DNA of 64,000 nt, taken from contig CAJXQI010000002.1 in the NCBI GenBank assembly GCA_913058395.1, forward strand, positions 1-64,000. The letters are read 5' to 3'. Of the stretch, positions 1 to 64,000 are shown in pieces. Position numbers and translations under genes: made by a program. Source of the stretch: an uncultured Colwellia sp. (GTDB taxonomy: Bacteria > Pseudomonadota > Gammaproteobacteria > Enterobacterales > Alteromonadaceae). How positions within the stretch are numbered: the first letter of the stretch is position 1; each line of letters starts with the position of its first letter. The notes below the pieces were generated by a model that saw only the letters and a list, made by a program, of their open reading frames with translations, did no database searches and was not told where the DNA came from.

Positions 1-27
1 AGCGACGAAGGAGCAAATAGCCAACTG

Positions 28-423
28 TTATTTGTCCTGCTTGAATGGCTTGTTAGGCATTGATATTTTTGGGGTGACAGAAGGTGCAGGACTTACAGAG
101 GGTAAAGATATAGTAGGTCTACTTTCCTCGATTTTCTGTAAAACCTTTGCAGCTTCATTTGCCATGCACTCTTCTTGACCAATAGAATTTGATGTGACCA
201 AAAACTTATCTTCGTATTGCATTACGCTTAAGGCGAATTTCCCAGTGGAACAATACCATAACTCTTTATTATATTCTTTTATAAAGTCTTTGGTGAGAAG
301 ATCGTTTCTCACGACCATTTCTCCATCAACCAGTACCAATAAATTAAAAGGTATTCGATTTGGACCGCAAGCTAACACTAAATTTGAGTTTATAAAAAAC
401 AGCAATGCGGGTAGATATTTCAT
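28..423 (-). CDS. hypothetical lipoprotein (signal peptide with LAC lipobox)
   Basis: ORF track; N-terminal hydrophobic leader LVLAC; no recognisable domain. Confidence 0.45.
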   Translation of the reverse strand: MKYLPALLFFINSNLVLACGPNRIPFNLLVLVDGEMVVRNDLLTKDFIKEYNKELWYCSTGKFALSVMQYEDKFLVTSNSIGQEECMANEAAKVLQKIEESRPTISLPSVSPAPSVTPKISMPNKPFKQDK

Positions 424-519
424 GTAAATGCCTAACGCCCAAATAACAGGCTAAAAATGGTGGGCTAAAATGGAGCGGAGCGAACAGCCCGCTGTTTTTA
501 GTCCTTGTTGATTTTCTTG

Positions 520-1149
520 TTAGGCTTCAGTTTGCCTTACTAAAATTGACACCCAATTAAAATAATCAGAGTTATGAATATCGATTTTAACTAACTCTTT
601 ATCTTTATGCGTTATCTTAAAAACCCCTTGTGCCTCAGGGAAGTAGATATCTATTTCAGAAGGGTAATTCCATTCTTCATTATATTCATCAAGAATGGAC
701 ATTAGTTGAGCATCACATCCATCAGGAAACTCAGAAGTTATTTTATTGGTAGCCATTAAATATAACTCTACTATATCTAAATATTCTTCTGCCTCTATCT
801 CACTAGGCAAGTGATAATCATGTTCTACTGTATTTCTAAATTTATTTATTCTGCGAATAATATTAGGAGCAGCAATACCACATTGCCCTAAGAAGTCTAA
901 TTTACTTGGGAAGTTATCTCTTTTTTTTATGTGGTTCCAACCAAATGCTGTAGCAAGTGCCTCAACTCTTAAATGCAACGCTTTTTTTGCATTAGACACT
1001 GCATTTACAAAATTTCGGTCGCATTTTTCTTGATCAAAATCTGACTTAGCAAACTCTAAATATGTTGATTCCCAAATATGCTCAACGGGATATTCAATTT
1101 GCTTATTCCCTGTAATGTAATACCACTCTAAAAATTTAGGACTATACAC
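520..1149 (-). CDS. HEPN-motif protein (possible Abi-like RNase)
   Basis: Contains an Rx4H motif (R-NTVE-H) inside a predicted helical region, as in HEPN domains; stand-alone gene between terminators. Confidence 0.4.
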   Translation of the reverse strand: MYSPKFLEWYYITGNKQIEYPVEHIWESTYLEFAKSDFDQEKCDRNFVNAVSNAKKALHLRVEALATAFGWNHIKKRDNFPSKLDFLGQCGIAAPNIIRRINKFRNTVEHDYHLPSEIEAEEYLDIVELYLMATNKITSEFPDGCDAQLMSILDEYNEEWNYPSEIDIYFPEAQGVFKITHKDKELVKIDIHNSDYFNWVSILVRQTEA

Positions 1150-1703
1150 TTTTGACTAGCTCCCTGAAGCCTAACAGCTTATTAGACAGATTAGATCCCA
1201 CTTTCTACGTGAGAACAATTCTAACTAATGTATTTTTATTCATTACAATATACATAGCTTATCTTTAATACTCAATAACTTACTGTGCTAACGTAAACAT
1301 TACTAAAGTAGAAAGGCAGATTAAGTCCACCTTTCTACACAAAATACGGAAAACAACAAACCTGTATATTTACACAGTACCTGTTAATTAAATATAAAGT
1401 CATTAAATTCACCTACTCGAATTTTCTGCTTAATTTCGTAGAAGTGAAAAAAGAATTGAATAAGCTACTAGAGTAATACAGGTGAAATCAGTACTAAAAA
1501 CCTCATTCATTTCCGATAATTCAAAAAGAAAAACAACGGCTACTCCTTCGAACAACGGTTTTCTCTTAATGTGGCGGTTAACTTCAAGGATGAAGTTATG
1601 TGGTTTTCACATAAATGTGATAAAAACCTGGAGATAGTGGTTTGAACTCTACAAATAGGTTCTGCGCTATACCCCCTATTTTTATTATACTTTAGAAAAG
1701 CAA

Positions 1704-1738
1704 AAAGCCCGTCAATCTTTCGATTAACGGGCTTTTCT
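1704..1738. terminator. bidirectional rho-independent terminator (GCCCGT..ACGGGC stem flanked by A-run and T-run)
   Basis: Perfect hairpin aaagcccgtcaatctttcgattaacgggctttt seen in sequence. Confidence 0.55.
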
Positions 1739-2008
1739 TAATGTGGCGGGAGGAATGGGACGAGTATGGGCACTGGTTTTATTCAATAAAATTGCCATTG
1801 GAATAAAAATTTGAAAACAAAAGAGTACTTGAATCTTTGTCCTGTTGATCATTACAATATCGAGCTAGAACGTTTCTAATAAAGCTGGATCGGTTTTAGG
1901 CATAGATATGAAGCCGAAAGCTTTGTATCTATGGCAAGAGATACAATTGTCTTTGCGACATTACGGTCAAAAATAGCATCTGTATTAATTAAAGAGCGTG
2001 ATTAACCT

Positions 2009-3322
2009 TTACTTTTTAAGCTTATCTTTCTTGACTAAAGTAGGTAAGATATCCTTAGAAATGTTTTCCTTTCGCTTTTGAATATGATTAATTTGCTTAT
2101 TTTTAGTTTGATCTAAGTTGACTTGGTTTAAATCATTTTGATGCAATGAGTAACCTACAAATATTATGTAGAGAAGCGCCATAAAACAAATTGACCACAC
2201 AGCTTTCTTCATAAAGCTAGAGTTTTTCTTAGCCTTATCTAATAAGACAATTAATTCATCATTAGTGTTCTTAGCCTGTTTTCTTATTTCGACATCTTCA
2301 TTTAAAATATCATACCGTTTAAATTCTGAATCAACTTGCTTCTTAATATGCTCAAATGTTGCATGATGAACACCCAATGATCTATAAACAATTAGAGTGG
2401 TAACTAACATGCCAATAGCAACAGCAATCCCATCGACTACATGGTTAATTTTCATTACTGCACCAATAACAATTAATGCACCGGGGATAGCAAGAGCCTT
2501 ATTTTGAGCGCTTGAAATGATCTCATTTATTTTAGATGTATAGGTTAAGTCTTGCTCATTAATCTCGTGCAAAACTTTATTTATGCTAAAGCGTTTTACG
2601 AAAAGTTCATAGTGCTCTACATAGCGCTTATGGAAATGGGGAATTGAGTAAATAAATTTTTTGAATATTTCAGTTTCACTATGGCAAACCGATATCAGCT
2701 CATGGAAAGCGGAACGCATAACTGACTTTCTTTCCGAGTCTTGGCTATCTCCAAGCTGAATTAAATTGCTTAACTTGTTAACTAAGGCAATTTGTTCTTC
2801 AATATCCTCAATGATTACAATATCTTTCCAACTAATAGATGGCTTGAATTCATACTTAGCTACTCCATCATCTGCTTCAATAATAAATAACAGTTTTCTA
2901 GAGCCTTTTGCCGTTCCTTGCTGTGGTTCACAATGATCCGCTAATTTTGGAAGTAACTGCCTTACCGTACAGAACAACACCAGAGATTGTTGATATTTAG
3001 TCTTATCAAAACTCGAATCTTTAGACTCAATAACATAAAAATATTCAGGTAATTTTGATGAATTTGAAACAGAAGAAAATAACTCTTCCCATGATTCGTA
3101 AACAGGACTTCTACTGGCCCAATTTGCTGCATTTAGTGAGAGAAATATTTTTTCATTTCTAACAGTTCTTGCTTCGTCAAACTCATAACCGACTGCTTCT
3201 AAAATAGTTTGAATTTCAGGTTTTATCTTAGGGTCAAGCTGAAGAGTTAACTCTCTATCTTGAACAGAAAAATCATTGTCATTTAATAAGTTTAGAAAAG
3301 CTTGAAACGATGCTTTATTCAT
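2009..3322 (-). CDS. multi-TM membrane protein of unknown function (second gene of two-gene operon)
   Basis: 437 aa ORF; two adjacent TM helices around aa 270-310 and a third near the C-terminus; 8-nt overlap with upstream gene. Confidence 0.6.
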   Translation of the reverse strand: MNKASFQAFLNLLNDNDFSVQDRELTLQLDPKIKPEIQTILEAVGYEFDEARTVRNEKIFLSLNAANWASRSPVYESWEELFSSVSNSSKLPEYFYVIESKDSSFDKTKYQQSLVLFCTVRQLLPKLADHCEPQQGTAKGSRKLLFIIEADDGVAKYEFKPSISWKDIVIIEDIEEQIALVNKLSNLIQLGDSQDSERKSVMRSAFHELISVCHSETEIFKKFIYSIPHFHKRYVEHYELFVKRFSINKVLHEINEQDLTYTSKINEIISSAQNKALAIPGALIVIGAVMKINHVVDGIAVAIGMLVTTLIVYRSLGVHHATFEHIKKQVDSEFKRYDILNEDVEIRKQAKNTNDELIVLLDKAKKNSSFMKKAVWSICFMALLYIIFVGYSLHQNDLNQVNLDQTKNKQINHIQKRKENISKDILPTLVKKDKLKK

Positions 3323-4559
3323 TTTCCATATTTGCAGATGCGAGTTTTTCTAACTCTTTTTTCTGCTCCTTGTTATCAATTAAAAAGGTTAATCTACCAT
3401 CTTCATATTCAACCTTACTGCCAGTGCCAACACATCCTATTTCTTTGCGTAAAATCTTTGCCGTATAACTCTTATCTCCAGCAAAAACTTCAATTAGTTT
3501 CCCTGCTTTCACACTATTTATAGTAGGTTCAATATGGTGGTTGATTTCATAACCATTATCATTAATAAATCCTTCAAAAGTTCCCTTTAATGGGGAGTCA
3601 TCAGGTAATAATCCATCTACAGTATTGCAGAGAGTTGATAATGAGATTGCCTTACCGTCCTTTTGTGCTTTTTCGAGTAATGTATCGACTTTTGCTGTCG
3701 CATCCATATAGAAATCATTTGCTAGTTTATATTTATCTTGGTAGTCACTTACAGCTTTTCTAAATTGCTTAATCGAGTGTGCATTATCTGCGTTGTTTTC
3801 ATCGCAACCAAAAGCAACCTTAAAGAACTCACCAGTAGACGTGCCTTTAATAAACTTTAAGTAAGTTTCTTCATCAGGTGTTTCAGGATAAACTTCATCA
3901 AATAAACCCAAATCAAAGAGGGCTGCTTGCCTCATAGCGTCAAGGTTTAAATGACTTGAATCTTTGGGCAATAGAGTAAACTCATCAAAATCAAATCCTT
4001 CTTTCTTAGTAACCCATATGGCCATAAGCCTGCCTAAATCGTCTTGCTCTTGATTTTTATAATGCATGAAGACAATATTACCGCCACCCACTTTATGCAC
4101 TCCGACCTCTTTTGCTGCTGCTACGAGAGAATCCATAAACTTCTTAACCAAAGATGTAAAGTTAATCTTTTTATTTATATAGTTATTTAAAATATTGGGT
4201 GCTGAATCTAAAGAATCATCCTGAGTAAAGTAGCTATGAAATTTGTTCTTATTTTTAAACTTCCGCTCTACCTCAGTAATTAATTTGAAACTTACTTGAT
4301 CATTTTCAGGCCAAAGCTCACCTTCTTTCACTTCAAGTTTAGAGCTTCCTTGTTGAGTAATAAATTGAGTTGTCATAGCTGCTACGGCTATTAATTCTGG
4401 CCGTTCTATATTTTCCAGCTCAATACAACGAGGGCACTCATCTAAAGATTCTTCATATGAAAAATCACACTCAACACAACTAAGCATAAATGCTCCTTTA
4501 ATCCTTATATCATTTATGCTCGATTTGAATACAAACCTGTTATATAAACAATACGCCAA
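3315..4559 (-). CDS. zinc-ribbon protein of unknown function (weak resemblance to NA37/YejK nucleoid-associated family)
   Basis: CxxC...CxxC near the N-terminus (CVECDF..CPRC); GGxIVFxHYK segment recalls the YejK family from memory only. Confidence 0.5.
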   Translation of the reverse strand: MAYCLYNRFVFKSSINDIRIKGAFMLSCVECDFSYEESLDECPRCIELENIERPELIAVAAMTTQFITQQGSSKLEVKEGELWPENDQVSFKLITEVERKFKNKNKFHSYFTQDDSLDSAPNILNNYINKKINFTSLVKKFMDSLVAAAKEVGVHKVGGGNIVFMHYKNQEQDDLGRLMAIWVTKKEGFDFDEFTLLPKDSSHLNLDAMRQAALFDLGLFDEVYPETPDEETYLKFIKGTSTGEFFKVAFGCDENNADNAHSIKQFRKAVSDYQDKYKLANDFYMDATAKVDTLLEKAQKDGKAISLSTLCNTVDGLLPDDSPLKGTFEGFINDNGYEINHHIEPTINSVKAGKLIEVFAGDKSYTAKILRKEIGCVGTGSKVEYEDGRLTFLIDNKEQKKELEKLASANMENE

Positions 4560-4762
4560 AAGATACTGTATGTAAATACAGTTAAGTAAAAAGGTAATTA
4601 CTGGTTGATCATAGATCTAGAAAAATGCCAATCCATCGAGCGGAGTAATCCCTTAAAGTTAAACACTAACACATTAATAATTATAATTAAAATATATAAG
4701 CGCCAGATAAATAACAACTTGATTTAACGCAAAGAGTATTAGTTATTTGGCTTCAAAATCAG

Positions 4763-4797
4763 CCAAAAATAAAGCCCCTTTAGGGGCTTTATTTTCA
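4763..4797. terminator. bidirectional rho-independent terminator (AAAGCCCC TTTA GGGGCTTT)
   Basis: Perfect hairpin with flanking A/T runs. Confidence 0.55.
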
Positions 4798-5104
4798 AAT
4801 TTATATTTTTATTAGTATCAATGCTTATTGGATTGCGGATGACCTACCCACAAGCCCAGTGCAAGAAGAGCGAAACGAACAACCCAATTATCTAAAAAAC
4901 AAATAACATTGTGTTTTATTTCCATAAAAATACTCCTTACATGGGGAACCGAACCCCAAAAATGATTAGTTAAAGCCAATACTGCATCGTACAATGAGAT
5001 TAAAATTAAAAACCACCCTTCCACACTCCAATAAGCACTAGAGTTGAATAATTATAATATACCTAAATAAAACAAATTGCTTCACAAAAACATCATACTA
5101 TTTA

Positions 5105-5662
5105 CTAAGCAAAGTCCTCAAAATAAATGGAAATATTCTGATCTAGTTCTTTTAGGACAAAAAGCATAAAAATAGAATGCTTTAATAGGCTTGATGTACG
5201 ATTTAAGTCACACCAAGTTTTATCACCATACTTTCCACCATGAAATAAGTTATTTCTAACTAGCTTAACTGAATCAATAACCCTTTTGAGCGAGGGGGAA
5301 TTGAGATCTATAGTTTGCTCTGTCCAGTGTGTTTTAATCTCTTTTACATCACTCTCAGTAACGTAGAATATTTTTTGATTGTTAGGGGCTGTTTCAGGAT
5401 CAGTAAGATAACAGTAGCTATTGCTGCACTTTGCGGTAACAGAAAATTTACTTTTGTTGGCTTTTAAAAATGCATCCCAATCAGGCTCAGCATTTTTACC
5501 TTCTTCTCTTTTTTTTATATAACCCCCTTCTTTTAAAGCAAATTCAAATCTAGAAAAAACAACAAAAAACTTGAATATTTCTTTGCGAAGTTCATCTTGT
5601 TCCCCCCTTTCAAACGAAAATATTTCAAACATCTTTGACATGAAATTTGTTAATGAAATCAT
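5105..5662 (-). CDS. HEPN-motif protein (Rx4H: R-NNLF-H)
   Basis: 185 aa ORF with a C-terminal VRNNLFHGG motif typical of HEPN RNase domains; isolated between terminators. Confidence 0.4.
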   Translation of the reverse strand: MISLTNFMSKMFEIFSFERGEQDELRKEIFKFFVVFSRFEFALKEGGYIKKREEGKNAEPDWDAFLKANKSKFSVTAKCSNSYCYLTDPETAPNNQKIFYVTESDVKEIKTHWTEQTIDLNSPSLKRVIDSVKLVRNNLFHGGKYGDKTWCDLNRTSSLLKHSIFMLFVLKELDQNISIYFEDFA

Positions 5663-5835
5663 ACAATAAACCTTTGTTGTATCTATATGGTAATCTGAAT
5701 ATAGTAGAATGCTATTGTTTTCTTTAGTTGAAATTAAATCTCTTATTGTTACTAGTCGCGTTGCTTTTTATTCAAAAGTCACCGTTATAATAGGTCAAAA
5801 CAACTCGTTCTGGGTTTGCTTAAAAAGCACCAAAA

Positions 5836-5853
5836 AAGCCCCTCGCGGGGCTA
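5836..5853 (-). terminator. rho-independent terminator downstream of darTG operon (AGCCCCGCGAGGGGCT followed by a T-run on the minus strand)
   Basis: Hairpin seen in sequence. Confidence 0.5.
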
Positions 5854-5898
5854 TTACAATAATTCATTGCCCTTGCTAATTGTCTTTTATGGGCATAT

Positions 5899-7029
5899 TT
5901 AATCAAGTTTAACGGTATTCCCTTCCACATCAATCTTTACTGCTGAAATTTTTTCAATAGCTAATATATCTTTCTCTGATAAGGCAGGGGTGTCTGTATA
6001 ATAAAATTTTGAGTGAGATTTCTTGATATATTTTGCCTGTTTTGACACCCATTCTAATCGACTTGTTGTAAAAATTGCCTTATTAGTTAGGAATAAACGG
6101 CTTAATACGGAGGGTATGTAAGCCTTTCTATCGAATGACTCAAAAGGATTACCAATAGAAAGCAGTGTCAATCTAGTTAAATTTTCACTTAAATTTGCTT
6201 TTTGAGCGGATTTAAAAATACCAGTAGGCATGAAAACACCTACAGTAATCCCTTTCTTTGATGCATCAAATGCCATTTTTTTATCAAAAACAGAGCTACC
6301 AAAGAGAATACTAAGGCGATGCTCTTCGCAATAATTAACCAGTTTTTTCACTAACTCAATCTCCTCCAAACTTGGTTTGGAGCTTGAAATTAGTGAGATA
6401 TCATAACTTTCAACACTAATATTATTCGAATTAAATAAATACAGTTCTTTTTCTGTAAACAATTTCAATTGTTCAGGGTAATCCGCTGATTTACTGGATA
6501 TAGTCTTAATTCTTTCTTGAGCTAATAAACTAATATTCTCAATTGTATTAGTCTCAACTTTACCAGCCTTTTTCGAACTATTTGGTTCAAACACAAGAAT
6601 TTTATGCTGTGAATCTGCAAGGTAATTTTCAATAAGTTCTTTAACCCTTATCCAATCTAGACCTCCGTGCCCACAACCCAAAGCGGGTAAAGTAATTGTA
6701 GAATAGCTCTTTTTGTCTAGATACTCAGATAGCCATTTAAGTCCATTTTCAACATACTCATACTCAGATGGTTTTCTCCAATGATTTTTAGTCGGAAAGT
6801 TAATAATCTCAACTCCCTTAGTAAACATATCATCATTTTTCCATACTGAAGGTACGCCCGGCCTAATCAGGCCCAACTTACATTCTTTTGCATACTCTTT
6901 AAACATTTCAGGGTATTTATTTTTAAAAGCTAGAGCAACACCTGCTCCCATAACACCTACACAATTTACGGTATTGACCCTTATGTCTGCATCATACTCA
7001 AAAAAATCTCCTTTAACGAACTCTAGCAT
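5899..7029 (-). CDS. darG: DarG antitoxin: N-terminal macrodomain (DNA ADP-ribosylglycohydrolase) plus C-terminal DarT-binding region
   Basis: N-terminus VNTVNCVGVMGAGVALAFKNKYPEMF and LPALGCGHGGLDW match the DarG/TARG1-type macrodomain signature; 7-nt overlap with upstream darT-like gene. Confidence 0.8.
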   Translation of the reverse strand: MLEFVKGDFFEYDADIRVNTVNCVGVMGAGVALAFKNKYPEMFKEYAKECKLGLIRPGVPSVWKNDDMFTKGVEIINFPTKNHWRKPSEYEYVENGLKWLSEYLDKKSYSTITLPALGCGHGGLDWIRVKELIENYLADSQHKILVFEPNSSKKAGKVETNTIENISLLAQERIKTISSKSADYPEQLKLFTEKELYLFNSNNISVESYDISLISSSKPSLEEIELVKKLVNYCEEHRLSILFGSSVFDKKMAFDASKKGITVGVFMPTGIFKSAQKANLSENLTRLTLLSIGNPFESFDRKAYIPSVLSRLFLTNKAIFTTSRLEWVSKQAKYIKKSHSKFYYTDTPALSEKDILAIEKISAVKIDVEGNTVKLD

Positions 7030-8366
7030 GGTTCTTTACACTCTAGTGCATCAATAGCTTTTAACTTTAGTGCTTTGATTTTATGTTCATTCAAAAATAC
7101 CCACATAGGATTTATTGAAATCATATCTGCCTTACCTAATGCTATAATCATATTCAACTCTTCTTCAGATTCAATAATATTAAAAAGTTGTTGTTCACTA
7201 CGTCCTTTAGCAACAATATCCCCAATAAGGTCATCATAAGTTACCAACATTACTATCTTTCTAACTAGCTCACGATCGAGACTACCAATATCTTCAGTGA
7301 GAATTCGTTTTAGCATAGGGAGTGATTTAACAGCGTGATCATTATCTGCACGCTCCATTCCTTTATCTCCCCAACGACTCTTTGGGCCTTTACCTATATC
7401 ATGTAAATAGGCAGACAATAAGACTATTTCTTTATTTTCTTTAGATAAGCTATTATATTCTGGCATTGTCTTTACTGTAGTTGCAACTTTCCGACTATGT
7501 GTTCCAACATCATCAGAGTGAGGCCCATAGCTTGCTTTTAAGCCATCAATATCTCCAAGCTCCTTTATTATAGAAAAATCATTACTAATCGAGTTTATGG
7601 CACTTTTGATATTTTCAAACTTAGTTTGACTCTTAAGGTCCTTACAAATTTCTGAAATAGTTACATCTACATTATGCTTCAAAAATTGGGGGCCTGTAAT
7701 TATGGACTTTTGTCCGCCATCATAAAAATTGATATAATAATGTTCTTGTCCAAATATAATTTTTGGAATTGGCTTGTTTTTAGCTTTAAAAACTTTTATT
7801 ACCTCCTCTTTTATCAATTCATTCCATACAACTAAATGTGCTACAGTTCTCATATCTACAACATTAGGAATCAATAACTCCGCCATTTTCTGATGACGAA
7901 ACTCCTCAGTTGGACAACCCCATTTTTTAGAATCAATTGCCTCCCAGTTTAATGACTGCAATAAAGCAACGTCTTTTGAGTCATAAAAATTAGGAGGGAT
8001 GTCAGTATTAGCTGATGCGTCAGAAAACACAACGCCTTGAATTTTTTCGATTACATCAATTGGAACTGCGAAGTAAATAATAAGGGGCTGGTCGATATTT
8101 TTTTTATTTATGACACCTAATTGCATTGGTGTTTTTTTAGAGAAATAAAAAGGGACATAATCATGAACAACCTTTCCGCTAGAGCAAGGAATAGGCATTG
8201 TACTTCTTCTTCCTTGTATCCTTTCTTCAGCAATATTTTTATGGGAAATATCAAGGTGCTTTTTCTGGTTAGTACACAAAATTCCACTATCAATAATTGA
8301 TTCTAAATTATCAAACAGTGTAAAGTGGTACGCGTATCTTCCTTTTAAATTTTCTGGGATTGTCAT
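7023..8366 (-). CDS. darT: DarT (DUF4433) DNA ADP-ribosyltransferase toxin fused to a C-terminal HD-domain phosphohydrolase
   Basis: YHFTLFDNLESII...HDYVPFYF...AELLIP motifs match DarT/DUF4433; C-terminal H...LHDIGKG...D motifs match the HD domain; 447 aa versus about 220 aa for a typical DarT. Confidence 0.8.
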   Translation of the reverse strand: MTIPENLKGRYAYHFTLFDNLESIIDSGILCTNQKKHLDISHKNIAEERIQGRRSTMPIPCSSGKVVHDYVPFYFSKKTPMQLGVINKKNIDQPLIIYFAVPIDVIEKIQGVVFSDASANTDIPPNFYDSKDVALLQSLNWEAIDSKKWGCPTEEFRHQKMAELLIPNVVDMRTVAHLVVWNELIKEEVIKVFKAKNKPIPKIIFGQEHYYINFYDGGQKSIITGPQFLKHNVDVTISEICKDLKSQTKFENIKSAINSISNDFSIIKELGDIDGLKASYGPHSDDVGTHSRKVATTVKTMPEYNSLSKENKEIVLLSAYLHDIGKGPKSRWGDKGMERADNDHAVKSLPMLKRILTEDIGSLDRELVRKIVMLVTYDDLIGDIVAKGRSEQQLFNIIESEEELNMIIALGKADMISINPMWVFLNEHKIKALKLKAIDALECKEPC

Positions 8367-8462
8367 ATTAGATCCTTTATATTATGTGATTGATGAGAAA
8401 ATCATCCCTAAGAACTTACTATGGACCAAGCTTGGTAATGTCCGCTCCATAATCAACTTTTA

Positions 8463-9239
8463 CTAACCTATTTCAACTACATTTCTGCATTTTGGAAACG
8501 CACTACATCCCCAAAATTCATTGCCTGCGTTTTTACCTTTAGTGGGTTTTCGCAACACCATATCGGAACTGCACTTTGAGCAAGCTTTTATATCAAATTT
8601 TTCTTCTATAATTTTTCGTACATGCTTAACGTGCTGTCGGTTAGTTTTATAGCTACGCTCTAACCTGCCGCTTTCAATCTGTTCAATAACACTTGTAAGT
8701 TCTTCTGTATTAAAAATAATGTCTATTTTACTTTTGATATATTCAATACCACCGCGAGCAAACCTTACATTCTCAGGCATTTTAGTTTTAAAAGTACTAT
8801 CGCCAATAAATATAATGACTGAGAATATACTATCATTCTTTGCGTTCAAACAAGCTTCTAACGTTTTGACATGCTTATAGTTTTGGTGAAGTGGGTTTTG
8901 AAATTTAGACTTGTGCTTAAAGATTTGTTGCGTCCATTGCTTTTGATTTTCACTACCAAAGATCCAGCCTTTCATGTTTTTGGTTTCAACTACGAAAATT
9001 CCGTATTTAGATACGACTATATGGTCTATCTGAGTTGTTCCATCATCAGTCGGTAATGTTACATTCTTAATGAGGTGATAATCATTTTTGTCTAAGAAAA
9101 ACTTAATGAGCAAGTTTACTTGCCACTCACCCATTACACCTTTAAACCATGCTGACTTGATGATGACAGCAAATATGAAGATCGGTATTAAATACCAAGC
9201 GGCACTGAACATCATGTTGAGATACATTGTTAAATCCAT
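8463..9239 (-). CDS. NERD-domain nuclease-like protein with N-terminal TM helix and C-terminal topoisomerase-type C4 zinc finger
   Basis: IDHIVVSKYGIFVVETKN (NERD core); CSKCSSDMV...WGCSAFPKC (zf-C4_Topoisom). Confidence 0.8.
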   Translation of the reverse strand: MDLTMYLNMMFSAAWYLIPIFIFAVIIKSAWFKGVMGEWQVNLLIKFFLDKNDYHLIKNVTLPTDDGTTQIDHIVVSKYGIFVVETKNMKGWIFGSENQKQWTQQIFKHKSKFQNPLHQNYKHVKTLEACLNAKNDSIFSVIIFIGDSTFKTKMPENVRFARGGIEYIKSKIDIIFNTEELTSVIEQIESGRLERSYKTNRQHVKHVRKIIEEKFDIKACSKCSSDMVLRKPTKGKNAGNEFWGCSAFPKCRNVVEIG

Positions 9240-9725
9240 TTATAACTTAATCCCTATCTAAAGTTACTGCTTAACTTTTCCCTTGATTCTTACTAGCCAA
9301 TCATATAACAACACACGATGTAATATCGACAATTAAATCAACCATCTAAAATTTTGTTTCGTATTGAAATCAAAGACAGAAATACTGACCCTAAAGTAAT
9401 TTATTTAACCTATCAAAAATAAACAAAATTGGTTATCCCATACTTTCCGACCAATATAAGAACAATTTTGTATACTATTTAGGAGTAAAAACGCTTTATC
9501 CATATCATAAAGAAATTATAAAAAGCTAATTAATAAAGATTTTAATAATTCTTGATTTGTAACTTACTACATTGATTGATATTTAATGGCTCAAGATAAT
9601 TTCCATTTTATTAAATATATATTTATTATTAAATTAATTCAGTGACTTACGAGGATTTAAAATTTGACACAATTAGATTATTGAGCTTTTATTTAGTTAT
9701 GATTCTACTGAATAAGAAGTAATTT

Positions 9726-10274
9726 ATGAGAGATGAAAACAATGATGACTACATGACAAGCAAACAACTCTTTCGAGGTTTAATGAGTGCTGTCGAAGAT
9801 GCTTCCAGAAAACGTATTGCTAATTCAATATCAAGAAAATTAGAAAGTTTGGCTATTCTAGGTTATCACACAGGATCTATAGTGCCATTTGGCTACCGTA
9901 TGGTAAAAGTCGATACTGATAACTTTGGAAATATTGTAATAAGGAACAAACTGATAGTTAGTCCGAATGAATCTCTTATTGTAAAAACATTATTTAAATT
10001 GGCAAATGAACTAATTGATCAAGACAAGTTTAGTTACACTGCTATTGCCCTAATACTCAATGACAAGGGGCTACATAGACGAAAATCAATATGGACTCCA
10101 ACAAATGTTAAAAGTACCTTAATAAATACTCGTTATTACGGAGTGACTATCTATGGAGCTAAACGTACTAAGCTCAACTCACATAAAAAACCAATTGAAA
10201 TAGATTGCCTAGCTATCGTTTCAAAACGGTTATTTGAAAAGGTAAACCATTTTATTACTGAACTTCGAATTTAA
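9726..10274 (+). pseudogene. large serine recombinase fragment (recombinase domain only, no catalytic resolvase domain)
   Basis: WTPTNVKSTLINTRYYG recombinase-domain motif; the ORF lacks the N-terminal S-recombinase catalytic domain. Confidence 0.55.
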
Positions 10275-10287
10275 TGAGCAAGTTAAT

Positions 10288-10692
10288 TTATTTCCAATAA
10301 ATATTCTTATCAGTAGTAGCCTTTTCAATATATATGAAAGCTATCAACACTATAATCGGGAAGTTCTTGGTTATCGGTCCAAATGGATGTAACCAAAAAC
10401 TTGGATCGATAAACGTTAGAAGCATCGTATAGAGCACTATGATCACAACTTGAACAATACAGCATAATCTTATTCTTATTGAGGATAACAACCAAAGACC
10501 AATTACAATATCTAAAGCACCACCAGCATAAACCGATACATCTGCCATTAAACCTGTAATACTGGCGCTTGCTAATATTTCATAGCCAACTTCTGGCGAA
10601 AAACTAATAGAGGTTATCCCGGTAAAAAGCCATAAAAAGGCAAGCGAATACTTAGCAGCTTTAATTAAACCATCATGTTTATTAGTGTTCAT
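10288..10692 (-). CDS. DoxX-like small membrane protein (start probably at the internal Met; the longer track ORF overlaps its neighbour)
   Basis: Hydrophobic helices throughout; the track ORF 10288..10788 overlaps the next gene by 85 nt, so a downstream start is assumed. Confidence 0.4.
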   Translation of the reverse strand: MNTNKHDGLIKAAKYSLAFLWLFTGITSISFSPEVGYEILASASITGLMADVSVYAGGALDIVIGLWLLSSIRIRLCCIVQVVIIVLYTMLLTFIDPSFWLHPFGPITKNFPIIVLIAFIYIEKATTDKNIYWK

Positions 10693-10703
10693 GCCCTTTC
10701 TCT

Positions 10704-11177
10704 CTATGCAACAGGAAATGGTTTGAAAACCATTAACCAGAAGATGGCCAAAATTGCAGTAAAGGCAGGTATGCCTAACAAAGTCCATGTTTTCATCAGT
10801 GATTTAAATTCAGGTGTAACTAGGTTTGAATCTACAGAATTTTTGGCTAGCTCACGTAGTTTGTATTGAATACGAAGCACAGGTAGCCAACAGACTCCAA
10901 TAAAGATAAATAATCCCACAACCCAATAAAACCAAGGCGCAGAAAAAGAATAGCCCTGCAAATTCATCAAATACACGCCTGTAATTATTTGGGTAATAAC
11001 AGCAGGCGTTGTAAATACCCAATCACCTAAAATAACGTGTTGAGCGGTGACATAAATGGCTTGTGGGTTATTTGACCTATTTGCCATGAACATGAAAAAT
11101 GCTATACCTGCTCCAGTTCCTGTTACAACGACAGCCGCCAATATATGGATTAACTTAAGGGTTAAATAGTGCTCCAT
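10704..11177 (-). CDS. integral membrane protein (DUF2269-like)
   Basis: Four predicted TM helices; 157 aa. Confidence 0.5.
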   Translation of the reverse strand: MEHYLTLKLIHILAAVVVTGTGAGIAFFMFMANRSNNPQAIYVTAQHVILGDWVFTTPAVITQIITGVYLMNLQGYSFSAPWFYWVVGLFIFIGVCWLPVLRIQYKLRELAKNSVDSNLVTPEFKSLMKTWTLLGIPAFTAILAIFWLMVFKPFPVA

Positions 11178-12334
11178 TACGTTTCCTCTGTCCTATTTTT
11201 AGAAGTCACCTTTTCTTCAAAGTGAATATCTAATTCTTCAAAATCAATTTTAAATTCGCTTAATTCAAATAAACCAACACAAGGCATAGCGCCAGCATTG
11301 TTGCGTGATTCATGGCTTTTAATATTTAAGAGTTTTCTAGCTAAGATAATGGTTGAAAGCGTTGGGATGTAAGGACCATTGCCTTTTGGAGCGTACAAGG
11401 TCCATTTTACTTCTTTAGCATGACTATCATTACCTTTACCTTTTATAAGCACTTCCATCGCGCCCTTATCGCTACCAAAAGGAAGAAAGACATTACTAGT
11501 GCCAACAATAGCTTTTGATAAAGGTGCCCAGCTTTTGACTAAACCTATTTTAGATAGATAAGCCATACCAACCATAGTTAGATGTAATATTGGAAGCTCT
11601 AACCCAGCCTGAAAGCTAACTTGCTTCGATACAGAATAGCGATTAGGGAATAGCTCAAGATCTGGCACATCTACATTGGCTAAATGACGTTTGCCAACAA
11701 AGCCACCAAAGTCATTTACCTTAGAATCCATCCAACCATAAACATCTTGCCAACGACCTTCCCTAAAAACATTAAGAGGATGCCCTGTGTACGACAATAT
11801 GGCCTCAACAGTTGCTAAGCCACGTTCTGCCTTATTACCAGGCGCAATGGCTAAATCTATCGATTCAATGACGCTAAACTTGTTTTGATAATGCTCAACA
11901 ACGGCTGAGGATAACCCTGGTACAGAACTGGCACCACTAACAATTAATACGCCTTTATCATTTGCTTGCTGGTCTAATTCACCAATATCACAAACAAACC
12001 TTCTGTCATCGGCTAAATCAATATAATGAGCACCACATTCAATGCATGCTTTGGGTACACGGTAACCCTGTCCCTGAAAAGGCCCACTGGTATGAATAAC
12101 AAGGTATGGAGAGATTTCTGATAACTGCCGTTTAAAATCATTAGCGAAAATATCAGCTACCAAAGGCTCTAAGCTAGCATGAGAAGTAGCTCTAAGCTCT
12201 TCAACTAGTGCTGATGACTTACTTAGGTTTCGCCCAGCGATCAGTATGGTGATGTCTCTTATAGCGGCTAGATTTTCAACAATCCTCTTACCAAAGTTTC
12301 CATATCCACCAAGGACGATTACTTTCTTTATCAC
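11177..12334 (-). CDS. saccharopine dehydrogenase-like NAD(P)-binding oxidoreductase
   Basis: N-terminal Rossmann motif VIVLGGYGNFGKRI. Confidence 0.65.
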   Translation of the reverse strand: MIKKVIVLGGYGNFGKRIVENLAAIRDITILIAGRNLSKSSALVEELRATSHASLEPLVADIFANDFKRQLSEISPYLVIHTSGPFQGQGYRVPKACIECGAHYIDLADDRRFVCDIGELDQQANDKGVLIVSGASSVPGLSSAVVEHYQNKFSVIESIDLAIAPGNKAERGLATVEAILSYTGHPLNVFREGRWQDVYGWMDSKVNDFGGFVGKRHLANVDVPDLELFPNRYSVSKQVSFQAGLELPILHLTMVGMAYLSKIGLVKSWAPLSKAIVGTSNVFLPFGSDKGAMEVLIKGKGNDSHAKEVKWTLYAPKGNGPYIPTLSTIILARKLLNIKSHESRNNAGAMPCVGLFELSEFKIDFEELDIHFEEKVTSKNRTEET

Positions 12335-13017
12335 TTCATTTCCTTACATGGAATAGCAAAATCAACATGGTAATGTTCATCATGTCTTACCCATGAACGC
12401 TTTTTAGAAAACTGAATATGCTTTTTAAGGTATGGACCGTATGATGTTTTGAATAACTCTGGTTGCAACTTAGGATCAAATATAACTCGCCATAAATCTA
12501 CACCTTGAGTAACAGCCTCTTTATGAAGGGCAACAATGTGTGCAGCTAAAGCAACATAATCGATAGTGTACTCATCGTATTTTCCATTACCATCAAACTC
12601 AATATCGTAGCCAAATTTGTTGAGAGGATGAGTTGGCAAGTGAGCTGATTGACCTGACTCATTCACGACAGGTGTCATAAAATCTACCGATAAACCATTG
12701 CGGTGAGTTTTATGTGGTTTAAATTGCCCACCTTCTTCAAAGCCTGTTTCAGCGTACTTAAATACTTTATTAGGCTGTTCAATTTCTAAAGATTTATAGG
12801 CGTTTACTATGATGTCTTCTACTTGTGTATGTACGTATGTTCTACCTGCAAGCCTTGCAATTGTACTGTATCCAATATAATTAGGCCCTGATGACGGTAA
12901 CGCGATACCATTAAGAAGTCGCCCTTTTGAAGTTGTACCATAGCAGGTACTTTCTTTAGCTAAAACTGCATTAGAAAGTAAACAAGCAATCAATATAATT
13001 GGCTTAAGTAAGTTCAT
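12331..13017 (-). CDS. mepA: penicillin-insensitive murein endopeptidase (MepA-like, LAS metallopeptidase)
   Basis: Signal peptide; HKTHRNGLSVDF and HYHVDF metal-ligand motifs. Confidence 0.55.
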   Translation of the reverse strand: MNLLKPIILIACLLSNAVLAKESTCYGTTSKGRLLNGIALPSSGPNYIGYSTIARLAGRTYVHTQVEDIIVNAYKSLEIEQPNKVFKYAETGFEEGGQFKPHKTHRNGLSVDFMTPVVNESGQSAHLPTHPLNKFGYDIEFDGNGKYDEYTIDYVALAAHIVALHKEAVTQGVDLWRVIFDPKLQPELFKTSYGPYLKKHIQFSKKRSWVRHDEHYHVDFAIPCKEMK

Positions 13018-13514
13018 AAGTCCTTTTTTACTTTCAAGTAAGTTCCATAATAAATTGCTGCACCAATTAACCCACTATACAAACACACTTTGTGAAGCAG
13101 AGGTATGGAGATTAAGCCTAAGAATTGATTATCCAATGTTATTGGAAAAAATGGTTCTACATCAGCATGCATAATACTATCGAGAAATACGTGACTAAAA
13201 CTACCTAAAAAGGCACTGAGGAATACTACCCACCACACAATTGATATAGGGTTTTCACTTTTAGAGATCCTTAATATCTTTAATCCAAATTCAGACAGAT
13301 ACTTCCCTGTTAAAGCAGAAAATATTGCTATCAGTACCGCACCAACGTAAGTATGAGTAAAACCATGAAGATGCCCTTCTCCCGTTATCATCACAATTAG
13401 GGGTTGGATATCCATAACAATTTGAGTCCAACCAAATACCATCAAACTAAAGCTACTTTGTAATATAGCTTTAATAAGGATTCCTGGACCCATATGTATT
13501 GGTGTAAAAGGCAT
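13014..13514 (-). CDS. membrane protein, possibly a metal-dependent membrane hydrolase (YdjM/DUF457-like)
   Basis: Several TM segments; histidine-rich loops. Confidence 0.35.
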   Translation of the reverse strand: MPFTPIHMGPGILIKAILQSSFSLMVFGWTQIVMDIQPLIVMITGEGHLHGFTHTYVGAVLIAIFSALTGKYLSEFGLKILRISKSENPISIVWWVVFLSAFLGSFSHVFLDSIMHADVEPFFPITLDNQFLGLISIPLLHKVCLYSGLIGAAIYYGTYLKVKKDL

Positions 13515-14206
13515 TATGAATACCTATTACTGTTATTAATTGATGATACTGCTTCTGTCACCAGTCTTGCAGCTTCTCTAGGCTTCGCTTGCAATATGAA
13601 ATGTGGCCCCTCTATTTCAACAAACTCAACATGTTTGAAAACGTAGGCAACTTCTTGGCTTTTCTTTAGTGATATAAGTCTGTCAGAGAGTGCTTGAATA
13701 TAAATTGCGGGAATATTAAAGGTTACCTGTGGCAATTGTTGCTTCTTCATAACTTCTAATCTACTACTCAAAACCTGCTTAGGAATCGACTTAATTACAT
13801 TTACAAATTTTGATAAAAGCGGTTTTGTTGCGTCTTGACCAAGAAATAACAACCTATGAGCAATATTTGATAGTGGTAAGGAGACTAAAGCTTTAATAGG
13901 TAATAGTTTAGCTAACCCTATTAAATGGCTGCGAGGAGAGCTTAGAAAGCTGGCAACAAAAATAACACCTTCAATATGTGTAGGGTTCAACTTAAGTAGC
14001 TCAGGAACAATGCCTCCAGAAAAAGATTCAGCTAATAAAATATGACTCTTCTTTGGTAATTGTTGATTTATAACATTAGCTAAAGTAGCGTGATCTTGAG
14101 GGCCAGATTCAGGCAAAGAAATAACTATGTGGTCACCATCATAGTACGACAGAAACTCTGTAAATAACTCCCCTGTCCCATTCATTCCAGGCAATAACAC
14201 TAACAT
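13514..14206 (-). CDS. alpha/beta-fold hydrolase (esterase)
   Basis: LLPGMNGTG ... ESFSGG nucleophile elbow. Confidence 0.6.
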   Translation of the reverse strand: MLVLLPGMNGTGELFTEFLSYYDGDHIVISLPESGPQDHATLANVINQQLPKKSHILLAESFSGGIVPELLKLNPTHIEGVIFVASFLSSPRSHLIGLAKLLPIKALVSLPLSNIAHRLLFLGQDATKPLLSKFVNVIKSIPKQVLSSRLEVMKKQQLPQVTFNIPAIYIQALSDRLISLKKSQEVAYVFKHVEFVEIEGPHFILQAKPREAARLVTEAVSSINNSNRYS

Positions 14207-14430
14207 TGAAATATCTACTGTCCTTGTTCTTAAATTCCCATCAGTTTACCAGCATTAATTTGAACTCAATTAATACATTAAATACAGTTAAATTAATGTG
14301 TTACATCACAAGTAATTCTCTATCATGACAATATCACAATTAAATGAGAAAGACCATTTACGCCCTAAAACTGGCCTAATTTAAACTAAACATTATTGGA
14401 TGAAACCTTCTAATAATTTTAAAATAGCTT

Positions 14431-14769
14431 ATGGTTTTTACTCTCAAGGTTAAGTTAATGAATACAGTAGTCAAAGATTGGTGCTTAGTTGATGTCAATG
14501 ATGATGGGGTTCTTATTGGCTCTGTCCTATGGGGTATAGTTGTGGATGACTCTAGTATTAGGTACTTGGTTAACGACTATGTTTGCACATCGAGAATAAC
14601 TAAGATTTATCAGCAGTTAATAACAACTAGCAGCAATAGCTTATATCAGCTTATTGGCGAAGGCTCTCATGCCAGCATCGAGTTTGAATACTTTGAACTA
14701 CTTAGGAATGGGTTTAATCCACAACAGATTAATGAACTGAGAAAGTTAGAAAATTCAAAACATCATTAA
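14431..14769 (+). CDS. hypothetical protein
   Basis: ORF only. Confidence 0.3.
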   Translation: MVFTLKVKLMNTVVKDWCLVDVNDDGVLIGSVLWGIVVDDSSIRYLVNDYVCTSRITKIYQQLITTSSNSLYQLIGEGSHASIEFEYFELLRNGFNPQQINELRKLENSKHH

Positions 14770-14808
14770 GACTGCCTTTATAAAGAGGCAGACAATGCTT
14801 AGTATTAT

Positions 14809-15123
14809 TTAGCAACCCCAAGGATCTTGTACCCAATCTTGTATCACTTTTAGTTCTTTATCCCCAAGACTACGTATTGCTTTAAATAAATTAAAGTCAT
14901 AATCTTCAATACCATTAGTCCAAATAGCCAAAGCAAATCTACACATAATTGCTTCTTCAGTCGAACAAACCGATAGATAGTTGGTCACTTGATCTCTTTT
15001 GTACCTTCTATTTTCAAAATCCCAAAGTGGAAGTAGATACGGTGTACTTTCTTCTAACCAAATTGCAAATCGTGCTTCATGAGGTAATAAGTTGGCATGT
15101 GGTTGATAATTCATTTTGTTCAC
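14809..15123 (-). CDS. hypothetical protein
   Basis: ORF only. Confidence 0.3.
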   Translation of the reverse strand: MNKMNYQPHANLLPHEARFAIWLEESTPYLLPLWDFENRRYKRDQVTNYLSVCSTEEAIMCRFALAIWTNGIEDYDFNLFKAIRSLGDKELKVIQDWVQDPWGC

Positions 15124-15438
15124 CTAATTTGATTTCACTTAAACCAAGTAGTAGGACAAAAAAATATAATAGTCAAACTAACAAATACAGCAAAAGCCTT
15201 AGTTTTCAATTAATTAAAGGAATAATATATATAGGAAATCTATTAAGGGTTATAAGTAACTTATTGTTTGTATTCATAACTTTGAAATTTTGACTAATTA
15301 ATAAACCATAAAATATATAGATAAATCAATCAGATAAAACATCAATTAAATATTTTAAAAATAGTCATGTACTACTGTTCATATTAAACTAGAACAAAAT
15401 AGCGAATATTCCTTTTACTATATTGGCTCCCTTTCTTA

Positions 15439-16119
15439 TCACTTCCAATCGACACCTTTAGGTAATTCATATCCACTAAATTCCATGTGAATAACTCGTC
15501 TATGTTTTGGTAATTTAGCTTTACTGGAAGCATGTAGTATTAAGGGTCTCATAATTAACATGTCACCAGCATTAGCTTCACATTCAACAAATATCGCCTT
15601 TTTAACTAAGCTATCAATTTCTAATTGCGTTAATACACCGCTAGTATGGCTATTAGGGATAACTTTTAAACAACCGTTATCTGCGTTGCTATCATCAAGA
15701 TGAATTCGAAAGGTAACCATATTATTTAAAACTGATTCACTAGGTTGAACATGAAGCGTATTGTCTTTTAGGCTCCAAGGACCCCAACCATCAATGTGAT
15801 GCTTTTTATTCACAGAAACCGTTTTATCTTGGTGCCAACTGACTAACCAATTTTTTTCAGGATTTTTATCAAAGAATATAGCCCTTACCAACTGAGGCTG
15901 TTCACCTAAAATTGACCGTGCTTTAGCTATTATATTTTCTGACCTAGCAAGCTTGGCAATACATTCAAACTTCTTCTCCGCATTACGAATACCATGAGGG
16001 GTTCTGAGTTCATTCGATTTTGTTATTTCATCGATAAGCTTTTGAATCATTTCAGATGAAATAAATTGCCTTTCTAATGCAAAGCCTTGTTTTAATTTAC
16101 TCATCGTCTGATCCATCAA
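15439..16119 (-). CDS. phytanoyl-CoA dioxygenase (PhyH) family Fe(II)/2OG oxygenase
   Basis: WHQDK ... HASS-type HxD..H arrangement; size 226 aa. Confidence 0.55.
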   Translation of the reverse strand: MMDQTMSKLKQGFALERQFISSEMIQKLIDEITKSNELRTPHGIRNAEKKFECIAKLARSENIIAKARSILGEQPQLVRAIFFDKNPEKNWLVSWHQDKTVSVNKKHHIDGWGPWSLKDNTLHVQPSESVLNNMVTFRIHLDDSNADNGCLKVIPNSHTSGVLTQLEIDSLVKKAIFVECEANAGDMLIMRPLILHASSKAKLPKHRRVIHMEFSGYELPKGVDWK

Positions 16120-17572
16120 GCTGCTTATTATTCGTTTCGTAGTGTTGTTGCCAGAGTTTATTTCTAAAACGATAATCAGGGTCTACTTTTCTCTTTAGTT
16201 CAAAGAATTCATCTGCTTTAGGATAGGCTTTAACAAATTGCTCTGTTGTTGCATGAAGTTGATATGGCAAATAGTAGGCACCATTTTCTTCAATTACAGC
16301 ATCAATTATCTCTCGACTCCAAACTTTTACTGATTGTTGTGCCGCTTCACTGGTTCCTTGACGATAATAGACAACAAATGCAAACACTTCTGTTTTCGCC
16401 CAAGCTAATAATGAGCCGCTATCTGGTAGAGCATGGCGTATCGAAACATTTATAATATTTGCCTGATGCTGTTTAAATATGTTGGCCATTTTGATTGCAA
16501 AGCTATCAAAGTTTTCAACTGGAACAAAGTACTCCCTAAGTGCATAGGTCTGAGTAGTTCGATTAGAAGGTTCAAGCTCGTTAACATCATAACTGGCTTC
16601 ATAGTTCCGCCATTGCACTGCATCAAAGGAATACAGGATCGGCTCTAAGACATGCTGGCGCATCCACTTTCCAAAGTTTGAGTCGGCTACAAACTTTGCC
16701 ACTTTAGGTTGCCAAGTATATTCTTTGTCTTTAGAGATTAACCTCTGCTCTACGGTTAAGGTTTCATAAGTATTTAGCCAACTAACACTACGTATATCGG
16801 TAAAGTTTGGTGGGTAAATATCAGCGTTATGAAAAACGACATTTTGATCATGTCGAATATTTGCTGAAAAGTATTCCTTATAGCTATGAACATTCATCTT
16901 CTCGGTATAACGCTTAACTTTGACATTATCTGCCAAGTTTAAAGTAACTTCTGCAATAACAGCTATACCACCATATCCACCAATTGCACCATAAAACAAA
17001 GTTGAATTCTTTGTTGGCGAAGCACTAACAATTTCACCATTAGCTTTGATTAATTTTATCGACTCAACAGATCTAATTATTGGGCCTTCACCAATATATC
17101 GGCCATGAACATTAACACTAAGAGAACCACCAACAGTAAAATTAGCGTAAGTTTGCATTATTTTTATAGAGAGGTTTTCGGTATCAATAACTTCTTGCAA
17201 GTCTCGCCATGTAATACCACTTTGCACAGTTACTTTCTTGTGAGCCGCATCTAGTGTCAACACTTTATTAAAGGCTCGCATATCCAAATGAATACTATCT
17301 GGGTATGCAATTTGTCCGCCTTGACTAAAGCGCCCTCCACCGATAGAGATTGCCCCTGTACTTGATTGGATAGCACCAACTATATCTTCAATAGACGTTG
17401 GTTGAATAACACGAGTAACCTCGATGGGGTTAAGCTGAGTAATATCATTTACAGTTGTCGGTTGCTCTATTTTTTGGGGGCGATTGTCATCAAAGTCGAT
17501 AAAAATATAGGCGACAAGTAGGCCAAGTAACAGTAAAAAACTAGCAATTATTTTGAAGAACAATTTAATCAA
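16097..17572 (-). CDS. FAD-linked oxidase (FAD_binding_4/PCMH domain) with N-terminal TM anchor
   Basis: GGGRFSQGGQ ... FAD-binding PCMH motifs; N-terminal hydrophobic helix. Confidence 0.7.
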   Translation of the reverse strand: MIKLFFKIIASFLLLLGLLVAYIFIDFDDNRPQKIEQPTTVNDITQLNPIEVTRVIQPTSIEDIVGAIQSSTGAISIGGGRFSQGGQIAYPDSIHLDMRAFNKVLTLDAAHKKVTVQSGITWRDLQEVIDTENLSIKIMQTYANFTVGGSLSVNVHGRYIGEGPIIRSVESIKLIKANGEIVSASPTKNSTLFYGAIGGYGGIAVIAEVTLNLADNVKVKRYTEKMNVHSYKEYFSANIRHDQNVVFHNADIYPPNFTDIRSVSWLNTYETLTVEQRLISKDKEYTWQPKVAKFVADSNFGKWMRQHVLEPILYSFDAVQWRNYEASYDVNELEPSNRTTQTYALREYFVPVENFDSFAIKMANIFKQHQANIINVSIRHALPDSGSLLAWAKTEVFAFVVYYRQGTSEAAQQSVKVWSREIIDAVIEENGAYYLPYQLHATTEQFVKAYPKADEFFELKRKVDPDYRFRNKLWQQHYETNNKQLDGSDDE

Positions 17573-17934
17573 AAAATACTTCCTTTTAATCTAAATTCCA
17601 TGATAAATCATGTCACATTAATTCAGAGTTAGTAATTAATTTCAACTAACTGTTTGCTTTATATTTAAAAACTGATTAATATGCGCTCGTTCAATTATTC
17701 ACCACATCATTTCGAAGGTGAATTCATCAACTAACTGTGAAGGAGATAATATTATGACATTTACATCAACATCCTTTGCAGGTCTTATCCGATAAGAAGC
17801 TTGTAGCTTAGCCACATATTACCTAAGCACTTTAAAGTAGTTTCGCCCGGTTCATTTCGATAGAAATCCAGACCTGCCAATACGTATTACGTTTTAAATC
17901 CTAATTTTCTAATAATGAAAAAGGAATTGGTATT

Positions 17935-19125
17935 ATGGGCAAATCCGTCCAAAAAATTACTGAAAACGTTAGCCTCATTGCATCTACTGATACGTGGATT
18001 GAAGGGCTAGCGATACAGCAACTGATTAAAACATCAGAATTAAGTGGTATGCACAGCGTTGCTGGCATGCCTGATTTGCACCCAGGGAGAGGTTATCCCA
18101 TCGGTGCTGCATTTTTTACAACTAACAAAATTTACCCTGCGCTTGTAGGGAATGATATTGGCTGTGGCATGTCACTTTGGCAAACCTCAGCAAAAGTATC
18201 CAAAGTTAACTTAGATAAACTGGCTAAGAAGTTTGAGCATGTAGAGCAGCCTTTAGATGAAAGCTGGTCTGAAATTATTGAAAACCGAAAGACTGATAAA
18301 GGTATAACAACCGATAGCTATGATCGTGCTCTAGGCACCATTGGTGGCGGTAATCACTTTGCAGAATTTCAGGCCATCGATGAGGTGTATGACCAAATTG
18401 CGTTAGATGAGTTAGGGCTTAATAAAAAGCATTTACAGCTTCTTGTTCACTCAGGCTCTAGAGGTTTAGGTCAATCAATCTTGGTTGATCATATAACTAA
18501 GCATAACCACGATGGCTTAAACCTTGATGATAACGACTTTCAAGATTACATGGCCAAACATGATGAAGCGGTTCGTTGGGCTGAGCTAAATCGTGAACTG
18601 ATTGCCAAACGCTTTTTAGAAGCAATTAGAGCGAATGGTGACTGCGCATTAGACATTAACCACAACTTGGTTTCGTCAAAAAACATTGATGGTTGTGATG
18701 GCTGGCTACACCGCAAAGGCGCAACACCAAGTGATAAAGGTTATGTGGTTATACCTGGTTCACGCGGTGATTATAGCTATTTGGTGAAACCCATTACCTT
18801 GAATGAAAAGCTTAGTAATAGTGAAACTAGCGAAAACTTAAATACGAGCCTGTTTTCTTTAGCGCATGGCGCAGGTAGAAAGTGGAAACGTGGCGAGTGT
18901 CATGGCCGTCTAGGGCATAAATATAATCGTGAAGACTTATATCGCACCGCACTCGGTAGTCGAGTGGTTTGTGGCAATAAAGAGCTTTTGTATGATGAAG
19001 CACCGCAAGCTTATAAGAAATGTGAAACCGTTATCAGCGATATGGTTGATGCGGGGTTAATTGAGGTTATAGCTAAGCTACGTCCGGTATTAACCTTTAA
19101 AACAAATGGAGATTGTTCATCATGA
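17935..19125 (+). CDS. rtcB: RtcB-family RNA ligase, release-factor-H-coupled paralogue (RtcB2)
   Basis: [17 protein letters not shown] and GGGNHF metal-binding motifs; translationally coupled to prfH. Confidence 0.9.
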
Positions 19126-19763
19126 TATTACTACAACTGTCAGCAGGCCAAGGTCCTGTTGAGTGTTGCAAAGCTGTTGGTTTGGCGCTGAAAACAATTG
19201 AAAAACAATGTCGAGAGAAAGGAATAAAGCTCGATATTGTTGAAACCATTGCTTCCAAAGAGCGAGATTGTTTTAAGTCAGCTTTGCTGCAACTTGATTC
19301 AAAAAAGGCTGAGTCTGGAAAGGAAAGTTCAGCTAAGCAATTAGCCGAGTCATGGCAAGGAGCTATGTTATGGGTATGTCAAAGCCAATATAGGCCAAAA
19401 CATAAACGTAAAAACTGGTTCTTCAGTGTCCAAATGTATGAGGTCAATGATACCCAATTGGATAAAGGGGTAACATTTCAAGCATGCCGTGCTTCTGGTG
19501 CAGGCGGACAACATGTAAATACAACGGACTCGGCAGTTCGAGCTACTCATACTGAAACAGGTATTTCAGTACGTGTTGAAAGTGAGCGCAGCCAACATGC
19601 TAATAAGCGGTTATCGAGAGTATTGTTATTCCAGAAGTTGGAAGCAAAAAAACTTGAGCAAATGACACAACAAGAAAAAGCCCGTTGGCAACAGCACTGG
19701 GAAGTTGAACGTGGTAACCCAGTGAAAACATTTAAGGGTGTAAAGTTCACCCTGTCTTCATAG
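19122..19763 (+). CDS. prfH: peptide chain release factor homologue PrfH
   Basis: [17 protein letters not shown]-terminus as in E. coli PrfH; GGQ motif ([16 protein letters not shown]); start overlaps the rtcB2 stop. Confidence 0.9.
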
Positions 19764-19771
19764 GTGAATAT

Positions 19772-20125
19772 ATGTTGATACGAGTATCACCACAGGAGAA
19801 AAAGGTTCGTGATTATGTGAACCAGACTAAGAACTGTTACGGTGAAAATAATAAGAGTTCTAGAAAATCAATTCGATATCGAAAGGTAGCGGTAAATAGA
19901 AGTTACCGTAGAAATGCTCATAATATTTTAAACGTTGGTTACGTAGACATTGAAACCATAGAGGTAAGTTTATCGGCCCAATCAAGAAGTGATTGGCAAA
20001 AGTTTGCTGACGAATCTCTAATAGAGCACATGTCAGACTATAACCGAAACAGCTTAAAAGGTGAGCTTCAAAAAGAAGCCATTAAACGTATAAAGAAAAG
20101 TAATAAAAACACAGATCTAAACTGA
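19772..20125 (+). CDS. hypothetical basic protein (117 aa, Lys/Arg-rich), part of the rtcB2-prfH transcription unit
   Basis: ORF starts 9 nt after the prfH stop; high K/R content suggests nucleic-acid binding. Confidence 0.4.
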   Translation: MLIRVSPQEKKVRDYVNQTKNCYGENNKSSRKSIRYRKVAVNRSYRRNAHNILNVGYVDIETIEVSLSAQSRSDWQKFADESLIEHMSDYNRNSLKGELQKEAIKRIKKSNKNTDLN

Positions 20126-20378
20126 TATTACTTAATTGACAGAAAATGTCTTAAAAAGATCATTGCACTATTATTATTTAATAATTCCGTAGGAGGCAGA
20201 TATGTATTCCATTGAAAAAACATCGACTCAGAAAACTCGCCACTTGGTTGTTGAGTATTAGTTACTTCTAAAAGTTTCAACTCTCGATCAAGGGCTTATT
20301 TAAGCTTTTTATCAGCATCAGAAATTGCTAGGCCAACTTATTACTTGGTTATTAGTGGTTTTTGGTGTGGAGAGATCG

Positions 20379-20768
20379 ATGAATACATCAAAAAATATAT
20401 TGGAATGTTGTGCTTCGTTATGCGAAGGCGATGGCATTTCACCACGTCATGAAAAAAACAAAGAGAATTCTGTTGTTCATGACAATAGACGGCTGTGCCG
20501 TCAGGTTCAAAAACTTGTCCGTTTAGCCATTACTGAACTTGGTTTAGATGGATGGGATATCGTAAGTGTTAAACAAAAACAGGGGAAAACTACCTTAATC
20601 TTAACTATAGCGCCAACAGAGAATGCATCATTTTCAGACTGTGAATCGGCTTTGGAGTGGCTGAGGAGCCATCAAAATGAAATAAGGTTTATTGTTGCAA
20701 ATGGTATAAACAGAAAATCAGTTCCTGCACTGCACTTTGGGCTAGTAGCGGAGGCTGATTATGAATAA
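20379..20768 (+). CDS. RbfA-like (ribosome-binding factor A fold) protein, translationally coupled to RtcB3
   Basis: RRLCRQVQKLVRLAITELG...IVSVK...TTLILTI...RKSVPALHF aligns by eye with E. coli RbfA (RVAQEMQKEIALILQREI...TVSGVEMSRD...AKVYVTF...RLRIVPELTF); 8-nt overlap with rtcB3. Confidence 0.45.
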   Translation: MNTSKNILECCASLCEGDGISPRHEKNKENSVVHDNRRLCRQVQKLVRLAITELGLDGWDIVSVKQKQGKTTLILTIAPTENASFSDCESALEWLRSHQNEIRFIVANGINRKSVPALHFGLVAEADYE

Positions 20769-21882
20769 ATCAAAAGCAAGTTATCGCCATTGGTTAAGTG
20801 AAAAGCTTAGTCCTGAATTAGATCAACAAACTAAACGTTTACTGCATGCAAAAGGTGTGAAGCATGTGAGATTAATGGCTGATGCACATCTAGCCAACGA
20901 TGTTTGTGTTGGTTGTGTTTTGGCAACTGAAAAGCTGATATATCCGGCTGCAATTGGTGGTGATATTGGGTGTGGCATGTTATCGGTGCCACTAGATATT
21001 GATGCAAACTTTATTCAAAGCCAGCAGGCTGAGTTAATTTTTAAAAACTTAACTCATATGGTTCCCATAATGAAGCAATCTCAAGGTATTTCCTTTGAGT
21101 TAGATAAAAAATTATCTAATGAAAGGTTGCAACATATCGCCTTACGAGATGGATGTTATCAATTAGGCACGTTGGGCCGAGGTAATCATTTTCTGGAGTT
21201 GCAACGATGTGTTGAGACAGGACAATTATGGTTAATGATACATACTGGGTCTCGCGGTATGGGGCCTGCAATTCGAGACTATCATTTACATCATGCCTCT
21301 GGAAAATCAGGTGGCCTTAAATACTTGGATATTGATAGTGAACAAGGAAAGGCTTACTACAACGACCTTGGGTGGGCAAGAGAATATGCCAATGCAAACA
21401 GACTGCAAATTTTAGAACGATGTAGAGCACTATTTAGTGACTTATTCTCAGTCTCGGTTGATGAAAACAGGATGATTCATTGTGATCACAACCACCTTGA
21501 TATGGCGACTCTAAATAAACAAGATCTACTAATTCACCGCAAAGGAGCATGCTCGGTAACGAAAGGAGAAACAGCAATAATTCCCGGAAGTATGGGAAGT
21601 GACAGCTTTCATGTTATTGGAAAAGGAAATGCTGATTCGCTGTTTTCTAGTTCTCATGGCGCTGGTCGATGTATGAGCAGACAACTAGCTAGGAAAACTA
21701 TCACAAGTAATAATTTGAGCAAACAACTTTCAGGTATTTACTACCAACAAGAGAAATTACGTTTGCTGACTGAAGAAGCCCCAACCAGTTACAAGAATAT
21801 TGAAAAGGTAATGTCGTTACAGAAAAAGTTAGTCAAAGTGACTAGGCGATTAAGTCCTGTTTTAAGTTACAAAGGCACTTAA
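20761..21882 (+). CDS. rtcB: RtcB-family RNA ligase, third paralogue (RtcB3, 373 aa)
   Basis: GGDIGCGM, GRGNHFLE and HTGSRG motifs. Confidence 0.85.
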   Translation: MNKSKASYRHWLSEKLSPELDQQTKRLLHAKGVKHVRLMADAHLANDVCVGCVLATEKLIYPAAIGGDIGCGMLSVPLDIDANFIQSQQAELIFKNLTHMVPIMKQSQGISFELDKKLSNERLQHIALRDGCYQLGTLGRGNHFLELQRCVETGQLWLMIHTGSRGMGPAIRDYHLHHASGKSGGLKYLDIDSEQGKAYYNDLGWAREYANANRLQILERCRALFSDLFSVSVDENRMIHCDHNHLDMATLNKQDLLIHRKGACSVTKGETAIIPGSMGSDSFHVIGKGNADSLFSSSHGAGRCMSRQLARKTITSNNLSKQLSGIYYQQEKLRLLTEEAPTSYKNIEKVMSLQKKLVKVTRRLSPVLSYKGT

Positions 21883-21889
21883 ACCGTAT

Positions 21890-21925
21890 TGAAGTAGGCT
21901 AGAAATACTAGCCTACTTTTTTATA
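21890..21925. terminator. rho-independent terminator (AGTAGGCTAG..CTAGCCTACT followed by TTTTTT)
   Basis: Perfect 10-bp stem followed by a T-run. Confidence 0.6.
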
Positions 21926-22749
21926 GTAATGACTTTTTTTCTCCGCTTTAATTTTAGGTCGTACTTTTTAAGTTTTTTGCCTGTAGAAGAAATAGTGATG
22001 TACCCTTGAAGCTCACATACGTCATGAGCACTATCATCAGTTGAAGACAAAATATCAGCAGTAGCATATATAGATGCTGTATTTTTAGTGGTGAAGTCTA
22101 ATTTTTTCAGTTCAATTCCGTCACACCAAAGATCCCTAGTTTCAGGGTTAATTGAAAGGTAATTACCTAAAAACCATTCAATATCCGATGGTAAAAATCC
22201 AAGACTAGAATCAGCTAAGCCTTCTTTAATAACGTAAAGCCCTGCGGCTACTTTTCTTTCATGACGTCTTGCATTGTTTTTTAATATGCGTTTGCAAGTA
22301 AATCTACGTTGTAAATTTTTTGAGCAATACATAAAGAATTCTACGTTGGGATCAGGCTCTAAAGTAGCTTCACGAACAATTTCATTCTCTAAAATTACCT
22401 CTAATTTAAGCTCAGAAACTTTGTATTCTTTATAACTATTATATTCACTATCTAATGTTGCTTTTGGTAATAGACCAACAAGACTTTCTTCCGATAACCC
22501 AATAAGCGACTCATCATAAATACAAAAGTCACTGGATGTGATTTTTATACGATCGAGTCTAAATTCATAGAATGAATCGAATTCAAGCTTTAAACCTAGT
22601 TTGTCATAACACCAAACTTCAGGCATGCAATCATCTTCTTTAGCATTCTGGTTTTTTATTTGTTCTGGTATACCAATAATTGATTGAACTTCCGCTCGAT
22701 TCATACCGAAAGTAATATTGCCAATACCGAATAAAGGACTAATTTTCAT
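21913..22749 (-). CDS. hypothetical protein (278 aa) within the RNA-repair cluster
   Basis: ORF only; lysine-rich C-terminus. Confidence 0.45.
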   Translation of the reverse strand: MKISPLFGIGNITFGMNRAEVQSIIGIPEQIKNQNAKEDDCMPEVWCYDKLGLKLEFDSFYEFRLDRIKITSSDFCIYDESLIGLSEESLVGLLPKATLDSEYNSYKEYKVSELKLEVILENEIVREATLEPDPNVEFFMYCSKNLQRRFTCKRILKNNARRHERKVAAGLYVIKEGLADSSLGFLPSDIEWFLGNYLSINPETRDLWCDGIELKKLDFTTKNTASIYATADILSSTDDSAHDVCELQGYITISSTGKKLKKYDLKLKRRKKVITIKK

Positions 22750-22844
22750 TTTAATTTAGCTAGGTGCTAAAGAGAGTTTTTTAAGATAAACCAATGTACC
22801 ATTTAACTTTTTATTATCAATAGAAACTATGATTTTAGATATTG

Positions 22845-23435
22845 TTAGGGTTTTCTATTAGCTCGTTTGTATTTAGCTTGGTATTCACGCCTCTGCTTCG
22901 TAACTTCATAAAGCACTATCCCCGTGGTTGTGGCTAAATTTAAGCTCTCAATCATTCCAAACATTGGTATTGATATGCAGGATTCACTTCTTTCAACAAC
23001 AATATCGCTTACACCACGAGATTCATTACCAAACCAAACAGCAAGTTTTGGTTGAGTATAATCAGCCTCGTGAAGCACATAGTTTTCCTTCCCCTTTATA
23101 TGAGGTGACGTCACTAAAGATATAAATCTATTTTTCTCAAGATGTTCTAAGCATTCTTCAGTGCTATTAAAGCGCTTAACAAAAGTCCATTTCGAAGCTG
23201 AAACAGATATTTTTGAAAGTGATTTACGTTCTCTCAATTCTTCCCAATCATCAGGTAGGGATTGCCTAGAATCTACAACGTAAATTTTTTCTACGCCAAG
23301 TGCATTGGCATTTCTAATCACAGAGCCTATGTTTTTTATATCCATAGGATTCTCTAGGACAGCGATTAAATTTTTACATTGGTATTCTTTAATTTCATCC
23401 GCCCGTTGGCGAATGGTACTCTTTGAATTATTCAT
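22845..23435 (-). CDS. SpoU/TrmH-family RNA 2'-O-ribose methyltransferase
   Basis: LIAVLENPMDIKNIGSVIRNANALGVEKIYVV (SPOUT motif 1) and C-terminal knot motifs. Confidence 0.8.
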   Translation of the reverse strand: MNNSKSTIRQRADEIKEYQCKNLIAVLENPMDIKNIGSVIRNANALGVEKIYVVDSRQSLPDDWEELRERKSLSKISVSASKWTFVKRFNSTEECLEHLEKNRFISLVTSPHIKGKENYVLHEADYTQPKLAVWFGNESRGVSDIVVERSESCISIPMFGMIESLNLATTTGIVLYEVTKQRREYQAKYKRANRKP

Positions 23436-23478
23436 ATTCTCTCGGTTCTGCGGTAAAAAGCCAAATAGAAATTAACAG

Positions 23479-23961
23479 CTACAATCCTATACGTTCCATT
23501 TCTGCCATTGATTTAAGATTCATTTTTTCCAGCTTTTCATAATTTTTATTTTTTGAAAATATAGGTGTGATGTACCCGTCTTCATGACTATAAGTCATGC
23601 ACCATGCGAAATTTTTAGGAAATATATGAACTTCATTCCCATGACAGTTTTTAATAGGCTTGGTTCTTGACACGTAAATTACCTTTTCATTTTCACCAAA
23701 GTTGTCTTCCATAATGTAGTAGCTAGGTGCTGCATGACGTTCATACTTTTCCTGTGCTTCTTCTTGAAAGAAATCTCCAGTCATATTCTCCCACAAAGTG
23801 TTCATACAGTACTTTAAGCCTCGAAAAGAAGTAATTGAAGGGCAAAAAATAGTGAGCCACTTTTGCCCAATGATTAGCGCTTTATCATCTTCAATGGATT
23901 CGTATTTTTGAATAGATAAATCTTTAATTACTTTGGGTGTTTTCATAGCTATTTCTTCCAA
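23479..23961 (-). CDS. hypothetical protein (160 aa)
   Basis: ORF only. Confidence 0.4.
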   Translation of the reverse strand: MEEIAMKTPKVIKDLSIQKYESIEDDKALIIGQKWLTIFCPSITSFRGLKYCMNTLWENMTGDFFQEEAQEKYERHAAPSYYIMEDNFGENEKVIYVSRTKPIKNCHGNEVHIFPKNFAWCMTYSHEDGYITPIFSKNKNYEKLEKMNLKSMAEMERIGL

Positions 23962-23998
23962 TAAATGTCATACCTTCGAACACATCAAAACCATTAAA

Positions 23999-24019
23999 AA
24001 ATCACCCGCATGTGGCGGG
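23999..24019 (-). terminator. rho-independent terminator after the nucleotidyltransferase gene (CACCCGC ACAT GCGGGTG followed by a T-run on the minus strand)
   Basis: Hairpin seen in sequence. Confidence 0.55.
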
Positions 24020-24025
24020 TGGTTT

Positions 24026-24847
24026 CTAATTTGACTGTAATACCTCAAGAAATAACTCATTCAAAACATCAAACCCAACAGTTCTCTCGTTAGACTTTTC
24101 ACCATACCTTTCAAGACGTTCAAGTTCAGCTTCAATGAACTTATTGAGTACTGGTATTGCTGGCGCGACTTCTTTCTCTAGGCTAACTCGCTTGCGTTCC
24201 AATAATTTAGATATTTCTGCATCAAGTAGCTTATCGTCTGCAACCAACGTTCTTAGCTGATCAAAAACTATAGGCGCAGGCTCGTTGTACTTCTCTATCC
24301 ATTTAATGGCTAATAACGGTCGTAGTACGTAAAAGTACTTTTTGAGCGGCACCATGTCGCTTTTCAAATACCCACGATAGTTAGTCTTAGCCATACTACG
24401 GTAGTGATAAACTCCTTTTGCATTGGAATAGACACTTGTTATCAAATCTCTAGCTTTTGCGGCAAAATGATTATCATCAACATACACGATTGGCGACTGT
24501 AACCATTCAACTATGGCAGGGTTGGATTTCCAAAAAAGCTTTAATGCTTTTCGGATATCCCAGCCATTGATATCTATCTCATCAACAATCGGATATTCGA
24601 TAACATCACGTTTGTCTTCAAGGTTAACCGCTAAGTACCAGTCTTTAGGATGAGCATATATAAACCTAACATCAAAATCGCTATTTGGAGATTCAAATCC
24701 CCATGCGCGGCTACCAGACTCAATAGCATAGAGTATTTTGACTCCATGCTCGGCTTCTGCCGCCTTTATTCTGCGTAAGATTTCTTTTTGAACATCTTCG
24801 TCTATTTTATTCTTTTGTCTTTGTAAATTATTAGATTCCATTTTCAT
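24026..24847 (-). CDS. Pol-beta-superfamily nucleotidyltransferase (RlaP-like; predicted RNA-repair associated)
   Basis: ESGSRAWGFESPNSDFDVRFIY: GS...D.D NTase catalytic motif; sits immediately after cca with zero intergenic gap. Confidence 0.55.
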   Translation of the reverse strand: MKMESNNLQRQKNKIDEDVQKEILRRIKAAEAEHGVKILYAIESGSRAWGFESPNSDFDVRFIYAHPKDWYLAVNLEDKRDVIEYPIVDEIDINGWDIRKALKLFWKSNPAIVEWLQSPIVYVDDNHFAAKARDLITSVYSNAKGVYHYRSMAKTNYRGYLKSDMVPLKKYFYVLRPLLAIKWIEKYNEPAPIVFDQLRTLVADDKLLDAEISKLLERKRVSLEKEVAPAIPVLNKFIEAELERLERYGEKSNERTVGFDVLNELFLEVLQSN

Positions 24848-26116
24848 CTACCTAAGAGCTATCCGCTCATTTTCTGTTTTACTCTCTGCTAAAAAAACAC
24901 GTAAAGACTTTATTTCAGCTTCACGTACAGCACCACCTATATCAGGGCCTTTTTTTCCTTGTGAAATTGCCAATTGTACAGCGGCTTTTTTATCCAACTG
25001 AGTTAACGCGTTTAGTAATGATTGCGCTAATAACAATTGTGGGTAAGCTCTATTAACAAAGGTTTCTCCTCTGCCTTGAGCATCACATAAACATGCTTGG
25101 AGAAACTGCTTAAAACGTATTGGATGCTCTAGTGCGTTCATATTTTCAATGATTAATTTGTGCAATTTTTTTGGCGTAAGCTCAAATAGCTTGTGGCATC
25201 TTGTATGATTATCACTGGTTAAGATGGCTAACGCTTTCAATCGATTGGGCACTTTTAGCCGTTCACAAAATGCTTCAATAACTGCAATACCTTCATGTTC
25301 ATGACCTAGCAAATTTCCTCGTTCTTGATGGCAATAAGCTTTACCAAAATCATGAGTTAATGCTGCAAATCGAGTGTCAATATCAAAACTTAAATCCGCT
25401 GCTCGCTTCACAACGAGCATTGTATGTGTATAAACATCACCTTCTGGGTGATGGTTTTCAGGCTGTGGTACACCTACCATTGCTTCTAATTCTGGGAATA
25501 TTCCTAACCCGTTAAGCGCTTCAAAAAATAATTGCGGATGTTTTTCACCAAGCGCTTTTTCAGTTTCTTTCCATACACGCTCAGACACTAAATGAGTTAA
25601 TTCACCATTATCCCTAAGCTGTTTCATAAGCGCATATGTATCAGGATGAATTGTCCATTCTTCACCGTACCGGGCTAGAAAGCGAGCAACACGCAGTACA
25701 CGCACAGGGTCTTCTGCAAAAGCATTAGTTGTGTGTCTTAATACCTTATTTTTTAAATCTGTTTGGCCATTAAAAGGGTCGATAACTTTGCCATCACCAT
25801 TTAACGCCATTGAATTTATGGTTAAATCGCGTCTAGCTAAATCTTCTTCTAAAGTAACGGATGTGCTGGCGTCTACTGCAAAACCTGTATACCCCTTACC
25901 ATTTTTTCGCTCTTTACGTGCTAAGGCATATTCATCTTTAGTTTCTGGGTGCAAGAAAACAGGAAAATCACTTCCGACGGATTGAAAACCTAGTGATGCC
26001 ATTGTTTCTGTTGTTTCACCCACAACAACATAATCTTGGTCTTTTGATTTATGGCCAAGTAACGAGTCCCTAACTGCGCCTCCTACTAAATAGACATTTT
26101 CCAATTTCTTATTCAT
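24848..26116 (-). CDS. cca: multifunctional CCA tRNA nucleotidyltransferase with HD phosphohydrolase domain
   Basis: NVYLVGGAVRDSLLG...DQDYVV head domain; HD domain (HTMLV...LTHDFGK). Confidence 0.9.
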   Translation of the reverse strand: MNKKLENVYLVGGAVRDSLLGHKSKDQDYVVVGETTETMASLGFQSVGSDFPVFLHPETKDEYALARKERKNGKGYTGFAVDASTSVTLEEDLARRDLTINSMALNGDGKVIDPFNGQTDLKNKVLRHTTNAFAEDPVRVLRVARFLARYGEEWTIHPDTYALMKQLRDNGELTHLVSERVWKETEKALGEKHPQLFFEALNGLGIFPELEAMVGVPQPENHHPEGDVYTHTMLVVKRAADLSFDIDTRFAALTHDFGKAYCHQERGNLLGHEHEGIAVIEAFCERLKVPNRLKALAILTSDNHTRCHKLFELTPKKLHKLIIENMNALEHPIRFKQFLQACLCDAQGRGETFVNRAYPQLLLAQSLLNALTQLDKKAAVQLAISQGKKGPDIGGAVREAEIKSLRVFLAESKTENERIALR

Positions 26117-26180
26117 TACTTTTCCATTACCTTCTTTATTAGATTTGGCAATCCGCTTTTTTGATTAATATTTATTAATC

Positions 26181-27215
26181 TTACTCTAGTGAAACCCTCC
26201 ACAATGTATCAGTTAATTGCTTCAACAGGATCTCTTTTCCTAAAAGTTGTTTAATAACATCAACATTGGTCGATGTATGCAAGCTTGGCTTTGTTGTTGT
26301 AAAACTTCCACTTCCCGCCAACGCAATCAATAATAACAATTGATCGGCTAAGTGCTCTTCAACAGCAGCTTGAGCATAAATATACTTATTTACTCTCCCA
26401 GCAGCCCGTTTTGCTACTCTTTCTGCCGAAACACCCAACTCGCCAACAACCTCAAATACATTGCGATGTGTTTTACTATCAATACATAACTGAAAACTAT
26501 TACCTGGGCCAGGGGTAGTGACTTCCTGAACTTGACCTAAAGCATCCTGCCAATCAAGAATTTCCTGAGCCTTTGTAATTTCTCTTTGCCCTATACTTGC
26601 TGGCAGTAAGCTTATCAGAGCATTAAGAGAGCAATTATCCATATCACTAGCAAAATCACATCCTGCATCAGTCAAATGAATTGGCTTTAATGCTTGGGTT
26701 GGCTCAATAACAATTTGCCATTTACCACCGCCAGCAGGATAAAAACCTAACGTAGAAATACGAACGTTGCAGTTCACTCCCATACTTTTTAACACAGGCA
26801 AAAATGATTGTTCCAAAAAACTCAATGAAGGAGACATACCATTATGTGTACCCCCCTCAAATGTAATCGTTGAACTTCCCTTTGCTAATGCCAATACGGG
26901 TAAAATAGTCTGACACACGAGAACCGTACTTCCTGCGGTGCCAATGGCAAATTGAAAATTGCCTGACTTAACTTTCCCAGGAGAAAATCTGATGCGAGTT
27001 GAGCCAAGTTCAACACCTTCTGTAATAGCACCACAAATTTCTTGTGCTGCTAAAACGGAAGTTAAATGTTGACGTAACAAGCCTGTTTTCTTTCTTCCTG
27101 CTCTGATATTTATCAGTTCGATGTTTTGCTGAGTAAAAATAGATAGTGTTAGTGCCGTCCTTAGCACCTGACCACCACCTTCTCCTTGTGAACCATCGAT
27201 TATCATGTATTTCAT
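26181..27215 (-). CDS. rtcA: RNA 3'-terminal phosphate cyclase
   Basis: IIDGSQGEGGGQVLRTALTLS signature. Confidence 0.9.
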   Translation of the reverse strand: MKYMIIDGSQGEGGGQVLRTALTLSIFTQQNIELINIRAGRKKTGLLRQHLTSVLAAQEICGAITEGVELGSTRIRFSPGKVKSGNFQFAIGTAGSTVLVCQTILPVLALAKGSSTITFEGGTHNGMSPSLSFLEQSFLPVLKSMGVNCNVRISTLGFYPAGGGKWQIVIEPTQALKPIHLTDAGCDFASDMDNCSLNALISLLPASIGQREITKAQEILDWQDALGQVQEVTTPGPGNSFQLCIDSKTHRNVFEVVGELGVSAERVAKRAAGRVNKYIYAQAAVEEHLADQLLLLIALAGSGSFTTTKPSLHTSTNVDVIKQLLGKEILLKQLTDTLWRVSLE

Positions 27216-27240
27216 TATTTATCCTTCATAATCGTTAACA

Positions 27241-28464
27241 TTAACCTTTAACGCATACTATCTGTTTCAAGGTGTATACTACTTCAACAAGATCCTTTTG
27301 TGCTTCCATCACCTTTTCAATATCTTTGTATGCGTGCGGTATTTCATCAATTACTGAGGCATCCTTTCTACACTCCACACCTTCTGTCGCTGCAATTTGA
27401 TCATCAACGTTATAGACCTTTTTTGCCTTTGTTCTAGACATTACTCTACCTGCACCGTGACTACAGCTATTGAAACTTTCAGGATTTCCTAAACCTCTTA
27501 CAATAAATGATTTAGCCCCCATACTGCCGGGAATAATGCCCATTTCACCTTTTTCAGCACGAACTGCGCCTTTTCTTGTGACATAACAATCCTTACCAAA
27601 GTGATGCTCACGCGAGATATAGTTATGATGACAATTTACTGCTAAATCAGCCGTTGAAAACTCAATAGGTAATTGCTTTCTTAGAGCGGCAATAGCATTG
27701 AACATCATTATTTCACGATTCTTTAAAGCAAAGTCTTGTGCCCACTCAACAGCTTCAACATAATCATCAAAATAGTCACTTCCTTCTTCAAGGTAAGCCA
27801 AGTCCATATCTGGCAAATTAATTTGATGACGTTGCATTTCTTTTTTCGCTAACTCGATAAAGTAAGTACCAATTCTATTCCCAACTCCACGACTACCTGA
27901 ATGCAACATGATCCAAACCGCATCATTTTCATCTAGGCAAAGCTCTAAGAAATGATTTCCAGTACCCATAGTACCTAAATGCTTCACATTATTACTTTTT
28001 TTAATGGCTGGATGTTTTTCACAAATCCGTTCAAATCTCGCCTGTAACTTCAACCACTCACCCGCAACTACATCAGGTACGTTATGCCAAGAACCTCTAT
28101 CTGCTCGGCCTCTACCACTAGTTCGTCCATGTGGGACAGCAGCTTCAAAAGCATGTCTTATCGCAGATAAATTATCTGGCAACTGACTGGCTGTTAATGT
28201 TGTTTTGGTAGCGACCATACCACAACCAATATCTACACCAACTGCTGCTGGAATTACTGCTTCCACTGATGGGATAACACTTCCAATAGTCGCACCTTTA
28301 CCTAGATGTACATCAGGCATTACCGCGATATGTGAATGAACCAATGGCATAGTCGCAATGTTATTTAGCTGTTGCTGAGCTTGCTCTTCAAATGGAACAC
28401 CTTTAGTCCATGCTTTGATTGTCGCTCTTCCTTCATTTTCAATAACGTTATAATTTCTACACAT
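27241..28464 (-). CDS. rtcB: RtcB RNA ligase (canonical, 407 aa)
   Basis: MPDVHLGKG, GVDIGCGM and GTGNHFLE motifs. Confidence 0.9.
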   Translation of the reverse strand: MCRNYNVIENEGRATIKAWTKGVPFEEQAQQQLNNIATMPLVHSHIAVMPDVHLGKGATIGSVIPSVEAVIPAAVGVDIGCGMVATKTTLTASQLPDNLSAIRHAFEAAVPHGRTSGRGRADRGSWHNVPDVVAGEWLKLQARFERICEKHPAIKKSNNVKHLGTMGTGNHFLELCLDENDAVWIMLHSGSRGVGNRIGTYFIELAKKEMQRHQINLPDMDLAYLEEGSDYFDDYVEAVEWAQDFALKNREIMMFNAIAALRKQLPIEFSTADLAVNCHHNYISREHHFGKDCYVTRKGAVRAEKGEMGIIPGSMGAKSFIVRGLGNPESFNSCSHGAGRVMSRTKAKKVYNVDDQIAATEGVECRKDASVIDEIPHAYKDIEKVMEAQKDLVEVVYTLKQIVCVKG

Positions 28465-28553
28465 TATTTTTTCCTTAATTCTCTTCTACTTTTTAGTAAG
28501 CGGGCTACAGCTAATTCTGTAGCCCTTTGTCTTATGTTTGCGTTATGTGCTGG

Positions 28554-29708
28554 CTAGGCTATTTTTACTACGCCATTCATCAAGCCTTCCAAACCACCGT
28601 AGACGGTTAAGCTATCAATTCTCTCGGCTACTTTTTCAAGTGCTTCTAACTCTTTTAAGCGCATCAGCGTAGGGTTGTTTTCCATTACCTTCGCTGTGTT
28701 ATGCAAGCTTCTAGTCGCTGAAGTTTCTTCACGCCTTTTGATCACATTAGCTTCAGCCGCTTTTTGCGCTTCTACTACCTGATTTAATATTGCTTTCATT
28801 TCACCGGGTAAAATGATGTCCTTCACACCAACACTCAAAAGAGATATACCAATGTCTGCCAAACGCTCAACCACTAGTTCTTTTACTGTTTCATTGACAT
28901 ACAATTTATCCAAAAGGATATCATCTAATGATTTAGTACCAACCGCTTCTCTTAAAGCTAATTGCAGAGTTTTATAAACAAAATCATCTACTTTATCGAC
29001 ACTACGTGCCGCAAGCTCAGCGTCATGCACTTTAATGTTCGCACTTAAATTTATTCGCAAACTTACTCTGTCTTTACTCAGGATTTCCTGTCCAGAAATC
29101 TCAAGCAATTGTGTTCTGCAATCAAAAGACTTTAACTCAATGGCATGGTTAAACTGCCAAAAACCATGCTGACCAGGCACTAACCTTTTGATCAATTGTC
29201 CATTAACATACAACAAACCGACATGATCTTTAGCGACATTCAAATCAGCAATAGGCTTCACTGCGACTGTTCGCTCACTTCTTATCAATCGTGTCGATGT
29301 ATTTGCACCAGCCCGATTAATTAAGAAAAGTGTTTTATCATCTACATCTATATTTTCATCAATAGACAATTTTTCTAATCTTATTTCGCCAGCATCTTTC
29401 CATAGATATAAATGCTCGCTTGGCGCAACTACACCTCTAAGCAAGTCGTTAACATACAACATACCTACCTCGGTACTGTCTAGTTTCCAGTGAGAAATAT
29501 GCTCATTTAATTCTTTATGATTTCGGTATAACCTTTCTGCATTTTTTTCTGAAAAATACAGCGTATTGATATCAAAAGTGACAAAGTCTAGCTCATTCTT
29601 GATATCCCAAATTTTGTGTTTTCCTGGTGTTAGTACTCTGTCTAGTTCTTGATTTTTAAACACCAAAACTCTTTGATTTTCTGCTACTAATTTAGTTTTT
29701 CTAAACAT
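28554..29708 (-). CDS. SPFH/Band-7 (slipin-like) domain protein without TM anchor; first gene of the sigma-54 rtc operon
   Basis: C-terminal half shows a Band-7 profile (VGVKDIILPGEMKAILNQVVEAQKAAEAN); N-terminal half has an internal repeat. Confidence 0.7.
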   Translation of the reverse strand: MFRKTKLVAENQRVLVFKNQELDRVLTPGKHKIWDIKNELDFVTFDINTLYFSEKNAERLYRNHKELNEHISHWKLDSTEVGMLYVNDLLRGVVAPSEHLYLWKDAGEIRLEKLSIDENIDVDDKTLFLINRAGANTSTRLIRSERTVAVKPIADLNVAKDHVGLLYVNGQLIKRLVPGQHGFWQFNHAIELKSFDCRTQLLEISGQEILSKDRVSLRINLSANIKVHDAELAARSVDKVDDFVYKTLQLALREAVGTKSLDDILLDKLYVNETVKELVVERLADIGISLLSVGVKDIILPGEMKAILNQVVEAQKAAEANVIKRREETSATRSLHNTAKVMENNPTLMRLKELEALEKVAERIDSLTVYGGLEGLMNGVVKIA

Positions 29709-29800
29709 CTTTAATTTCCTTATTTAATCCTCTTTCGAGGAGGTGTTAGTAAGGGTTGAATACTTATTTGATAAAGGCCCAAAACTTTATTGTTATGGGG

Positions 29801-29816
29801 AGCATCCTGCTTGCCA
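29801..29816 (-). promoter_or_regulatory. sigma-54 (-24/-12) promoter candidate for the SPFH-rtcB-rtcA-cca operon
   Basis: Minus strand reads TGGCAA-GCAGG-ATGCT versus consensus TGGCAC-N5-TTGCW; about 95 nt upstream of the SPFH start; divergent RtcR is a sigma-54 activator. Confidence 0.4.
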
Positions 29817-29888
29817 GTACTTATTAGTTCTTGGCGTTTATCAAACATTGGTACTAACTACTTACTAACGTTTCATTACATATCATCG

Positions 29889-29959
29889 TATAAAGGGTGG
29901 GAATTGAACCCACAACAAACGGGTTAAAGCCGCTGCTCTACCAATTGAGCTACCTGTAT
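29889..29959 (-). ncRNA. tRNA-like element 1 (71 nt, no CCA, acceptor mismatch, anticodon loop reads UUA if 7-nt)
   Basis: Folds by eye: acceptor ATACAGG/CCTTTAT (1 mismatch), D-arm GCTC-AATTGGTA-GAGC, T-arm GTGGG-TTCAATT-CCCAC; conserved U8 A9 G18G19 TTC. Confidence 0.5.
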
Positions 29960-30027
29960 TTAAGGAAGGATTCGAACCTTCGCCCAACAGCACGAAGCTG
30001 TTGCTCTATCCTCTGAGCTACTTAAAT
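29957..30027 (-). ncRNA. tRNA-like element 2 (71 nt, no CCA, 5-nt anticodon loop or 4-bp stem with anticodon UCG)
   Basis: Perfect acceptor ATTTAAG/CTTAAAT, D-arm GCTC-AGAGGATA-GAGC, anticodon arm ACAGC-TTCGT-GCTGT, T-arm GAAGG-TTCGAAT-CCTTC. Confidence 0.5.
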
Positions 30028-30029
30028 AG

Positions 30030-30100
30030 TTATTAAGATGGGAATCGAACCCATGACTGACGAAATCAATTCGCTGCTCTACCTACTGAGCTACTTAATA
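30030..30100 (-). ncRNA. tRNA-like element 3 (71 nt, no CCA, shortened anticodon loop)
   Basis: Perfect acceptor TATTAAG/CTTAATA, D-arm GCTC-AGTAGGTA-GAGC, anticodon arm GCGAA-TTGAT-TTCGT, T-arm ATGGG-TTCGATT-CCCAT. Confidence 0.5.
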
Positions 30101-30356
30101 TTTGTTTGATTAGGTATACGCATTTGCATTGCTTAGCGCACCAGTGTGACTTTTTGAATCACATCCTATTAATCAGACACTTAAGTTATTACAAGTCATG
30201 TGCCAAGATAATTTAAACCGTAAAAAAAATAATTAACCTGTTGTTTATATATGAGAAATTATGTGTTGCCGTGTGTTTTATATGTTTTAAGTTGAATTAA
30301 AAACCACTAGTAGATATCATTAAGGATATTTAATCTATCTATATGGATATGCTGTA

Positions 30357-31958
30357 GTGAAGAATACTGTTGTTGTGAGTTTGATAGGAACTCAATTAGA
30401 CTATGTTGGTAAAAGAGTTGATAAATGGGCCAAATGGCGACCTAATGTCAGTTTGTGTAGCCAGGAAGACTTAATAGTTAGTCAGCTTCATATGTTGCAT
30501 GATAATCATAGCAGTCGTCTTGCTAATAATGTGGCTGTAGATATTGAATCTGTTTCTCCTGAAACTAATGTTTCATTACATCAAGTCAATTTTCGCGACC
30601 CTTGGGATTTTGAAGAAGTTTATGCCAAACTTTTCGATTGGTGCCAAGAGCAAAAATTCGATACCGATCAAAATGATTATTTATTCCATATAACAACAGG
30701 CACTCACGTTGTTCAGATTTGTAGTTACCTCCTTACAGAGAGTCGTCACTTTCCAGGCCGCCTAATTCAAACATCACCCGATCACAACAATAAAAACAAA
30801 TCGATTGGCCGTATACAAATTATCGATTTAGATCTATCTAAATATGACCAATTAGCTACAAGGTTTGACGTTGAACACCAAGAAGGTAAAGAGTTCTTAA
30901 AAGGTGGTATTGAGACTAAAAATAAGGCTTTTAACAGACTCATTACTCAGATAGAAAAAGTCGCTATTCGATCACAAGATCCCATGTTGTTAACTGGACC
31001 AACAGGAGCTGGTAAAAGCCAGCTAGCAACACGTATATTCCAATTAAAGAAAAAGCGCTCGATGTTAAAAGGCACATTAGTCTCGGTGAACTGTGCAACC
31101 TTAAAAGGTGAAAATGCTATGGCAGCATTGTTTGGCCATACCAAAGGAGCATTCACAGGTGCAGTAAAATCTAGAGATGGTTTTTTGCTTAGGGCTAATA
31201 ACGGTGTTTTGTTCTTGGATGAAATTGGTGAACTTGGCTTGGAAGAACAAGCCATGCTGCTACATGCTATAGAAAATAAAACTTTCCACCCTGTGGGCAG
31301 TGATACGCCAGTTCAAAGTAATTTTCAACTAATCGCAGGAACCAATAGAGATTTAAAACAGGAGATTGAAAAAGGGTCTTTCCGTGAAGATTTATTAGCT
31401 CGTATTAACCTTTGGACATATGAGTTACCTGCGCTTAAAGATAGAAAAGAAGATATTCCTGTTAACGTTGACTATGAGATAGATCTTTTTGCCAAAAAAA
31501 CAGGGCACCGTGTGCAATTTAACAAAGAAGCACAAAGTACCTTTATTGGCTTCTCTACTTCTAACGAGGCGCTATGGTCTGGGAACTTTCGTGATTTAAG
31601 CTCTGCGATAACCCGGCTGTGTACTTTGGCAGATTCTTCTAGAATCACTGTAGATGATGTCGAAGAAGAAGTAGAACGATTAAAACGAGCATGGAACCCA
31701 TCAGGCCAGCAATCAACTAACAATATTTTATATAAGTACCTTCTAAAGGAACAAGTTGAAAATTTAGATACGTTTGATGCTAACCAACTTAGGTATGTAC
31801 TTGATACATGCCAACGCCATAATAGTATGGCCTCAGCAGGTAGAGAGCTATTTGATGTTAGCCGAATCTTAAAATCTCAACCAAATGATTCCAGCCGCCT
31901 ACAGAAGTACTTGAGTAAATTTGGTTTGAAATGGGCGGATATTTTAGCAAAAAGTTAG
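30357..31958 (+). CDS. rtcR: RtcR, sigma-54-dependent transcriptional activator with N-terminal CARF-like sensor domain
   Basis: GTG start; N-terminus MKNTVVVSLIGTQLDYVG as in E. coli RtcR; AAA+ sigma-54 interaction domain (LTGPTGAGKS, GVLFLDEIGEL). Confidence 0.9.
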   Translation: MKNTVVVSLIGTQLDYVGKRVDKWAKWRPNVSLCSQEDLIVSQLHMLHDNHSSRLANNVAVDIESVSPETNVSLHQVNFRDPWDFEEVYAKLFDWCQEQKFDTDQNDYLFHITTGTHVVQICSYLLTESRHFPGRLIQTSPDHNNKNKSIGRIQIIDLDLSKYDQLATRFDVEHQEGKEFLKGGIETKNKAFNRLITQIEKVAIRSQDPMLLTGPTGAGKSQLATRIFQLKKKRSMLKGTLVSVNCATLKGENAMAALFGHTKGAFTGAVKSRDGFLLRANNGVLFLDEIGELGLEEQAMLLHAIENKTFHPVGSDTPVQSNFQLIAGTNRDLKQEIEKGSFREDLLARINLWTYELPALKDRKEDIPVNVDYEIDLFAKKTGHRVQFNKEAQSTFIGFSTSNEALWSGNFRDLSSAITRLCTLADSSRITVDDVEEEVERLKRAWNPSGQQSTNNILYKYLLKEQVENLDTFDANQLRYVLDTCQRHNSMASAGRELFDVSRILKSQPNDSSRLQKYLSKFGLKWADILAKS

Positions 31959-32768
31959 CAAATTTTGCTTTATATAACCTCCTTCCCCAACGATAAATTT
32001 TTAGAGAAAAAAATAGTCTAAGCTATTAGATTCGAAAACGATAAGCTAATCGGTTTAAATTCCCATGAGTAGTAAAAACCCAAAATTTGATTTACTAAAT
32101 ATGAAAAAAATAAAACTTCACATTTATTTAGAAATAATGATTTTAAGTTTTATTCCCTACGGTTATAACAAACAGATTTAATAAACCTAAAAGTATTATT
32201 TATTTAATATTTTATTAAAAACCCAACAAGTTCATATTATTACAATTCTAACTTTTAAATAATTACACCTATATTATCTATATAATTAACCCTTTATTAA
32301 TTGTCTGTAAATTCAGTGCTTTAGGGTGGTTCCGCAAGCATAAATCAGTCCATCAATTTAGTTGAATGAGTGCTAGGTTAAGACATAGTTCTAATGTTCG
32401 TTTCTAATAGGTGGCAACAATGAAATTCTCAACAAAGCATTTAATAACCTCAGTTAATATTAAAAAATATTACTCCTTTTTATTTTATAAAAGTAGTTCT
32501 GAAAACAACGCAAAGCTAAAGCGATTTAAAAACCAAGAGAGGATCAGAAGACCAACTCTATTTGTGCGATCTTCACGAAATTTCAATAAAAGATTAAGTA
32601 AGTAAAACTTGTTGCCTATGTCCCATTTAAAGTTTGACACTGTAACCATTGGCCCATTCTCACTTAATATTTATTGGAAAGTTCAGAATGCAGTTAACTC
32701 TTTGTCGCTTGAAGAACGAGAGATTATTGAAGTGGCTATAGAAGAAATTCTTTTAGAGTATACGAAAA

Positions 32769-33161
32769 ATGAAAGCACTTTTGATATGGAGAAAAATAAT
32801 GAAATTAATAAGTTACCAAAGAAGCGCAACTAAAAAATATAGCTCTAAAGCTAACTCTGTTAAAAAACAAAGATCTGCATGTAAATTTTGGGCAATTAAG
32901 AATAAGCACGAAATAATAGAACAATATCAAGATGATGGATTTGGAAGTTTCTCCCAACTAGCTCCATGTTTTCAACAAATCATAAGGGCAATAAAGCAAG
33001 GCAACCCGAATTTCGAAGGTATAGTAGTTCATTCATACTCAAGAATATCTCGAAATTTACTCAATTTGATTCAAGTAAAACAATTCCTCAAAGATCAAAG
33101 TATTACATTATTTTCAGTTACTGAGTATTGTCCAATCATACCTAATAATAAAGAAGAGTAG
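32769..33161 (+). pseudogene. serine recombinase fragment (part of the resolvase catalytic domain)
   Basis: GIVVHSYSRISRNLLNLIQVKQFLKDQSITLFSVTE parallels VIVYALNRISRDLLILLKGVEHLEKHNVQLFSVIE of the intact integrase at 33645. Confidence 0.5.
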
Positions 33162-33241
33162 CATGAGAAGAGTTATCTCTAAAATACAAGTAAATGGAGG
33201 TTAGTCTCTAGCTAGACAAATCATTTAATCAGGAGAAGAAA

Positions 33242-33412
33242 ATGAAACATACAAAATACATGATAACTGAATCAAACGGCCCTGTAACAGAGCGGCCTAA
33301 ATGCTCTTGTTGTAATTCTAATTTGTATATTATTAAGGGTAGGAGTGGAAAATATAAATATTACATATGCAAAGAATTACTTAAAAAGACGACGTTAAAG
33401 AATAATAAATAG
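33242..33412 (+). pseudogene. serine integrase fragment (zinc-ribbon segment; duplicated RBS/leader of the intact integrase)
   Basis: Leader catttaatcaggagaagaaaATGAAAC repeats catttTGtcaggagaagaTaATGAAAC at 33627; encodes KCSCCNSNL..GKYKYY, cf. integrase aa about 300. Confidence 0.4.
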
Positions 33413-33644
33413 TAGTTATATTCTGTAATGGGTACAGAAGATTTAAATGTAAAAACAAACTTGAAGATACTATAAAGTTTTGAAAGGTTGAATACATCAA
33501 TGACGAGATCGTTGAACACTTTAATCGTCTAAGTCGAACTTCTGCACTTTATTAGAAATTTCAGTCATTTTATATTCGCAATAAGCAATTAATAACAGAG
33601 AAAGTTCGCATGCACATAACTAATCATTTTGTCAGGAGAAGATA

Positions 33645-35219
33645 ATGAAACTAGCAAGATATCGTAGAGTTAGCTCTAAAAGACAAGTAAATGAAGGTGA
33701 GTCTCTGGCTGGGCAAATTCAAAAAACGGACGAATGGGCAAAGGCAAATGGACATCAAATTATTGAAGATTACGTTGATGCAGGTTTTACAGGTCGTAAT
33801 GAAAATAGGAAAGGCTATCAGAATTTATTAGCTGATGTAGCAGAACCAGGGTCAGAAATAGAGGCTGTAATTGTTTATGCTCTCAATAGGATAAGTAGGG
33901 ATTTATTAATATTACTAAAAGGAGTCGAACATTTAGAAAAACATAATGTTCAATTATTTTCTGTGATTGAAAATCTTCCTAAAGATAGAAGCACTAATCG
34001 ATTGATGTTGGCTGTAACTGGTGCTGTATCGCAGAATCAAAGTGATGTTAGCTCTGTTTTTGTTAAAGACCGTATGAATGAAACTGCTGAACAAGGTTTT
34101 TACACAGGAGGACGTATTCCATACGGTTATTCAACCATCAAAGTTAAAATAGAAGGAATAAAAAAGAAACGTTCGAGACTTGTGATCATTGAAGAGCAAG
34201 CGTCTCTAGTTCGAGACATTTTCAATGCCGTTATAAGAGGTAGTAGTGGAAAAGGAGACGGATTAAAAACAATAGCAACTGATTTAAATAAGCGTGGCCT
34301 TAAACATGGAGTTAATAACTGGACCATAACAACATTAGGAAGAATGTTACATGATTCAACATATATGGGTGTACGGGTTTTTGGAAAAAATAGAAAAGAG
34401 GCTGAAAACAAACCAATAAAGAGTAAATGCCCTTCTATTGTATCAGAATCAATATTTAAACAGGCACAGAAAGCATTAAAGAGCAGACAACTTACTAACA
34501 GAGCATGTAAAGGAGTACGTTCTAACAGCCTTTTAACAGGGCTGCTTAAATGCTCTTGTTGCAACTCAAATTTAGTTATTAATACTGGCAAGAGTGGGCA
34601 ATACAAATATTACAAATGCAGTAAAAAAATAAAGGCCAACATTAATATATGTAATCAAAAGCCAATACCACAGTTATTAATTGAAAATAAAATTATGGAT
34701 GTGATATCTGATACGATACTGGAAACAGAATATCTAAATAAAATTTCAGAACATGTAAAAAAGATTCTTAAAGGTAAAGCTAAAAGTGATGATCAAATTC
34801 GGCTTTCTAAAAACAATCAATTAGCAGAAACCAAACAAAGTCTCAAAAAACTATTCATGATGCTCAGTAAAGATGAAATCGCTGCCGATAAAGATCTAGA
34901 TGAGATTTTAGATGACTTAAAAAATAAACGAAATACTCTTGAAGAAGAGTTACAGATTATAAAGCGCAGATCCAGTATTCCAATTTGGAAATTTGGTGAT
35001 AAGAAGAAATTAATATTTATAGAGACAATTAAAAAAGTTCTACTATCTGGTGATAAGAGTTTAACTAAGGCATTTTTGAGAACGATAATATCTAAAATTG
35101 ACGTTAAACCAACTGAAGTAACAATCATTGGAAGTAATATTCAAATGTTAAATGCCATTTCTAAAACAAAAATGGGCACCTCTAATGAGGTGCCCACCTT
35201 CGTATCAATGTGGCGGTGA
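33645..35219 (+). CDS. large serine recombinase (integrase): resolvase catalytic domain, recombinase domain, zinc ribbon, coiled coil
   Basis: YRRVSSKRQ...GESLAGQ catalytic Ser region; recombinase-domain motifs; CSCCNSNL..YKCSKK zinc ribbon; 524 aa; 3' end overlaps the tRNA-Ser 3' end. Confidence 0.9.
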   Translation: MKLARYRRVSSKRQVNEGESLAGQIQKTDEWAKANGHQIIEDYVDAGFTGRNENRKGYQNLLADVAEPGSEIEAVIVYALNRISRDLLILLKGVEHLEKHNVQLFSVIENLPKDRSTNRLMLAVTGAVSQNQSDVSSVFVKDRMNETAEQGFYTGGRIPYGYSTIKVKIEGIKKKRSRLVIIEEQASLVRDIFNAVIRGSSGKGDGLKTIATDLNKRGLKHGVNNWTITTLGRMLHDSTYMGVRVFGKNRKEAENKPIKSKCPSIVSESIFKQAQKALKSRQLTNRACKGVRSNSLLTGLLKCSCCNSNLVINTGKSGQYKYYKCSKKIKANINICNQKPIPQLLIENKIMDVISDTILETEYLNKISEHVKKILKGKAKSDDQIRLSKNNQLAETKQSLKKLFMMLSKDEIAADKDLDEILDDLKNKRNTLEEELQIIKRRSSIPIWKFGDKKKLIFIETIKKVLLSGDKSLTKAFLRTIISKIDVKPTEVTIIGSNIQMLNAISKTKMGTSNEVPTFVSMWR

Positions 35220-35301
35220 GATAGAGATTTGAACTCTAGAAGGGCTACAAACCCTTGCCGGTTTTCAAGACCGGTGCTTTCGACCACTCAGCCATCTCAC
35301 C
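35211..35301 (-). tRNA. tRNA-Ser (anticodon UGA), class II with long variable arm, CCA encoded
   Basis: Folded by eye: acceptor GGTGAGA/TCTCACC, discriminator G, CCA; anticodon stem CCGGT/ACCGG, loop CTTGAAA; T-arm TAGAG-TTCAAAT-CTCTA. Confidence 0.9.
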
Positions 35302-35461
35302 TGAAGTTAAAATGCATTGCTGCTTCAGAACGAGGCGAATATTAAAGGCTCGAAATTCTCTTGTAAAGCATTTATTCTATAAAAAAGTTTGTTTGCTAAA
35401 AAAAACAACAATTTGTTATTTATTTGAGCAAATTTAGTAATTTTCGTCTTAAGGAAAGCTT

Positions 35462-36058
35462 GTGAGTGAAGAAAATCAATGTCGTTGCCCTTGGTTAGAT
35501 ACAACAAAACCGGACTATGTTGCTTATCATGATGATGAATGGGGCGTGCCTGTTTTTGATGATAGAAAGTTATTTGAGTATTTAATGCTCGAATCTGCGC
35601 AAGCGGGCTTAAGTTGGTACACCATTTTGAAACGGCGTGATGGTTATCGTGCAGCCTTTGCAAATTTTGATGTTGAAAAGGTGTCGAAATTTACAGAGGA
35701 AAAAGTAGAAGAACTACTACTGGATATAGGTATTATTCGCCATAGAGGTAAAATTAACGCGGCTATTAATAATGCTAAGCTATTTATAGCAATTCAAAAA
35801 GAGTTTGGCAGCTTTAGCGAATATATGTGGGGCTTTGTTAATCATAAAACTATTGTTAATAATTGGGAAAAGCTTGAAGACTACCCTGCTACGTCGAAAG
35901 AATCTGATGCTTGGAGTAAAGATTTGAAAAAGCGTGGCTTTAAGTTTGTAGGTTCTACTATCTGTTATGCGCACATGCAAGCCTGCGGAATGGTGAATGA
36001 TCACAGCCATGATTGTTACAAACGCTCACAAATTATTGATGAATTTCAACAGCGTTAA
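35462..36058 (+). CDS. tag: DNA-3-methyladenine glycosylase I
   Basis: CPWLDTTKPDYVAYHDDEWGVPV..LSW Tag signature and Cys/His zinc site. Confidence 0.9.
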   Translation: MSEENQCRCPWLDTTKPDYVAYHDDEWGVPVFDDRKLFEYLMLESAQAGLSWYTILKRRDGYRAAFANFDVEKVSKFTEEKVEELLLDIGIIRHRGKINAAINNAKLFIAIQKEFGSFSEYMWGFVNHKTIVNNWEKLEDYPATSKESDAWSKDLKKRGFKFVGSTICYAHMQACGMVNDHSHDCYKRSQIIDEFQQR

Positions 36059-36219
36059 AGATAGTAATTAAAAAAATAGCGTGCCATAATATGTCATTGT
36101 GGTTTATGATTAATTATCACTATAAGTGGTAAACAAGTGCTGAATGTTTGATTTAACCTTGAACTTTTAACATTTGCCCACATCTAAAAAATATAATTAG
36201 CATACTTAGAGGAAATTTT

Positions 36220-36885
36220 ATGCAATCGAATATTAGTTTAAATGCTAGTAGAAGTTCAGCGATTGAAATTAACAAGGTACTGAAAAATACCTATATGTTA
36301 CTTTCGATGACTTTGGCGTTTAGTGCCGTAACTGCTGGTGTTTCTATGGCGATGGGCTTGTCTCATATGGCTGCCTTAGTAATGACCTTAGTTTCTTTCG
36401 GTTTATTATTTGTTGTTAATAAGAATGCCGATAAAGCGAGTGGTATTTTTTGGATTTTTGCCTTCACTGGTTTAATGGGTGCCTCTTTAGGCCCAATGCT
36501 TAACTATTATGCAGCTATGCCGAACGGCGCTTCATTAATTATGCAAGCATTAGGTGGCACAGCGTTAATTTTCTTTGCGCTTTCTGGCTACGCATTAACT
36601 AGCAAAAAAGACTTCTCATTTATGGGCGGCTTTTTAATGGTAGGTTTAATCGTTGCGGTAATTGCAATGGTAGCAAACATTTTCTTCCAAATTCCTGCGC
36701 TTTCATTAGCAATTAGTGCTGCAGTTATTATGATCATGTCTGGTTTGATTTTATATGATACAAGCCGCATCATTCACGGTGGTGAAACAAACTACATTCG
36801 TGCAACTGTTTCTCTATACTTGAATATTTATAATATCTTCGTGCATTTATTAAGCCTTTTAGGCGTTTTAGGCGGCGATGACTAA
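36220..36885 (+). CDS. Bax-inhibitor-1/YccA family inner membrane protein
   Basis: Seven TM helices; 221 aa; typical BI-1 architecture. Confidence 0.75.
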   Translation: MQSNISLNASRSSAIEINKVLKNTYMLLSMTLAFSAVTAGVSMAMGLSHMAALVMTLVSFGLLFVVNKNADKASGIFWIFAFTGLMGASLGPMLNYYAAMPNGASLIMQALGGTALIFFALSGYALTSKKDFSFMGGFLMVGLIVAVIAMVANIFFQIPALSLAISAAVIMIMSGLILYDTSRIIHGGETNYIRATVSLYLNIYNIFVHLLSLLGVLGGDD

Positions 36886-36947
36886 TTAGCAGTTAAAAAT
36901 CATATAATGTGATTAGTAATTGTTTATACTTTACGTATAAAATATAA

Positions 36948-36975
36948 AGCCTCAATATTGAGGCTTTTTTATTAT
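36948..36975 (+). terminator. rho-independent terminator (AAAGCCTCAATATTGAGGCTTTTTT)
   Basis: Hairpin followed by a T-run. Confidence 0.6.
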
Positions 36976-37012
36976 CTGAATTTACTTAATGTAGCGTGAA
37001 ACAAGGCAGAAT

Positions 37013-37390
37013 ATGCAAAACACTTTGGCTTTAGTGGTAACCACCCCGCCAAATAGCAATTTAACAACAACGGCAGTTAACTTGGTTAAAGCAGCTGTTG
37101 AGAAAGGCGTCGCTATTGTTGGTGTGTTCTTTTATCAAGACGGTGTGTTAAATGCTGCTAAGCATTTATCTATACCTAATGATGAATACCAAACGTTGCA
37201 ACATTGGCAACAGCTTAATCGCGAATTTGATGTGCCATTATATTTATGTGTTACTGCAGCAGAAAAGCGTGGTTTAACTGACGAACTTGGTAAGAATGAA
37301 AGCTCGAATATAGACCAAGCCTTCACCGTTTCAGGGTTAGGCGAGCTAGTTGAACTCACCTGTAAAGCAGAACGTGTGGTGCAATTATAA
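37013..37390 (+). CDS. tusD: sulfurtransferase TusD (DsrE family)
   Basis: DsrE-like 125 aa; first gene of a tusDCB-like operon with overlapping stops and starts. Confidence 0.75.
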   Translation: MQNTLALVVTTPPNSNLTTTAVNLVKAAVEKGVAIVGVFFYQDGVLNAAKHLSIPNDEYQTLQHWQQLNREFDVPLYLCVTAAEKRGLTDELGKNESSNIDQAFTVSGLGELVELTCKAERVVQL

Positions 37391-37752
37391 TGGCTGATAA
37401 AACCATAGCAATAGTAAATACCCAAGCGCCCTTTTCAAACGCTGACGGTAAGGAAGCATTAGACGCCGCATTAATATTTGGCTCTTATGAACAAGCAACA
37501 TCGCTATTTTTTCTAGCAGATGGTGTATTTCAGGTGATCGGGGATCAAAATGCCTCAGCAATTGAAATTAAAGATTATTTAAAAACATTCTCTGCTTTAA
37601 CATTTTATGACATTGAAAATATTTATGTTTGCCAACAATCGTTAACTGAGCGTAATTTAACGGCGAATTTTCATATCGACAATATTCAAGTGCTAACAAG
37701 TAAAGAGTTTAGCCAACGTTTACACCAGCACAACGTGATATACAGGTTTTAG
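37390..37752 (+). CDS. tusC: sulfurtransferase TusC (DsrF family)
   Basis: Operon position and size (120 aa). Confidence 0.7.
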   Translation: MADKTIAIVNTQAPFSNADGKEALDAALIFGSYEQATSLFFLADGVFQVIGDQNASAIEIKDYLKTFSALTFYDIENIYVCQQSLTERNLTANFHIDNIQVLTSKEFSQRLHQHNVIYRF

Positions 37753-37759
37753 TTTTACT

Positions 37760-38056
37760 ATGGCAATGTTACATATAATTAGAGATTCAGGCTTTAATAG
37801 CAGCGCATTAACTCAATGTTTGAGCATGAATTTGCCGCAAGACAGCATATTGCTAATGGATGATGGTTGTTATAATTTGAACCATCCTTTGCTACTGGCC
37901 GCGATAGCAAAACAGCCTGCGCTAAAGGTATATTTTATAAGCCTACATGCCAGCGCTCGAGCACAAAAAAGCAATAACACCTCCTTTATTTCAAGTACCT
38001 TAGATGACGTACTTGAATTACTTTTTAGCCACGACAACTCGATTACTTGGTCATGA
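37760..38056 (+). CDS. tusB: sulfurtransferase TusB (DsrH family)
   Basis: Operon position and size (98 aa). Confidence 0.65.
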
Positions 38057-38385
38057 CAATTAACTATAACAATGAAACTTTAGCCACTGATAAGCAAGGC
38101 TACTTACTTGATTTCACGCTATGGAATGAAGATGTTGCCGTTTTACTAGCACAATCAGACGACATAGAGCTTAGCGAAGCACACTGGGAAGTTATTCGTT
38201 TTGTTAGAGAGTTTTACCTAACTTACAACACATCACCGGCAATTCGCGCATTAACCAAAGCAATGAAAGTTGAATTTGGTGAGGAAAAAGCCAGTAGCCG
38301 TTATTTATACCGACTGTTTAAAGAAGGCCCTGCCAAGCAAGCAACAAAGTATGCGGGCTTACCTAAACCAGCGAGATGTATTTAA
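38047..38385 (+). CDS. tusE: sulfur relay protein TusE/DsrC family
   Basis: 112 aa, C-terminal conserved Cys (PKPARCI). Confidence 0.75.
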
Positions 38386-38570
38386 TTTTTCGCTGCTCTA
38401 ACTTAATAACACACGGTATCGCGTTACCACTTTAGCAACCGTAACATTCATATAACGTAAAGCCCTGCTGATGAGAAGCTAACAATGAACAATAAAAAAG
38501 CGCTTACCCAAAGGTAAGCGCTTTTTTAATTCAGCTATTTAACGTAGCTGAATTATATTATTTGTATTCG

Positions 38571-40019
38571 CTATGCTAATGGCAGAGTTGGAACCTGGAT
38601 TTCAGCCATTTCTAACATCACACGAACAACCTGACAGCTGTAACCAAATTCGTTGTCATACCATACGTAAAGTACAGCACGATCACCGTCAACAATTGTT
38701 GCTTGTGAATCAACAACACCTGCGTAACGAGAGCCAACTAAATCAGAAGAAACAATTTCAGTAGACGCTGTGTAATCAACTTGGTTTTGTAATGCTGAGT
38801 TCAAAGAAATGTTACGAATGTAATCATTTAACGTATCTTTGTCAGTTGCTTTTTTCAAGTTCAAGTTCATGATTGCCATTGAAACGTTTGCAGTAGGAAC
38901 ACGAATCGCATTACCCGTTAATAAACCTTTCAATTCTGGTAATGCTTTCGCTACTGCTTTTGCAGCACCAGTAGTACTAATAACCATGTTTAATGGAGCA
39001 CTACGGCCACGACGCGGCGCTGGGTGGTAGTTATCAATTAAGTTTTGGTCATTTGTGTAAGAGTGAACTGTTTCAACGTGACCATTACGAATACCAAATT
39101 CATCATTCAATGCTTTTAGTACTGGTGTGATTGCGTTAGTTGTACAGCTTGCCGCTGAAACGATTTTGTCTTCAGATAAAATCATGTCTTGGTTTACGCC
39201 GTAAACGATATTTTTGATATCGCCTTTAGCTGGTGCTGTCAGTAATACTTTAGCAACGCCTTTAGATTGAAGATGTTGGCCTAAACCGTCTTCATCACTC
39301 CAGATGCCTGTGTTATCAACAACTAATGCGTTGTTAATGCCGTATGAAGTGTAATCAATATCAGCAGGAGATTTTGCATAAATTACTTGAATGAAAGCAC
39401 CGTTAGCTTTAATGACATTATTTTCTTCATCGATAGTAATACTACCGTTGAAAGCACCGTGAACAGAATCACGACGAAGTAAGCTAGCACGTTTGGCTAA
39501 GTCACCTTCTTTACCTGGACGAACAACAATCGCACGTAAATTTAATTTAGAGCTAGGACCCGCACGTTCAATTAATAAACGCGCTAATAAACGACCGATA
39601 CGACCAAAACCGTAAAGTACTACGTCTTTCGCTTCTTGCACATCGCTATCTTTAGCAATAGTGTTTAATTCTTTTTCTAAAAACTGTTCAATTGAAAGGC
39701 CATTTGCTTCGCCTTTAAATAAATAACGGTAAGCTAGTTTACCTACATCGATACGTGCAGGAGCTAGTGACATGCTAGCTAATGCTTGAACGAACGGGAA
39801 ACTTTCACGTAAACGTAATTTGTTTTCTTCGTGTAACGCTACTGATTTGTGCGCTTTAATAATGTCGATTGCAGAAGCATTTACTAGTGGGCGACCGTAA
39901 ATAGAAATTTCGATACCGTTATTTCTAAATAGTTGTCCGATGATCGGCTGCATGTTTTCAGCGAATGTTTGACGTTCTTGCCAGCTAGTTTGATATTGTT
40001 CCTCAAGATGAGAAGTCAT
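38571..40019 (-). CDS. glyceraldehyde-3-phosphate dehydrogenase-like protein, long form (482 aa) with N-terminal extension
   Basis: NGFGRIGR-type NAD-binding region; SAASCTTNAITPVLK catalytic Cys motif. Confidence 0.85.
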   Translation of the reverse strand: MTSHLEEQYQTSWQERQTFAENMQPIIGQLFRNNGIEISIYGRPLVNASAIDIIKAHKSVALHEENKLRLRESFPFVQALASMSLAPARIDVGKLAYRYLFKGEANGLSIEQFLEKELNTIAKDSDVQEAKDVVLYGFGRIGRLLARLLIERAGPSSKLNLRAIVVRPGKEGDLAKRASLLRRDSVHGAFNGSITIDEENNVIKANGAFIQVIYAKSPADIDYTSYGINNALVVDNTGIWSDEDGLGQHLQSKGVAKVLLTAPAKGDIKNIVYGVNQDMILSEDKIVSAASCTTNAITPVLKALNDEFGIRNGHVETVHSYTNDQNLIDNYHPAPRRGRSAPLNMVISTTGAAKAVAKALPELKGLLTGNAIRVPTANVSMAIMNLNLKKATDKDTLNDYIRNISLNSALQNQVDYTASTEIVSSDLVGSRYAGVVDSQATIVDGDRAVLYVWYDNEFGYSCQVVRVMLEMAEIQVPTLPLA

Positions 40020-40165
40020 TGCGTAAACCTTTTATTTCAGTCAATTGAACGATAGGTTATTATATTAATTAAAGGATATAATTACTAATAACTAAATGCG
40101 GCGCATATTGTAATCCAACATGGATTATTTCGCCACCAGTTACAAAAGTTTTCAGGGATATAATA

Positions 40166-40978
40166 GTGAAAAAGATGAAAATTATTAAATTTGTCACCAT
40201 TTTACCTTTTTTTACGTTAACGGCATGTGAACAAGGACCTAACTTTGCTGAGTTATGCGACCAACACGTGGAAATCTGTGAAGAGTTTCAAGAAGATACT
40301 TGGTGTAAGAAAGAACGTATTGCCGTTGGCTTTGCAAACTTGTCTCATAAGCTAAAAGCCAACGACAGTAACAAGTACCAACAACTTATTGCTTATGAAG
40401 GCTATGAAAAATGTATGGCCCATGCGGCTAAAATTGAGCATATAAAGCTTAAAGTCAAAAAAACTATTCGTACGAACAATGTTTTAAAGGCTAGAGATAA
40501 AATCAAAGAAATATCGTTAGCGACAGAAAAGTCTGAGCACCCTGATCTACTTTACTTTCATTGGTCACGTTATTTAAATGAAGCTTCTCTTAATAAATTT
40601 ATAGCCTTAGAAGGTAACGAATTATTAGAGCGCTCGAACAGACAAGTTAATTTAGCCAGTTACTATGCCAAACGTGACCCGACTAAAACGTTAAATTTGC
40701 TTTATCATGCTCTAGAGCTGTACCCGAGCGATGCCAAGCTAGATACTGAAATATTCAAATCTATCGCCAGTATTTTTGCTGATAAAAAAGAGTATAAACA
40801 AGTTTATATTTGGTCAAAAATATTACGTATGTATGATCCAAAAGATACTACGATTCATGACAGTACATTACAAAGTTATATAATCGGTTATGGGTTAGAT
40901 GCAGACTTTCTTAATAAAGTTGCTGATACTACCCTGAACAATATTACTGCGGGAACATTCACCCCTCCGCATACATAA
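40166..40978 (+). CDS. hypothetical lipoprotein
   Basis: Signal peptide with LTAC lipobox. Confidence 0.55.
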   Translation: MKKMKIIKFVTILPFFTLTACEQGPNFAELCDQHVEICEEFQEDTWCKKERIAVGFANLSHKLKANDSNKYQQLIAYEGYEKCMAHAAKIEHIKLKVKKTIRTNNVLKARDKIKEISLATEKSEHPDLLYFHWSRYLNEASLNKFIALEGNELLERSNRQVNLASYYAKRDPTKTLNLLYHALELYPSDAKLDTEIFKSIASIFADKKEYKQVYIWSKILRMYDPKDTTIHDSTLQSYIIGYGLDADFLNKVADTTLNNITAGTFTPPHT

Positions 40979-41068
40979 GCCATACAAATCAATATATTGA
41001 CCAACAAACAACAAAAAGGCAGCCGTAGCTGCCTTTTTCTTAAATGGTTTTCGAGTTAGGTTAGTTAT

Positions 41069-42610
41069 CTAACCTACTTCATTTATATCACGAGTGTTGC
41101 TTGACCAAGAAACATGGAATTTTTTGCCTGCTGGCTTATCTACACGTTCAAAAGTGTGCGCGCCAAAAAAGTCTCGTTGCCCTTGTAATAAGTTCGCAGG
41201 TAATACCGCACAACGCATCGAGTCGTAATACGATAACGCTGAAGATATAGCGCCTGTTGGAATACCCATTAAGGCAGAGTTTGCTACTGCTTTACGCCAG
41301 TTTAATTGATGCTTACATAATTGTTCAGCAAAAAATTCATCCAGTAATAAGTTGTCAAGTTCAGGATTACGTTCAAACGCTTGCGTAATTGACTGTAAAA
41401 ATACCGCGCGAATAATACAACCTGCACGCCAAATTTTAGCAATGCTAGCAAAGTCTAGCTGCCAGTTATGCTCCTTTTCCGCCAATTTCATTAATTGAAA
41501 ACCTTGTGCATAGGCACAAATTTTCGCACAGTAAATAGCGTCTTGTAATTGGTCAATAAAGTCAGTTTTTTCTTGTTCAGTAAAGCTTTGTGCGTCAGGA
41601 CCAGACAATACCGTTGAGGCATGAACACGTAAATCTTTAAATGACGAAATAGAACGAGCATAAACCGCTTGTGCAATAGTTGGTGCTGGCGTGCCTAATT
41701 CTAAACTGCTCATGGCAGTCCATAATCCAGTACCTTTTTGCCCTGCTTTATCTAAAATCAGGTCAACCAATGGTGTATTATCATCGCCAACTTGATGACG
41801 TAATACTTCTACTGATATTTCCATTAAATAGCTGTCTAATGGACCGTTGTTCCACTGTTCGAAAATATCCGCAATTTCTAAACTACTTAAACCTAATCCG
41901 TCGCGTAGCATTTGATATGCTTCACAAATAATTTGCATATCAGCATATTCAATACCGTTGTGAACCATTTTCACATAGTGACCAGCACCCGCTGGACCAA
42001 TATAGGCAGCACATGGCTCGCCTTCAGTAACCACATCACCTGGCTTAGTACGCTCAATTGGTTTACCTGTTTTTGCATCTACTTTTGCGGCAATAGCCTG
42101 CCAAATGGGTTTTATTCTTGTCCACGCATAAGGTGAGCCGCTTGGCATTAGCGCTGGGCCAAAACGTGCTCCAACTTCGCCGCCAGATACCGCTGAAGAG
42201 AAAAGAATAAAATTGTTTTTGTACTTTTTCTCACGTGCAACAGTATCGACCCACAAGCTGTTACCGGTGTCGATAACAATGTCGTCTGGCTGAATACCTG
42301 CACCGATCAAATTTTCACATACTTGGTCAACAGGTGCGCCGGCAGGAACAGATAAAACAATTAAGTGTGGCGGCTTTAAGCACGACAATAATTCTGTATA
42401 AGAAGAGCAACCCACTACACGTGCGGTTGATGAGCCACTTTCCGCTTTATCTTGCGCGATAGCATCTTCTACTTTAGCAATATCAAGATCAAACGCTGCA
42501 ATACTAAAACCATTGTCAGCCAAATTAAGCACAAGGTTCTTGCCCATGACGCCTAAACCGATAAATCCAATGTCACATAAATTGTTGTTCTGTGTCATAA
42601 AAAAATCCAC
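41069..42610 (-). CDS. gnd: 6-phosphogluconate dehydrogenase (decarboxylating); the true start may be the internal Met at 42598
   Basis: IGFIGLGVMGKNLVLN NADP-binding motif and full-length Gnd similarity. Confidence 0.9.
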   Translation of the reverse strand: MDFFMTQNNNLCDIGFIGLGVMGKNLVLNLADNGFSIAAFDLDIAKVEDAIAQDKAESGSSTARVVGCSSYTELLSCLKPPHLIVLSVPAGAPVDQVCENLIGAGIQPDDIVIDTGNSLWVDTVAREKKYKNNFILFSSAVSGGEVGARFGPALMPSGSPYAWTRIKPIWQAIAAKVDAKTGKPIERTKPGDVVTEGEPCAAYIGPAGAGHYVKMVHNGIEYADMQIICEAYQMLRDGLGLSSLEIADIFEQWNNGPLDSYLMEISVEVLRHQVGDDNTPLVDLILDKAGQKGTGLWTAMSSLELGTPAPTIAQAVYARSISSFKDLRVHASTVLSGPDAQSFTEQEKTDFIDQLQDAIYCAKICAYAQGFQLMKLAEKEHNWQLDFASIAKIWRAGCIIRAVFLQSITQAFERNPELDNLLLDEFFAEQLCKHQLNWRKAVANSALMGIPTGAISSALSYYDSMRCAVLPANLLQGQRDFFGAHTFERVDKPAGKKFHVSWSSNTRDINEVG

Positions 42611-42806
42611 ATTATAAAGAGGGAGAGTGCAGATAGTTCCGCTTTATTAAAGCGAATAAATGCATATATAAAACGCCTAGTATACCGACATTTTAAGCTA
42701 AAGAGTTTAATAGGCGGTATTTTAGTAACAATACGCAATAAAACAAGTATTAAATCAACATTTATTCTCTTATGTCGATTTATTACTTGTAATTTACGAG
42801 AAATGA

Positions 42807-42821
42807 TGTAATTTTACTACA
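42807..42821. promoter_or_regulatory. HexR operator candidate (TGTA-N7-TACA) upstream of gapA
   Basis: TGTAATTTTACTACA palindrome 17 nt upstream of the gapA start. Confidence 0.4.
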
Positions 42822-42834
42822 TAATTATATTTGA

Positions 42835-43842
<1,008 letters not shown>

Positions 43843-44253
43843 TTGTTATATAACGATAAATGCTAGTAAGGATCACGAAAAGCCAGATTAACGTCTGGCT
43901 TTTTTATATCCAATCTTTTCGTACAAGCGTTAAGTGCCAAGTTTATATGAAAGCCACAAGCTCATGCACTAACTTATAAGTTTTCAGATGGACTAGATTA
44001 ACAGATTTTAACCACTACAATTGACTTGTAACCATCAGTTTAAGAGCTATATCTAGCTCTGAATGAAAGAAAGAAAACAACAAAAGTTAAACGCTAAATT
44101 TCATAATGGTTCAAATAAAACCAACTACCTTAGTATCACCTAGCCCTAGAACCATTAAATTACAGGCATAAAAAATCAGGCAACAGCCTGATTTTTATTA
44201 ATTATATGTCATGAATTGCCAAGTAATGATACTCGACAATCACATCATGACAA

Positions 44254-44901
44254 TTATTTTACGTGGTTTAGCACTTGTTTAGCTAAACGAGTGACTTCTT
44301 GCCAGTTGCCATTTTGAACAATTTCATCCGACACAAGCCATGAACCACCACAACAAGCTACGTTCGGCAATGCTAAATAATCACGAACGTTATTTAGGTT
44401 GATACCACCTGTTGGACAAAATTTAATGTCTGGGAATGGCCCGCCAATAGATTGAATAGCCTTTACACCACCAGAAGCTTCCGCAGGGAAAAACTTCAAA
44501 TGATCGTAACCACAATCAATACCGTCCATTAATTCTGAAATAGATGAAATACCAGGGATCAAAGCAGTATTGCCCTCTTTACCCGCTTGTAATAAATCTT
44601 TCGTTAAACCCGGACTAATAGCAAATTTAGCACCTGCATCCGCTGAACGTTGCAGTAATTCTCTGTTAGTCACTGTACCTGCACCTACAACGGCTTCTGG
44701 AAGGTGTTTAGCAATAGTGCTAATAACTTCAAGTGCGGCTGGTGTGCGTAAAGTTACTTCTAATACTTTAATGTCTGCTGCTAATAAAGCTTCTGCGATT
44801 GGCAGAGCATCTTTAACATCTTTAATCACCAACACTGGTACAATTGGACCCATGGCAAAAAGATCGCTTGGCTGTACTTGCCAATTATTTGATAACGTCA
44901 T
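44254..44901 (-). CDS. eda: KDPG/KHG aldolase
   Basis: Full-length Eda similarity; Schiff-base lysine region; last gene of the ED operon. Confidence 0.9.
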   Translation of the reverse strand: MTLSNNWQVQPSDLFAMGPIVPVLVIKDVKDALPIAEALLAADIKVLEVTLRTPAALEVISTIAKHLPEAVVGAGTVTNRELLQRSADAGAKFAISPGLTKDLLQAGKEGNTALIPGISSISELMDGIDCGYDHLKFFPAEASGGVKAIQSIGGPFPDIKFCPTGGINLNNVRDYLALPNVACCGGSWLVSDEIVQNGNWQEVTRLAKQVLNHVK

Positions 44902-44909
44902 ATTCCCTC

Positions 44910-45908
44910 TTAATACTCTTTAGTGCTAGTTGTAATGTTTTCAACTGAATTTAGTTGTCTAAGATACGCTGCAGCGCCCATTAACCCTGGTTGTTCTTCG
45001 GTAACAACAAAAGTGGCTATTGGCTGATTAAAACCTGACATGCGCCCTTTAGCTTCAAATCTTGTTCTAAAGTCACTGTTTTCGAAATATTCAATAAAGC
45101 GTGGAACAATGCCTCCAGCAATGTACACACCACCGTAGCTACCTAGTGTTAATGCTAGGTTACCGGCAAAACTTCCTAATACTCGACAAAATTGTGCAAT
45201 AGTTTCAGCGCATAATTCACAAGTATTGGCTAAACCTCTAGCGGTGATCTCTTTTGCTGGTAATTCTGATGCCACGCCATTTTTGATAAAGCTGAGTGCC
45301 TGATAAATTTGTTCTAAACCTAAGCCAGAAAGCAATTGCTCGTAAGAAACACGAGCGTACTTTGTATTTAAGAAATTTAAAATTTCCGCCTCTTGTTGAT
45401 CAACTGGAGCAAAGTCTACATGTCCACCTTCACCACTTAGACTAAGCCAGCCGTGGTTCAATGCCACTAAATTTGCCACGCCTAAGCCAGTACCTGGACC
45501 ACAAATTGAAATAGGTTTATCAGCAATAACCTCACCAATACCAATTTGTACTTTTTGGCTATCAGTTAACTGTGGGATAGCATGAGCAATGGCGGTAAAG
45601 TCATTAATCAAAACGAGTTCATGCAGTTGTAATTGTGCTTTTAATGCTTGCTGAGAAAATTGCCACGGTAAATTCGTCATGACGATTAAATCTTTATCAA
45701 CGGGACAAGCAATGGCTAAACAAGCAGATATATCTTTATTATGAAGTTGGTGCTTTTCAATAAAATTATTTAACACTTCTGCCAAGCCTGCGTAGTCAGC
45801 ACAAGCGTAAATCTCTATTGCTGAAATATCACCATGCTCACCTGCAATGGCAACTCGCATATTGGTACCACCAATATCAGCAATTATATTGACGTTATTA
45901 TTTAACAT
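44910..45908 (-). CDS. glk: glucokinase
   Basis: IIADIGGTNMRVAI N-terminal ATPase motif. Confidence 0.9.
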   Translation of the reverse strand: MLNNNVNIIADIGGTNMRVAIAGEHGDISAIEIYACADYAGLAEVLNNFIEKHQLHNKDISACLAIACPVDKDLIVMTNLPWQFSQQALKAQLQLHELVLINDFTAIAHAIPQLTDSQKVQIGIGEVIADKPISICGPGTGLGVANLVALNHGWLSLSGEGGHVDFAPVDQQEAEILNFLNTKYARVSYEQLLSGLGLEQIYQALSFIKNGVASELPAKEITARGLANTCELCAETIAQFCRVLGSFAGNLALTLGSYGGVYIAGGIVPRFIEYFENSDFRTRFEAKGRMSGFNQPIATFVVTEEQPGLMGAAAYLRQLNSVENITTSTKEY

Positions 45909-45910
45909 CG

Positions 45911-47755
45911 CTACACCCCACCTTCAGTACCATCGTCAGCATGATCAGAAAATAATGAACAGGCTCCCGTTTCTGCTGAGCTAAGATTACGTCGCATAAA
46001 GCCAAATAATTCACGACCCATCCCTTGATGATGGCCGTTTACTTGAAACTTAGCATTTTCACGTTGTGTTAATTCACTATCATCAACTAATAACGTTAAC
46101 TCACCGCTTTCGCCGTCAAGTAGTATCATATCGCCAGTGTGTATTTTTGCGATCAAACCACCATCTAAAGCTTCAGGGCACAAATGAATTGCCGCAGGCA
46201 CTTTGCCTGATGCACCAGACATTCTTCCATCAGTCACTAAAGCAACTTTAAAACCTTTGTCTTGTAATACGCCTAATGGCGGCGTTAACTTGTGTAGTTC
46301 AGGCATACCACGCGCTTTTGGCCCTTGAAAACGAACCACTGCGATAAAGTCTTTTTCTAATTCACCGGCATGAAATGCTTCTTCAAGTTCATGTTGGTCT
46401 TCAAATACTACTGCAGGAGCCTTAATAACAAAACTGCCTTCGCGTAGTGATGATGTTTTCAAAACTGAAACACCTAAGTTACCTTTTAATACTTTTAAAC
46501 CACCATCAGCTTTAAACGGTTTATCAGCGGTAGTGATAACTTCAACATCACCAGACGTTGTAGCACCATCAACCCATTTCAATTCACCATTTTCGAGAAC
46601 AGGTTTTTGCGTATAGCGCGTTAAACCTCGGCCACAAATTGTCTCAACATCTTCATGCACTAAACCGGCTGCAATTAACTCTTTAAACAACAATGCCATA
46701 CCACCCGCTTCTTGGAAGTGGTTAATATCAGCGTGACCATTTGGATAAATACGGGTTAATAACGGTACTGAGTCAGATAAATCATTAAAATCTTGAAAGT
46801 TAACAATGATACCGGCAGCTTTAGCGAAGGCGATAATATGCATGGTTAAATTCGTTGAGCCACCAGTTGCTAACAGCGCAACAATAGCATTGACGATTGA
46901 GCGTTCATCAACCATTTTACCAACAGGGGTATAATTACCTGACTGTTGCGTTAAGCGAGTTACTTGACGAGCCGCTGCTTTGGTTAGCTCTTCACGTAAT
47001 TGGGTATTAGGTGCAACAAATGATGCGCCTGGTAAATGCAGCCCCATCACTTCAACCACTAATTGGTTCGAGTTAGCAGTACCGAAGAAAGTACAAGTGC
47101 CCGCACTGTGATATGAGGCAGATTCGGCTTCTAATAACTCATCTTCACCAATTTCACCATTAGCGAACTGTTGGCGAACACGAGCTTTTTCTTTATTTGG
47201 AATACCTGATGGCATTGGACCAGCAGGAACAAAAACCGTAGGTAAATGACCGAATGTCATACTTGCTATCATTAAGCCTGGGACGATTTTGTCACAGATA
47301 CCTAACATCAATGCGCCATCGAACATATTGTGCGACAAGGCTACAGCGCTCGACATTGCGATAACATCGCGACTCATCAAGCTTAAATCCATGCCTGGTT
47401 GACCTTGTGTTACGCCATCACACATGGCCGGAACACCACCTGCAAATTGCGCAACACCACCAGTATCTCTAACGGCAGCTTTAATAATATCCGGATAGGT
47501 TTGGTAAGGTTGATGCGCTGAAAGCATATCGTTATATGCAGAAATAATTGCAACATCAGAGTGATTTACGCCACGTAAGGTTGCTTTATCGTCTTTACCA
47601 CAGGCCGCGAAGCCGTGTGCTAAGTTGCCACATGATAAACTTGCACGATGCACCGTAGTTGATTTCGCAGCTGAAATTTTATCTAGGTACGCTTTACGTG
47701 TGTCTTTACTTCTATCAATGATCCGCTGAGTGATCTGTAATATTTCTTTTTTCAT
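45911..47755 (-). CDS. edd: phosphogluconate dehydratase
   Basis: ILVD/EDD family; [16 protein letters not shown] motif. Confidence 0.95.
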
Positions 47756-47758
47756 AAT

Positions 47759-48463
47759 TTACTCGGCCCAATAAACTTGTGTATTAACATCTGCGGCGTG
47801 TAAAAAAGCTCTGATAGGCATTTCTTTAACATCTTGCCCGGCGATGGCTTTTGCCAGTACCTGCTTTTTACTATTGCCACTGATATGTAAAATTGTATTT
47901 TCGCTTTGCACTAAAGCAGCAAAACTAAAAGTAATGCGCTGATGTGGCGCCGTTTTTGGCACAACTTTTAATAGTGCTGAGCTATCAAGTGATAAGCATT
48001 CATTAATTTCATCACTACATGGGAATAAAGAGGCGGTATGACCATCTTCACCCATGCCAAGAATAAGCACGTCTAACGGTAATAACTGTTGCTTTGCCGC
48101 TATGTTTAGGTCTGCCAAAGTGTCATTCGTTAATGCATCACCTTGCTTTAAATGAAAAAACTTTGCTTTCACTGCTTCATTTTGTAGCAAATTTTCATGC
48201 ACTAACTTGGTATTACTATCATTAGAGTCAATATCAACCCAACGTTCGTCAGCAAGCGTTATGGTGATTGATTGCCAAGGCAAAGCCTTTTTTGATAAAG
48301 AGTTAAAAAAACCTTTTGGTGTTGAACCGCCTGACACCGCAATACTTGCTTTACCTTTTTGCTTAACAGCACTAGCAAGGATGTTAGCAACATTGTCTGC
48401 CAATGTTTCATCAAGTAAGTGACGTTGTTCGAACTCATTAATTTGATACATTATTCTACCCAC
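47759..48463 (-). CDS. pgl: 6-phosphogluconolactonase
   Basis: AVSGGSTPKGFF motif. Confidence 0.9.
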   Translation of the reverse strand: MGRIMYQINEFEQRHLLDETLADNVANILASAVKQKGKASIAVSGGSTPKGFFNSLSKKALPWQSITITLADERWVDIDSNDSNTKLVHENLLQNEAVKAKFFHLKQGDALTNDTLADLNIAAKQQLLPLDVLILGMGEDGHTASLFPCSDEINECLSLDSSALLKVVPKTAPHQRITFSFAALVQSENTILHISGNSKKQVLAKAIAGQDVKEMPIRAFLHAADVNTQVYWAE

Positions 48464-49920
48464 TGTCGATCATCACGTGCAATTAAAGAGATAGAGGAAA
48501 CTGGTCCCCATGATCCTGCCGCATAAGGTTTAGGCGCTTCATTGGTTGACTGCCACGCAGTAATAATGCCGTCAGCCCACTGCCATGCGGCTTCAACTTC
48601 ATCACGACGAACAAACAATGATTGATTACCATTAACCACTTCTAGTAGTAATCGTTCATAAGCGTCAACAACGCGTTGATTGTCGTAAGTTTTAGAAAAA
48701 CTTAAATCTAACTTGTTTTCGTGAATTTGCATTTGCGAGGCAATACCAGGAATTTTATTCATCATCTCTAATTCAACGCCTTCATCAGGTTGTAGTCGAA
48801 TGGTTAATTTATTTGATGGTAAATCGGCATAGCTTTCACTGAAAATATTGTGTGGCTGCTGTTTAAAATGCACCACAATTTCACTGTGTTTTTTCGGCAT
48901 ACGTTTACCAGTGCGTAAATAAAATGGTACCCCTGCCCAACGCCAGTTATCAATTTCAGCTTTTATTGCCACAAAGGTTTCAGTGCCACTATTGGCATTT
49001 GCACCTTCTTCGTTTAAATAACCCGGCACGGCTAAACCATTAAGGTAACCATCGGCATACTGTCCGCGCACTGTTTTATCTTTCACATTTTGGCGAGTGA
49101 TAGGTTTTAATGCTTTGATCACCTTTAATTTTTCATCACGCACACTATCAGCACTTAAGTCAGCTGGTGGCTCCATGGCTAACAGTGAAAGAATTTGTAG
49201 CAAATGATTTTGCACCATATCGCGCATTTGTCCGGCTTCATCATAAAAGCCCCAGCGGCCTTCAATGCCAACGCTTTCTGCAACCGTAATTTGTACATGA
49301 TCAATACTGTTACGGTCCCAATTATTAATAAATAATGAATTGGCAAAACGTAATACTAATAGGTTTAGAACGGTTTCTTTTCCTAAATAGTGATCAATAC
49401 GATAGATTTGGTTTTCGTTAAAGTATTGAGAAACTTGGTCGTTAATCACTTTTGATGATTCTAGACAGTGCCCAATTGGCTTTTCCATGACAACGCGGTC
49501 GTTATCTCTTATGAGCTTGGCCGATTTTAAGCCTTCACTGATATCGCCATATATAGCTGGAGGAGTCGAAAAGTAATAAACACGAGGCGTTTTTTCAGAT
49601 GATAATGTTGTTGCTAGCCCACTATAAGCGGCAATATTTTTAAAGTCGAGTTGTTGATAAACTAAACGGGCTAAAAATTTAGTCACTGCATTCACATCTA
49701 AAGCTTCAGGGATAAACTCATTTAAACCATCGTTTATCTGTTGGGTAAACTGCTCTAGCGTAATGTCATCTCGCGCAACACCAACAATAAGAGTCTCATC
49801 ACCTAACAAACCTGCTAACTCTAGTTGATATAAAGAAGGCAAAAGTTTACGGCGTGATAAATCCCCGAGGGCTCCAAAAATAACAATTTCACTAGCAGCT
49901 TGGCAATCGCTGTTATTCAT
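48451..49920 (-). CDS. zwf: glucose-6-phosphate 1-dehydrogenase
   Basis: RIDHYLGKE active-site motif. Confidence 0.95.
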   Translation of the reverse strand: MNNSDCQAASEIVIFGALGDLSRRKLLPSLYQLELAGLLGDETLIVGVARDDITLEQFTQQINDGLNEFIPEALDVNAVTKFLARLVYQQLDFKNIAAYSGLATTLSSEKTPRVYYFSTPPAIYGDISEGLKSAKLIRDNDRVVMEKPIGHCLESSKVINDQVSQYFNENQIYRIDHYLGKETVLNLLVLRFANSLFINNWDRNSIDHVQITVAESVGIEGRWGFYDEAGQMRDMVQNHLLQILSLLAMEPPADLSADSVRDEKLKVIKALKPITRQNVKDKTVRGQYADGYLNGLAVPGYLNEEGANANSGTETFVAIKAEIDNWRWAGVPFYLRTGKRMPKKHSEIVVHFKQQPHNIFSESYADLPSNKLTIRLQPDEGVELEMMNKIPGIASQMQIHENKLDLSFSKTYDNQRVVDAYERLLLEVVNGNQSLFVRRDEVEAAWQWADGIITAWQSTNEAPKPYAAGSWGPVSSISLIARDDRQWVE

Positions 49921-49957
49921 ATCTTATCTACTCAATTATTTTATATATTAGTTTCAG

Positions 49958-49972
49958 TGTAACTAAACTACA
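49958..49972. promoter_or_regulatory. HexR operator candidate 1 in the zwf-hexR intergenic region (TGTAACTAAACTACA)
   Basis: TGTA-N7-TACA palindrome. Confidence 0.4.
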
Positions 49973-50018
49973 TTTAAGGCTAATTTATCTGCTATAGCAG
50001 CATCAGTAAAGTACTTTC

Positions 50019-50033
50019 TGTAATATTACTACA
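50019..50033. promoter_or_regulatory. HexR operator candidate 2 in the zwf-hexR intergenic region (TGTAATATTACTACA)
   Basis: TGTA-N7-TACA palindrome. Confidence 0.4.
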
Positions 50034-50246
50034 TTTAATGCAAATTAATTAAAAACAGTACCTGTGAGGCAACTTTATGGTAAAAATGCATTAAAGGTTT
50101 GCAAAATTCGCCCCTTTTGATTTATATTAGCGTAAAAGTGAAATAAATTTTCACAATTCCTGTATCTTTACAGAAAATAAATTACAGCATTCTTTAATTT
50201 GATACCAACAGATATCAATTAAGCAATGTACTAGGGCTTAAACGTA

Positions 50247-51095
50247 ATGAATATATTAGAAAAGATCACCAACGAGTTAGATACCTTCAGCAAATCTGAA
50301 CGTAAGGTGGCTGAAGTTATATTATCATCACCTGGAACCGTGATTCACGCTAGCATCGCTGCATTGGCTAAACAAGCCAATATTAGCGAGCCTACGGTAA
50401 ACCGCTTTTGTCGACGTCTTGATACTAAGGGCTACCCTGACTTTAAATTGCACCTTGCGCAAAGTTTAGCTAACGGTACACCTTATGTTAATCGTCATGT
50501 TGATGAAAATGATTCGGCTGAAGAATATACAGCAAAAATTTTCGAATCTACTATGGCTAACTTAGAGCTTGCGCGTAAAAGTTTAGACACCTCTACGATT
50601 AATCGTTCAGTCGACTTATTAACTCAAGCAAATAAAATTTCATTCTTTGGTTTAGGTGCTTCTGCTGTGGTTGCCCATGATGCGCAAAACAAGTTTTTCC
50701 GCTTCAATGTTCCTGTGGTTTATTTCGATGACATATTAATGCAACGTATGAGTGCTATAAATAGCCGACAAGGTGATGTTGTTGTTGTTATATCGCATAC
50801 AGGTAGAACAAAGTCGCTGGTTGATGTTGCTAGCTTAGCTCGTGAAAATGATGCCACTGTTATTGGTATCACTACAGCAGGTACACCATTGGCTAAGGAG
50901 TGTAATATCGTACTTTCCGTTGAAGTGGCTGAAGATACTGACTTATATATGCCAATGGCATCACGTATTGCACAACTAACGTTAATCGATTGTTTAGCGA
51001 CTGGTTTTACGCTACGCCGAGGAACTAAATTTAGAGATAACCTGAAAAAAGTGAAAGACAGTTTACGTAGCTCTCGCTTTGAAAGAAAAGATTAA
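50247..51095 (+). CDS. hexR: RpiR/HexR-family transcriptional regulator of central carbon metabolism
   Basis: N-terminal HTH (RpiR) plus SIS domain; divergent from zwf. Confidence 0.9.
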   Translation: MNILEKITNELDTFSKSERKVAEVILSSPGTVIHASIAALAKQANISEPTVNRFCRRLDTKGYPDFKLHLAQSLANGTPYVNRHVDENDSAEEYTAKIFESTMANLELARKSLDTSTINRSVDLLTQANKISFFGLGASAVVAHDAQNKFFRFNVPVVYFDDILMQRMSAINSRQGDVVVVISHTGRTKSLVDVASLARENDATVIGITTAGTPLAKECNIVLSVEVAEDTDLYMPMASRIAQLTLIDCLATGFTLRRGTKFRDNLKKVKDSLRSSRFERKD

Positions 51096-51170
51096 ATACA
51101 GGCATTGGTTAAAGGCCAACAGCCAATTAGATACATAACATAGATAAACTGAATAAATTTAAGGATTACA

Positions 51171-52625
51171 ATGCCTAGAAGAACCAAAATTGTTGCGACT
51201 TTAGGTCCAGCAACTGACGATAGAAAAATATTAAAAAAAGTACTTGCAGCAGGTGTAAATGTAGTTAGATTAAACTTCTCTCACGGCATTCCACAAGATC
51301 ATATTGATCGTGCGACAGCTGTTCGTGAAATTTCACAAGAACTTGGTATTTATGTCGGCATTTTAGGTGACTTACAAGGCCCAAAAATTCGCGTATCGAC
51401 CTTTAAAAATGGTCCTATTAAATTAGCCATTGGTGATAAGTTTGAGTTAGACGCTAACTTAGCAAAAGGCGAAGGTTGCCAAGAAAAAGTTGGTATTGAT
51501 TATAAAAAATTACCACAAGACGTTGTTGCTGGTGATATTTTATTACTCGACGATGGTCGTGTACAACTACGTGTACTTAAAACCGAAGGACAATCAGTTT
51601 TTACTGAAGTAACTGTTGGCGGACCTTTATCAAATAATAAAGGTATCAACCGTCAAGGTGGTGGTTTAACAGCTCCTGCGCTTACGGCAAAAGATAAAGA
51701 AGATATTAAACTTGCGGCGAAAATTGATGTTGATTTTCTTGCGGTATCTTTCCCGCGTGATGCTGCTGATATGCGCGAAGCCCGTTTACTTGCTCAAGAA
51801 GCCGGTTGTGATGCGCGTTTAGTGTCAAAAATCGAACGTGCTGAAGCAGTAAACGACGAGAAAATATTAGACGGCATTATTCTCGCGTCCGACGTTGTTA
51901 TGGTTGCTCGTGGTGATTTAGGCGTTGAAATTGGTGATGCTGCTTTAGTTGGCAAACAAAAACACATTATTGCTCGTAGCCGTCAATTAAACCGTGTGGT
52001 AATTACTGCTACTCAAATGATGGAAACCATGATTGAGCAACCAATGCCAACACGTGCAGAAGTAATGGATGTTGCCAATGCCGTACTCGATGGTACTGAT
52101 GCCGTGATGCTTTCTGCAGAAACAGCCGCGGGTAAATACCCTGTTGAAACGGTAACAGCTATGTCTGCAGTTTGTGTTGGTGCAGAAAAAGAAAGTTCGG
52201 TGATGACGTCAAAGCATCGTGTTGAAATGACTTTTGCTGAAGTGTCTGAAACCATTGCTATGTCGGCCATGTATGCAGCAAACCATTTAGATGGTGTTAA
52301 AGCGATTATTGCCTTAACTGAATCTGGCCATACAAGTAAAATCATGTCGCGTATATCTTCTGGTTTACCGATTTATTCATTATCTCGCCATGCCAAAACA
52401 TTAACTAAAACCGCTATTTACCGTGGTGTTTATCCTGTTTCGTTTGATTCTACTGGTATCGACAATGCTGAAACAATGGCACAAGACGTTTTAGTTGCAG
52501 TAGCAAAAGACTCTGAATTAAGTGTTGGTGATAAAGTCATGTTTACTCACGGCGACTTAATGGAAACAGTTGGCGCAACTAATACCTTAAAAGTGTTAAC
52601 GCTAACCAAAAAACACTTTGCTTAA
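51171..52625 (+). CDS. pykA: pyruvate kinase
   Basis: [12 protein letters not shown]; full-length PK similarity. Confidence 0.95.
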
Positions 52626-52729
52626 TCGTTAAGTATCAAACGGTGTTTATTAAAAAGGTAGCTTGATGCTACCTTTTTTGTTGCCTATTGAAGTGCTATT
52701 AAGCCATGTTCATTAATATCAATTGTCGA

Positions 52730-53578
52730 TTATTCATCATCAGCTAGATAATCTAGATCACCAATCACCTTATTGAGCTTTTTATTAATACGTTTACGTT
52801 GTTTATCATTTGCATTAGTTGCCATATAGACAAATATTCTCGCAAACACTTGATTATTATGTGCAGTAATGGCGTTAAACTCTTCATCTCGTAAACTACG
52901 ACCATTGACAAACAAACGGTAGAACTCAAACTTAAACTGATGTTCAGGCAAATTACCATTTAGTAGCTCTGAAAATTGACTAGTCCAGCGCTGACGATAG
53001 TTTATCCAAGGCTGAAATGAACGCTTAAAGTGTAGACTCATGTCTGCTACTTCTGCTTTTTGCCTTTTGGTTAATTTTCCAAACCACTCTTTTAGTTGTT
53101 CTTGCTGCTCTTTCGCCCTTTCTTCAAGCCATTGTTGATTTGTTAAGTCTTCATGATCATCAAGTCTTTCTTGATTACCTTCACGTAATGCTTGTAGCAG
53201 TTGTTGTTTTTGCTCAGTATTCAAACTAAAAGCTAAAGGTTGTAACTTAGGCTCTGCAGCCATTAAAAAATTTTGCCAGTGCTGAACAAATGTTGCCAAG
53301 TTGTCAGTAATTTGTCTCTCGTCAACTGTGTCATTAATAGCTAGTTGTAAGGCTTTAAGCTGTTCACTATATAGTGGTAATTGTGTTTTTCGATGCCATA
53401 AATGTAATTTTTCGAACTCGCTATCAAAAAGTGTTTGCTGTTGTTTACTTAAGGTTACGTAATCATCTAAATACCAATTAGTCCACCAATCAAGATGGTT
53501 ATAGACAAAACGAAAGCTACAACCGGAGACTAAAACAGCTATGAATAGGCAAAGAAATGTTTGTTTTATTTTTATCAT
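52730..53578 (-). CDS. hypothetical lipoprotein
   Basis: Signal peptide with LVSGC lipobox. Confidence 0.5.
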   Translation of the reverse strand: MIKIKQTFLCLFIAVLVSGCSFRFVYNHLDWWTNWYLDDYVTLSKQQQTLFDSEFEKLHLWHRKTQLPLYSEQLKALQLAINDTVDERQITDNLATFVQHWQNFLMAAEPKLQPLAFSLNTEQKQQLLQALREGNQERLDDHEDLTNQQWLEERAKEQQEQLKEWFGKLTKRQKAEVADMSLHFKRSFQPWINYRQRWTSQFSELLNGNLPEHQFKFEFYRLFVNGRSLRDEEFNAITAHNNQVFARIFVYMATNANDKQRKRINKKLNKVIGDLDYLADDE

Positions 53579-53745
53579 GCAATACCACCCTATTTACTGC
53601 CAATTCAAATGATATAACTGACAATGATTGACCTACATTAAACTAAGCAAATTTTAATGCAAAAATATTTCACCTTAAGGTAAATGACTGTTAATTTTAA
53701 GTAAGGTTCCACATTAACTGCATTTGACAAGTAGATGGTACATTT

Positions 53746-54774
53746 ATGACTATTCAAAGGATTGGCATTTTAACCAGTGGTGGTGATGCGCCAGGCATGA
53801 ACGCCGCTATTAGAGCGATTGTTGTTGCCGCCCACCAATACAAAATAGAGGTATTTGGTTTTGTTGCTGGTTTTAATGGCTTAATTGAAGACAATTTTAT
53901 GCCACTGACCATTAAAAGCGTGGAAAATATTATTCACAAAGGGGGTACTATTTTAAAAAGTGCTCGCTGCCCAGCAATGCAAACACAGTTAGGGTTAGAG
54001 CAAGCCGCATCAACCTTATTGAAAAATAAAGTTGAAGCACTGATTGTTATTGGCGGTGATGGTTCATTTGCCGGTTTACTAGCGCTTAATCAGCACTGGT
54101 ACGGACAAGTGGTTGGCATTCCTGGCACTATCGATAATGATATTGATGGTACGGATTTCACCATCGGCTTTTCAACAGCCATTAATACCGCTATTGAGGC
54201 GATAGACAAAATACGCGATACCGCTGAAGCTTTTGAGCGTATTTTTATTGTGGAACTCATGGGGCGTCACAGCGGCCACATAACCTTTAATGTTGGTATA
54301 GCTTGTGCGGCTGAACAGGTTATTTCCTTTGAAAACTTCCCATCTCAAGGTAATGCCATCGACAATGAGGCAAGTAAGCTTGAAACACTTGCTAAAGAAA
54401 TTAAACAAGCACAAGCAGACCGACATGCGAGTTATATCATCGTTATTGCAGAAAATTTATGGCAAGGCGGTGCTTCAGCCCTAGCGCAACAATTACAAGC
54501 AGTAGCGAATATTGATTGCACCGCTTGTATTCTTGGTCATATCCAGCGTGGCGGTTCACCAGTTGCCAAAGACAGAATTTTAGCGACAAAAATGGGTGTG
54601 GCAGCAATACAGGCATTAATTGATGATAAAACAAATATTATGATTGCTGAATGTAATAACGCTATAAGTCATGTACCTTTAGCTGTTGCGATACAGCATC
54701 AACAAGGTGTGAGTGAAAGTTTGGTGCAAGCGCAAGCAAATATATTAGCATTAACCGCACAGCGCCAATGTTGA
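53746..54774 (+). CDS. pfkA: ATP-dependent 6-phosphofructokinase
   Basis: GILTSGGDAPGMNA, GGDGS and MGR motifs. Confidence 0.9.
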   Translation: MTIQRIGILTSGGDAPGMNAAIRAIVVAAHQYKIEVFGFVAGFNGLIEDNFMPLTIKSVENIIHKGGTILKSARCPAMQTQLGLEQAASTLLKNKVEALIVIGGDGSFAGLLALNQHWYGQVVGIPGTIDNDIDGTDFTIGFSTAINTAIEAIDKIRDTAEAFERIFIVELMGRHSGHITFNVGIACAAEQVISFENFPSQGNAIDNEASKLETLAKEIKQAQADRHASYIIVIAENLWQGGASALAQQLQAVANIDCTACILGHIQRGGSPVAKDRILATKMGVAAIQALIDDKTNIMIAECNNAISHVPLAVAIQHQQGVSESLVQAQANILALTAQRQC

Positions 54775-54787
54775 CTTAGCTTTGCGG

Positions 54788-55708
54788 CTAAATTGGTTTA
54801 TCAGCTAACTTAACTTGTTGTTGTGCAAAGAATTGGATTAAAAAATCAATGAGTAGACGTAGCTTCTTAGAGCTAGCCGCTCCAGGAGGAAAAACGCCAT
54901 AAACATTAATCGCTTTTAATTGGTAATCGTCTAACACTGATTGCAAACGTCCGGCTTTAATTTTTGGCCAAGCATCATAGATTGGAATACGCCCTAAACC
55001 TTGTCCGCCTTCAACAAAAGCGGTGCGCGCTGAGGCATTATTCGTTGCAATTGCACCTTTTACTTCAATGGTGTGAGAACGCCCCGCTTTTTCTAGTATC
55101 AGCTTGTTACTCGTTAGTTTATAGATAACCCACGTATGCTCAGCTAATTCACTCGGTTTTGTCGGTCTGCCGTAACGTTCAAAATAGTCAGGCGAACCGC
55201 ATAAACATGTTTCTAACACCGCTAGTTTTCTGGCTTGTAAGTTTGAATCTGCTAATGGTGCACCACGTATTGCCAAATCTATACCTTCTTTTACAATATT
55301 TACCACTTCATCCGTTAACATCAGGTCGAGTTCAATTTTAGGATACAGTTTTCGAAACTTATCTAATGCAGGTACGATGGAATGTAAACCAACACTGACC
55401 GGACAAGTAATTTTTAGCAGCCCTTCTGGCTCATTTTTAACATTTTCAATTTGTTGATTTGCTGCACTTGCTTGCTCGGCAATAATTCGACAACGCTGAT
55501 AATAGTCGCTACCTGCTTGTGTTAGCATAACTGAGCGCGTTGAACGATTTAATAGTGTGATGCCTAGCTGCTGTTCAAGTTTTTTAATGTGATAACTGAC
55601 AACAGCTCTTGAAAGCCCTATATGTTTAGCGGCTGCACTAAAACTGCCTTGTTCAACCACATGCGAAAAAACCACCATACTTTTTAACTGTTCAAAAGAA
55701 ATATCCAC
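54788..55708 (-). CDS. LysR-family transcriptional regulator
   Basis: N-terminal HTH FSAAAKHIGLSRAVVSYHIKKLE; LysR substrate-binding domain. Confidence 0.85.
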   Translation of the reverse strand: MDISFEQLKSMVVFSHVVEQGSFSAAAKHIGLSRAVVSYHIKKLEQQLGITLLNRSTRSVMLTQAGSDYYQRCRIIAEQASAANQQIENVKNEPEGLLKITCPVSVGLHSIVPALDKFRKLYPKIELDLMLTDEVVNIVKEGIDLAIRGAPLADSNLQARKLAVLETCLCGSPDYFERYGRPTKPSELAEHTWVIYKLTSNKLILEKAGRSHTIEVKGAIATNNASARTAFVEGGQGLGRIPIYDAWPKIKAGRLQSVLDDYQLKAINVYGVFPPGAASSKKLRLLIDFLIQFFAQQQVKLADKPI

Positions 55709-55918
55709 TAAATCACCTTTACTAAATCACCTTTACCAAAACAATTTTATTCAAAATAAACATTTGCACTCTATTGTATCAATAATTAGAACAAAGTTAT
55801 CAATTTAATCTGCATTGTATTGAATATGAATGAGCATATACTCTTTCCCATAGACTGAAGTCATCAAGCAATGACATCAATAAGTACGATAATAAAATTG
55901 CATAGGATAATTAAAATG

Positions 55919-56617
55919 AATGCGACAAAAAAACAAAACACGCAAGTATTAATGGTATTAACCTCGCACGATGAATTAGGTAATACTGGCGAAAAAACCG
56001 GCTTTTGGTTAGAAGAATTTGCAGCACCTTATTATCAATTAATTGATGCCGGTTTTACCGTAACATTGGCTTCGCCATTAGGCGGACAACCACCATTAGA
56101 TCCTAAAAGTGCAGAAGCAGACTTTCAAACTGATGCTACTCGCCGCTTTGAAAGTGACGAACAAAGCCAGCAAGTATTAGCAACAACGACAAAATTAAAC
56201 CTAATTGATGCTAATGAATACGCTGCAGTGTTCTATCCTGGCGGTCATGGTCCACTTTGGGATTTAACCGACGACCAAGACTCAAACAACTTGATCTCTG
56301 CATTTATCCAGCAAAACAAGCCTGTCGCAGTTGTTTGTCATGCCACAGCAGTATTACTTAAAGTAAAAGACAGTAACGGTACAGCAATAGTTAAAGGCAA
56401 AAAAATTGCAGGTTTCACTAACAGTGAAGAAGATGCAGTACAGCTAACGAACATCGTGCCATTTTTACTTGAAGATGAGTTAATTAAGCAAGGTGCTGAT
56501 TATCAAAAAGGTGAGGATTGGGCACCATTTGTCGTTGAAGATGGCTTAATCATCAGTGGTCAAAACCCCGCAAGCTCTAGCGAAGCAGCTAACCGTTTGA
56601 TCAACAAATTAGCGTAA
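55919..56617 (+). CDS. DJ-1/PfpI-family protein (type 1 glutamine amidotransferase-like)
   Basis: Family-typical N-terminus and conserved Cys (VVCHA); start placed at the internal Met. Confidence 0.75.
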   Translation, partial: NATKKQNTQVLMVLTSHDELGNTGEKTGFWLEEFAAPYYQLIDAGFTVTLASPLGGQPPLDPKSAEADFQTDATRRFESDEQSQQVLATTTKLNLIDANEYAAVFYPGGHGPLWDLTDDQDSNNLISAFIQQNKPVAVVCHATAVLLKVKDSNGTAIVKGKKIAGFTNSEEDAVQLTNIVPFLLEDELIKQGADYQKGEDWAPFVVEDGLIISGQNPASSSEAANRLINKLA

Positions 56618-56716
56618 AAATTAATACGAGAAAACAAATAATCTAGCAGGTAATCAATGATAGAAAGTTTATCTGCTAGGTTTGATTAACCATTAAGTCC
56701 TTATTCGGAAAGTTAA

Positions 56717-57796
56717 ATGACCTCAAATACCAATGTAACAACGTCATCAGCGTTACAACAAAATAAGCAAAAAAATCGCCAGTTCACCCTAGCTTCTCGC
56801 CCAGTTGGCGCACCAACGCCTGAGAACTTTAATTTAATTGATGTAGACATTCCAACACCGAGCCAAGGTGAAGTATTACTACGCACAGTATATTTGTCAT
56901 TAGACCCATATATGCGTGGCCGTATGAGTGATGCAAAATCATATGCTGAACCTGTCGCTATTGGTGAAGTAATGGTCGGCGGCGCAGTTTGTCGTGTTGA
57001 AACATCACTTAATGATAACTTCCAAGTTGGCGATTTAGTGGTTGCTTATACCGGCTGGCAAGATTACGCCATTTCAAATGGTGAAGAGTTATTAAAACTA
57101 CCTAAAGCTTTAACCTCGCCATCATACGCTCTTGGCGTATTAGGTATGCCAGGGTTAACGGCCTATATGGGCTTGCTTGATATTGGCTTACCTAAAGCAG
57201 GCGAAACGGTTGTTGTTGCGGCGGCAAGTGGCGCGGTAGGTAGTTTAGTCGGTCAAATTGCTAAATTACAAGGCTGCCGCGTTGTTGGTATTGCTGGTAG
57301 CGAAGAAAAGTGTCATTACGTGACAGACACTTTAGGTTTTGATGTCTGTGTTAACCATAAGAGTAGTGATTTAGCACAATTATTGGCTGAGCAATGCCCT
57401 AACGGCATTGATGTTTATTTCGAAAATGTTGGCGGCGCAGTATTTGACGCTGTAATGCCATTACTAAATGCCAGCGCGCGTGTACCTGTATGTGGCTTAA
57501 TTTCACAATACAATGCCACTGAGCTGCCAGCAGGACCAGATAGATTATCATCACTAATGGGATTATTACTGGTTAAGCGCATAAAAATGCAAGGTTTTAT
57601 CGTATTTGATGACTATGGTCATCGTTATAACGAATTTAGCCAAGCGATGGGCCAGTGGCTTGCTGAAGGTAAAATTATTCACCGTGAGGATAAGGTAATA
57701 GGTTTAGAGCAAACATCTAATGCTTTTATCGGCTTATTAAAAGGTGAAAACTTCGGTAAACTTGTGGTTGAAGTAGGTCCTTTAGAGTTAACTTAA
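56717..57796 (+). CDS. NADP-dependent medium-chain oxidoreductase (CurA/YncB/prostaglandin-reductase type)
   Basis: AASGAVGSLVGQIAK NADP-binding motif; MDR fold. Confidence 0.85.
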   Translation: MTSNTNVTTSSALQQNKQKNRQFTLASRPVGAPTPENFNLIDVDIPTPSQGEVLLRTVYLSLDPYMRGRMSDAKSYAEPVAIGEVMVGGAVCRVETSLNDNFQVGDLVVAYTGWQDYAISNGEELLKLPKALTSPSYALGVLGMPGLTAYMGLLDIGLPKAGETVVVAAASGAVGSLVGQIAKLQGCRVVGIAGSEEKCHYVTDTLGFDVCVNHKSSDLAQLLAEQCPNGIDVYFENVGGAVFDAVMPLLNASARVPVCGLISQYNATELPAGPDRLSSLMGLLLVKRIKMQGFIVFDDYGHRYNEFSQAMGQWLAEGKIIHREDKVIGLEQTSNAFIGLLKGENFGKLVVEVGPLELT

Positions 57797-57932
57797 TACT
57801 TTTTTAACCGTTAAGCGCTAATGCCAGAGACAAAAAAAGGTAAACACATTGTTTACCTTTTATATATTCATTTCATAATACTGAGATAGCACTGAGATAA
57901 CGCTACGGCACGAATGCTAAGCAACTAAACCG

Positions 57933-58757
57933 CTATGCAACTACAGCCTTCTTAACTTTATCTTTATAACTGCGGCTAACTTTCAATTCTTTGCCGTTAG
58001 ACATTACTAAATAGTACTCGCCATTAAGTTGGCTGCAAAATTTATCAATATAGTTCTTATTTACGATAGTAGAACGATGACTGCGTAAAAACTGTCGAGG
58101 GTCTAACACTTCTTCCAGCTGTTTCATGGTTTTACGTAAAATATGGGTATTACTTTGCGTATGCACACACATATAATCACCAGCAGCATCAATCCATAAA
58201 ATATCTTTTACCGGTACCCTACTAACTTCGCCGGCATCTTTAATCGCCAACACGTCAGAATAACTAGAAATACTCACGGGTTCATTATTGTCTAACTCTT
58301 GCAATATTTTGTCGCAATCATTACCCGTAACGTCGCTGACTAAACGCACAAGCTTAGACTTATGAATGGCGTTCACTTCACTACTAAGACTTTGTCTGAT
58401 TTTATCTAAAGTTTGCGCTAAGCGTTGTTCATCGGCAGGTTTAAGCAAGTAATCTTGTGCATGCACTTCAAATGCTTGCATGGCGTATTGATCAAAAGCG
58501 GTAACAAATACCACCATTGGTAGCTGTAAACCTTGTTCGATAATCGCTTCAACTACTTCAAAACCATTTAAACCAGGCATTTGAATGTCGAGAAAAATAA
58601 GATCAGGTTGATAAGCACGCACCGCTTCTAATGCCTCTCGGCCATTAGTACATTGTGCAATAATTTCGATGTCTTTATGATCTTCAAGACGAACCGCTAA
58701 GCCTTTTCTTGCTAGTGGTTCATCGTCAACAATTAACGTTGTGAGCTTTTTGCTCAT
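57933..58757 (-). CDS. LytTR-family two-component response regulator
   Basis: LIVDDEPLARKGL receiver domain; LytTR DNA-binding C-terminus. Confidence 0.85.
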   Translation of the reverse strand: MSKKLTTLIVDDEPLARKGLAVRLEDHKDIEIIAQCTNGREALEAVRAYQPDLIFLDIQMPGLNGFEVVEAIIEQGLQLPMVVFVTAFDQYAMQAFEVHAQDYLLKPADEQRLAQTLDKIRQSLSSEVNAIHKSKLVRLVSDVTGNDCDKILQELDNNEPVSISSYSDVLAIKDAGEVSRVPVKDILWIDAAGDYMCVHTQSNTHILRKTMKQLEEVLDPRQFLRSHRSTIVNKNYIDKFCSQLNGEYYLVMSNGKELKVSRSYKDKVKKAVVA

Positions 58758-59827
58758 ACCTTGCTTCCAATGTCGTATGGCATTCGTATACTGATTTTAA
58801 CACCAGTTGGTATATTGTTGGCAACAACTAATGAAAAATCATTCTGATACAGGGCTTGTAGTCGTTCACGCGTATTCACTAAACCAACACCGTTTTCTCT
58901 GAATAGGTTGCCATTACTTATTTCTGCGCCGGGACCATTATCAGACAGTTCAACAAGTAGGTCATTACCAAAACGCTGTACAGATACGTTAATTTCTCCA
59001 CCTTGTTCTTGCACGGCAATAGCGTGTTTAATCGAGTTTTCCGCTAAAGGCTGTAAAATCATGCTTGGTACCAGTGCTAAATTACAATCAGAGGCAATAT
59101 TAAAACTAACTTGTAAGCGCTCTTCAAAACGTACTTTTTCAATATCCAAATACAGCCTTAAAGCATGGAGTTCACTATCAAGTGTTACCTTCTTCATTGG
59201 ATCTTTATCTAACGAATAGCGTAAAAATTCACTTAACTTAGTAACCATACCATTCGCTGTTTTGTTTTCTTTAACTAAGATCAGCGTTGATATTGCATTT
59301 AAGGTGTTAAACAAGAAATGAGGGTTTAGCTGATAACGCAGCATTTTTAACTGCGCTTGATGCGCTACGGTATTAGCACGTAATACATTTTGTTTTTCTT
59401 TTTGCAGCATTTGATAATATTTAGTACCAAAATACAGACCACTCCAGCTAAGAATGATGAAAAAAGACAATAAGCTATTTTTGGTGTAGTACAAAAGAAA
59501 ATCAGGGCGATAACCGTGTTTATAAATTTCCCAGTAATTTATATTCTTGATTATTTGCCAAAACACACCGGTACAATATGAAGTAAGAATCACTACGATA
59601 GCAATTTTTAGTGGCGTAAAATTCCAGATGCGACGATAGATATATCTAAGCGGAATGGTGAACAACCAACCTGCGTAAGCATTAAGTAAAATAATTACTA
59701 AAAAGATATCGCGTAAATCATGTAGCAATGAACCTAGGTAATGTACCAAGGCAAAACCACACCAGCCAGCGGTATGCACCAACCAGAATAAGCGATTTCT
59801 ATTTTCTATAAATTCTTTCCAATTCAC
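58754..59827 (-). CDS. LytS/YehU-type sensor histidine kinase
   Basis: Multi-TM N-terminus; His_kinase (LNPHFLFNTLN) and HATPase domains; 4-nt overlap with the response regulator. Confidence 0.85.
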   Translation of the reverse strand: MNWKEFIENRNRLFWLVHTAGWCGFALVHYLGSLLHDLRDIFLVIILLNAYAGWLFTIPLRYIYRRIWNFTPLKIAIVVILTSYCTGVFWQIIKNINYWEIYKHGYRPDFLLYYTKNSLLSFFIILSWSGLYFGTKYYQMLQKEKQNVLRANTVAHQAQLKMLRYQLNPHFLFNTLNAISTLILVKENKTANGMVTKLSEFLRYSLDKDPMKKVTLDSELHALRLYLDIEKVRFEERLQVSFNIASDCNLALVPSMILQPLAENSIKHAIAVQEQGGEINVSVQRFGNDLLVELSDNGPGAEISNGNLFRENGVGLVNTRERLQALYQNDFSLVVANNIPTGVKISIRMPYDIGSKV

Positions 59828-59922
59828 ACATGACAGCCATTAAACTCTATTAAGCTAATTATGCGCTATACAAGTCATTCTCGCACTACCACTAATCGTA
59901 AGATTTCAGCACCTTATCTCAT

Positions 59923-61044
59923 TTACTTTATGACAATATTTGTCTCAGGATGTTGCTTTACCAGTAATGAAAACTGTTTATTTGCTAGTTCCTTGTACTT
60001 TTCACTCTGAAAGTACTGATATTTAGAAAGATACCACAACCCATTAATAATTAAAGATAAAGCATAGTAACGCGTAACGCGATAAGTGGTAATGTTACGT
60101 GACAAAGTCATCATTTGTTCTAGATTGTCGACAATTTCAGTATGATTTCCTTGCTGATTATCAATATAAGTTTCACTGATACTTTGCCAGTATTGCTGAT
60201 TGCTTTGTTGATCAGAGTACTGTGCTATCACCCACTTAATTTTACTGTTTTCAATTTCATTAACTGCCATTAACATACCCAATTCATACTCAATCGGGGC
60301 GATGCAAGCGCATTCAAAATCAATCAATTGATAACGAAGAACAGCATCAGTAGTAGTGCTATTTTCTAGCTTAATCACGTTGCTGAAGTTTGCATCGCCA
60401 TGACAAAACACCTCATTACTTTGCCTTACTTCTGCTCTTATTTGCGCAAGATCTTGCAGTGCTGATTCAGCTGTTGTCATTAAACGATTAACTTCAGTTA
60501 ACGATATTTGCTGGTTTAAAACATCCGGTTGTTGACTTGATAGCTCTTGAAATAACTGCGAGATAATTTGCTCTATTTCTAAGCGAGGAAGAACTGAAGC
60601 AGAATGATTTACTAACGTATTAGCAGACTTGGAATTTGCGATTTGGCTATTTAGATTGCTAGAAGAAAAAGGCAAACGATGACATTTCGTCAGTAATGAT
60701 AATATAACCGTTAATTGTTCATCTTCACTAAGCTGAGTATTTTCCAATAGCTCGCCAGAGAGGAACTCACTGATCAACCAATCACCTTCAGCATAAACAA
60801 GCTTGGGAGCAACATCACTATCAGCTGCAAGCTTATTTGCTAAAATTTCAGTAGCACCACTTGTGATGTGCTTAGCAAAATACTGATGTTCATCAACCTG
60901 CACACGAAAACATGACTGACTTAGTCCTGAATCAATCACAGCTACACTGTTAATACTTCTATTGGCAAAACAAGGTAATAAACATAAGTCTTTTATAAGT
61001 GGCTTATATTGTTCATTAATACCTGAGGTTAAGTTAGTCACCAT
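59923..61044 (-). CDS. aminoglycoside-phosphotransferase-fold kinase (possible thiamin kinase ThiK-like)
   Basis: FCHGDANFSNVI and IDFE motifs (HGD..N, D of APH fold); genomic context with pnuC-like and ykoF-like genes. Confidence 0.55.
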   Translation of the reverse strand: MVTNLTSGINEQYKPLIKDLCLLPCFANRSINSVAVIDSGLSQSCFRVQVDEHQYFAKHITSGATEILANKLAADSDVAPKLVYAEGDWLISEFLSGELLENTQLSEDEQLTVILSLLTKCHRLPFSSSNLNSQIANSKSANTLVNHSASVLPRLEIEQIISQLFQELSSQQPDVLNQQISLTEVNRLMTTAESALQDLAQIRAEVRQSNEVFCHGDANFSNVIKLENSTTTDAVLRYQLIDFECACIAPIEYELGMLMAVNEIENSKIKWVIAQYSDQQSNQQYWQSISETYIDNQQGNHTEIVDNLEQMMTLSRNITTYRVTRYYALSLIINGLWYLSKYQYFQSEKYKELANKQFSLLVKQHPETNIVIK

Positions 61045-61099
61045 TTCAGTACGTACTCATCAGTAACAGCATCGTAAGTAATACCATTAAACTTTTCTT

Positions 61100-61798
61100 T
61101 TAGCCGAAAACGGGCGAAATATCACTGTCGTTCACAGCGTTTTGTTTCTGCTGTAAATACAGTTTACGCCACTGCCAATAACCGTAACTTGCTAATATCA
61201 CATAACAAGCGAATAAAGCAGCTGTTGGAGTTAAGCCTTTCTCGATATAGAGATAGATTGAAACAACATCGATAACGACAAAGTAAAGCCAATTTTCTAA
61301 CACCTTTTGTGTTAATAGATAAGTCGCAAATATCGCAAATACGGTTGTCGCACTATCAAGATACGGAAAATGTGTTGGTGTATATGTCGCCATTAACCAA
61401 CCTAATACGATTGACAGTAATGATAGAGCAATAATCATGACGCTATGACGTTGCAGCGTCCATTGGCTATAAAGCAGTTCTTTACTGTTGATTCTGGACG
61501 CTGAAGTATCATTATTTTCGAGATTACTAGCAACAGCATTTTTACGCCAGCATAACCAACCATACGCCGCCATTAATAAATAATAGAGCTGTAATGCACT
61601 GTCCATCCATAAATATACATCATAAAAAATAACGGTATATAGCACCGTACTTAATATTGCTGCCGGCCAGCACCAAAGGTTACCTTTTGCTGCTAAAACT
61701 ACGTATAGCAGTGAAGCGACTACGGCGATTAGCTCTAATACCGGTAGTGTTGTGAAATAAGTAACAATTTCAGTGGTGGCACTGATTGAGTTTGCCAT
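61100..61798 (-). CDS. pnuC: PnuC-family nicotinamide riboside/thiamin transporter
   Basis: 7-TM protein; conserved Trp-rich helices; adjacent thiamin-related genes suggest the PnuT subtype. Confidence 0.6.
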   Translation of the reverse strand: MANSISATTEIVTYFTTLPVLELIAVVASLLYVVLAAKGNLWCWPAAILSTVLYTVIFYDVYLWMDSALQLYYLLMAAYGWLCWRKNAVASNLENNDTSASRINSKELLYSQWTLQRHSVMIIALSLLSIVLGWLMATYTPTHFPYLDSATTVFAIFATYLLTQKVLENWLYFVVIDVVSIYLYIEKGLTPTAALFACYVILASYGYWQWRKLYLQQKQNAVNDSDISPVFG

Positions 61799-62088
61799 TA
61801 CGACTCTGCTTCAACAACTGAGCGGTCACCGCCAATAAACTTACAAACAAATACTGCGGCATTTAAGGTTTGATGCACGTGCTTAATTTCAGCCATGACA
61901 TGACTTGTAGCTAAGTCATAATCACCAAAAACCTGTGTACTCATACCATTAGTAACAACATTTAGTCCTTCCACTAAACGTAAACGTTTAATAAAAGCCC
62001 AAATTTCAGTTTTAAATTTTTCTTCTGCAAGTGGATATAAACTAATTTCAATTGAGATTTTCATATCGATACTCTTGGTAAATTTCAT
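61798..62088 (-). CDS. YkoF/MTH1187-family thiamin-binding protein
   Basis: 96 aa; MKISIEISLYPL N-terminus typical of the YkoF family. Confidence 0.65.
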   Translation of the reverse strand: MKFTKSIDMKISIEISLYPLAEEKFKTEIWAFIKRLRLVEGLNVVTNGMSTQVFGDYDLATSHVMAEIKHVHQTLNAAVFVCKFIGGDRSVVEAES

Positions 62089-62164
62089 TTATTAATAAAG
62101 CACTTTATTCAATTGATATTACTCAAAGTCATTTGAGTAAAGTGCTGTTTAATGTTCTACGTTA

Positions 62165-64000
62165 TTAAAAATTATAATCGAGTGTCACACCAACTTGTCT
62201 TGGCGCACCATAGCGTAAATATTTTTTGGCAACCCAACCTTGATCAGGTTCATTACCAAAGAAAAAGCCACGTGTTGCAACTTTTTCATCTGTTATATTT
62301 CTTGCCCACAATGATATCGACCAATCATTAATCTCATAGCCAACTTTTGCATTAAGTAAATTTGAACTCGCCGATTTTTCAGCATGACTATCAGAGAAAT
62401 AAAACTCATCTTTGCCTGACCAGTTTATATTAGCAATAAATCCTGCGTCATTGCGATAAGTTGTCCCTAAACTAAAGGTATAATTAGGGGCATGCGCAAG
62501 CTCTCGGCCAGAAATATCAATGCTAGTGCCGTACTTATCCATATACGCATAATCATCGTAAGTCGCTTTCAAATAACCGATGGTAGAATCTATCGATAAG
62601 TTATTAGTGACCTGATAATTTAGCTCTAACTCTAATCCGTAGCTATTTGAGCTCGTTGCATTGGCTGTATATATTGTAAACTGCTGAGGTTTATCAGGAT
62701 TTTGCTGTGAGGCATTAACTTGTTGGTCTTTTCTATCCATATAAAATACAGCTAAACGACTAGTTAATGCGCTGTCTAACATAGTAGATTTAAGCCCTAA
62801 TTCATAATTCATTAACGTCTCGGTATCAAACTCTTTAAACTCGCTCAGTTGTTCTGGTAAACCCATGTTAAAACCGCCGGCTTTATAACCCCGAGCTATT
62901 CTAATGTAAGCAGCGTGTTGACTGTTAATCGCTTTACTTAATGCAATATGACCGCCCCACATAGTTTCAGAAGGATCGAACTCATCTCCAGCACTGTCTG
63001 AATATTCAGTTGTGCGTTTTTCGACTCTAAGTCCTACCGAAAGTTGATGACCATAGTCTAAGATACTATCCAGCTGTGTGAATATAGCGTAGTTATTGGC
63101 TGAATATGTCGAGTCTAGAATTTCATCTGGCCAACCATTATACGATGAATCTAAATCATTGCTTTCTTCTAACTTACTAATATAAGCACCAAGCAACCAC
63201 GCGGTTGTATTGGAGAAAATACGTGATGAATCATTAGAAGTTAATCTAAATTCTTGTGACCAAACATCACGATCAGCCTTTTTATCCCACAAATAACTAT
63301 ATTCACATGGAACAGCACCGTCATCATCTTCACAAGACTTGCTTGCCCAGTAATCAGCATTTGCCCAATCACCATCATATGCATGTTGATGTTTAGTGGT
63401 GGTATAGCTACTAATTGCCGTTAGCTGTGCAAAAGATAATCCGTCATAAGTAAATTTTAGTGCTGAGCCGTGAGATTTTTGTTTATCAACACCAGGATCA
63501 TCGGTAATGGTATTAAAACCATTGTTATCAAGTGTCCACGCATCAAAACCATTATCGTTATCCGTAAATAAATAGGTAAAATCTACCGTTAGATCATCAG
63601 TGGCGATATAGCGTAATTTAAATTTACCTGAAAACTCATCGATAGCGTTGGTGTCATCTCTATCTAAATAAGTGTTATCTCTATAACCATTTTGTTGGTG
63701 TTGCTCTAGTGAAATGCGGTAACTAAGTTTGTCGTTAATTGCCCCTGAGCTGTAACCTGCAATATCAATTAAGTCATCATTGCCTAAGCTTGCTTTGAAT
63801 CCATACTCTGGTGTTTGACTTGGATCATTTGATTTAATATAAACCAAGCCCGCTAAAGCATTTGCACCAAAGCGAGCGCCTTGTGGACCTCTCAACACTT
63901 CAACTTGTTGTACATCGTACATCGAAGCAGCCATACCTAAACCAGAAAGATCAATATCATCAACAATAAAGCCTACTGATGAGTTCGGTGCGCCTCGATA
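62165..64000 (-). CDS. TonB-dependent outer-membrane receptor (N-terminus lies beyond the window end)
   Basis: C-terminal beta-barrel ending in aromatic YNF; plug-domain motifs near the window edge; the true start is beyond 64000. Confidence 0.85.
   Translation of the reverse strand, partial: YRGAPNSSVGFIVDDIDLSGLGMAASMYDVQQVEVLRGPQGARFGANALAGLVYIKSNDPSQTPEYGFKASLGNDDLIDIAGYSSGAINDKLSYRISLEQHQQNGYRDNTYLDRDDTNAIDEFSGKFKLRYIATDDLTVDFTYLFTDNDNGFDAWTLDNNGFNTITDDPGVDKQKSHGSALKFTYDGLSFAQLTAISSYTTTKHQHAYDGDWANADYWASKSCEDDDGAVPCEYSYLWDKKADRDVWSQEFRLTSNDSSRIFSNTTAWLLGAYISKLEESNDLDSSYNGWPDEILDSTYSANNYAIFTQLDSILDYGHQLSVGLRVEKRTTEYSDSAGDEFDPSETMWGGHIALSKAINSQHAAYIRIARGYKAGGFNMGLPEQLSEFKEFDTETLMNYELGLKSTMLDSALTSRLAVFYMDRKDQQVNASQQNPDKPQQFTIYTANATSSNSYGLELELNYQVTNNLSIDSTIGYLKATYDDYAYMDKYGTSIDISGRELAHAPNYTFSLGTTYRNDAGFIANINWSGKDEFYFSDSHAEKSASSNLLNAKVGYEINDWSISLWARNITDEKVATRGFFFGNEPDQGWVAKKYLRYGAPRQVGVTLDYNF

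What the first reader, a model, noticed from the sequence alone, without database searches (positions are those of the whole stretch)
2009..4559. Uncharacterised two-gene operon (zinc-ribbon protein plus multi-TM protein) insulated by terminators in a defence island
A 414-aa protein with an N-terminal CxxC..CxxC ribbon, weakly resembling NA37/YejK nucleoid-associated proteins around GGNIVFMHYK, overlaps by 8 nt a 437-aa protein. The second protein has a soluble N-domain, a central TM hairpin and a C-terminal TM helix with a poly-Lys tail. The pair is flanked by hairpin terminators at 4763-4797 and 1704-1738. Its neighbours are the HEPN, DarTG and NERD genes. A sensor plus membrane-effector architecture is typical of abortive-infection systems. 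Neither protein matches a family I recognise.
Basis: inference. Interest (0 to 1): 0.7.

Follow-up and report, generated by a model that had tools for sequence, protein, structure and literature searches.

The report
DS-1-type nucleoid-protein anti-phage gene pair

Summary
Two tightly coupled minus-strand genes lie between two strong hairpin terminators. They sit in a low-GC island with DarTG and a NERD gene, on a Colwelliaceae chromosome.

Gene A really starts at ATG 4487 (390 aa, not 414). It is a clear NA37/YejK-family protein, not a weak one (Pfam 83.8 bits, cut-off 24.6), with a conserved N-terminal Cys4 ribbon.

Both proteins pass NCBIfam equivalog cut-offs for "DS1_1_antiphage" (404.7 bits, cut-off 330) and "DS1_2_antiphage" (375.4 bits, cut-off 315). 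They align full-length with E. coli DS-1A and DS-1B (33% and 30% identity). DS-1 was cloned and shown to protect E. coli against phages Bas1, Bas26, T3, T5 and T7 (DefensePredictor, Science 2026).

A NA37 gene directly preceded the B gene in every informative locus I examined.

An April 2026 preprint (PANGU) gives the likely mechanism for this architecture. The clamp sits on the chromosome, phage-induced DNA degradation releases it, and it then binds the partner's cytoplasmic domain and triggers abortive infection. I could not test whether DS-1 belongs to PANGU type II. The reported phage spectra differ.

Verdict: new member of a known kind. Interest is modest.

The parts
4763..4798 (-). Intrinsic-terminator-like hairpin (16-bp stem, 4-nt loop, T-run). 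It ends the upstream minus-strand transcription unit and insulates the pair.
   Evidence: sequence
4548..4576 (-). Sigma-70-like promoter candidate, TTTACA-17-TATTGT, about 60 nt upstream of the ATG of gene A. It overlaps the spurious TTG start at 4559.
   Evidence: 9 of 12 matches; a consensus match only, function not shown
4493..4499 (-). Ribosome-binding site AAAGGAG, 5 nt upstream of ATG 4487.
3315..4487 (-). Gene A (DS-1A-like), 390 aa: a YejK/NA37-family nucleoid-associated protein with an N-terminal Cys4 zinc ribbon.
   Evidence: NCBIfam NF053868 404.7 bits (cut-off 330). Pfam NA37 E 1.9e-23. 33% identity to E. coli DS-1A, E 2e-69. The AlphaFold2 model matches only YejK 9BE2 (E 4e-13).
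4425..4478 (-). Zinc-ribbon-like CxxC-x10-CxxC (Cys4, 7, 18, 21 of the 390-aa protein).
   Evidence: All four Cys are at least 90% conserved in 37 homologues. The ribbon is present in E. coli DS-1A. It is absent from YejK-like partners of distant B relatives.
3369..4337 (-). NA37/YejK DNA-clamp domain of A (residues about 51-373).
3315..3322 (-). 8-nt overlap ATGAATAA between the stop of A and the start of B, suggesting translational coupling.
   Evidence: Similar overlaps or gaps of 10 nt or less occur in related loci.
2009..3322 (-). Gene B (DS-1B-like), 437 aa: the membrane-anchored partner.
   Evidence: NCBIfam NF053869 375.4 bits (cut-off 315). 30% identity to E. coli DS-1B, E 3e-46. AlphaFold2 mean pLDDT 82.4.
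2513..3322 (-). Soluble, mildly acidic N-terminal region of B. Residues 1-225 form an alpha/beta domain and a long juxtamembrane helix follows. Net charge is -9 over residues 1-270. This is the presumed NAP-binding module.
   Evidence: The NAP-binding role is inferred from the PANGU Pag2B 'DMK' domain.
2381..2494 (-). Hydrophobic helical hairpin of B (residues about 277-314). Together with the preceding helix it is the most conserved segment of the family.
2141..2200 (-). C-terminal TM helix of B (residues about 375-394).
2012..2140 (-). Variable, disordered, Lys-rich C-terminal tail of B, probably periplasmic.
   Evidence: pLDDT below 50. Not conserved. Replaced by SH3_3 (PF08239) domains in some homologues.
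1702..1737 (-). Intrinsic-terminator-like hairpin (16-bp stem, T-run), about 270 nt downstream of the B stop codon.
   Evidence: sequence

Best explanation
Window 2009-4487 (minus strand) encodes a Colwelliaceae orthologue of the DS-1 anti-phage system.

What is shown by homology:
- Gene A is a YejK-like protein. YejK is a dimeric clamp that binds double-stranded DNA without sequence specificity. Gene A adds an N-terminal zinc ribbon.
- Gene B is a membrane protein. It has a cytoplasmic alpha/beta N-domain, a long juxtamembrane helix, a hydrophobic hairpin, a cytoplasmic helical arm, a final TM helix and a variable periplasmic tail.
- The two genes are translationally coupled and always inherited together.

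Likely mechanism, inferred by analogy with the PANGU type II model:
1. In uninfected cells, A is held on chromosomal DNA, away from B.
2. When a phage degrades or remodels the nucleoid, A is freed.
3. Free A binds the acidic cytoplasmic domain of B.
4. This switches B's conserved hairpin and TM region into a membrane-damaging state.
5. The infected cell stops supporting phage growth (abortive infection).

The family assignment and the defence role are well supported. The sensing step and the membrane-damage step have not been shown for any DS-1 member.
For: - Family: both proteins exceed NCBIfam equivalog cut-offs for DS1_1 and DS1_2 anti-phage proteins.
- Homology: BLASTP against the cloned E. 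coli DS-1A and DS-1B gives E 2e-69 and 3e-46 over nearly full length. Gene order and ribbon are the same.
[quoted passage not shown] It is flagged as replicated.
- Fold of A: the model matches only YejK 9BE2. YejK is a DNA clamp with an electropositive pore (PMC11229321).
- Gene linkage: a NA37 gene lies immediately upstream of B in all 4 GTDB loci, in all 5 plasmid loci inspected (of 6 hits), and in 3 distant B-family members.
- Context: DarTG and NERD are next door. In E. coli and Klebsiella the pair sits in a lambdoid prophage accessory-gene slot between Q and holin.
- Mechanistic precedent (bioRxiv 10.64898/2026.04.06.716658): both genes of the NAP plus TM operon PANGU-Ecu are needed, and neither construct was toxic. 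GFP-tagged Pag2A leaves the nucleoid on T4 infection. The N-domain of Pag2B binds Pag2A with KD 19 nM. Growth curves look like abortive infection.
- Charge: the N-domain of B is acidic across the family, with net charge -1 to -15.
Against: - No experiment exists for this Colwelliaceae pair. Identity to the tested E. coli proteins is only 30-33%.
- The reported spectra differ. PANGU-Ecu blocks T4, and T1 and T5 escape it. DS-1 has rows for Bas1, Bas3, Bas26, T3, T5, T7 and SECphi27 in the part of Table S7 read, and no T4 row.
- The preprint does not mention a zinc ribbon.
- The acidity of B's N-domain is modest (pI 5.4), and A itself is acidic (pI 4.9). DNA mimicry is therefore untested.
- The YejK pore residues R173, R176 and K177 do not align with basic residues in A.
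- The hairpin helices are short (about 14 and 16 residues). A true pore-forming role is speculative.
Confidence: 0.6

Rival explanations
1. Kiwa-like logic with the roles reversed. B is the sensor: it detects phage attachment, DNA injection or envelope damage at the membrane through its periplasmic tail. A is the effector: it is recruited or released at the entry site and clamps incoming phage DNA, using the zinc ribbon as an extra nucleic-acid contact. Phage replication or transcription is blocked without necessarily killing the cell.
For: - The tail after the last TM helix is hypervariable. In several homologues it carries an SH3_3 (PF08239) domain, which is typically extracytoplasmic and cell-wall binding. 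This suggests the family interacts with the envelope.
- A is a DNA clamp by homology.
- The strongest DS-1 effect, on Bas1, is complete loss of plaques with no small-plaque flag.
- How Pag2B is engaged is stated to be unknown.
Against: - Neither protein hits the PADLOC Kiwa models, and the fold search finds only YejK.
- The most conserved part of B is the juxtamembrane helix and hairpin, not the periplasmic tail. Many homologues have almost no tail.
- In the studied NAP systems the NAP is nucleoid-bound before infection, and growth curves indicate abortive infection.
- YejK-type clamps bind DNA without sequence specificity, so discrimination between self and phage DNA would be unexplained.
Confidence: 0.2
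2. A selfish maintenance module (toxin-antitoxin-like addiction). B is a membrane toxin and A its antidote. Their main role is to stabilise the island or prophage, and any phage effect is secondary.
For: - The pair is tight, translationally coupled and located on mobile elements: prophages, plasmids and an island with a recombinase remnant.
- B has a membrane-protein architecture.
Against: - In the NAP plus TM operon tested in E. coli, neither gene alone was toxic and both were needed for defence.
- E. coli plasmid NZ_CP146678 carries an intact A with a B annotated as two shorter ORFs. This argues against A being indispensable to neutralise B, but not strongly.
- The DS-1 families are curated as anti-phage equivalogs.
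Confidence: 0.07
3. A non-defence accessory nucleoid protein. A would be an element-borne YejK/NdpA paralogue that regulates or organises the DNA of its mobile element, in the way NdpA2 controls transfer of the ICE PAPI-1. B would be a membrane tether.
For: - YejK-like paralogues on mobile elements can be regulators (PMC8565334; seen only as title and abstract in the listing).
- The pair occurs on plasmids and prophages.
Against: - There is a direct phage-protection phenotype for the E. coli orthologue.
- Both proteins are equivalog-level matches to the anti-phage families.
- The score against the housekeeping YejK equivalog NF001557 is far below its cut-off (69.5 against 341).
- The locus sits in a defence island.
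Confidence: 0.05

Closest known systems
DS-1 (DefensePredictor-discovered system 1; E. coli WP_000355468.1 and WP_000150292.1; NCBIfam NF053868 and NF053869)
   Same: - Gene order A then B, with tight coupling.
- A has a Cys4 ribbon plus a YejK/NA37 domain and a similar length (390 against 391 aa).
- B has the same soluble N-domain, hairpin and TM layout.
- Both proteins exceed the equivalog cut-offs and align full-length.
   Different: - Identity is only 33% (A) and 30% (B).
- The host is a marine Colwelliaceae chromosome island next to DarTG and NERD, not an enterobacterial lambdoid prophage Q-holin slot.
- B here has a 43-residue Lys-rich tail and a conserved 'ADHCEP..G.AKG' motif. E. coli DS-1B lacks both.
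- This copy has not been tested experimentally.
PANGU type II (Pag2A NAP plus Pag2B TM effector; bioRxiv 10.64898/2026.04.06.716658)
   Same: - A bicistronic operon encoding a YejK-like NAP and a protein with an N-terminal soluble acidic domain and a C-terminal TM region.
- A defence-island context.
- An E. coli representative exists.
   Different: - Sequence identity could not be checked, because the sequences are not held.
- The reported spectrum (T4 sensitive; T1 and T5 escape) differs from that of DS-1.
- The preprint does not mention a zinc ribbon.
- DNA mimicry by B's N-domain is not demonstrated here.
PANGU type I (Pag1A NAP plus Pag1B GRel toxSAS)
   Same: - A YejK-like NAP acts as sensor.
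- The proposed logic is release from degraded chromosomal DNA, followed by binding of a DNA-mimic domain on the effector.
   Different: The effector is a soluble alarmone synthetase, not a membrane protein. B has no toxSAS similarity.
E. coli YejK (NdpA), the housekeeping nucleoid-associated protein (PDB 9BE2)
   Same: The same NA37 fold. It is the only PDB match to the A model, and profile-to-sequence E is 2.7e-9.
   Different: - A scores 69.5 bits against a cut-off of 341 for the YejK equivalog.
- A has an extra N-terminal zinc ribbon.
- A is encoded with an obligate membrane partner on mobile DNA.
- The YejK pore residues R173, R176 and K177 are not conserved in the alignment.
Kiwa (KwaA membrane protein plus KwaB DNA-binding protein)
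   Same: The concept is the same: a two-gene system with one membrane protein and one DNA-binding protein. This comparison rests on my own knowledge of Kiwa.
   Different: - There is no sequence match to the PADLOC Kiwa models.
- There is no structural match in the PDB search for A.
- The gene order is opposite and the folds are different.

Membership tests
DS-1 anti-phage system (NCBIfam NF053868 and NF053869) | Protein A scores above the curated equivalog cut-off of NF053868 (DS1_1_antiphage, nucleoid-associated anti-phage protein). | tested here: met
   404.7 bits against cut-off 330; profile positions 5-363 of 369 covered.
DS-1 anti-phage system (NCBIfam NF053868 and NF053869) | Protein B scores above the curated equivalog cut-off of NF053869 (DS1_2_antiphage). 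| tested here: met
   375.4 bits against cut-off 315; profile positions 1-337 of 337 covered.
DS-1 anti-phage system (NCBIfam NF053868 and NF053869) | The two genes are adjacent, on the same strand, with A upstream of B. | tested here: met
   8-nt overlap in the window. The same arrangement holds in E. coli DS-1 and in every informative related locus examined.
DS-1 anti-phage system (NCBIfam NF053868 and NF053869) | Domain architecture of the validated pair: a zinc ribbon plus YejK/NA37 in A, and a hypothetical protein of about 400 aa with C-terminal hydrophobic segments in B. | tested here: met
DS-1 anti-phage system (NCBIfam NF053868 and NF053869) | Confers protection against phage when expressed. 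| not testable with these tools
   Shown only for the E. coli orthologue (PMC13092281 Table S7).
PANGU type II (Pag2A and Pag2B) | A YejK-like NAP encoded in a two-gene operon with a TM protein. | tested here: met
PANGU type II (Pag2A and Pag2B) | Sequence homology to Pag2A and Pag2B (Cluster 2 HMMs). | not testable with these tools
   Neither sequences nor accessions are in the text held, and no supplements are held.
PANGU type II (Pag2A and Pag2B) | The effector's N-terminal domain is an acidic DNA mimic ('DMK') that binds the NAP. | tested here: inconclusive
   The N-domain has net charge -9 (pI 5.4), and the range across 34 homologues is -1 to -15. No electrostatic surface or complex model could be computed.
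PANGU type II (Pag2A and Pag2B) | NAP relocalisation from the nucleoid on infection, with an abortive-infection phenotype. | not testable with these tools
   Experimental. Reported for PANGU-Ecu only.
Housekeeping YejK (NCBIfam NF001557) | Score above the equivalog cut-off. | tested here: not met
   69.5 bits against cut-off 341. A belongs to the NA37 Pfam family but is not the YejK orthologue.
Pfam NA37 (PF04245) | Score above the gathering threshold with near-full profile coverage. | tested here: met
   83.8 bits against 24.6; profile positions 19-320 of 325 covered. The fold matches 9BE2.
Kiwa (KwaA and KwaB) | A match to the KwaA or KwaB models. | tested here: not met
   No PADLOC hit at E up to 0.1 for either protein.

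The most novel reading that the evidence does not exclude
The ribbon-bearing DS-1 clade may not work like PANGU. B, with its hypervariable and sometimes SH3-bearing periplasmic tail, could be an envelope-level sensor of phage entry. The zinc-ribbon YejK clamp could be the effector that traps incoming phage DNA at the membrane. This would be a Kiwa-like logic built from unrelated folds. It would explain why the DS-1 spectrum (T1-like Bas1, T3, T5, T7; no T4 row) differs from that of the published NAP plus TM system.
Probability: 0.15. Interest if true: 0.6.

Novelty: new member of a known kind. Interest (0 to 1): 0.3.

Why it matters
- The result extends an E. coli-validated but mechanistically unexplained defence system, DS-1, to cold-marine Alteromonadales.
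- The membrane partner belongs to a sizeable family: 670 cluster representatives at 50% identity. In every informative locus examined it is tied to a YejK-like gene.
- The analysis flags family-level features that could guide mechanistic work:
  - a ribbon found only in one clade;
  - a conserved juxtamembrane helix and hairpin as the likely functional core;
  - periplasmic SH3 variants.
- For the genome scan, the finding should be re-labelled from 'uncharacterised candidate' to 'known defence system, diverged orthologue'.

Tried and rejected
- PADLOC-DB v2.0 (2023): no hit for either protein. The library predates DS-1, so this says nothing either way.
- tblastn of B against INPHARED phages: no match, although PHROG families exist for both proteins.
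- Foldseek of B against BFVD: nothing below E 0.06.
- The afdb50 library was not available.
- Profile search of B against PDB sequences: nothing.
- The genome-contig scan with the B alignment used one peptide pattern and returned only 4 loci. It under-samples the family, so the exhaustive representative search was used for family size.
- HEPN assignment of the flanking 209-aa and 185-aa ORFs: no HMM support even at E up to 10. It is kept only as a motif observation.
- I tried to map the YejK DNA-contact residues onto A through the HMM alignment. The R173, R176 and K177 equivalents are not basic in A, and the second patch lies outside the aligned range. No conclusion about DNA contacts follows.
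- I tried to establish whether DS-1 is PANGU type II. No Pag2 sequences were obtainable.
- A Kiwa relationship was considered and rejected at the sequence and fold level.
Full report
**Observation**

They overlap by 8 nt. The junction reads ...AAT ATG GAA AAT GAA TAA AGC..., so the ATG of B lies inside the last codons of A.

The 414-aa reading of A is an over-extension, for three reasons:
- All 36 homologues begin at 'ML.C.EC'.
- ATG 4487 is preceded by AAAGGAG at a 5-nt spacing.
- A promoter-like TTTACA-17-TATTGT site at 4576..4548 overlaps the TTG.

A is therefore 390 aa, at 3315..4487. The four ribbon cysteines (C4, C7, C18, C21) are at least 90% conserved.

For B, hydropathy and an AlphaFold2 model (mean pLDDT 82.4) agree on this layout:
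- an alpha/beta N-domain, residues 1-225;
- a long helix, residues 227-276;
- a hydrophobic hairpin, about residues 277-314;
- a helical arm;
- a TM helix, about residues 375-394;
- a disordered Lys-rich tail.

The two flanking hairpins are real. Each has a 16-bp stem followed by a T-run, at 4798..4763 and 1737..1702 on the minus strand. DarT (fused to an HD domain), DarG and a NERD/zinc-ribbon protein are confirmed as neighbours. The 'HEPN' neighbours have only Rx4H motifs and no HMM support. The first 10 kb has a lower GC content (0.29-0.34) than the rest of the window. A glucose-6-phosphate dehydrogenase in the window is 96% identical to that of Cognaticolwellia mytili, so the host is a Colwelliaceae chromosome.

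**What it is**

A is a solid NA37/YejK-family protein. Pfam PF04245 gives E 1.9e-23 and 83.8 bits against a cut-off of 24.6, over profile positions 19-320 of 325.

The decisive result comes from NCBIfam:
- A scores 404.7 bits (cut-off 330) on NF053868, 'DS1_1_antiphage, nucleoid-associated anti-phage protein'.
- B scores 375.4 bits (cut-off 315) on NF053869, 'DS1_2_antiphage'.
- Both models are equivalogs.

PHROGs 3767 and 5023 also match, at about E 1e-66.

'DS-1' is DefensePredictor-discovered system 1 (DeWeirdt et al., Science 2026, PMC13092281; bioRxiv January 2025). It is an E. coli two-gene unit, WP_000355468.1 (391 aa, ribbon plus YejK/NA37) and WP_000150292.1 (404 aa). [quoted passage not shown] Table S7 gives these -log(EOP) values:

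| Phage | -log(EOP) |
|---|---|
| Bas1 | 7.6 |
| Bas26 | 2.7 |
| T3 | 1.7 |
| Bas3 | 1.7 |
| T5 | 1.0 |
| T7 | 0.9 |

The system is flagged as replicated. The paper says only that a YejK domain was newly validated in defence. It gives no mechanism for DS-1.

The window proteins align with the E. coli pair over nearly their full length: 33% identity with E 2e-69 for A, and 30% identity with E 3e-46 for B.

**Conservation of the pair**

The B family is not small. A profile search of 1.84 billion cluster representatives finds 670 with E up to 1e-3, 243 with E up to 1e-10 and 65 with E up to 1e-30.

A NA37 gene lies immediately upstream of B in every informative locus examined. The spacing is an overlap or a gap of about 11 nt or less. 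The loci are:
- four GTDB species genomes: Marinospirillum, Aliidiomarina, Thalassotalea and Pseudoteredinibacter;
- the five plasmid loci inspected, out of six hits: Paraglaciecola, two E. coli, Klebsiella and Pseudomonas;
- three distant B-family members.

The zinc ribbon is limited to the closer clade, which includes the window copy and E. coli DS-1A. The more distant NAP partners lack it.

In E. coli the DS-1 DNA is present in 106 of 5426 complete genomes at 99% identity or more, beside the prophage antiterminator Q gene. In the E. coli and Klebsiella loci inspected it lies between Q and the holin, on the opposite strand. That position is a classic slot for accessory genes in lambdoid prophages.

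**Structure**

The A model (pLDDT 76.2) matches only YejK 9BE2 in the PDB, with E 4e-13 and TM-scores of 0.53 and 0.61. The profile-to-sequence E-value is 2.7e-9. YejK is a dimeric, asymmetric clamp that binds DNA without sequence specificity and has an electropositive pore of about 30 Å (PMC11229321).

Within the B family, the most conserved stretch is 'DL.YTSKINEI.S.AQ.KAL.IPGA', the helix that runs into the hydrophobic hairpin. The C-terminal tail is hypervariable, and in some homologues an SH3_3 domain replaces it. This points to a periplasmic location for the C-terminus.

**Mechanism**

A bioRxiv preprint (10.64898/2026.04.06.716658, April 2026) describes 'PANGU' systems, in which a YejK-like NAP is the infection sensor.

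- Type I pairs the NAP with a toxSAS enzyme. The preprint shows chromosomal binding, release after T4-induced genome degradation, and binding to a DNA-mimic domain of the effector.
- Type II pairs the NAP (Pag2A) with a TM protein (Pag2B). Pag2B has an N-terminal acidic 'DMK' domain and a C-terminal TM region.
  - Both genes are required, and neither construct was toxic.
  - Pag2A-GFP leaves the nucleoid on T4 infection.
  - The DMK domain binds Pag2A with KD 19 nM.
  - Growth curves indicate abortive infection.
  - How Pag2B is activated is stated to be unknown.

The window pair has this architecture. The N-domain of B is acidic across the family, with net charge from -1 to -15 and -9 in the window copy. 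The best-supported model is therefore as follows. A is held on the chromosome. Phage-induced loss of intact DNA releases it. Free A binds the cytoplasmic domain of B. The conserved hairpin and TM module of B then damages the membrane and aborts the infection.

**Caveats**

- I could not obtain the Pag2 sequences, so membership of PANGU type II is untested.
- The spectra differ. PANGU-Ecu blocks T4, and T1 and T5 escape it. DS-1 acts on Bas1, Bas26, T3, T5 and T7, and has no T4 row in the part of Table S7 read. Differences in expression could contribute.
- The preprint does not mention a zinc ribbon.
- The YejK pore residues do not align with basic residues in A.

A rival reading reverses the roles: B senses envelope events and A traps phage DNA. 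The SH3 and variable periplasmic tails favour it, and it remains open at about 0.2. Toxin-antitoxin and regulatory or tethering roles are less likely.

**Comparison and novelty**

The locus passes all the testable membership criteria for DS-1. It fails the criterion for the housekeeping YejK orthologue (69.5 bits against a cut-off of 341). It shows no relationship to Kiwa.

It is a new, diverged member of a known and experimentally validated kind. What remains interesting lies at the family level: the unknown action of the membrane partner, the role of the ribbon, and whether DS-1 and PANGU type II are the same system. Interest score: 0.3.

Noticed in passing
window 29888-30100 (-), with 24026-31958: Three abutting tRNA-like genes of about 72 nt lie directly upstream of a minus-strand operon and are divergent from rtcR (30357..31958, +). 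ARAGORN calls them anticodon TTA ('stop', would read UAA), Arg-TCG and Ser-TGA. Rfam confirms the Arg and Ser ones as tRNA at about 61 bits. The TTA one is below the gathering score. A 71-nt 'tRNA-Ser' lacks the long variable arm expected of a serine tRNA. The operon encodes an SPFH/Band 7 protein, an RtcB-like ligase, the RtcA cyclase, a CCA-adding enzyme and RlaP. The trio may be tRNA-like substrates or decoys within an RtcR-controlled RNA-repair operon.
   Followed up: partly
window 520-1149 (-) and 5105-5662 (-): Both small ORFs flanking the DS-1 pair carry Rx4H motifs ('FRNTVEH' and 'VRNNLFH'), as HEPN nucleases do. Neither matches any HEPN model in Pfam, NCBIfam or PADLOC. The 185-aa ORF matches only phrog_19013, which has no known function. 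They could be unrecognised HEPN-like defence genes.
   Followed up: partly
window 5899-8366 (-): The DarTG pair has an unusual architecture. DarT (447 aa) is fused to a C-terminal HD phosphohydrolase domain. DarG (376 aa) carries, after its macro domain, a weak DprA-like (DNA_processg_A) and ShosA-like region.
   Followed up: no
P0034, P0044, P0046-P0049 (homologues of B): Some B-family members carry a C-terminal SH3_3 (PF08239) domain after the last TM helix, where the window copy has its Lys-rich tail. This implies a periplasmic C-terminus and possibly contact with the cell wall.
   Followed up: partly
L007 (E. coli CP088862), L014, L015 (Klebsiella pBio30); E. coli genomes: Enterobacterial DS-1 sits on the opposite strand between the antiterminator Q gene and the holin of lambdoid prophages. 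It is present in 106 of 5426 complete E. coli genomes at 99% identity or more. In one plasmid copy (L014) B is annotated as two shorter ORFs, consistent with a disrupted gene.
   Followed up: yes
window 17935-19125 (+), 20761-21882 (+), 27241-28464 (-): There are three RtcB-family ligase paralogues within 11 kb. One matches the PrfH-associated 'release_rtcB' type. This is an unusually dense cluster of RNA-repair genes.
   Followed up: no
window 33645-35301 and 9726-10274: A full-length large serine recombinase (524 aa) overlaps by a few bases a canonical tRNA-Ser(TGA) gene on the opposite strand (35214-35301). The region around 32-33 kb has very low GC (0.285). This is probably a second integrated element. 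A truncated serine-recombinase ORF (182 aa, 'Recombinase' domain only) lies beyond the NERD gene of the defence island.
   Followed up: no

Follow-up and report, generated by a model that had tools for sequence, protein, structure and literature searches.

The question raised by this locus is whether a 13-codon open reading frame (ORF) lying ahead of its rtcB2-prfH gene pair controls the pair and, if so, by what means. We know of no system other than RtcB2-PrfH that repairs a cleaved ribosomal decoding centre. In E. coli, the peptide is released, and ribosomes cut between A1493 and G1494 of the 16S rRNA are religated, by RtcB2-PrfH (PMC9304027). The papers describing this system (PMC9304027, PMC9223846, PMC13166195) use heterologous promoters and do not mention native regulation or a leader, and the E. 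coli RefSeq annotation has no feature between yafP and rtcB2. The window, i.e., the whole 64,000-nucleotide stretch that was analysed, carries the pair as two overlapping genes:

17935-19125, + strand: rtcB2, release-factor-H-coupled RtcB RNA ligase, 396 aa (profile matches)
19122-19763, + strand: prfH, peptide chain release factor H, 213 aa, with GGQ (profile matches)

The first-pass annotation had named an RtcB2-PrfH pair with a firm PrfH identity, and NF007153, TIGR03073, TIGR03072, the GGQ motif and the match to 7sa4_8 all agree with it. RtcB2 scores above the curated cut-off of NF007153 (545.6 bits vs 407) and that of TIGR03073, the release-factor-H-coupled RtcB model (525.2 bits vs 271.8), and PrfH above that of TIGR03072 (256.7 bits vs 166.65). 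PrfH is an SGAGGQ-bearing class-I release factor homologue without domain 1, and over its full length it aligns with 7sa4_8, the E. coli PrfH chain of known structure (E 3.3e-55, residues 1-209). The overlap of prfH with the rtcB2 stop, also claimed earlier, is seen in the sequence as an ATGA joining stop and start at 19122-19125, and the prfH start is accordingly the ATG at 19122, not the TTG at 19113 given in the ORF list. By RtcB2, the closest named relative is Pseudoalteromonas denitrificans (95%). The order rtcB2-then-prfH recurs in 78 of the 80 loci fetched, and the E. coli system of the three papers cited above has orthologous proteins, equal gene order and the same stop/start overlap as the window.

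Upstream of the pair, the following elements were identified:

17654-17682, + strand: putative sigma-70 promoter, -35 TTGCTT (17654-17659), 17-nt spacer, -10 TAATAT (17677-17682), then a conserved GCGCTCG (sequence)
17698-17722, + strand: 5'-UTR hairpin TTCACC...GGTGAA (sequence)
17735-17745, + strand: SD1 box CTGTGAAGGAG, holding the leader Shine-Dalgarno sequence (SD) AAGGAG (17740-17745) and the 5' strand of helix P0 (sequence, pairing with 17772-17781)
17754-17795, + strand: leader ORF MTFTSTSFAGLIR, 13 codons plus TAA (ATG 17754, TAA 17793-17795; sequence, conservation)

The 13-codon leader ORF with its near-perfect SD, as first reported, is read directly in the sequence, with AAGGAG 8 nt ahead of ATG 17754, and the distance of about 140 nt given for it measures 139 nt from the leader stop to the rtcB2 ATG at 17935. 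Its description as strongly initiated stands in part: a strong SD is present, but codons 7-10 of the leader itself are complementary to it (10 pairs), so that it is probably partly masked. The element at 17654-17682 is probably the sigma-70 promoter of the leader-rtcB2-prfH transcript; it would start the transcript at about 17689. It scores under the threshold of the consensus scan, and the block TTGCTTTA...TAnnAT-GCGC(C/T)CG recurs at equal distance in related loci. At the position of the 5'-UTR hairpin, relatives carry a hairpin of other sequence (CACCTAAAATATTTTAGGT in locus L003, CACCTATTCATAATGAATAGGTG in L005), and the short versions lack it. No Rfam family was found over 17500-18000 at either gathering or permissive thresholds.

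Related loci were scored for an SD-led ATG ORF of 8-30 codons beginning at most 420 nt upstream of rtcB2. Such an ORF, 12-22 codons long, is present in 78 of 79 Gamma- and Betaproteobacteria loci, where about 5% would be expected; as controls, 5% of shuffled sequences passed this test, as did 12 out of 320 stretches drawn at random from the same loci. Leader-bearing loci come from Alteromonadales, Vibrio, Oceanospirillales, Pseudomonas, Enterobacterales and Burkholderiales, and the E. coli-type loci (L045, L046, L079, L088) bear the same leader as the window. The length is 13 codons in 45 of the 78 leaders, the distance to rtcB2 ranges from 110 to 301 nt, and an SD-to-start spacing of 7-9 nt is retained in 78 of 79 loci. 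The presence of this leader ahead of nearly all rtcB2-prfH operons seems to have been overlooked previously.

What is kept inside the ORF is not its reading. The box CCUUUGCAGGUC is decoded F-A-G in 37 loci and L-C-R in 26, and CUUUGCAGG is near-invariant despite the two reading frames. Third codon positions of the box (box a below) are as invariant as first and second positions, and the first six leader codons vary freely among loci. Whatever the frame, the ORF always covers box a and ends 12-21 nt past its GCAG, and GCAGGUC starts 21-28 nt downstream of the A of the leader start codon (AUG1) in 62 of 63 loci. Judged from these alignments, the RNA sequence and the presence of the ORF are under selection, and the peptide is not. 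Conservation of the leader peptide had been proposed as a check on its role, and the outcome is divided: the ORF (78 of 79 loci) and the RNA are conserved, but the peptide, with its box in two frames, is not.

The conserved boxes fall into three candidate helices, P0, P1 and P2, built from SD1 and the following elements:

17772-17784, + strand: box a, TCCTTTGCAGGTC, leader codons 7-11 (alignment, pairing)
17849-17874, + strand: local hairpin GGTT...GACC, which can take up the 5' half of box a' (unconstrained minimum-energy folds)
17871-17883, + strand: box a' (GACCTGCCAA, 17871-17880, the P1 3' strand), overlapping box b (CCAATAC, 17877-17883; pairing, covariation)
17921-17937, + strand: rtcB2 ribosome-binding region AAGGAATTGGTATT plus ATG, in which GGAATTGG (17923-17930) is the P2 3' strand (sequence)

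The 5' part of box a (17772-17781) pairs with SD1 to form P0, and its 3' part (17776-17784) with box a' to form P1. Pairing of box a with the downstream GACCUGCCAA in P1 is supported by covariation. Among 60 sequences, P1 is paired in 94.3% of cells, compared with 18-48% after sliding of the partner; changes on both sides are seen at four pairs, in 22 cells, and the variants include GCAGGUC/GACCUGC, GCAGGCC/GGCCUGC, GCAGAC/GUCUGC and GCAGUUC/GAACUGC. The covariation score of 0.160 (vs 0.095) was reached by none of 500 shuffles. Neither the GCAG of box a nor GCAG/CUGC as a pair varies in any of the 60 sequences. A global MAFFT alignment of 28 whole leaders analysed with RNAalifold recovered P1 alone, since the alignment fails in the SD1 region and in the middle insert, and anchor-based blocks were used afterwards.

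P0 is paired in 85.7% of cells (41-58% with a slid partner), its changes are G.U-compatible, and over 78 loci the duplex has a mean energy of -14.2 kcal/mol, against -8.0 for shuffles. Double changes occur in one cell, and the covariation score, matched by 64 of 500 shuffles, is not significant; as both strands are constrained for other reasons too, P0 rests on complementarity and not on covariation. The sequence-divergent leaders of Comamonadaceae and Undibacterium keep the pairing of SD1 with an internal anti-SD using other letters.

For P2, box b is the 5' strand and, by complementarity, an anti-SD for rtcB2. In the window this helix is weak (five pairs, an A.A mismatch and one further pair; -10.9 vs -8.1 kcal/mol for shuffles, p ~0.1). 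It is perfect in L004 (CCAATTC/GAATTGG), in L012 (CCAATAC/GTATTGG) and in Pseudomonas (CCAATCC/GGATTGG), and its register differs from locus to locus. In Amphritea (L018, L026), the rtcB2 SD region AUGCAGGUA pairs straight with a' (ACCUGC), so that box a and the rtcB2 SD (SD2) are strict competitors for a' there. The hairpin at 17849-17874 has analogues in relatives (GGTC-AATT-GACC, GGCC-TTC-GGCC), and in the folding models it would, with box a otherwise paired, sequester the 5' half of a'.

To model a ribosome at the leader start, positions -15 to +16 around AUG1 were kept unpaired during folding. Under this constraint P1 forms, and the unpaired probability of the region from SD2 to the rtcB2 start codon (AUG2) rises in 54 of 78 loci and falls in 11, with the mean going from 0.35 to 0.41 (Wilcoxon 6e-9) and the window from 0.26 to 0.37. 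In these models SD2 becomes modestly more accessible, and the effect vanishes with the ribosome one codon further along; a ribosome modelled at the leader stop codon did not raise SD2-AUG2 accessibility. When the window is folded without constraint, its AUG2 region binds 17811-17823, and relatives do not share this pairing.

A leader of this kind is already known from experiment. In Pseudomonas aeruginosa, the 13-aa leader PA5471.1 controls armZ (PA5471) and PA5470, which is prfH (Morita et al. 2009, J Bacteriol 191:4966, as reported in PMC12057347, PMC13041342 and PMC3516279), and according to the same reports it is an experimentally established sensor of ribosome stalling, in which the stall remodels the mRNA and turns on expression of the operon. 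ArmZ is RtcB-like, and the literature names E. coli ykfJ, an rtcB2 remnant, as its homologue. We compared the window with some 45 nt of the leader and some 40 nt surrounding the start of armZ, taken from the PA14 primers in the primer tables of a 2026 paper (CCGCAAAGGAGGTTACATCG-ATG ATT CAG TTC TCT ACC CTT TGC AGG C and ...ATGGATTGGATT-ATGGGC). Both leaders are SD-led ORFs of 13 codons ahead of an RtcB-family gene that is followed by prfH. The SD1 boxes are alike (GCAAAGGAGG in PA5471.1, GTGAAGGAG in the window), as are the internal boxes (CCCTTTGCAGGC and the window's box a) and the ligase start regions (GGATTGG-N4-ATGGGC in PA14, and the window's P2 3' strand followed by N4-ATGGGC). In contrast, the peptides differ (MIQFSTLCR... 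in PA5471.1, MTFTSTSFAGLIR in the window), with the conserved box one base out of register. Similarity of the window leader peptide to PA5471.1 was therefore not found, but as the peptide is not what this family conserves, the mismatch is not disqualifying.

A covariance model, R1, was built from 18 L-C-R-class leaders only, with no F-A-G-class sequence, and its best match across the 64 kb is the window's own leader, at 17733-17887 (33.5 bits, E 4.8e-6). By sequence comparison, then, the window leader is the counterpart of PA5471.1 and belongs to a known type of regulator. The proposal that it acts as a translation-stalling sensor for rtcB2-prfH gains support by homology, since the boxes and the R1 match tie it to an experimentally established stall sensor. 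There are differences as well. The P. aeruginosa leader lies about 250 nt from armZ, whereas the window leader is 139 nt from rtcB2; terminators have been proposed in the P. aeruginosa intergenic region, and none is seen in the window. ArmZ of P. aeruginosa is also an anti-repressor of MexZ, whereas the window gives no sign of an efflux link. This second job of ArmZ is why the PA5471.1 leader is known only as a regulator of MexXY efflux, and a review terms the leader control 'unique to MexXY'.

We therefore favour, at somewhat better than even confidence, the reading that a conserved mRNA switch homologous to the PA5471.1 leader, with the 13-codon ORF as its translated core, couples rtcB2-prfH expression to ribosome dwell at the leader start. 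Its basis is the conservation of the ORF and boxes, the covariation of P1, the complementarity of P0 and the homology of the region to PA5471.1. We infer the following order of events, with translation rather than transcription as the output. At rest, box a (UCCUUUGCAGGUC, codons 7-11) would be bound to the leader's own SD region in P0, box a' (GACCUGCCAA) would be held in the local hairpin, box b (CCAAUAC) would hide the rtcB2 SD region GGAAUUGG in P2, and rtcB2 and prfH would be poorly translated. A ribosome at SD1/AUG1 would melt P0 with GCAGGUC still uncovered. A healthy ribosome would pass box a and terminate within about 1 second, and P0 would re-form. A ribosome unable to decode the first codons, i.e., one that is drug-bound, tRNA-starved, or cut in the 16S decoding centre yet still holding its anti-SD fragment, would leave box a free to pair with a' in P1. 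P1 would capture the CAA of box b and free the rtcB2 SD, and intact ribosomes could make RtcB2 and PrfH.

The published P. aeruginosa genetics are consistent with this switch. Induction is reported with ribosome-targeting antibiotics (aminoglycosides, chloramphenicol, spectinomycin) as well as in translation-defective mutants, and defects in suhB, cca and fmt induce the armZ leader system. Expression of armZ is high with an amber codon at Q3 of PA5471.1, which holds the ribosome at codon 2, and the substitutions Q3K and F4L do not induce. A clinical deletion of nt 16-22 of PA5471.1 is constitutive, and we find that the deleted ACCCTTT is exactly the P0 3' strand, with GCAGG left intact. Deletion of nt 1-226 also gives high expression.

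Other leader-based controls resemble the window in part. In the translational attenuation of ermC, cat and cmlA, as in the window, there is a short leader ORF, a paused ribosome, alternative hairpins and a downstream SD that is freed. However, those leaders need a particular nascent peptide together with the drug, and the ribosome pauses inside the leader, whereas the window leader has an unconserved peptide, its predicted inducing position is at the first codons and its own SD is part of the switch. It does not belong to those families. In trp/his transcription attenuation, as here, the position of a ribosome on a leader ORF picks the RNA pairing, but the window has neither runs of regulatory codons nor a recognisable terminator. 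The RtcR/sigma-54 control of rtcBA likewise regulates an RtcB ligase upon damage to the translation apparatus, but it does so through a protein activator sensing tRNA fragments, a mechanism unrelated to the window leader, and neither rtcR nor rtcA was found beside either RtcB gene of the window.

A different output for the same sensor, namely premature transcription termination (intrinsic or Rho-dependent) between leader and rtcB2, is unlikely in our estimation. The P. aeruginosa papers report that armZ mRNA rises on induction and propose intergenic terminators, and the recent ones describe termination, not SD masking; in the model as drawn, segments 3:4 form a terminator and the stalled ribosome prevents its formation. 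The 139-nt untranslated gap of the window could load Rho after leader translation, and the weakness of P2 in the window leaves further room for such an output. Nevertheless, the consensus scan found no + strand intrinsic terminator in 17796-17934 or in the Pseudomonas locus L052, and the sole U run (ACGUAUUACGUUUU) comes after a four-pair stem; L004 has one weak terminator site, within the variable insert. Masking of the SD is favoured by a conserved element that adjoins a' and is complementary to the rtcB2 SD, and by the Amphritea a', which itself pairs with the SD. An earlier paper in the same field says 'translational attenuation', and a rise in mRNA can be secondary, as translation protects the message.

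We give the remaining alternatives little credence. The conserved RNA might be a binding site for a trans-acting factor (RtcB2/PrfH autoregulation, a tRNA or an rRNA fragment) with the small ORF incidental, and box conservation does exceed what pairing needs, GCAG/CUGC being invariant. This is improbable, as an ORF preceded by its SD at a spacing of 7-9 nt persists in 78 of 79 loci and spans box a in either frame, altered leader translation alters expression in P. aeruginosa, and no Rfam family matches. The ACCUGC that a' has in common with what we take to be the 3' strand of 16S helix 45 would be a point for such a factor, and this resemblance was dropped as a six-base coincidence. Slightly less probable still is a functional peptide, acting as a small protein or by arresting ribosomes in a sequence-specific manner. 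The leader peptide is 100% identical in L001 and L004, although their RtcB2 and PrfH are now only 80-95% identical, and 'AG' recurs in divergent classes (FAG, WAG, VAG). However, the same nucleotides are decoded L-C-R in 26 loci, PA5471.1 included, the third codon positions of the box equal the first and second in invariance, and Q3K and F4L in PA5471.1 do not induce; the peptide identity within Alteromonadales is due to the nucleotide constraint. That the ORF arose by chance in an AT-rich intergenic region, where short ORFs are common at 36-38% GC, has next to no probability and is already refuted by conservation (78 of 79 loci vs about 5% expected; covariance-model E 5e-6).

Downstream of prfH, the same strand carries further genes:

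19772-20125, + strand: orf117, basic 117-aa protein, starting 8 nt past the prfH stop (homologue search)
20136-20163, + strand: promoter-like TTGACA-16-GATCAT ahead of a second module (consensus scan)
20202-20261, + strand: second leader ORF MYSIEKTSTQKTRHLVVEY, 19 codons plus TAG, with SD AGGAGG at 20191-20196 (sequence, conserved)
20379-20768, + strand: orf129, RbfA-fold protein with a Cys-rich N-terminal tail (AlphaFold2 fold)
20761-21882, + strand: second RtcB paralogue, 373 aa, overlapping the end of orf129 (profile searches)
21891-21919, + strand: intrinsic terminator, 12-pair stem plus T run, after the second RtcB (terminator scan)

The first-pass annotation had counted orf117 as the third member of the unit. 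It is a real gene with homologues, in a family of 849 representative clusters (closest named relative Thalassotalea nanhaiensis, 80%), but its link to prfH holds in some lineages only: outside Thalassotalea-like and Kangiellaceae loci, prfH is not followed by orf117, which is missing from most rtcB2-prfH loci and has some homologues in unrelated gene contexts. Searches of Pfam and NCBIfam returned no family for it, with sub-threshold DUF6870 matches only, and its AlphaFold2 model (pLDDT 62, pTM 0.21) was too poor for a fold search.

The second module has its own promoter-like site, whose TTGAC is conserved in L081, L084, L085, L087 and L022. Its orf129 falls under the gathering score of the Pfam RbfA family PF02033 (17.2 bits vs 34.7), and 15 of 15 members of the orf129 family match PF02033 weakly (best E 2.6e-5). 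The AlphaFold2 model has a core pLDDT of 85-93 and the type-II KH fold of RbfA (alpha-beta-beta-alpha-alpha-beta), and its top 17 matches in the PDB are all RbfA, with target-normalised TM-scores of at most 0.82 and a best E of 3e-5. The second RtcB paralogue is neither RtcB2-type nor RtcA-linked. The terminator at 21891-21919 is the sole convincing + strand terminator downstream of the leader; the only other + strand match (20891-20915) lies inside the second rtcB gene. An RbfA-fold protein next to a second RtcB, with a conserved leader ORF of its own, may perhaps be a second, undescribed repair module.

Taken alone, the window shows the leader as an expected feature of a known operon. A wider reading, possible but offered only tentatively, is that the leader is the ancestral, near-universal regulator of rtcB2-prfH, a kinetic sensor tuned to ribosomes that bind an SD and initiate yet fail at the first codons (precisely the defect that colicin E3-type cleavage leaves), which P. 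aeruginosa later co-opted for MexXY efflux control, and that the RbfA-fold/RtcB module, with its independent leader-ORF switch, is a second and undescribed module for 30S repair. For 15 years the MexXY field has treated PA5471.1 as an oddity of an efflux regulator. The window and 78 related loci tie PA5471.1 and the rtcB2-prfH leader together as one element, and the structural model (SD1:a, a:a', b:SD2) accounts for the published P. aeruginosa mutants. Across Proteobacteria, this probable stall-sensing leader is part of the repair operon, also in E. coli, where it lacks an annotation. The outcome is a testable hypothesis for how ribosome repair is induced, and it raises the question of whether aminoglycoside-induced MexXY resistance may be a by-product of a ribosome-damage response.

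The first-pass annotation described this locus correctly, with a GGQ-bearing PrfH, a prfH start overlapping the rtcB2 stop and a 13-codon ORF, led by a Shine-Dalgarno (SD) sequence, further upstream:

17754-17795, + strand: leader ORF, ATG ACA TTT ACA TCA ACA TCC TTT GCA GGT CTT ATC CGA TAA
17935-19125, + strand: rtcB2, encoding a 396-aa RtcB that scores above the curated thresholds for release-factor-H-coupled RtcB
19122-19763, + strand: prfH, with its ATG start within the rtcB2 stop (ATGA overlap)
19772-20125, + strand: orf117, encoding a 117-aa small basic protein

The rtcB2 product scores 546 bits against NF007153 (cut-off 407) and 525 bits against TIGR03073 (cut-off 272), and PrfH passes the TIGR03072 equivalog (257 bits vs a cut-off of 167) and aligns full-length with 7sa4_8, the chain of E. 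coli PrfH in a solved structure (3e-55). The prfH start was corrected from the TTG at 19113 of the ORF list to the ATG at 19122 used by homologues. Several species (loci L029, L039, L050, and L065) have split (two-segment) or shortened RtcB2/PrfH matches, consistent with frameshifts or pseudogenes; compare the known E. coli K-12 deletion. Just downstream of the repair cluster, and convergent with it, lie genes for a 278-aa protein (21913-22749, - strand; a homologue is found near prfH in locus L017) and a SpoU-family RNA 2'-O-methyltransferase (22845-23435, - strand).

The orf117 reading frame is a real gene, with 15 close homologues and a profile search retrieving 849 representative clusters (E <=1e-3), 422 of them at 1e-10. 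The family shares the motif P-x-E-x-K...G-E-N-x-K-S-S-R-K-x-I-x-x-R-K...N-R...R...W-x-K-x-x-D and has a helical, low-confidence predicted structure; no family assignment was found, DUF6870 matching below threshold only. The proposal that orf117 is a third member of the unit holds for Thalassotalea nanhaiensis and two Kangiellaceae, where it follows prfH, and fails for the remaining rtcB2-prfH loci fetched, from which it is missing. Because of this absence, and because two homologues sit in unrelated neighbourhoods, we regard it as a third member in some lineages only.

The leader SD, AAGGAG, lies at 17740-17745, 8 nt ahead of the ATG, and 139 nt separate the leader from rtcB2. For comparison, 80 PrfH loci were fetched, one genome per species, ranging from 87% (Pseudoalteromonas denitrificans) to 42% identity and including Vibrio, Amphritea, Pseudomonas, Escherichia, Klebsiella, Achromobacter, Hydrogenophaga, and Gallionellaceae. 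Of the 79 loci with a placeable rtcB2 start (window counted), 78 have an ATG-initiated ORF, 8-30 codons long and preceded at 8-16 nt by an SD, no more than 420 nt upstream of rtcB2. The corresponding figures are 5% for shuffled sequences and 12 of 320 for stretches drawn at random from the same loci. Leaders most often have 13 codons (45 loci), followed by 14 (11), 19 (11), and 15 (7), and the distance from the leader start (AUG1) to that of rtcB2 (AUG2) is 110-301 nt (median 164). The leader is also found upstream of intact rtcB2-prfH in E. coli (L088, 2020CK-00188, 2459-2775) and E. ruysiae, and in L045 (3625-3865) it is MTNPLSMTLCRPFQD. Between the putative transcription start and the leader SD, a hairpin at 17698-17722 (+ strand) has counterparts in relatives, where a hairpin of another sequence occupies the same place (apparent covariation), and is absent from the shortest leaders; it could serve as a 5' stem that stabilises the mRNA.

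Two Pseudoalteromonas species encode exactly the window's leader peptide (100% identity), although their RtcB2 is only 86-95% and their PrfH 80-86% identical. Across 63 loci, the internal box C-U-U-U-G-C-A-G-G (box a) is nearly invariant, but GCA is an in-frame codon (...S/P-F-A-G...) in only 37, the window included, the same letters being read one base off (...L-C-R...) in the other 26. Codons 1-6 vary freely, and the stop falls 12-21 nt past GCAG. Thus, while the ORF is conserved upstream of prfH, the peptide is not: since a near-invariant box is read in two frames behind six variable codons, what selection maintains is an SD-led open frame across the box together with the box nucleotides.

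The box takes part in two of three predicted pairings. In the helix P1, GCAGGUC of the box pairs with GACCUGC (a') 60-130 nt downstream, in the window as 17776-17784 with 17871-17880, with a C bulged out and the helix extended by UUG:CAA. When 60 distinct sequences are aligned on anchors, P1 is paired in 94.3% of cells (18-48% with the partner slid), two-sided changes affect four pairs and 22 cells (GGUC/GACC, GGCC/GGCC, GAC/GUC, GUUC/GAAC), and none of 500 shuffles matched the covariation score. In P0, UCCUUUGCAG, the 5' part of the box, complements the SD region of the leader itself (CUGUGAAGGA, 17735-17744). The share of paired cells is 85.7% vs 41-58% slid, and formal covariation is not significant because all changes are single and G.U-compatible. 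Mean P0 duplex energy is -14.2 kcal/mol vs -8.0 for shuffles (78 loci), and the Comamonadaceae/Undibacterium leaders are very different in sequence, yet their SD again pairs with an internal anti-SD stretch. In P2, CCAAU(A/U/C)C directly after a' (box b) complements the rtcB2 ribosome-binding region G(A/U/G)AUUGG, perfectly in many loci (CCAAUUC/GAAUUGG, CCAAUAC/GUAUUGG, CCAAUCC/GGAUUGG) and reaching over AGGAA in L031, L044, L066, and L074. P2 is weak in the window, with an A.A mismatch and -10.9 kcal/mol vs -8.1 for shuffles. In Amphritea, the rtcB2 SD region, AUGCAGGUA, pairs with a' itself, which puts box a in direct competition with the rtcB2 SD for a'. Some 60-125 nt of extra DNA separates a' from rtcB2 in L045 and L079, the L045 insert being REP-like in appearance.

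Because GCAG belongs to both P0 and P1, and CAA to both P1 and P2, the helices form a cascade running from the leader SD through box a and a' to the rtcB2 SD. In 62 of 63 loci, GCAG starts 21-28 nt downstream of the AUG1 A, just past the leading edge of an initiating ribosome at about +16 (the textbook toeprint distance), so that a ribosome held at AUG1 would open P0 and leave GCAGGUC free. When -15 to +16 was kept single-stranded in partition-function folds of 78 loci, P1 formed, and the unpaired probability of the rtcB2 SD-AUG2 region rose in 54 loci and fell in 11 (0.35 to 0.41, p 6e-9; 0.26 to 0.37 in the window). No such gain appeared in these folds with the modelled ribosome at the stop codon. 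Because the gain is modest and depends on footprint placement, we consider the cascade a plausible model rather than a demonstrated one.

A known relative is PA5471.1, the 13-aa leader that controls the P. aeruginosa operon of armZ (PA5471; RtcB-like, and reported to be homologous to E. coli ykfJ, a truncated rtcB2) and PA5470 (prfH). Ribosome-targeting drugs raise stalling on PA5471.1, the mRNA is restructured and armZ is turned on, as likewise occurs with suhB, cca, fmt/folD, or ribosomal-protein mutations. The PA14 leader (CCGCAAAGGAGGTTACATCG ATG ATT CAG TTC TCT ACC CTT TGC AGG C...) and armZ start region (...TCAATCACATGGATTGGATT ATG GGC AAC), taken from a primer table (PMC13041342), show the same leader SD box, box a (in the L-C-R frame), and rtcB2 SD region as the window family. 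Trained on 18 L-C-R-class leaders alone, with zero Alteromonadales sequences, a covariance model has its top match in the 64 kb at 17733-17887 (33.5 bits, E 4.8e-6). Three published PA5471.1 alleles are consistent with the cascade: armZ is constitutively high when an amber codon at position 3 parks the ribosome at codon 2; a clinical deletion of nt 16-22, which loses ACCCTTT (the P0 strand) and keeps GCAGG, is constitutive; and deletion of nt 1-226 gives high expression.

For the output step, masking of the rtcB2 SD is favoured in the window. The main rival is transcription termination, possibly Rho-dependent, and recent P. aeruginosa papers do draw a terminator; however, an earlier one speaks of "translational attenuation", and a terminator scan detected no + strand terminator between leader and rtcB2 in the window or in one Pseudomonas locus.

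Beyond orf117 lies a second module:

within 20136-20390, + strand: promoter-like site, TTGACA-16-GATCAT
20202-20261, + strand: second leader ORF, MYSIEKTSTQKTRHLVVEY, SD-led and conserved
20379-20768, + strand: orf129, 129 aa, RbfA fold, with a Cys-rich N-terminal tail CCxSxCEGDG
20761-21882, + strand: second RtcB paralogue, 373 aa, its start overlapped by orf129

The second RtcB scores below the RtcB2 cut-offs. Weak Pfam RbfA matches occur in all 15 aligned orf129 homologues, and the predicted orf129 model has an alpha-beta-beta-alpha-alpha-beta topology; RbfA accounts for each of the model's 17 highest-ranking PDB matches. In 7 of the 9 contexts examined, no more than 4 kb separates the orf129-RtcB pair from rtcB2-prfH, the arrangement being tandem, divergent, or nearby, and our literature search found no paper connecting RbfA with RtcB. 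Since the 30S binding site of RbfA is close to the 3' minor domain of 16S rRNA, it is attractive to see the pair as possibly a second, 30S-directed RNA repair/ligase module. The second leader keeps its start, M-Y/C-S/P-I-A/E-x-T-S/L, in all contexts; its codons 7-10 (CAUCGACUC) pair with the orf129 SD and AUG (GAGAGAUCGAUG), with a compensatory change in L084 (CAUCAA/UUGAUG). The leader's 3' end likewise pairs with a GAUCAAGGGC box located downstream. This RNA and the rtcB2 leader are distinct, although the design idea is common to both. In the metagenomic contig L091 (7865-8047), the second leader lacks a stop and continues as a 60-aa ORF into orf129, and in another, L093 (8383-9493), the second RtcB is fragmented and rtcB2-prfH is gone from an otherwise syntenic DUF4824/DUF2157 neighbourhood, which suggests that repair modules decay or disappear in some lineages.

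The RtcB2-PrfH papers and the 2006 operon-defining paper mention neither a leader nor native regulation, Rfam has no family for the leader RNA, the RefSeq annotation of E. coli is blank between yafP and rtcB2 though the leader is present, and a 2025 review of MexXY describes control by a leader as "unique to MexXY". With PA5471.1 documented and those other sources silent, we place the window's leader as a further case of a known kind; that leaders of this type precede rtcB2-prfH in general may be stated here for the first time.

Follow-up and report, generated by a model that had tools for sequence, protein, structure and literature searches.

Between positions 17935 and 31958 of the window, by which we mean the whole 64,000-nucleotide stretch of an uncultured Colwellia sp. 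contig that was analysed, lie the genes and RNA elements collected in Table 1, which adds the right flank. All proteins named by an earlier, sequence-only reading of this DNA were recovered, at the positions it gave, by domain searches or, for the RbfA-like protein, by predicted fold, and the Pfam profiles RtcB, RTC, PF10127, SpoU_methylase and Band_7 and the RF-1 domain were all matched in the window. The region is a cluster of RtcB-centred RNA-repair modules, comprising several separate tRNA and rRNA repair kits, mostly of known kinds. Its three RtcB proteins have intact metal-binding and His-nucleophile motifs and are 28-37% identical to one another (RtcB3 shares 28% with RtcB2 and 33% with RtcB1); judged from their sequences, they are old paralogues.

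Table 1. Features of the repair region and its right flank, in order of position.
Feature	Position	Strand	Evidence
RtcB2, PrfH-associated RNA ligase	17935-19125	+	Pfam RtcB 239 bits, 2e-70; TIGR03073 release_rtcB 525 bits, cut-off 272
PrfH, release-factor homologue, overlaps rtcB2 end	19113-19763	+	Pfam RF-1; TIGR03072 prfH 257 bits, cut-off 167
u117, very basic 117-aa protein following prfH	19772-20125	+	Gene order PrfH-u117-RbfA-like also in L088, L092
RbfA-like protein, 129 aa, Cys-containing N-terminal extension	20379-20768	+	AF2 model fold
RtcB3, third RtcB subfamily	20761-21882	+	Pfam RtcB 268 bits, 2.6e-79; catalytic motifs kept
12-bp terminator-like hairpin between convergent rtcB3 and u278	21891-21919		Consensus scan
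u278, 278-aa protein	21913-22749	-	Adjoins SpoU in L006, L007
SpoU/TrmH-like RNA 2′-O-methyltransferase	22845-23435	-	Pfam SpoU_methylase 100 bits
u160, ~155-160-aa protein	23479-23961	-	Conserved in L001, L093
Intrinsic terminator right after rlaP	24003-24021	-	7-bp stem, 6 G-C pairs, then ATTTTTT
RlaP nucleotidyltransferase	24026-24847	-	PF10127, 293 bits
Cca, multifunctional CCA-adding/repair enzyme, HD domain	24848-26116	-	Pfam PolyA_pol, RNA-binding and HD
RtcA, RNA 3′-phosphate cyclase	26181-27215	-	Pfam RTC 7.7e-75 and RTC_insert
RtcB1, canonical RtcB ligase	27241-28464	-	Pfam RtcB 430 bits, full length
Soluble SPFH/Band-7 (slipin) protein	28554-29708	-	Pfam Band_7, 100 bits
Small hairpin just upstream of Band-7 ribosome-binding site	29728-29741	-	Sequence and folding
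125-nt conserved hairpin RNA, invariant apex GCAAGCnGGAnGCUCCC	29745-29869	-	Folding, covariation, covariance model
tRNA-like RNA 3, nearest Band-7, 7-nt loop, 'anticodon' UUA	29888-29959	-	ARAGORN; R1 79 bits
tRNA-like RNA 2, 5-nt anticodon loop	29956-30027	-	ARAGORN; Rfam tRNA 61.4 bits
tRNA-like RNA 1, 5-nt anticodon loop	30029-30100	-	ARAGORN; Rfam tRNA 60.9 bits; covariance model R1 85 bits
Structured 5′ leader, ~76 nt, closing stem and two hairpins	30101-30180	-	Alignments A6, A9
Sigma-54 -24/-12 promoter, TGGCAC-N5-TTGT	30191-30205	-	Read from sequence
RtcR, CARF-domain sigma-54 activator, divergent from operon	30357-31958	+	Pfam RtcR 6.8e-81 and Sigma54_activat
Large serine recombinase (33645-35219, +) abutting tRNA-Ser(UGA) (35211-35301, -)	33645-35301		tRNA and domain searches

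The RtcR/sigma-54 operon spans 30205 to ~24000 on the minus strand. Its promoter is the only credible sigma-54 promoter in the region, and in nearly all of the related loci L001-L044 the motif precedes, by ~85-145 nt (mostly ~90-105 nt), the first tRNA-like RNA that was detected. The strong terminator following rlaP is likely to be the end of the operon, which places SpoU outside; promoter and terminator calls are consensus scans, and read-through into SpoU is possible. RlaP starts at 24847, abutting the cca reading frame that ends at 24848, as had been noted before, and Cca is placed in NCBIfam NF008137 (489 bits, cut-off 451). RtcR is a sensor of 5′ tRNA halves that carry a cyclic phosphate at their end (PMC7790460); by analogy with Salmonella, its CARF domain would bind halves ending in 2′,3′-cyclic phosphate and the sigma-54 promoter would then be driven. 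The transcript would begin with structured non-coding RNA and continue through Band-7, RtcB1, RtcA, Cca and RlaP. RtcA would normalise 3′-phosphate ends, RlaP, which extends damaged RNA 3′ ends by 1-2 nucleotides (PMC12776372), would make good a loss of one or two nucleotides, Cca would restore 3′ termini through its HD and CCA activities, and RtcB1 would do the sealing.

The non-coding RNAs at the head of this operon are its most distinctive part. The sequence-only reading had overlooked the three tRNA-like genes (29888-30100) and, with them, the composition of the ~470-nt non-coding start, in which a 76-nt leader is followed by the three tandem tRNA-like RNAs and a 125-nt hairpin. Leader, "b7a-tRNAs" and hairpin all precede the SPFH gene, and they are conserved in ~45 marine gammaproteobacterial loci. 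Compensatory changes were found in 12 of 23 leader pairs (alignments A6 and A9) and in 34 of 36 pairs of the 125-nt hairpin, for which 85% of cells were paired, compared with 32-42% in slid controls; in the tRNA-like cloverleaf 93.7% of cells were paired versus 67% in shuffles. The 179-nt spacer containing the hairpin has a minimum free energy of -48.7 kcal/mol (z -5.4). Hairpin size is constant at 123-126 nt with an invariant apex of 17 nt, and the covariance model found a single match in the window and in each of the loci L001-L045, L028 excepted, while an Rfam search with the hairpin gave no match. In the small hairpin next to the Band-7 gene, stem changes are compensatory between genera, by inspection of alignment A6.

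Directly upstream of Band-7 and on the same strand, tRNA-like genes are present in essentially all of 80 loci ranging from Gammaproteobacteria to Cyanobacteria and Acidobacteria, and some relatives have arrays of 14-20 tRNAs at the same place. The D and T arms are invariant and the anticodon loops hypervariable in length and sequence; sub-threshold matches to YrlA extend across the junctions between units. The Band-7 protein was modelled with moderate confidence (pLDDT 75.5) as an N-terminal beta-rich region of ~150 residues, an SPFH core and a long C-terminal helix, and the best structural matches of the model are membrane stomatins. We propose that the tRNA-like units may be excised by tRNA-processing enzymes and that, together with the hairpin and an oligomeric Band-7 protein, they could form a ribonucleoprotein scaffold presenting damaged tRNAs to the repair enzymes.

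Alternatively, the tRNA-like RNAs might be sentinels, cut by ribotoxins to give 5′ halves that feed the RtcR CARF domain in a positive feedback, or decoys that soak up toxins, although we consider this unlikely. Lys, Asn, Met and Pro anticodons are targets of known anticodon nucleases, and many Band-7-proximal copies bear one of these 'anticodons'. The binding of 5′ tRNA halves by RtcR and the long tRNA arrays of some relatives also favour such a role, and a sponge function has been proposed for array-encoded tRNAs of Anabaena (PMC8421152). However, two of the three copies in the window have 5-nt loops unable to mimic an anticodon loop, and among close relatives the loop varies freely in sequence and length while the D/T elbow does not change, which indicates that the functional surface is the elbow and not the loop. 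Moreover, being downstream of an RtcR-dependent promoter, the RNAs should be scarce before induction.

We think it quite unlikely that leader, tRNA-like units and hairpin yield no free RNAs and act only in cis, as RNase P/Z and RNase III processing or stability signals or in translational control of Band-7. Their location in a 5′ untranslated region, the suitability of the long, nearly perfect hairpin as an RNase III substrate, the small hairpin adjoining the Band-7 ribosome-binding site and, according to bioRxiv 10.1101/312249, the existence elsewhere of tRNA-like transcript punctuation are consistent with a cis role, but the constant length and invariant apex of the hairpin, and likewise the invariant elbow, suggest specific protein recognition. 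In addition, the pairing of tRNA-like genes with Band-7 persists in phyla with no rtcB nearby and with differing gene order, which fits a partnership with the Band-7 protein better than a role within one mRNA.

For the two RtcB units on the opposite strand, consensus scans found no sigma-54 site. RtcB2 and PrfH form a pair whose role in ribosome rescue and repair has been characterised by experiment and which protects against colicin E3 (PMC9304027, PMC9223846, PMC13166195). As shown experimentally for homologues, a ribosome that a cut in the 16S decoding centre has stalled would be relieved of its peptide by PrfH, whose translation here displays the GGQ motif, and its rRNA would be resealed by RtcB2. 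In 11 of 44 related loci PrfH is no more than 10 kb away from the rtc operon, so that its proximity is not chance, and RtcB2 is alongside wherever the locus extends there. The neighbouring u117, counted here as part of the RtcB2-PrfH module, gave no significant match in Pfam or NCBIfam searches and fits the mention in PMC6514570 of a class of charged proteins associated with PrfH/RtcB; it is unrelated to the LMWPc-like ORF that takes its place in L006.

The RbfA-like gene, whose last 8 nt lie within the start of rtcB3, probably begins at the ATG at 20379 rather than the TTG at 20325, giving 129 residues as in its homologues (19 close clusters; 483 representatives at E≤1e-3). Its assignment was the weakest call of the sequence-only reading: the Pfam RBFA score (16.8 bits) is under the cut-off of 34.7, the hhalign probability is 5%, and the protein is 13-16% identical to RbfA. 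The predicted fold nevertheless confirmed it, the best 19 PDB matches of the family's AlphaFold model (core pLDDT >90) all being RbfA (1jos, E 8.5e-6, TM 0.79). RtcB3 itself falls under every NCBIfam subfamily cut-off. An RtcB3-type gene comes immediately after the RbfA-like gene in nearly all contexts examined, namely, where the contig continues, in the window, L081-L085, L087, L089 and L090; the sole exception, L091, has no RtcB3 within 1.6 kb downstream. We found no description of this pairing in the searchable literature. The two genes would form a translationally coupled pair, in which the RbfA-fold protein may dock on the 30S subunit near the 16S rRNA 3′ minor domain, the binding place of RbfA, and hold or mark a broken end for RtcB3 to religate on free subunits.

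An integrase-bounded island at tRNA-Ser had also been suggested and is half borne out. A serine recombinase does adjoin the 3′ end of a true tRNA-Ser, with housekeeping genes beyond, and this is likely the island's right edge; the other 'integrases' are fragments (32769-33161 and 9726-10274), with a decayed second recombinase copy at 32769-33400, and no direct repeat of the tRNA-Ser was found in 1-36000. Modules are swapped at the site that separates SpoU from PrfH, which in relatives holds a Pnkp-like kinase/phosphatase and a 5′-P RNA ligase, or an AAA_13 ATPase. This setting bears on whether the modules are general stress-response RNA upkeep, called on by antibiotics or DNA damage, and are not particularly tied to conflict between bacteria or with phages. 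DNA damage and tRNA hypomodification both elicit a response from the Salmonella operon (PMC7790460), ribosome-targeting antibiotics strongly induce rtcB (PMC7652931, PMC12606134), a PADLOC scan gave zero matches, and viral contigs yielded no Band-7 protein of this kind and no RbfA-like protein, a result that also speaks against "counter-defence" in the phage sense. We still hold general upkeep to be improbable, given the location beside a serine recombinase and near DarT/Macro and NERD genes, the exchange of modules between close relatives, their patchy distribution and unusually high sequence identity across genera, and the specific action of PrfH-RtcB2 homologues against colicin E3. That precedent, and the view that RtcB-centred repair systems answer ribotoxin damage, bear out the anti-ribotoxin gene content claimed earlier.

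In the remaining stretch, searches against families and the PDB gave no match for u278 and no significant match for u160. SpoU is present in 3 of 44 related genome loci and in two near-identical metagenome contigs, and is more likely a mobile cassette than part of the operon; u160-SpoU-u278 would then be cargo inserted after the operon terminator, the TrmH-like methyltransferase travelling as a cassette. Known repair systems include protective methylases (Pnkp/Hen1), all the genes lie within 14 kb, and SpoU follows rlaP in the window, L001, L006, L007 and L093, but the single co-regulated toolkit envisaged by the sequence-only reading, in which SpoU 2′-O-methylates the repaired junction like Hen1 and so prevents re-cleavage, is very unlikely in view of the terminator between rlaP and u160/SpoU, the single sigma-54 site, the opposite orientation of the other two RtcB units, the absence of SpoU from 41 of the 44 related operons, and its closest solved relatives, TrmH Gm18 enzymes that methylate D-loop G18 and not a ligation junction. 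The Hen1 analogy is not supported, because homologues 83-86% identical to this methyltransferase also occur in integron-like cassette arrays without repair genes.

What stands of the "complete heal-and-seal toolkit" is its RtcB-centred RNA-repair gene content, counted here as at least four units instead of one. On balance, the 14-kb region is probably a patchwork of modules, at least four in number and transcribed separately, that handle broken translation RNAs. RtcB-centred RNA-repair clusters like this one were the subject of a survey by Burroughs and Aravind (2016), who, as reported in bioRxiv 10.1101/312249, predicted the association of b7a-tRNA, Band-7 and RtcB; the b7a-tRNA was still a prediction as of that 2018 preprint. 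By analogy, the proposed scaffold of Band-7 protein, tRNA-like RNAs and hairpin would correspond to the Ro60/Y RNA of the Salmonella operon.

The protein-coding content of the region was established from an ORF list and domain searches, and the gene list of the sequence-only reading held up, coordinates included. It comprises rtcA, rtcR, prfH, rlaP (PF10127) and three copies of rtcB, together with genes for an SPFH/Band-7 protein, a methyltransferase of the SpoU family and an HD-domain CCA enzyme. Ligation by RtcB and cyclisation by RtcA are established activities of these enzyme families. The RtcB domain is full-length in all three copies (Pfam 239, 268 and 430 bits), and alignment A4 of the ligases shows that the metal-binding Asp, Cys and His residues and the nucleophilic histidine of SHGAGR are invariant across them. 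Their pairwise identity is only 28-37%, and RtcB1, RtcB2 and RtcB3 are therefore ancient paralogues assembled at one locus rather than products of recent duplication; RtcB3 scores under all NCBIfam subfamily cut-offs. RlaP, encoded within the rtcB1 operon, matches PF10127 with 293 bits over profile positions 2-248 of 249, and Cca, which joins a nucleotidyltransferase head to an HD domain, belongs to the multifunctional CCA family of NCBIfam (NF008137, 489 bits against a cut-off of 451). RlaP refills RNA 3′ ends (PMC12776372). Four ORFs (117, 147, 278 and 160 aa) had no assignable family; u117, u160 and u278 gave no significant match in Pfam, NCBIfam, PHROGs or PDB sequences. The single PHROGs match of u117, to a head-tail connector (E 1.8e-4), was discounted as spurious, u117 being a low-complexity basic protein. 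PADLOC returned zero matches among ten cluster proteins.

Coordinates of the features discussed in the text
Feature	Position	Strand	Remark
Macro-domain protein with DprA-like region	5899-7029	-	
DarT fused to HD	7023-8366	-	beside Macro-domain protein
NERD nuclease-related protein, topoisomerase-type zinc ribbon	8463-9239		
182-aa fragment of serine recombinase	9726-10274		'Recombinase' domain only
rtcB2	17935-19125	+	
rtcB2/prfH overlap	19113-19125		
u117	19772-20125	+	
RbfA-like gene	20379-20768	+	overlaps rtcB3
rtcB3	20761-21882	+	
u278	21913-22749	-	
SpoU gene	22845-23435	-	
u160	23479-23961	-	
Strong intrinsic terminator	24003-24021		after rlaP
rtcB1	27241-28464	-	
Palindrome	28502-28525		Band-7/rtcB1 spacer
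Band-7 gene	28554-29708	-	
Long hairpin	29745-29869		
Three tRNA-like genes	29888-30100	-	head to tail
Leader	30101-30180		
Sigma-54 site	30191-30205	-	TGGCAC-N5-TTGT
Recombinase remnants	32769-33400		130-aa resolvase fragment and 100-nt stretch
Large serine recombinase gene	33645-35219		
tRNA-Ser	35211-35301		

Only one credible sigma-54 site is present in the cluster, at the head of the rtcB/rtcA operon, and RtcR (CARF and sigma-54 AAA+ domains; Pfam RtcR and Sigma54_activat) is divergent from it. In nearly all related loci the motif precedes the first detected tRNA-like unit by ~85-145 nt (mostly ~90-105). Directly after rlaP comes a strong intrinsic terminator, a 12-bp hairpin stands between rtcB3 and u278, which are convergent, and the region's best sigma-70-like site falls between u117 and the RbfA-like gene. 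From the positions of promoter, terminator and hairpin, the RtcR operon most likely consists of the leader, the tRNA-like RNAs, the long hairpin, Band-7, RtcB1, RtcA, Cca and RlaP, with the remaining genes forming separate units. Within the operon, the spacer between Band-7 and rtcB1 contains a 9-bp G+C-rich palindrome, terminator-like on the plus strand, which may be a site of processing or attenuation. The order in three more distant loci (L046, L049 and L051) is rtcR, rtcB, rtcA, tRNA-like RNA, Band-7, with a sigma-54 motif upstream of rtcB in L051, and this altered order suggests that the RNA/Band-7 pair moves as a unit within the operon.

The three tRNA-like genes between rtcR and the Band-7 gene, overlooked by the sequence-only reading, were detected with ARAGORN and Rfam. 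Copies 1 and 2 have anticodon loops of 5 nt, and the third has a 7-nt loop with the 'anticodon' UUA. Of 80 loci encoding Band-7 relatives that we compared, essentially all have tRNA-like genes just upstream of Band-7 and on its strand; the loci range from marine Gammaproteobacteria to Cyanobacteria, Acidobacteria and Myxococcota. The cloverleaf covaries. Across 33 Band-7-proximal copies the D and T arms are invariant and the acceptor stem covaries, while the anticodon loop is free in length and sequence; a decoding tRNA would have a 7-nt loop with U33 and an anticodon stable among orthologues, but the loops of copies 1 and 2 are too short, and loop length and 'anticodon' differ among orthologues with a conserved body. 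Invariant D/T arms combined with a drifting anticodon loop argue that these RNAs are non-decoding and that the elbow is their conserved surface, as in YrlA. Matches to the Rfam YrlA family (RF02553) in the tRNA-like region were below threshold (33 and 32.4 bits against a gathering score of 69; E 3e-5 in a small search) and spanned junctions only, running from the T arm and 3′ acceptor strand of one unit to the 5′ acceptor strand and D arm of the next. The order at these junctions is the permuted order of YrlA.

Several further observations were made on the tRNA-like genes of the comparison loci. In closely related genomes of Acidobacteria (L065-L069), genes ~330 nt upstream of Band-7 carry the 'anticodons' UGG, UGG, UGU and CGU on an unchanged body, a clear case of a freely drifting anticodon. 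A 3′ CCA is encoded in some copies (L001 9597-9671, L005 9732-9807, L011 1801-1875, L013 9685-9757, L020 9733-9811 and L028 2266-2337); the window's three copies have none, yet the operon carries a CCA-adding enzyme. Arrays of tRNA genes with ordinary anticodons stand directly upstream of Band-7 homologues in a Myxococcota MAG (14 genes, L050 79-1534) and a gammaproteobacterial MAG (20 genes, L055 4237-9633), and these recall the stress-induced tRNA arrays of cyanobacteria (PMC8421152).

Conservation of the rtcR-Band-7 intergenic region extends from promoter to start codon in an alignment of six genera. Between the last tRNA-like unit and the start of Band-7, the spacer folds into a long hairpin (-48.7 kcal/mol, z -5.4), which in 26 diverse loci is 123-126 nt long with a nearly invariant apex, GCAAGCnGGAnGCUCCC; the apex motif is exact in 33 loci. 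A plain MAFFT alignment has compensatory changes at 34 of the 36 pairs, and 85% of cells are paired versus 32-42% when partners are slid. R2, a covariance model of the hairpin, gave exactly one match per locus, at a constant position, in the window and L001-L045 minus L028, and none elsewhere in the 1.56 Mb scanned. No Rfam family matched the hairpin, and R2 did not reach into phyla outside the marine Gammaproteobacteria, where the distant loci examined have a partial tRNA-like element followed, in the same place, by a longer, unrelated-looking hairpin. The leader, from the transcription start to the first tRNA-like unit, is conserved at 76-80 nt and consists of a covarying closing stem and two hairpins, with compensatory changes in 12 of 23 pairs. 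A fold of the whole 482-nt leader region produced alternative pairings between tRNA-like units and was not trusted.

This arrangement has a precedent in prediction. [quoted passage not shown] Under the definition taken from this description, the window fits a Band-7/b7a-tRNA system with predicted expression and binding: a tRNA-like gene on the same strand immediately precedes Band-7, and there is linkage to an RNA ligase. The kind of cluster is thus already known from comparative genomics. Measured against Rfam and the searchable literature, in which the 2016 survey is represented by the papers citing it, we provisionally regard as new the composite non-coding head of the operon (leader, three orthologous tRNA-like types and invariant-apex hairpin), the YrlA-like junctions between tRNA-like units and the RbfA-like/RtcB3 module; the same sources yielded no prior description of the leader or hairpin.

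The core of rtcR, tRNA-like RNAs, Band-7, RtcB1 and RtcA is common to 44 marine gammaproteobacterial loci, and its proteins are unusually alike across genera (80-95% identity for Band-7). Cca, RlaP, u160, SpoU and u278 are variably present. PrfH is convergent downstream in 11 of the 44, accompanied by RtcB2 wherever the locus extends far enough. The stretch from SpoU to PrfH, which in the window holds u278, RtcB3, RbfA-like and u117, is a swap site. In Pseudoalteromonas it contains an HD+kinase (Pnkp-like) protein, a 5′-P RNA ligase and an LMWPc-like ORF, and a metagenome contig with a 100% identical SpoU has the same content. Colwellia psychrerythraea GAB14E, which is the closest named relative and matches at 87% nucleotide identity across 9.1 kb, has an 858-aa AAA_13 (PF13166) ATPase (L001 17044-19620) in place of u278/RtcB3/RbfA-like; this family includes the PrrC/RloC-type anticodon nucleases, and the ATPase would be a possible RNA cutter inside the repair cluster. 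Exchange of repair modules between close relatives fits an arms race with RNA-cutting toxins. No Band-7 or RbfA-like proteins were found in scans of viral contigs.

RtcB2 and PrfH match TIGR03073 (525 bits) and TIGR03072 (257 bits), both above the NCBIfam equivalog cut-offs; their genes overlap, and the PrfH translation contains GGQ. Homologues of the two proteins act on ribosomes that colicin E3 has cut, rescuing and resealing them (PMC9304027, PMC9223846), and by homology the window pair is a putative ribosome rescue and repair module, protection against cleavage of 16S rRNA at the decoding centre having been shown only for the homologues. As in E. coli ATCC 25922, rtcB2 and prfH form an overlapping pair; unlike the E. 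coli module, the pair is followed by the basic 117-aa protein and has a second ligase, linked to an RbfA-like gene, next to it. L081, L082, L083 and L090 share this neighbourhood.

The partner of this second ligase had been called RbfA-like, an assignment that the predicted fold bears out. Sequence tests were fruitless: the ORF scored 16.8 bits against Pfam RBFA (PF02033; gathering score 34.7), a PDB profile search found nothing relevant, and hhalign gave a probability of 5% against E. coli RbfA. An AlphaFold model built from the homologue alignment settled the question. It has a confident core, the 19 structures that match it best in the PDB are RbfA without exception (lowest E 8.5e-6, TM 0.79-0.81 over 90 residues), and on this model the ORF has the KH-like RbfA fold. 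Close homologues fall into only 19 clusters with a typical length of 129 aa, which makes the ATG at 20379 the probable start. A profile search of 1.84 billion representatives recovered 483 relatives, which share an N-terminal extension and straddle the Pfam threshold, more distant members scoring 25-39 bits; the broad alignment A10 of this family was too diverse to serve as a locus-scan query. Like RbfA, a 30S maturation factor, the protein combines the KH-like fold with a C-terminal R-x-x-P-x-L-x-F motif (family alignments A3 and A10). It differs in being 13-16% identical to RbfA and under the Pfam threshold, in its extra N-terminal segment of ~30 aa (conserved Cys and DG-x-(D/S)-P-(R/K)), and in having an RtcB ligase gene as its partner, the ordinary rbfA context being nusA-infB-rbfA. 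An rtcB3-type gene lies directly 3′ of the RbfA-like gene, mostly overlapping it, in the window, Aliikangiella, L082-L085, L087, L089 and L090, that is, in every context whose contig reaches far enough, with L091 as the sole exception. Most of them also carry an RtcB2-PrfH pair, ≤6 kb away. We found no RbfA-RtcB link of this sort in the searchable literature. The RbfA-like protein would guide RtcB3 to broken 16S rRNA on 30S subunits, a concrete hypothesis for a second ribosome-repair route alongside PrfH-RtcB2.

The proposal that SpoU protects repaired junctions in the manner of Hen1 is not supported by comparison. The nearest solved relatives of SpoU are TrmH Gm18 tRNA methyltransferases, and its fold family, SPOUT, is distinct from the Hen1 methyltransferase fold. 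A terminator separates SpoU from the RtcR operon, the gene is missing from most related operons, and homologues with 83-86% identity occur alone, in integron-like cassette arrays without repair genes, in Parashewanella and Vibrio ostreicida. The terminator and these homologues suggest that SpoU is a cassette that landed beside the operon, which makes it an improbable Hen1-like partner. In Parashewanella tropica (L095, CP037951) the homologue lies among many small same-strand ORFs beside a tyrosine integrase, and in V. ostreicida (L096) among similar ORFs with a ParE/PhD pair nearby; both arrays look like integron cassette arrays. The heal-seal-protect logic to which the sequence-only reading appealed is that of Pnkp/Hen1, and the relatives L006 and L093 do have a Pnkp-like HD+kinase protein and a 5′-P RNA ligase in the variable slot. 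Unlike Pnkp/Hen1, the window has neither Pnkp nor Hen1, and the link of SpoU to repair genes is unstable.

As to the island in which the cluster was said to lie, the tRNA-Ser end is its likely right edge, a large serine recombinase gene abutting the tRNA gene; no att-type repeat of tRNA-Ser was found in 1-36000 to mark the far end, which may fall outside the window. Housekeeping genes occupy the right of tRNA-Ser. To its left, beyond the recombinase gene, are a resolvase fragment and a stretch 78% identical to part of that gene, which suggest a decayed second copy and perhaps successive integrations; then come the repair cluster and, further left, metabolic genes, a recombinase fragment, the NERD protein and the DarT-HD/Macro pair, which resembles a toxin-antitoxin or defence pair of the DarTG type.

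The Band-7 model (pLDDT 75.5) has no transmembrane segment and is made up of a β-rich N-terminal region (~150 aa), an SPFH core and a helix of 60 residues. Foldseek aligned MVP over 400-468 columns of it. We propose that Band-7 would assemble with the operon RNAs into a scaffold particle, the equivalent of Ro60/Y RNA. A more far-reaching reading links three claims: Band-7, the three tRNA-like RNAs and the 125-nt hairpin would be a cage-like cytoplasmic RNP, a bacterial counterpart of Ro/Y-RNA and vault particles, that would catch damaged tRNAs by the elbow and pass them on to RtcB1, RlaP and Cca; tandem tRNA-like units would be the source in evolution of the permuted YrlA domain; and, separately, RbfA-like/RtcB3 would be a previously undescribed system dedicated to 30S repair, the assembly-factor fold guiding the ligase to the broken 16S 3′ domain. 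This reading as a whole is unlikely. RtcR senses cyclic-phosphate-ended tRNA halves (PMC7790460), and a less likely alternative to the scaffold is a sentinel or decoy role for the tRNA-like RNAs. Less likely too, the RNA elements could act in cis only: their place ahead of the Band-7 start agrees with this, and the invariant elbow speaks against it. A single toolkit, as the sequence-only reading had it, draws on the close grouping of the repair genes and has against it their division into separate units; it is improbable. A general stress-response role of the modules is a further, less likely rival, against which the swapping of repair modules speaks. Of wider interest are the repair of cut tRNA and rRNA by bacteria, as opposed to replacement, and the part played in it by non-enzymatic partners such as Ro60/Y RNA and Band-7/tRNA-like RNA. 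For such questions the locus is a compact and well-conserved test case in which the RNA parts are defined: the leader, three tRNA-like units and the invariant-apex hairpin.

Three known systems bear on the particle. With the Salmonella rsr-yrlBA-rtcBA operon the locus shares RtcR/sigma-54 control, tRNA-like ncRNAs encoded in the same operon upstream of rtcBA, a scaffold protein that putatively binds RNA and an RNA whose conserved part is the D/T elbow; it differs in that Band-7 replaces Ro60, Cca and RlaP are added, and ordinary cloverleaves take the place of the permuted YrlA domain, resemblance to YrlA being confined to unit junctions. With the eukaryotic vault it shares an SPFH domain of the cage-forming type (the MVP shoulder), a long helix and small structured RNAs as partners. 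Stomatin, however, is the closer structural match to the Band-7 model and a cage is conjectural here; the vault resemblance is a lead and not a result. The Band-7 systems predicted by Burroughs and Aravind (NAR 2016), as the citing papers describe them, likewise place a tRNA-like gene before SPFH/Band-7 and link the two to rtcB and rtcA with RtcR in control, and RlaP and a CCA enzyme are often added; a probable relative of theirs is the rtc locus of Pseudomonas aeruginosa, which has PaFlo8 and RlaP. Relative to those predictions as described there, the locus is set apart by three tRNA-like copies in tandem, which represent three orthologous types, by its 76-nt leader and by its 125-nt hairpin.

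Follow-up and report, generated by a model that had tools for sequence, protein, structure and literature searches.

A conserved pair of translationally coupled genes: an RbfA paralogue and an RtcB RNA ligase of a dedicated clade

A small paralogue of the ribosome-binding factor RbfA accompanies a clade of RtcB-family RNA ligases of its own; the pairing is conserved, and the two genes are translationally coupled. They lie side by side in a 64,000-nucleotide stretch of DNA from an uncultured Colwellia sp. (the window), and pairs of this kind are found in many marine gammaproteobacteria and in Planctomycetota. This distribution points to an undescribed RNA-repair module that probably acts on rRNA. 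The pair would be a further module of the accessory-factor-plus-RtcB type. We give roughly even chances to its being a two-subunit RNA-repair ligase, in which the RbfA paralogue would serve as the substrate-recognition or docking subunit of the RtcB protein (RtcB3). The earlier note on this DNA knew of no described RbfA-RtcB pairing, and none was found in the literature searched (a mention in Burroughs & Aravind 2016 or Maughan & Shuman 2015 is possible).

The RbfA-like gene occupies positions 20379-20768 of the forward strand, from the ATG at 20379 to the TAA at 20766-20768, and encodes 129 aa (the length of 130 aa given previously includes the stop codon). The start methionine is common to 18 of 18 close homologues, and a Shine-Dalgarno sequence, GGAGAG, is placed 4 nt 5' of the ATG (20369-20374). 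A consensus scan of the 253-nt gap 5' of this gene locates a candidate sigma-70-like promoter (TTGACA-16-GATCAT, 20136-20163, forward strand, 10/12 matches). The evidence is weak, since shuffled sequence has such sites at least as often; no sigma-54 promoter of the RtcR type was found in this gap. The downstream gene, rtcB3 (20761-21882, forward strand), encodes an RtcB-family 3'-phosphate/5'-OH RNA ligase of 373 aa, and its Shine-Dalgarno sequence (GGAGG, 20750-20754) lies within the rbfA-like coding sequence. The 8-nt overlap between the stop of the small gene and the start of rtcB3 is exactly as first noted (ATGAATAA, 20761-20768, forward strand). The two-gene unit ends at an intrinsic terminator consisting of a 12-bp stem and a run of T (21891-21919, forward strand).

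RtcB3 is indeed one of three RtcB paralogues, each matched by Pfam RtcB: the product of 20761-21882 (E 2.6e-79, 267.9 bits), that of 17935-19125, next to PrfH (E 2e-70), and that of 27241-28464 on the reverse strand, next to RtcA (E 1.3e-128). RtcB3 shares its metal ligands and histidine nucleophile (D68, C71, H143, H161, H243, and H299) with both other paralogues, and these residues match the corresponding motifs of P. horikoshii RtcB; the active site is intact. The partner RtcBs of other RbfA-like proteins all keep the catalytic residues as well. RtcB3 is only ~30% identical to RtcB2 and reaches neither the NF007153 cutoff nor that of TIGR03073, the model for PrfH-linked RtcBs (144.5 vs 271.8 bits). 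The neighboring rtcB2-prfH module, outside the pair, is recognized by NCBIfam with scores over both cutoffs (release_rtcB, 525 bits; release_prfH, 257 bits). The RbfA-linked RtcBs, including RtcB3, share 42-68% mutual identity and no more than 35% with RtcB1, RtcB2, and the long RtcB; judged by these identities, they form a clade of their own, separate from RtcB2.

Profile comparison and the predicted fold identify the 129-aa protein as a real but divergent RbfA homologue. By itself the window protein does not reach the curated RbfA thresholds (PF02033/TIGR00082): residues 41-121 match Pfam RBFA with an E value of 0.0064 and 17.2 bits (cutoff 34.7), and the NCBIfam RbfA model gives 14.4 bits vs a cutoff of 142. 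Pfam RBFA matches 38 of 43 family members, with a best E value of 6.3e-13, and the family profile aligns to E. coli RbfA in hhalign with 95.6% probability (E 1.2e-8), residues 36-124 of the family corresponding to residues 8-101 of E. coli RbfA. A search of the family profile by sequence against PDB chains found no RbfA; the link therefore needed profile-profile and fold comparison. No dedicated NCBIfam model for the RbfA-like family was found. Two AlphaFold models both show the alpha-beta-beta-alpha-alpha-beta topology of the type-II KH fold of RbfA (pLDDT 83-96 across residues 31-120), and the structure-search matches are RbfA. The type-II KH fold is thus shared, along with homology, with canonical RbfA and with mitochondrial RBFA. 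An alignment to RbfA over the whole length had been claimed; it holds for the KH domain (residues ~36-124, positions 20484-20750, by Pfam, hhalign, and pLDDT) and was overstated for the first 35 residues (20379-20483), which are a new, family-specific extension.

The extension contains Cys11 and Asp18-Gly19-x-x-Pro22-Arg23 (C-x6-DG-x2-PR), followed by a basic linker into helix 1 (Leu39-Cys40). Among 151 family members, C11 is present in 130, D18 in 144, G19 in 136, P22 in 134, and R23 in 110, and the helix 1 residues L39 and C40 in 144 and 136, respectively. The extension is modeled at low confidence in both predictions (pLDDT 43-67) and is not covered by the hhalign alignment to E. coli RbfA, in which the first family residue is 36. 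E. coli RbfA has a long C-terminal tail and no N-terminal extension, and the small protein shows the reverse. One RtcB-linked member, P0185, is without the N-terminal Cys/DG motif.

In the KH domain, the basic alpha3 helix and the alpha3/beta3 loop of RbfA are kept, and the loop is the best-conserved part of the family, with R112 and P116 in 151/151 sequences, K/R113 in 149/151, and, in addition, R103 in 147/151. Residues R103, K113, and P116 of the window protein align to R80, R90, and P93 of E. coli RbfA. In canonical RbfA, the alpha3/beta3 loop is one of two loops that wedge the protein between h28 and the 16S 3' end, which is held by RbfA during late maturation; Phe78 stacks on A1534-C1535 of 16S rRNA, and an AxG motif is also used (PMC8177701). 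The Phe78 position is Glu101 in the window protein and aromatic in 39/151 family sequences, while the AxG motif is found in 30/151 and reads H98-Q99-N100 in the window protein. The residues with which RbfA grips the 16S 3' end are thus not kept, which counts against a simple carry-over of its binding mode.

This pattern, with part of the strongest conservation outside the KH cleft, in the N-terminal Cys/Asp-Gly/Pro-Arg motif, and a degenerate cleft motif (AxG, Phe78), would also suit a cofactor that activates the chemistry of RtcB3 (guanylylation, turnover, nucleotide specificity) without choosing its substrate, the acidic N-terminal motif reaching the Mn2+/GTP site of the ligase. Archease is a comparably small RtcB accessory protein and activates archaeal and human RtcB (cited in PMC10630183). 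Archease-RtcB systems of archaea, eukaryotes, and some bacteria likewise have a small co-encoded protein that modulates RtcB, and the tight translational coupling of the present pair implies stoichiometric production. We nevertheless consider an archease-like role rather unlikely. The fold is that of RbfA and is unrelated to archease, no match to archease (PF01951) was obtained in a Pfam search of the small protein at E values up to 1, and the basic alpha3/beta3 loop (R112, K113, P116), together with R103, matches the RNA-contacting region of RbfA. Furthermore, P0185 is linked to RtcB without having the motif, and activation and targeting can coexist. Archease itself speeds catalysis and is not known to target a substrate.

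A non-ribosomal RNA could be the ligand of the KH domain just as well, and the loss of the determinants gripping the 16S 3' end would be expected if it had been re-targeted to a tRNA, mRNA, or small RNA repaired by RtcB3. Canonical bacterial RtcB repairs tRNAs (PMC9304027), and the RtcR-controlled operon next to the pair encodes tRNA-type enzymes (a CCA-adding-like nucleotidyltransferase, a SpoU methylase, and RlaP) along with tRNA-like elements. The pair is, however, transcribed apart from this operon: the two are convergent, the rtcB1 operon ending on the far side of the terminator at 21891-21919, and the pair has no sigma-54 promoter. On the other side, the rbfA-like gene is placed between prfH/orf117 and rtcB3, and the neighbor that recurs is the 16S repair module rtcB2-prfH (17935-19763, forward strand; rtcB2 17935-19125, prfH 19113-19763). 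The gammaproteobacterial pair is often beside this module, in three different arrangements; the same adjacency as in the window occurs in L136, L138, L140, L001, and L002. The characterized RbfA relatives among the structure matches, bacterial or mitochondrial, are all binders of small-subunit rRNA (cf. PMC8177701). A non-ribosomal adaptor is therefore regarded as unlikely, and 16S rRNA is the putative target of the pair.

Clustered at 50% identity, the family forms at least 499 clusters; databases label its members as hypothetical proteins or, loosely, as RbfA. In 8/8 distinct gene-called contexts, as in the window, an RtcB of 373-382 aa follows directly downstream with overlapping codons (stop/start overlaps of 1-20 nt in the eight contexts), while the RbfA-like partners in these contexts have 19-61% identity to the window protein. 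Genome loci were sampled with a hand-built degenerate DNA pattern, which favors GAC codons and is thus biased towards G+C-rich genomes; the loci are mostly from Planctomycetota and represent more than 120 species among the matches listed. An RtcB gene is adjacent in 63/114 non-truncated loci among the matches listed (59 downstream, 4 upstream), and in 46/58 loci the stop and start codons can overlap by 4, 8, or 11 nt. In ~43% of the loci (49 among the matches listed, sampled with the same G+C-biased pattern) no RtcB is present within ~4 kb; these belong mainly to one derived Gemmataceae/Isosphaeraceae clade. Within Planctomycetota the family tree largely mirrors taxonomy, which suggests long vertical inheritance. 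The pair was in none of the plasmids, phages, viral contigs, and E. coli genomes searched and is not evidently mobile, and PADLOC gave no defence-system match. About 60 E. coli strains have been reported to carry a "third RtcB" (PMC9304027); no link between the pair and that protein was found. No third neighbor is common to all loci. A MoxR-like AAA protein and DUF2201_N follow RtcB in three loci only. An apparent natural RbfA-RtcB fusion (L080) was ruled out as a frameshifted long-read assembly.

The stand-alone genes, which make up nearly half of the sampled, mostly planctomycetal loci, and the largely taxonomic tree would be in keeping with a family that acts mainly in normal 30S maturation, with RtcB working on 16S precursor ends and not on toxin damage; it may even serve as the housekeeping RbfA of Planctomycetota. 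Several members pass the cutoff of Pfam RBFA and carry the name RbfA in JGI annotation, and the hold of canonical RbfA on the 16S 3' end in late maturation (PMC8177701) points the same way. In gammaproteobacteria, canonical rbfA sits in the order nusA-infB-rbfA-truB. The window is gammaproteobacterial, so that a canonical rbfA is expected in the infB operon, but its RbfA-like gene is found in an RNA-repair cluster with RtcB as its context, and neither infB nor truB occurs in any context read for RbfA-like genes. Moreover, we know of no bacterial rRNA maturation step that requires a 3'-P/5'-OH ligase. A role mainly in ribosome biogenesis is accordingly judged improbable. Mere chance adjacency of an unrelated or non-functional small ORF 5' of rtcB3, for which nothing speaks except the sub-threshold Pfam score, can be dismissed as extremely improbable, as the pair is kept in the window, in eight gene-called contexts, and in 63 genome loci among the matches listed, across hosts that include gammaproteobacteria and Planctomycetota, with a conserved stop/start overlap and with RtcB partners that form a co-varying clade.

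Returning to the two-subunit ligase, the KH domain would bind the small ribosomal subunit, or the 3' minor domain of 16S rRNA together with the neck, i.e. the site of RbfA, and would hold the broken RNA ends. The N-terminal extension, with its C-x6-DG-x2-PR motif and basic linker, may contact or activate RtcB3, which in turn would reseal RNA that a ribotoxin has cut to leave 2',3'-cyclic-phosphate and 5'-OH ends. The conserved alpha3/beta3 loop and the neighboring rtcB2-prfH speak for a link to the ribosome, as does published work: RtcB was shown to rejoin the MazF-cut 3' fragment of 16S rRNA (PMC5416887), and RtcB2-PrfH repairs 16S rRNA cut at A1493/G1494 (PMC9304027).

The RtcB2-PrfH system (E. 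coli ATCC 25922; PMC9304027, PMC9223846, PMC13166195), a copy of which is present right beside the pair in the window, is a close parallel in organization, as it also consists of a dedicated RtcB overlapping a small paralogue of a ribosome-recognizing translation factor. The function of that system is the repair of toxin-cut 16S rRNA. The differences are that the partner there is a release-factor paralogue and here an RbfA (KH) paralogue, and that the present pair starts with the accessory gene, the opposite of rtcB2-prfH. In addition, PrfH acts on the stalled 70S ribosome, and proteins of the RbfA type on 30S that is free or still immature. The earlier note had drawn an analogy to PrfH delivering RtcB2 to the A site, which is not exact: according to the published model, PrfH acts by peptide release, which allows the damaged 70S to split, and RtcB2 repairs the free 30S without being brought to the A site by PrfH (PMC9304027). 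Since RtcB2-PrfH next door covers the colicin-E3-type cut in the stalled 70S, the pair probably handles another lesion or another ribosomal state, and its targets could be, for example, 30S in a free or immature state, or else the h44/h45 linker with the 3' tail. A more remote likeness is to Pno1-Nob1 on the eukaryotic pre-40S, given that RbfA has been likened to Pno1 (PMC8177701); that system employs an endonuclease in normal maturation, not a ligase, and is not homologous to the pair.

In its full form the proposal is a second, PrfH-independent ribosome repair system, widespread in Planctomycetota and marine gammaproteobacteria, in which the RbfA paralogue would dock on damaged or free 30S, hold the 16S 3' minor domain, and present the break to its own RtcB, the N-terminal motif docking or activating the ligase. 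We regard this version as somewhat less likely than not.

A single bacterium often carries several RtcB paralogues, and to our knowledge only two RtcB types have a known physiological substrate: tRNA and MazF-cut 16S rRNA for canonical RtcB, and colicin-E3-cut 16S rRNA for RtcB2 with PrfH. The coupled pairing with a 30S assembly factor's paralogue provides a concrete, testable hypothesis for the substrate of a third RtcB clade and would broaden the view that RNA repair draws specificity subunits from paralogues of translation factors. The RbfA-like proteins also constitute a hitherto unannotated family, recognizable by its distinctive invariant motif.

The RbfA-like gene (20379-20768, + strand) encodes 129 aa from ATG to TAA and is preceded by a ribosome-binding site, GGAGAG, 4 nt 5' of the ATG. 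The rtcB3 gene (20761-21882, + strand; 373 aa; Pfam RtcB, E 2.6e-79) has a GGAGG at 20750-20754 (+ strand) ahead of its start. Since its ATG lies at 20761 and the RbfA-like TAA ends at 20768, the two reading frames share 8 nt (ATGAATAA), the overlap described in the earlier note. A strong intrinsic terminator (21891-21919) lies 3' of rtcB3, and a weak sigma-70-like promoter candidate is found at 20136-20163. RtcB3 is indeed a third RtcB paralogue, as two further RtcB genes are present in the window: RtcB2 (17935-19125), overlapping the PrfH gene (19113-19763), and RtcB1 (27241-28464, - strand), adjoining RtcA.

The 129-aa protein is a homologue of RbfA. The link is weak in plain sequence (Pfam RBFA at residues 41-121, E 0.0064, 17.2 bits, cutoff 34.7; NCBIfam RbfA models far under cutoff), and the profile of the close family did not find RbfA among PDB sequences, whereas profile and structure comparisons are clear. 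An exhaustive profile search gave 499 clusters (50% identity, E up to 1e-3), and the 150 listed are mostly of ~110–180 aa, most aligning from about residue 5-11. Pfam RBFA matches 38 of 43 diverse family members (best E 6.3e-13). The family alignment, compared by hhalign with E. coli RbfA (PDB chain 7afl_V, all 133 residues), pairs family residues 36-124 with E. coli residues 8-101 (probability 95.6%, E 1.2e-8). Two AlphaFold models (pLDDT 76 and 82, core >90) predict a type-II KH topology, alpha-beta-beta-alpha-alpha-beta, and the top 17 Foldseek entries are RbfA, with TM up to 0.83. Profile and structure comparisons, of the sort proposed in the earlier note, both recover RbfA; its alignment over the whole length does not hold, as residues 1-35 form an extension absent from E. 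coli RbfA and the C-terminal tail of RbfA is missing.

The pairing with RtcB is more than chance. In all eight gene-called contexts, whose members are 19–61% identical to the window protein (L001 from Aliikangiella, L002, L005, L007, L008, L010, L012 and L014), RtcB lies directly 3' of the RbfA-like gene with frames overlapping by 1–20 nt; RtcB has 373–382 aa in seven of them and is split in two pieces in L007. A genome scan with a degenerate DNA pattern, derived from the family motifs, returned at least 120 loci, nearly all of those listed being from Planctomycetota, with a few from Myxococcota and other MAGs. Among the 120 listed, RtcB is directly downstream in 59 and directly upstream in 4, no RtcB occurs within ~4 kb in 49, and the end of the locus cuts the context off in 6. 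The remaining two are a frameshifted assembly (L080) and a locus unclassified automatically (L018), in which an RtcB ORF overlaps the RbfA-like gene on the same strand. A start codon permits an overlap of 4, 8 or 11 nt in 46/58 loci. No third gene common to the loci was found by locus comparison, and at the nucleotide level the pair was not found in plasmid, phage or viral collections or in E. coli genomes.

In a neighbour-joining tree the majority of the 49 stand-alone genes group in one clade (Gemmataceae, Isosphaeraceae, Singulisphaera), and the neighbour genes of the stand-alone copies are unrelated to each other. Because this clade nests among RtcB-linked lineages, the coupled state looks ancestral. 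If canonical rbfA is absent from Planctomycetota, the family could there act as a housekeeping RbfA or in ribosome biogenesis. The N-terminal motif is kept in the Gemmataceae/Isosphaeraceae clade, found among loci L015-L134 of the scan (e.g. L051, L087 and L090, Singulisphaera).

Several loci depart from the common layout. The reversed order, with RtcB directly 5', is confined to one small clade (L116, L121, L123, L129). A single 531-aa ORF spanning both genes (L080, 6168-7760) was rejected as a natural fusion and ascribed to a frameshift in a long-read MAG, because the C-terminal half of the RbfA region is read in another frame. In metagenome contig L139 (6946-8675) the RbfA-like gene is ~1.1 kb from the sole detected RtcB3-like segment, with no overlap, a spacing that may reflect insertion or gene decay. 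In the broader family, a MoxR-like AAA+ ATPase and a DUF2201_N protein follow the pair in L010 (7564-10391), L011 (1905-4729) and L014 (6553-9377), and may form an extended repair cassette with it in this lineage; ParE toxin and Pnkp-ligase genes are nearby in L010.

The RbfA-linked RtcBs form one clade, 42–68% identical to the window RtcB3 and at most 35% identical to RtcB1, RtcB2 or long RtcB. In the window RtcB3, metal ligands and histidine nucleophile are conserved.

Among 151 aligned family members, the best-conserved positions cluster in three places. The first is the N-terminal extension (Cys11 130/151, Asp18 144/151, Gly19 136/151, Pro22 134/151, Arg23 110/151), in which a Lys/Arg-rich linker follows Arg23; the second is the start of helix 1 (Leu39 144/151, Cys40 136/151, Gln42 124/151). 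The third comprises helix alpha3 and the alpha3/beta3 loop (Arg103 147/151, Ala107 139/151, Leu118 139/151, Phe120 137/151, with Arg112 and Pro116 in 151/151), where the hhalign register makes Arg103, Lys113 and Pro116 the counterparts of E. coli R80, R90 and P93. The N-terminal motif, of low confidence in the AlphaFold models and missing in one RtcB-linked member, could dock RtcB, activate it in the manner of archease, or serve as a site for metal or redox chemistry. No curated NCBIfam model for the family was found.

The pair is located within a ~14 kb RNA-repair cluster (17.9-32 kb), being flanked by rtcB2-prfH, both products of which exceed the cutoffs of the NCBIfam models for the PrfH/RtcB pair, and by the long operon of RtcA and RtcB1, which also holds a Band-7 protein, a CCA-adding-like nucleotidyltransferase with an HD domain, RlaP and a SpoU methylase, with RtcR divergent from it. 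In the gammaproteobacterial subfamily the pair occurs near rtcB2-prfH in three different arrangements: in the window's order (L136, L138, L140), divergent (Aliikangiella, L001), and at a distance of 4 kb (L002); in L005 it stands alone, without this neighbour.

Between prfH and the rbfA-like gene, a 117-aa ORF without a family match (19772-20125, + strand) is kept at the same position in metagenome contigs L136 and L140 (85–87% amino-acid identity) and is probably a real gene, part of the rtcB2-prfH unit. Two ORFs of the rtcB1 operon (21913-22749, 278 aa, and 23479-23961, 160 aa; both - strand) have no Pfam or PADLOC match. Between rtcR and the band7-rtcB1-rtcA operon, three 72-nt tRNA-like elements lie in tandem (29888-30100, - strand), called by ARAGORN as tRNA-Stop(tta), tRNA-Arg(tcg) and a tRNA-Ser(tga) that lacks the long variable arm. 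Two of them score ~61 bits as tRNA in Rfam, which also gives weak YrlA (Y-RNA-like) matches, and a sigma-54-like promoter, TGGCAC-N5-TTGT (30190-30205, - strand), is just 5' of them. They look like tRNA-like RNAs that serve the RtcR-controlled operon as leader or decoy, and recall yrlA/yrlB of Salmonella. Within 33645-35301, a large serine recombinase (Resolvase, Recombinase and Zn-ribbon domains) terminates at a tRNA-Ser(tga) gene (35211-35301), and the RNA-repair cluster may be on an island integrated there.

A second known pairing of RtcB with an accessory protein is Archease-RtcB, but the small protein is not an archease, its fold being of the RbfA type. The closest system is RtcB2-PrfH, which likewise combines a translation-factor paralogue with a dedicated RtcB and differs in partner, gene order and RtcB clade. 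The analogy drawn in the earlier note, in which PrfH brings RtcB2 to the A site, conflicts with the published sequential model (PMC9304027). Nothing relevant to an RbfA-RtcB pairing was found in the searchable full-text literature, of partial coverage, nor is it mentioned in recent RtcB reviews or PrfH papers, so the pairing appears to be new, as had been supposed.

Together, the conserved coupling and a ligase clade that co-evolves point to an enzyme of two subunits, in which the RbfA paralogue would pick the substrate and RtcB3 would do the catalysis. Substrate recognition is the best-supported role of the accessory subunit: all characterised relatives of RbfA in the structure matches bind small-subunit rRNA. 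Canonical RbfA, located in the mRNA exit channel, holds 16S nucleotides G1530-A1536 and, with its beta1/beta2 and alpha3/beta3 loops wedged between h28 and the 16S 3' end, keeps the h44/h45 linker unfolded (PMC8177701). This region is near known ribotoxin cuts, namely A1493/G1494, made by colicin E3 and CdiA-CT (PMC9304027), and the 16S 3' terminus, removed by MazF and rejoinable by canonical RtcB (PMC5416887). The association with rtcB2-prfH in gammaproteobacteria points the same way, and in eukaryotes Pno1-Nob1 sets a precedent, in which a KH protein presents the 3' end of the small-subunit rRNA to an enzyme (PMC8177701).

The fold, homology, conserved coupling and apparent novelty of the original interpretation stand, but the key RbfA residues do not carry over. 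The "highly conserved" Phe78 of canonical RbfA is Glu101 in the window protein (aromatic in 39/151 members, basic in 59/151), and the AxG motif, present in 30/151, is H-Q-N. With these residues of the 16S-3'-end grip not kept, the binding mode, or the RNA itself, may differ from that of canonical RbfA, and targeting of 16S rRNA by the pair, weakened by this loss, is plausible but unproven. We regard the pair as a further variant of an RtcB with a putative substrate-specifying accessory protein, a kind already known. Since RtcB2 reportedly shows strict specificity for the A1493/G1494 cut and acts once PrfH has freed the 30S subunit (PMC9304027), we infer that the RbfA-type pair handles a different lesion or ribosomal state.
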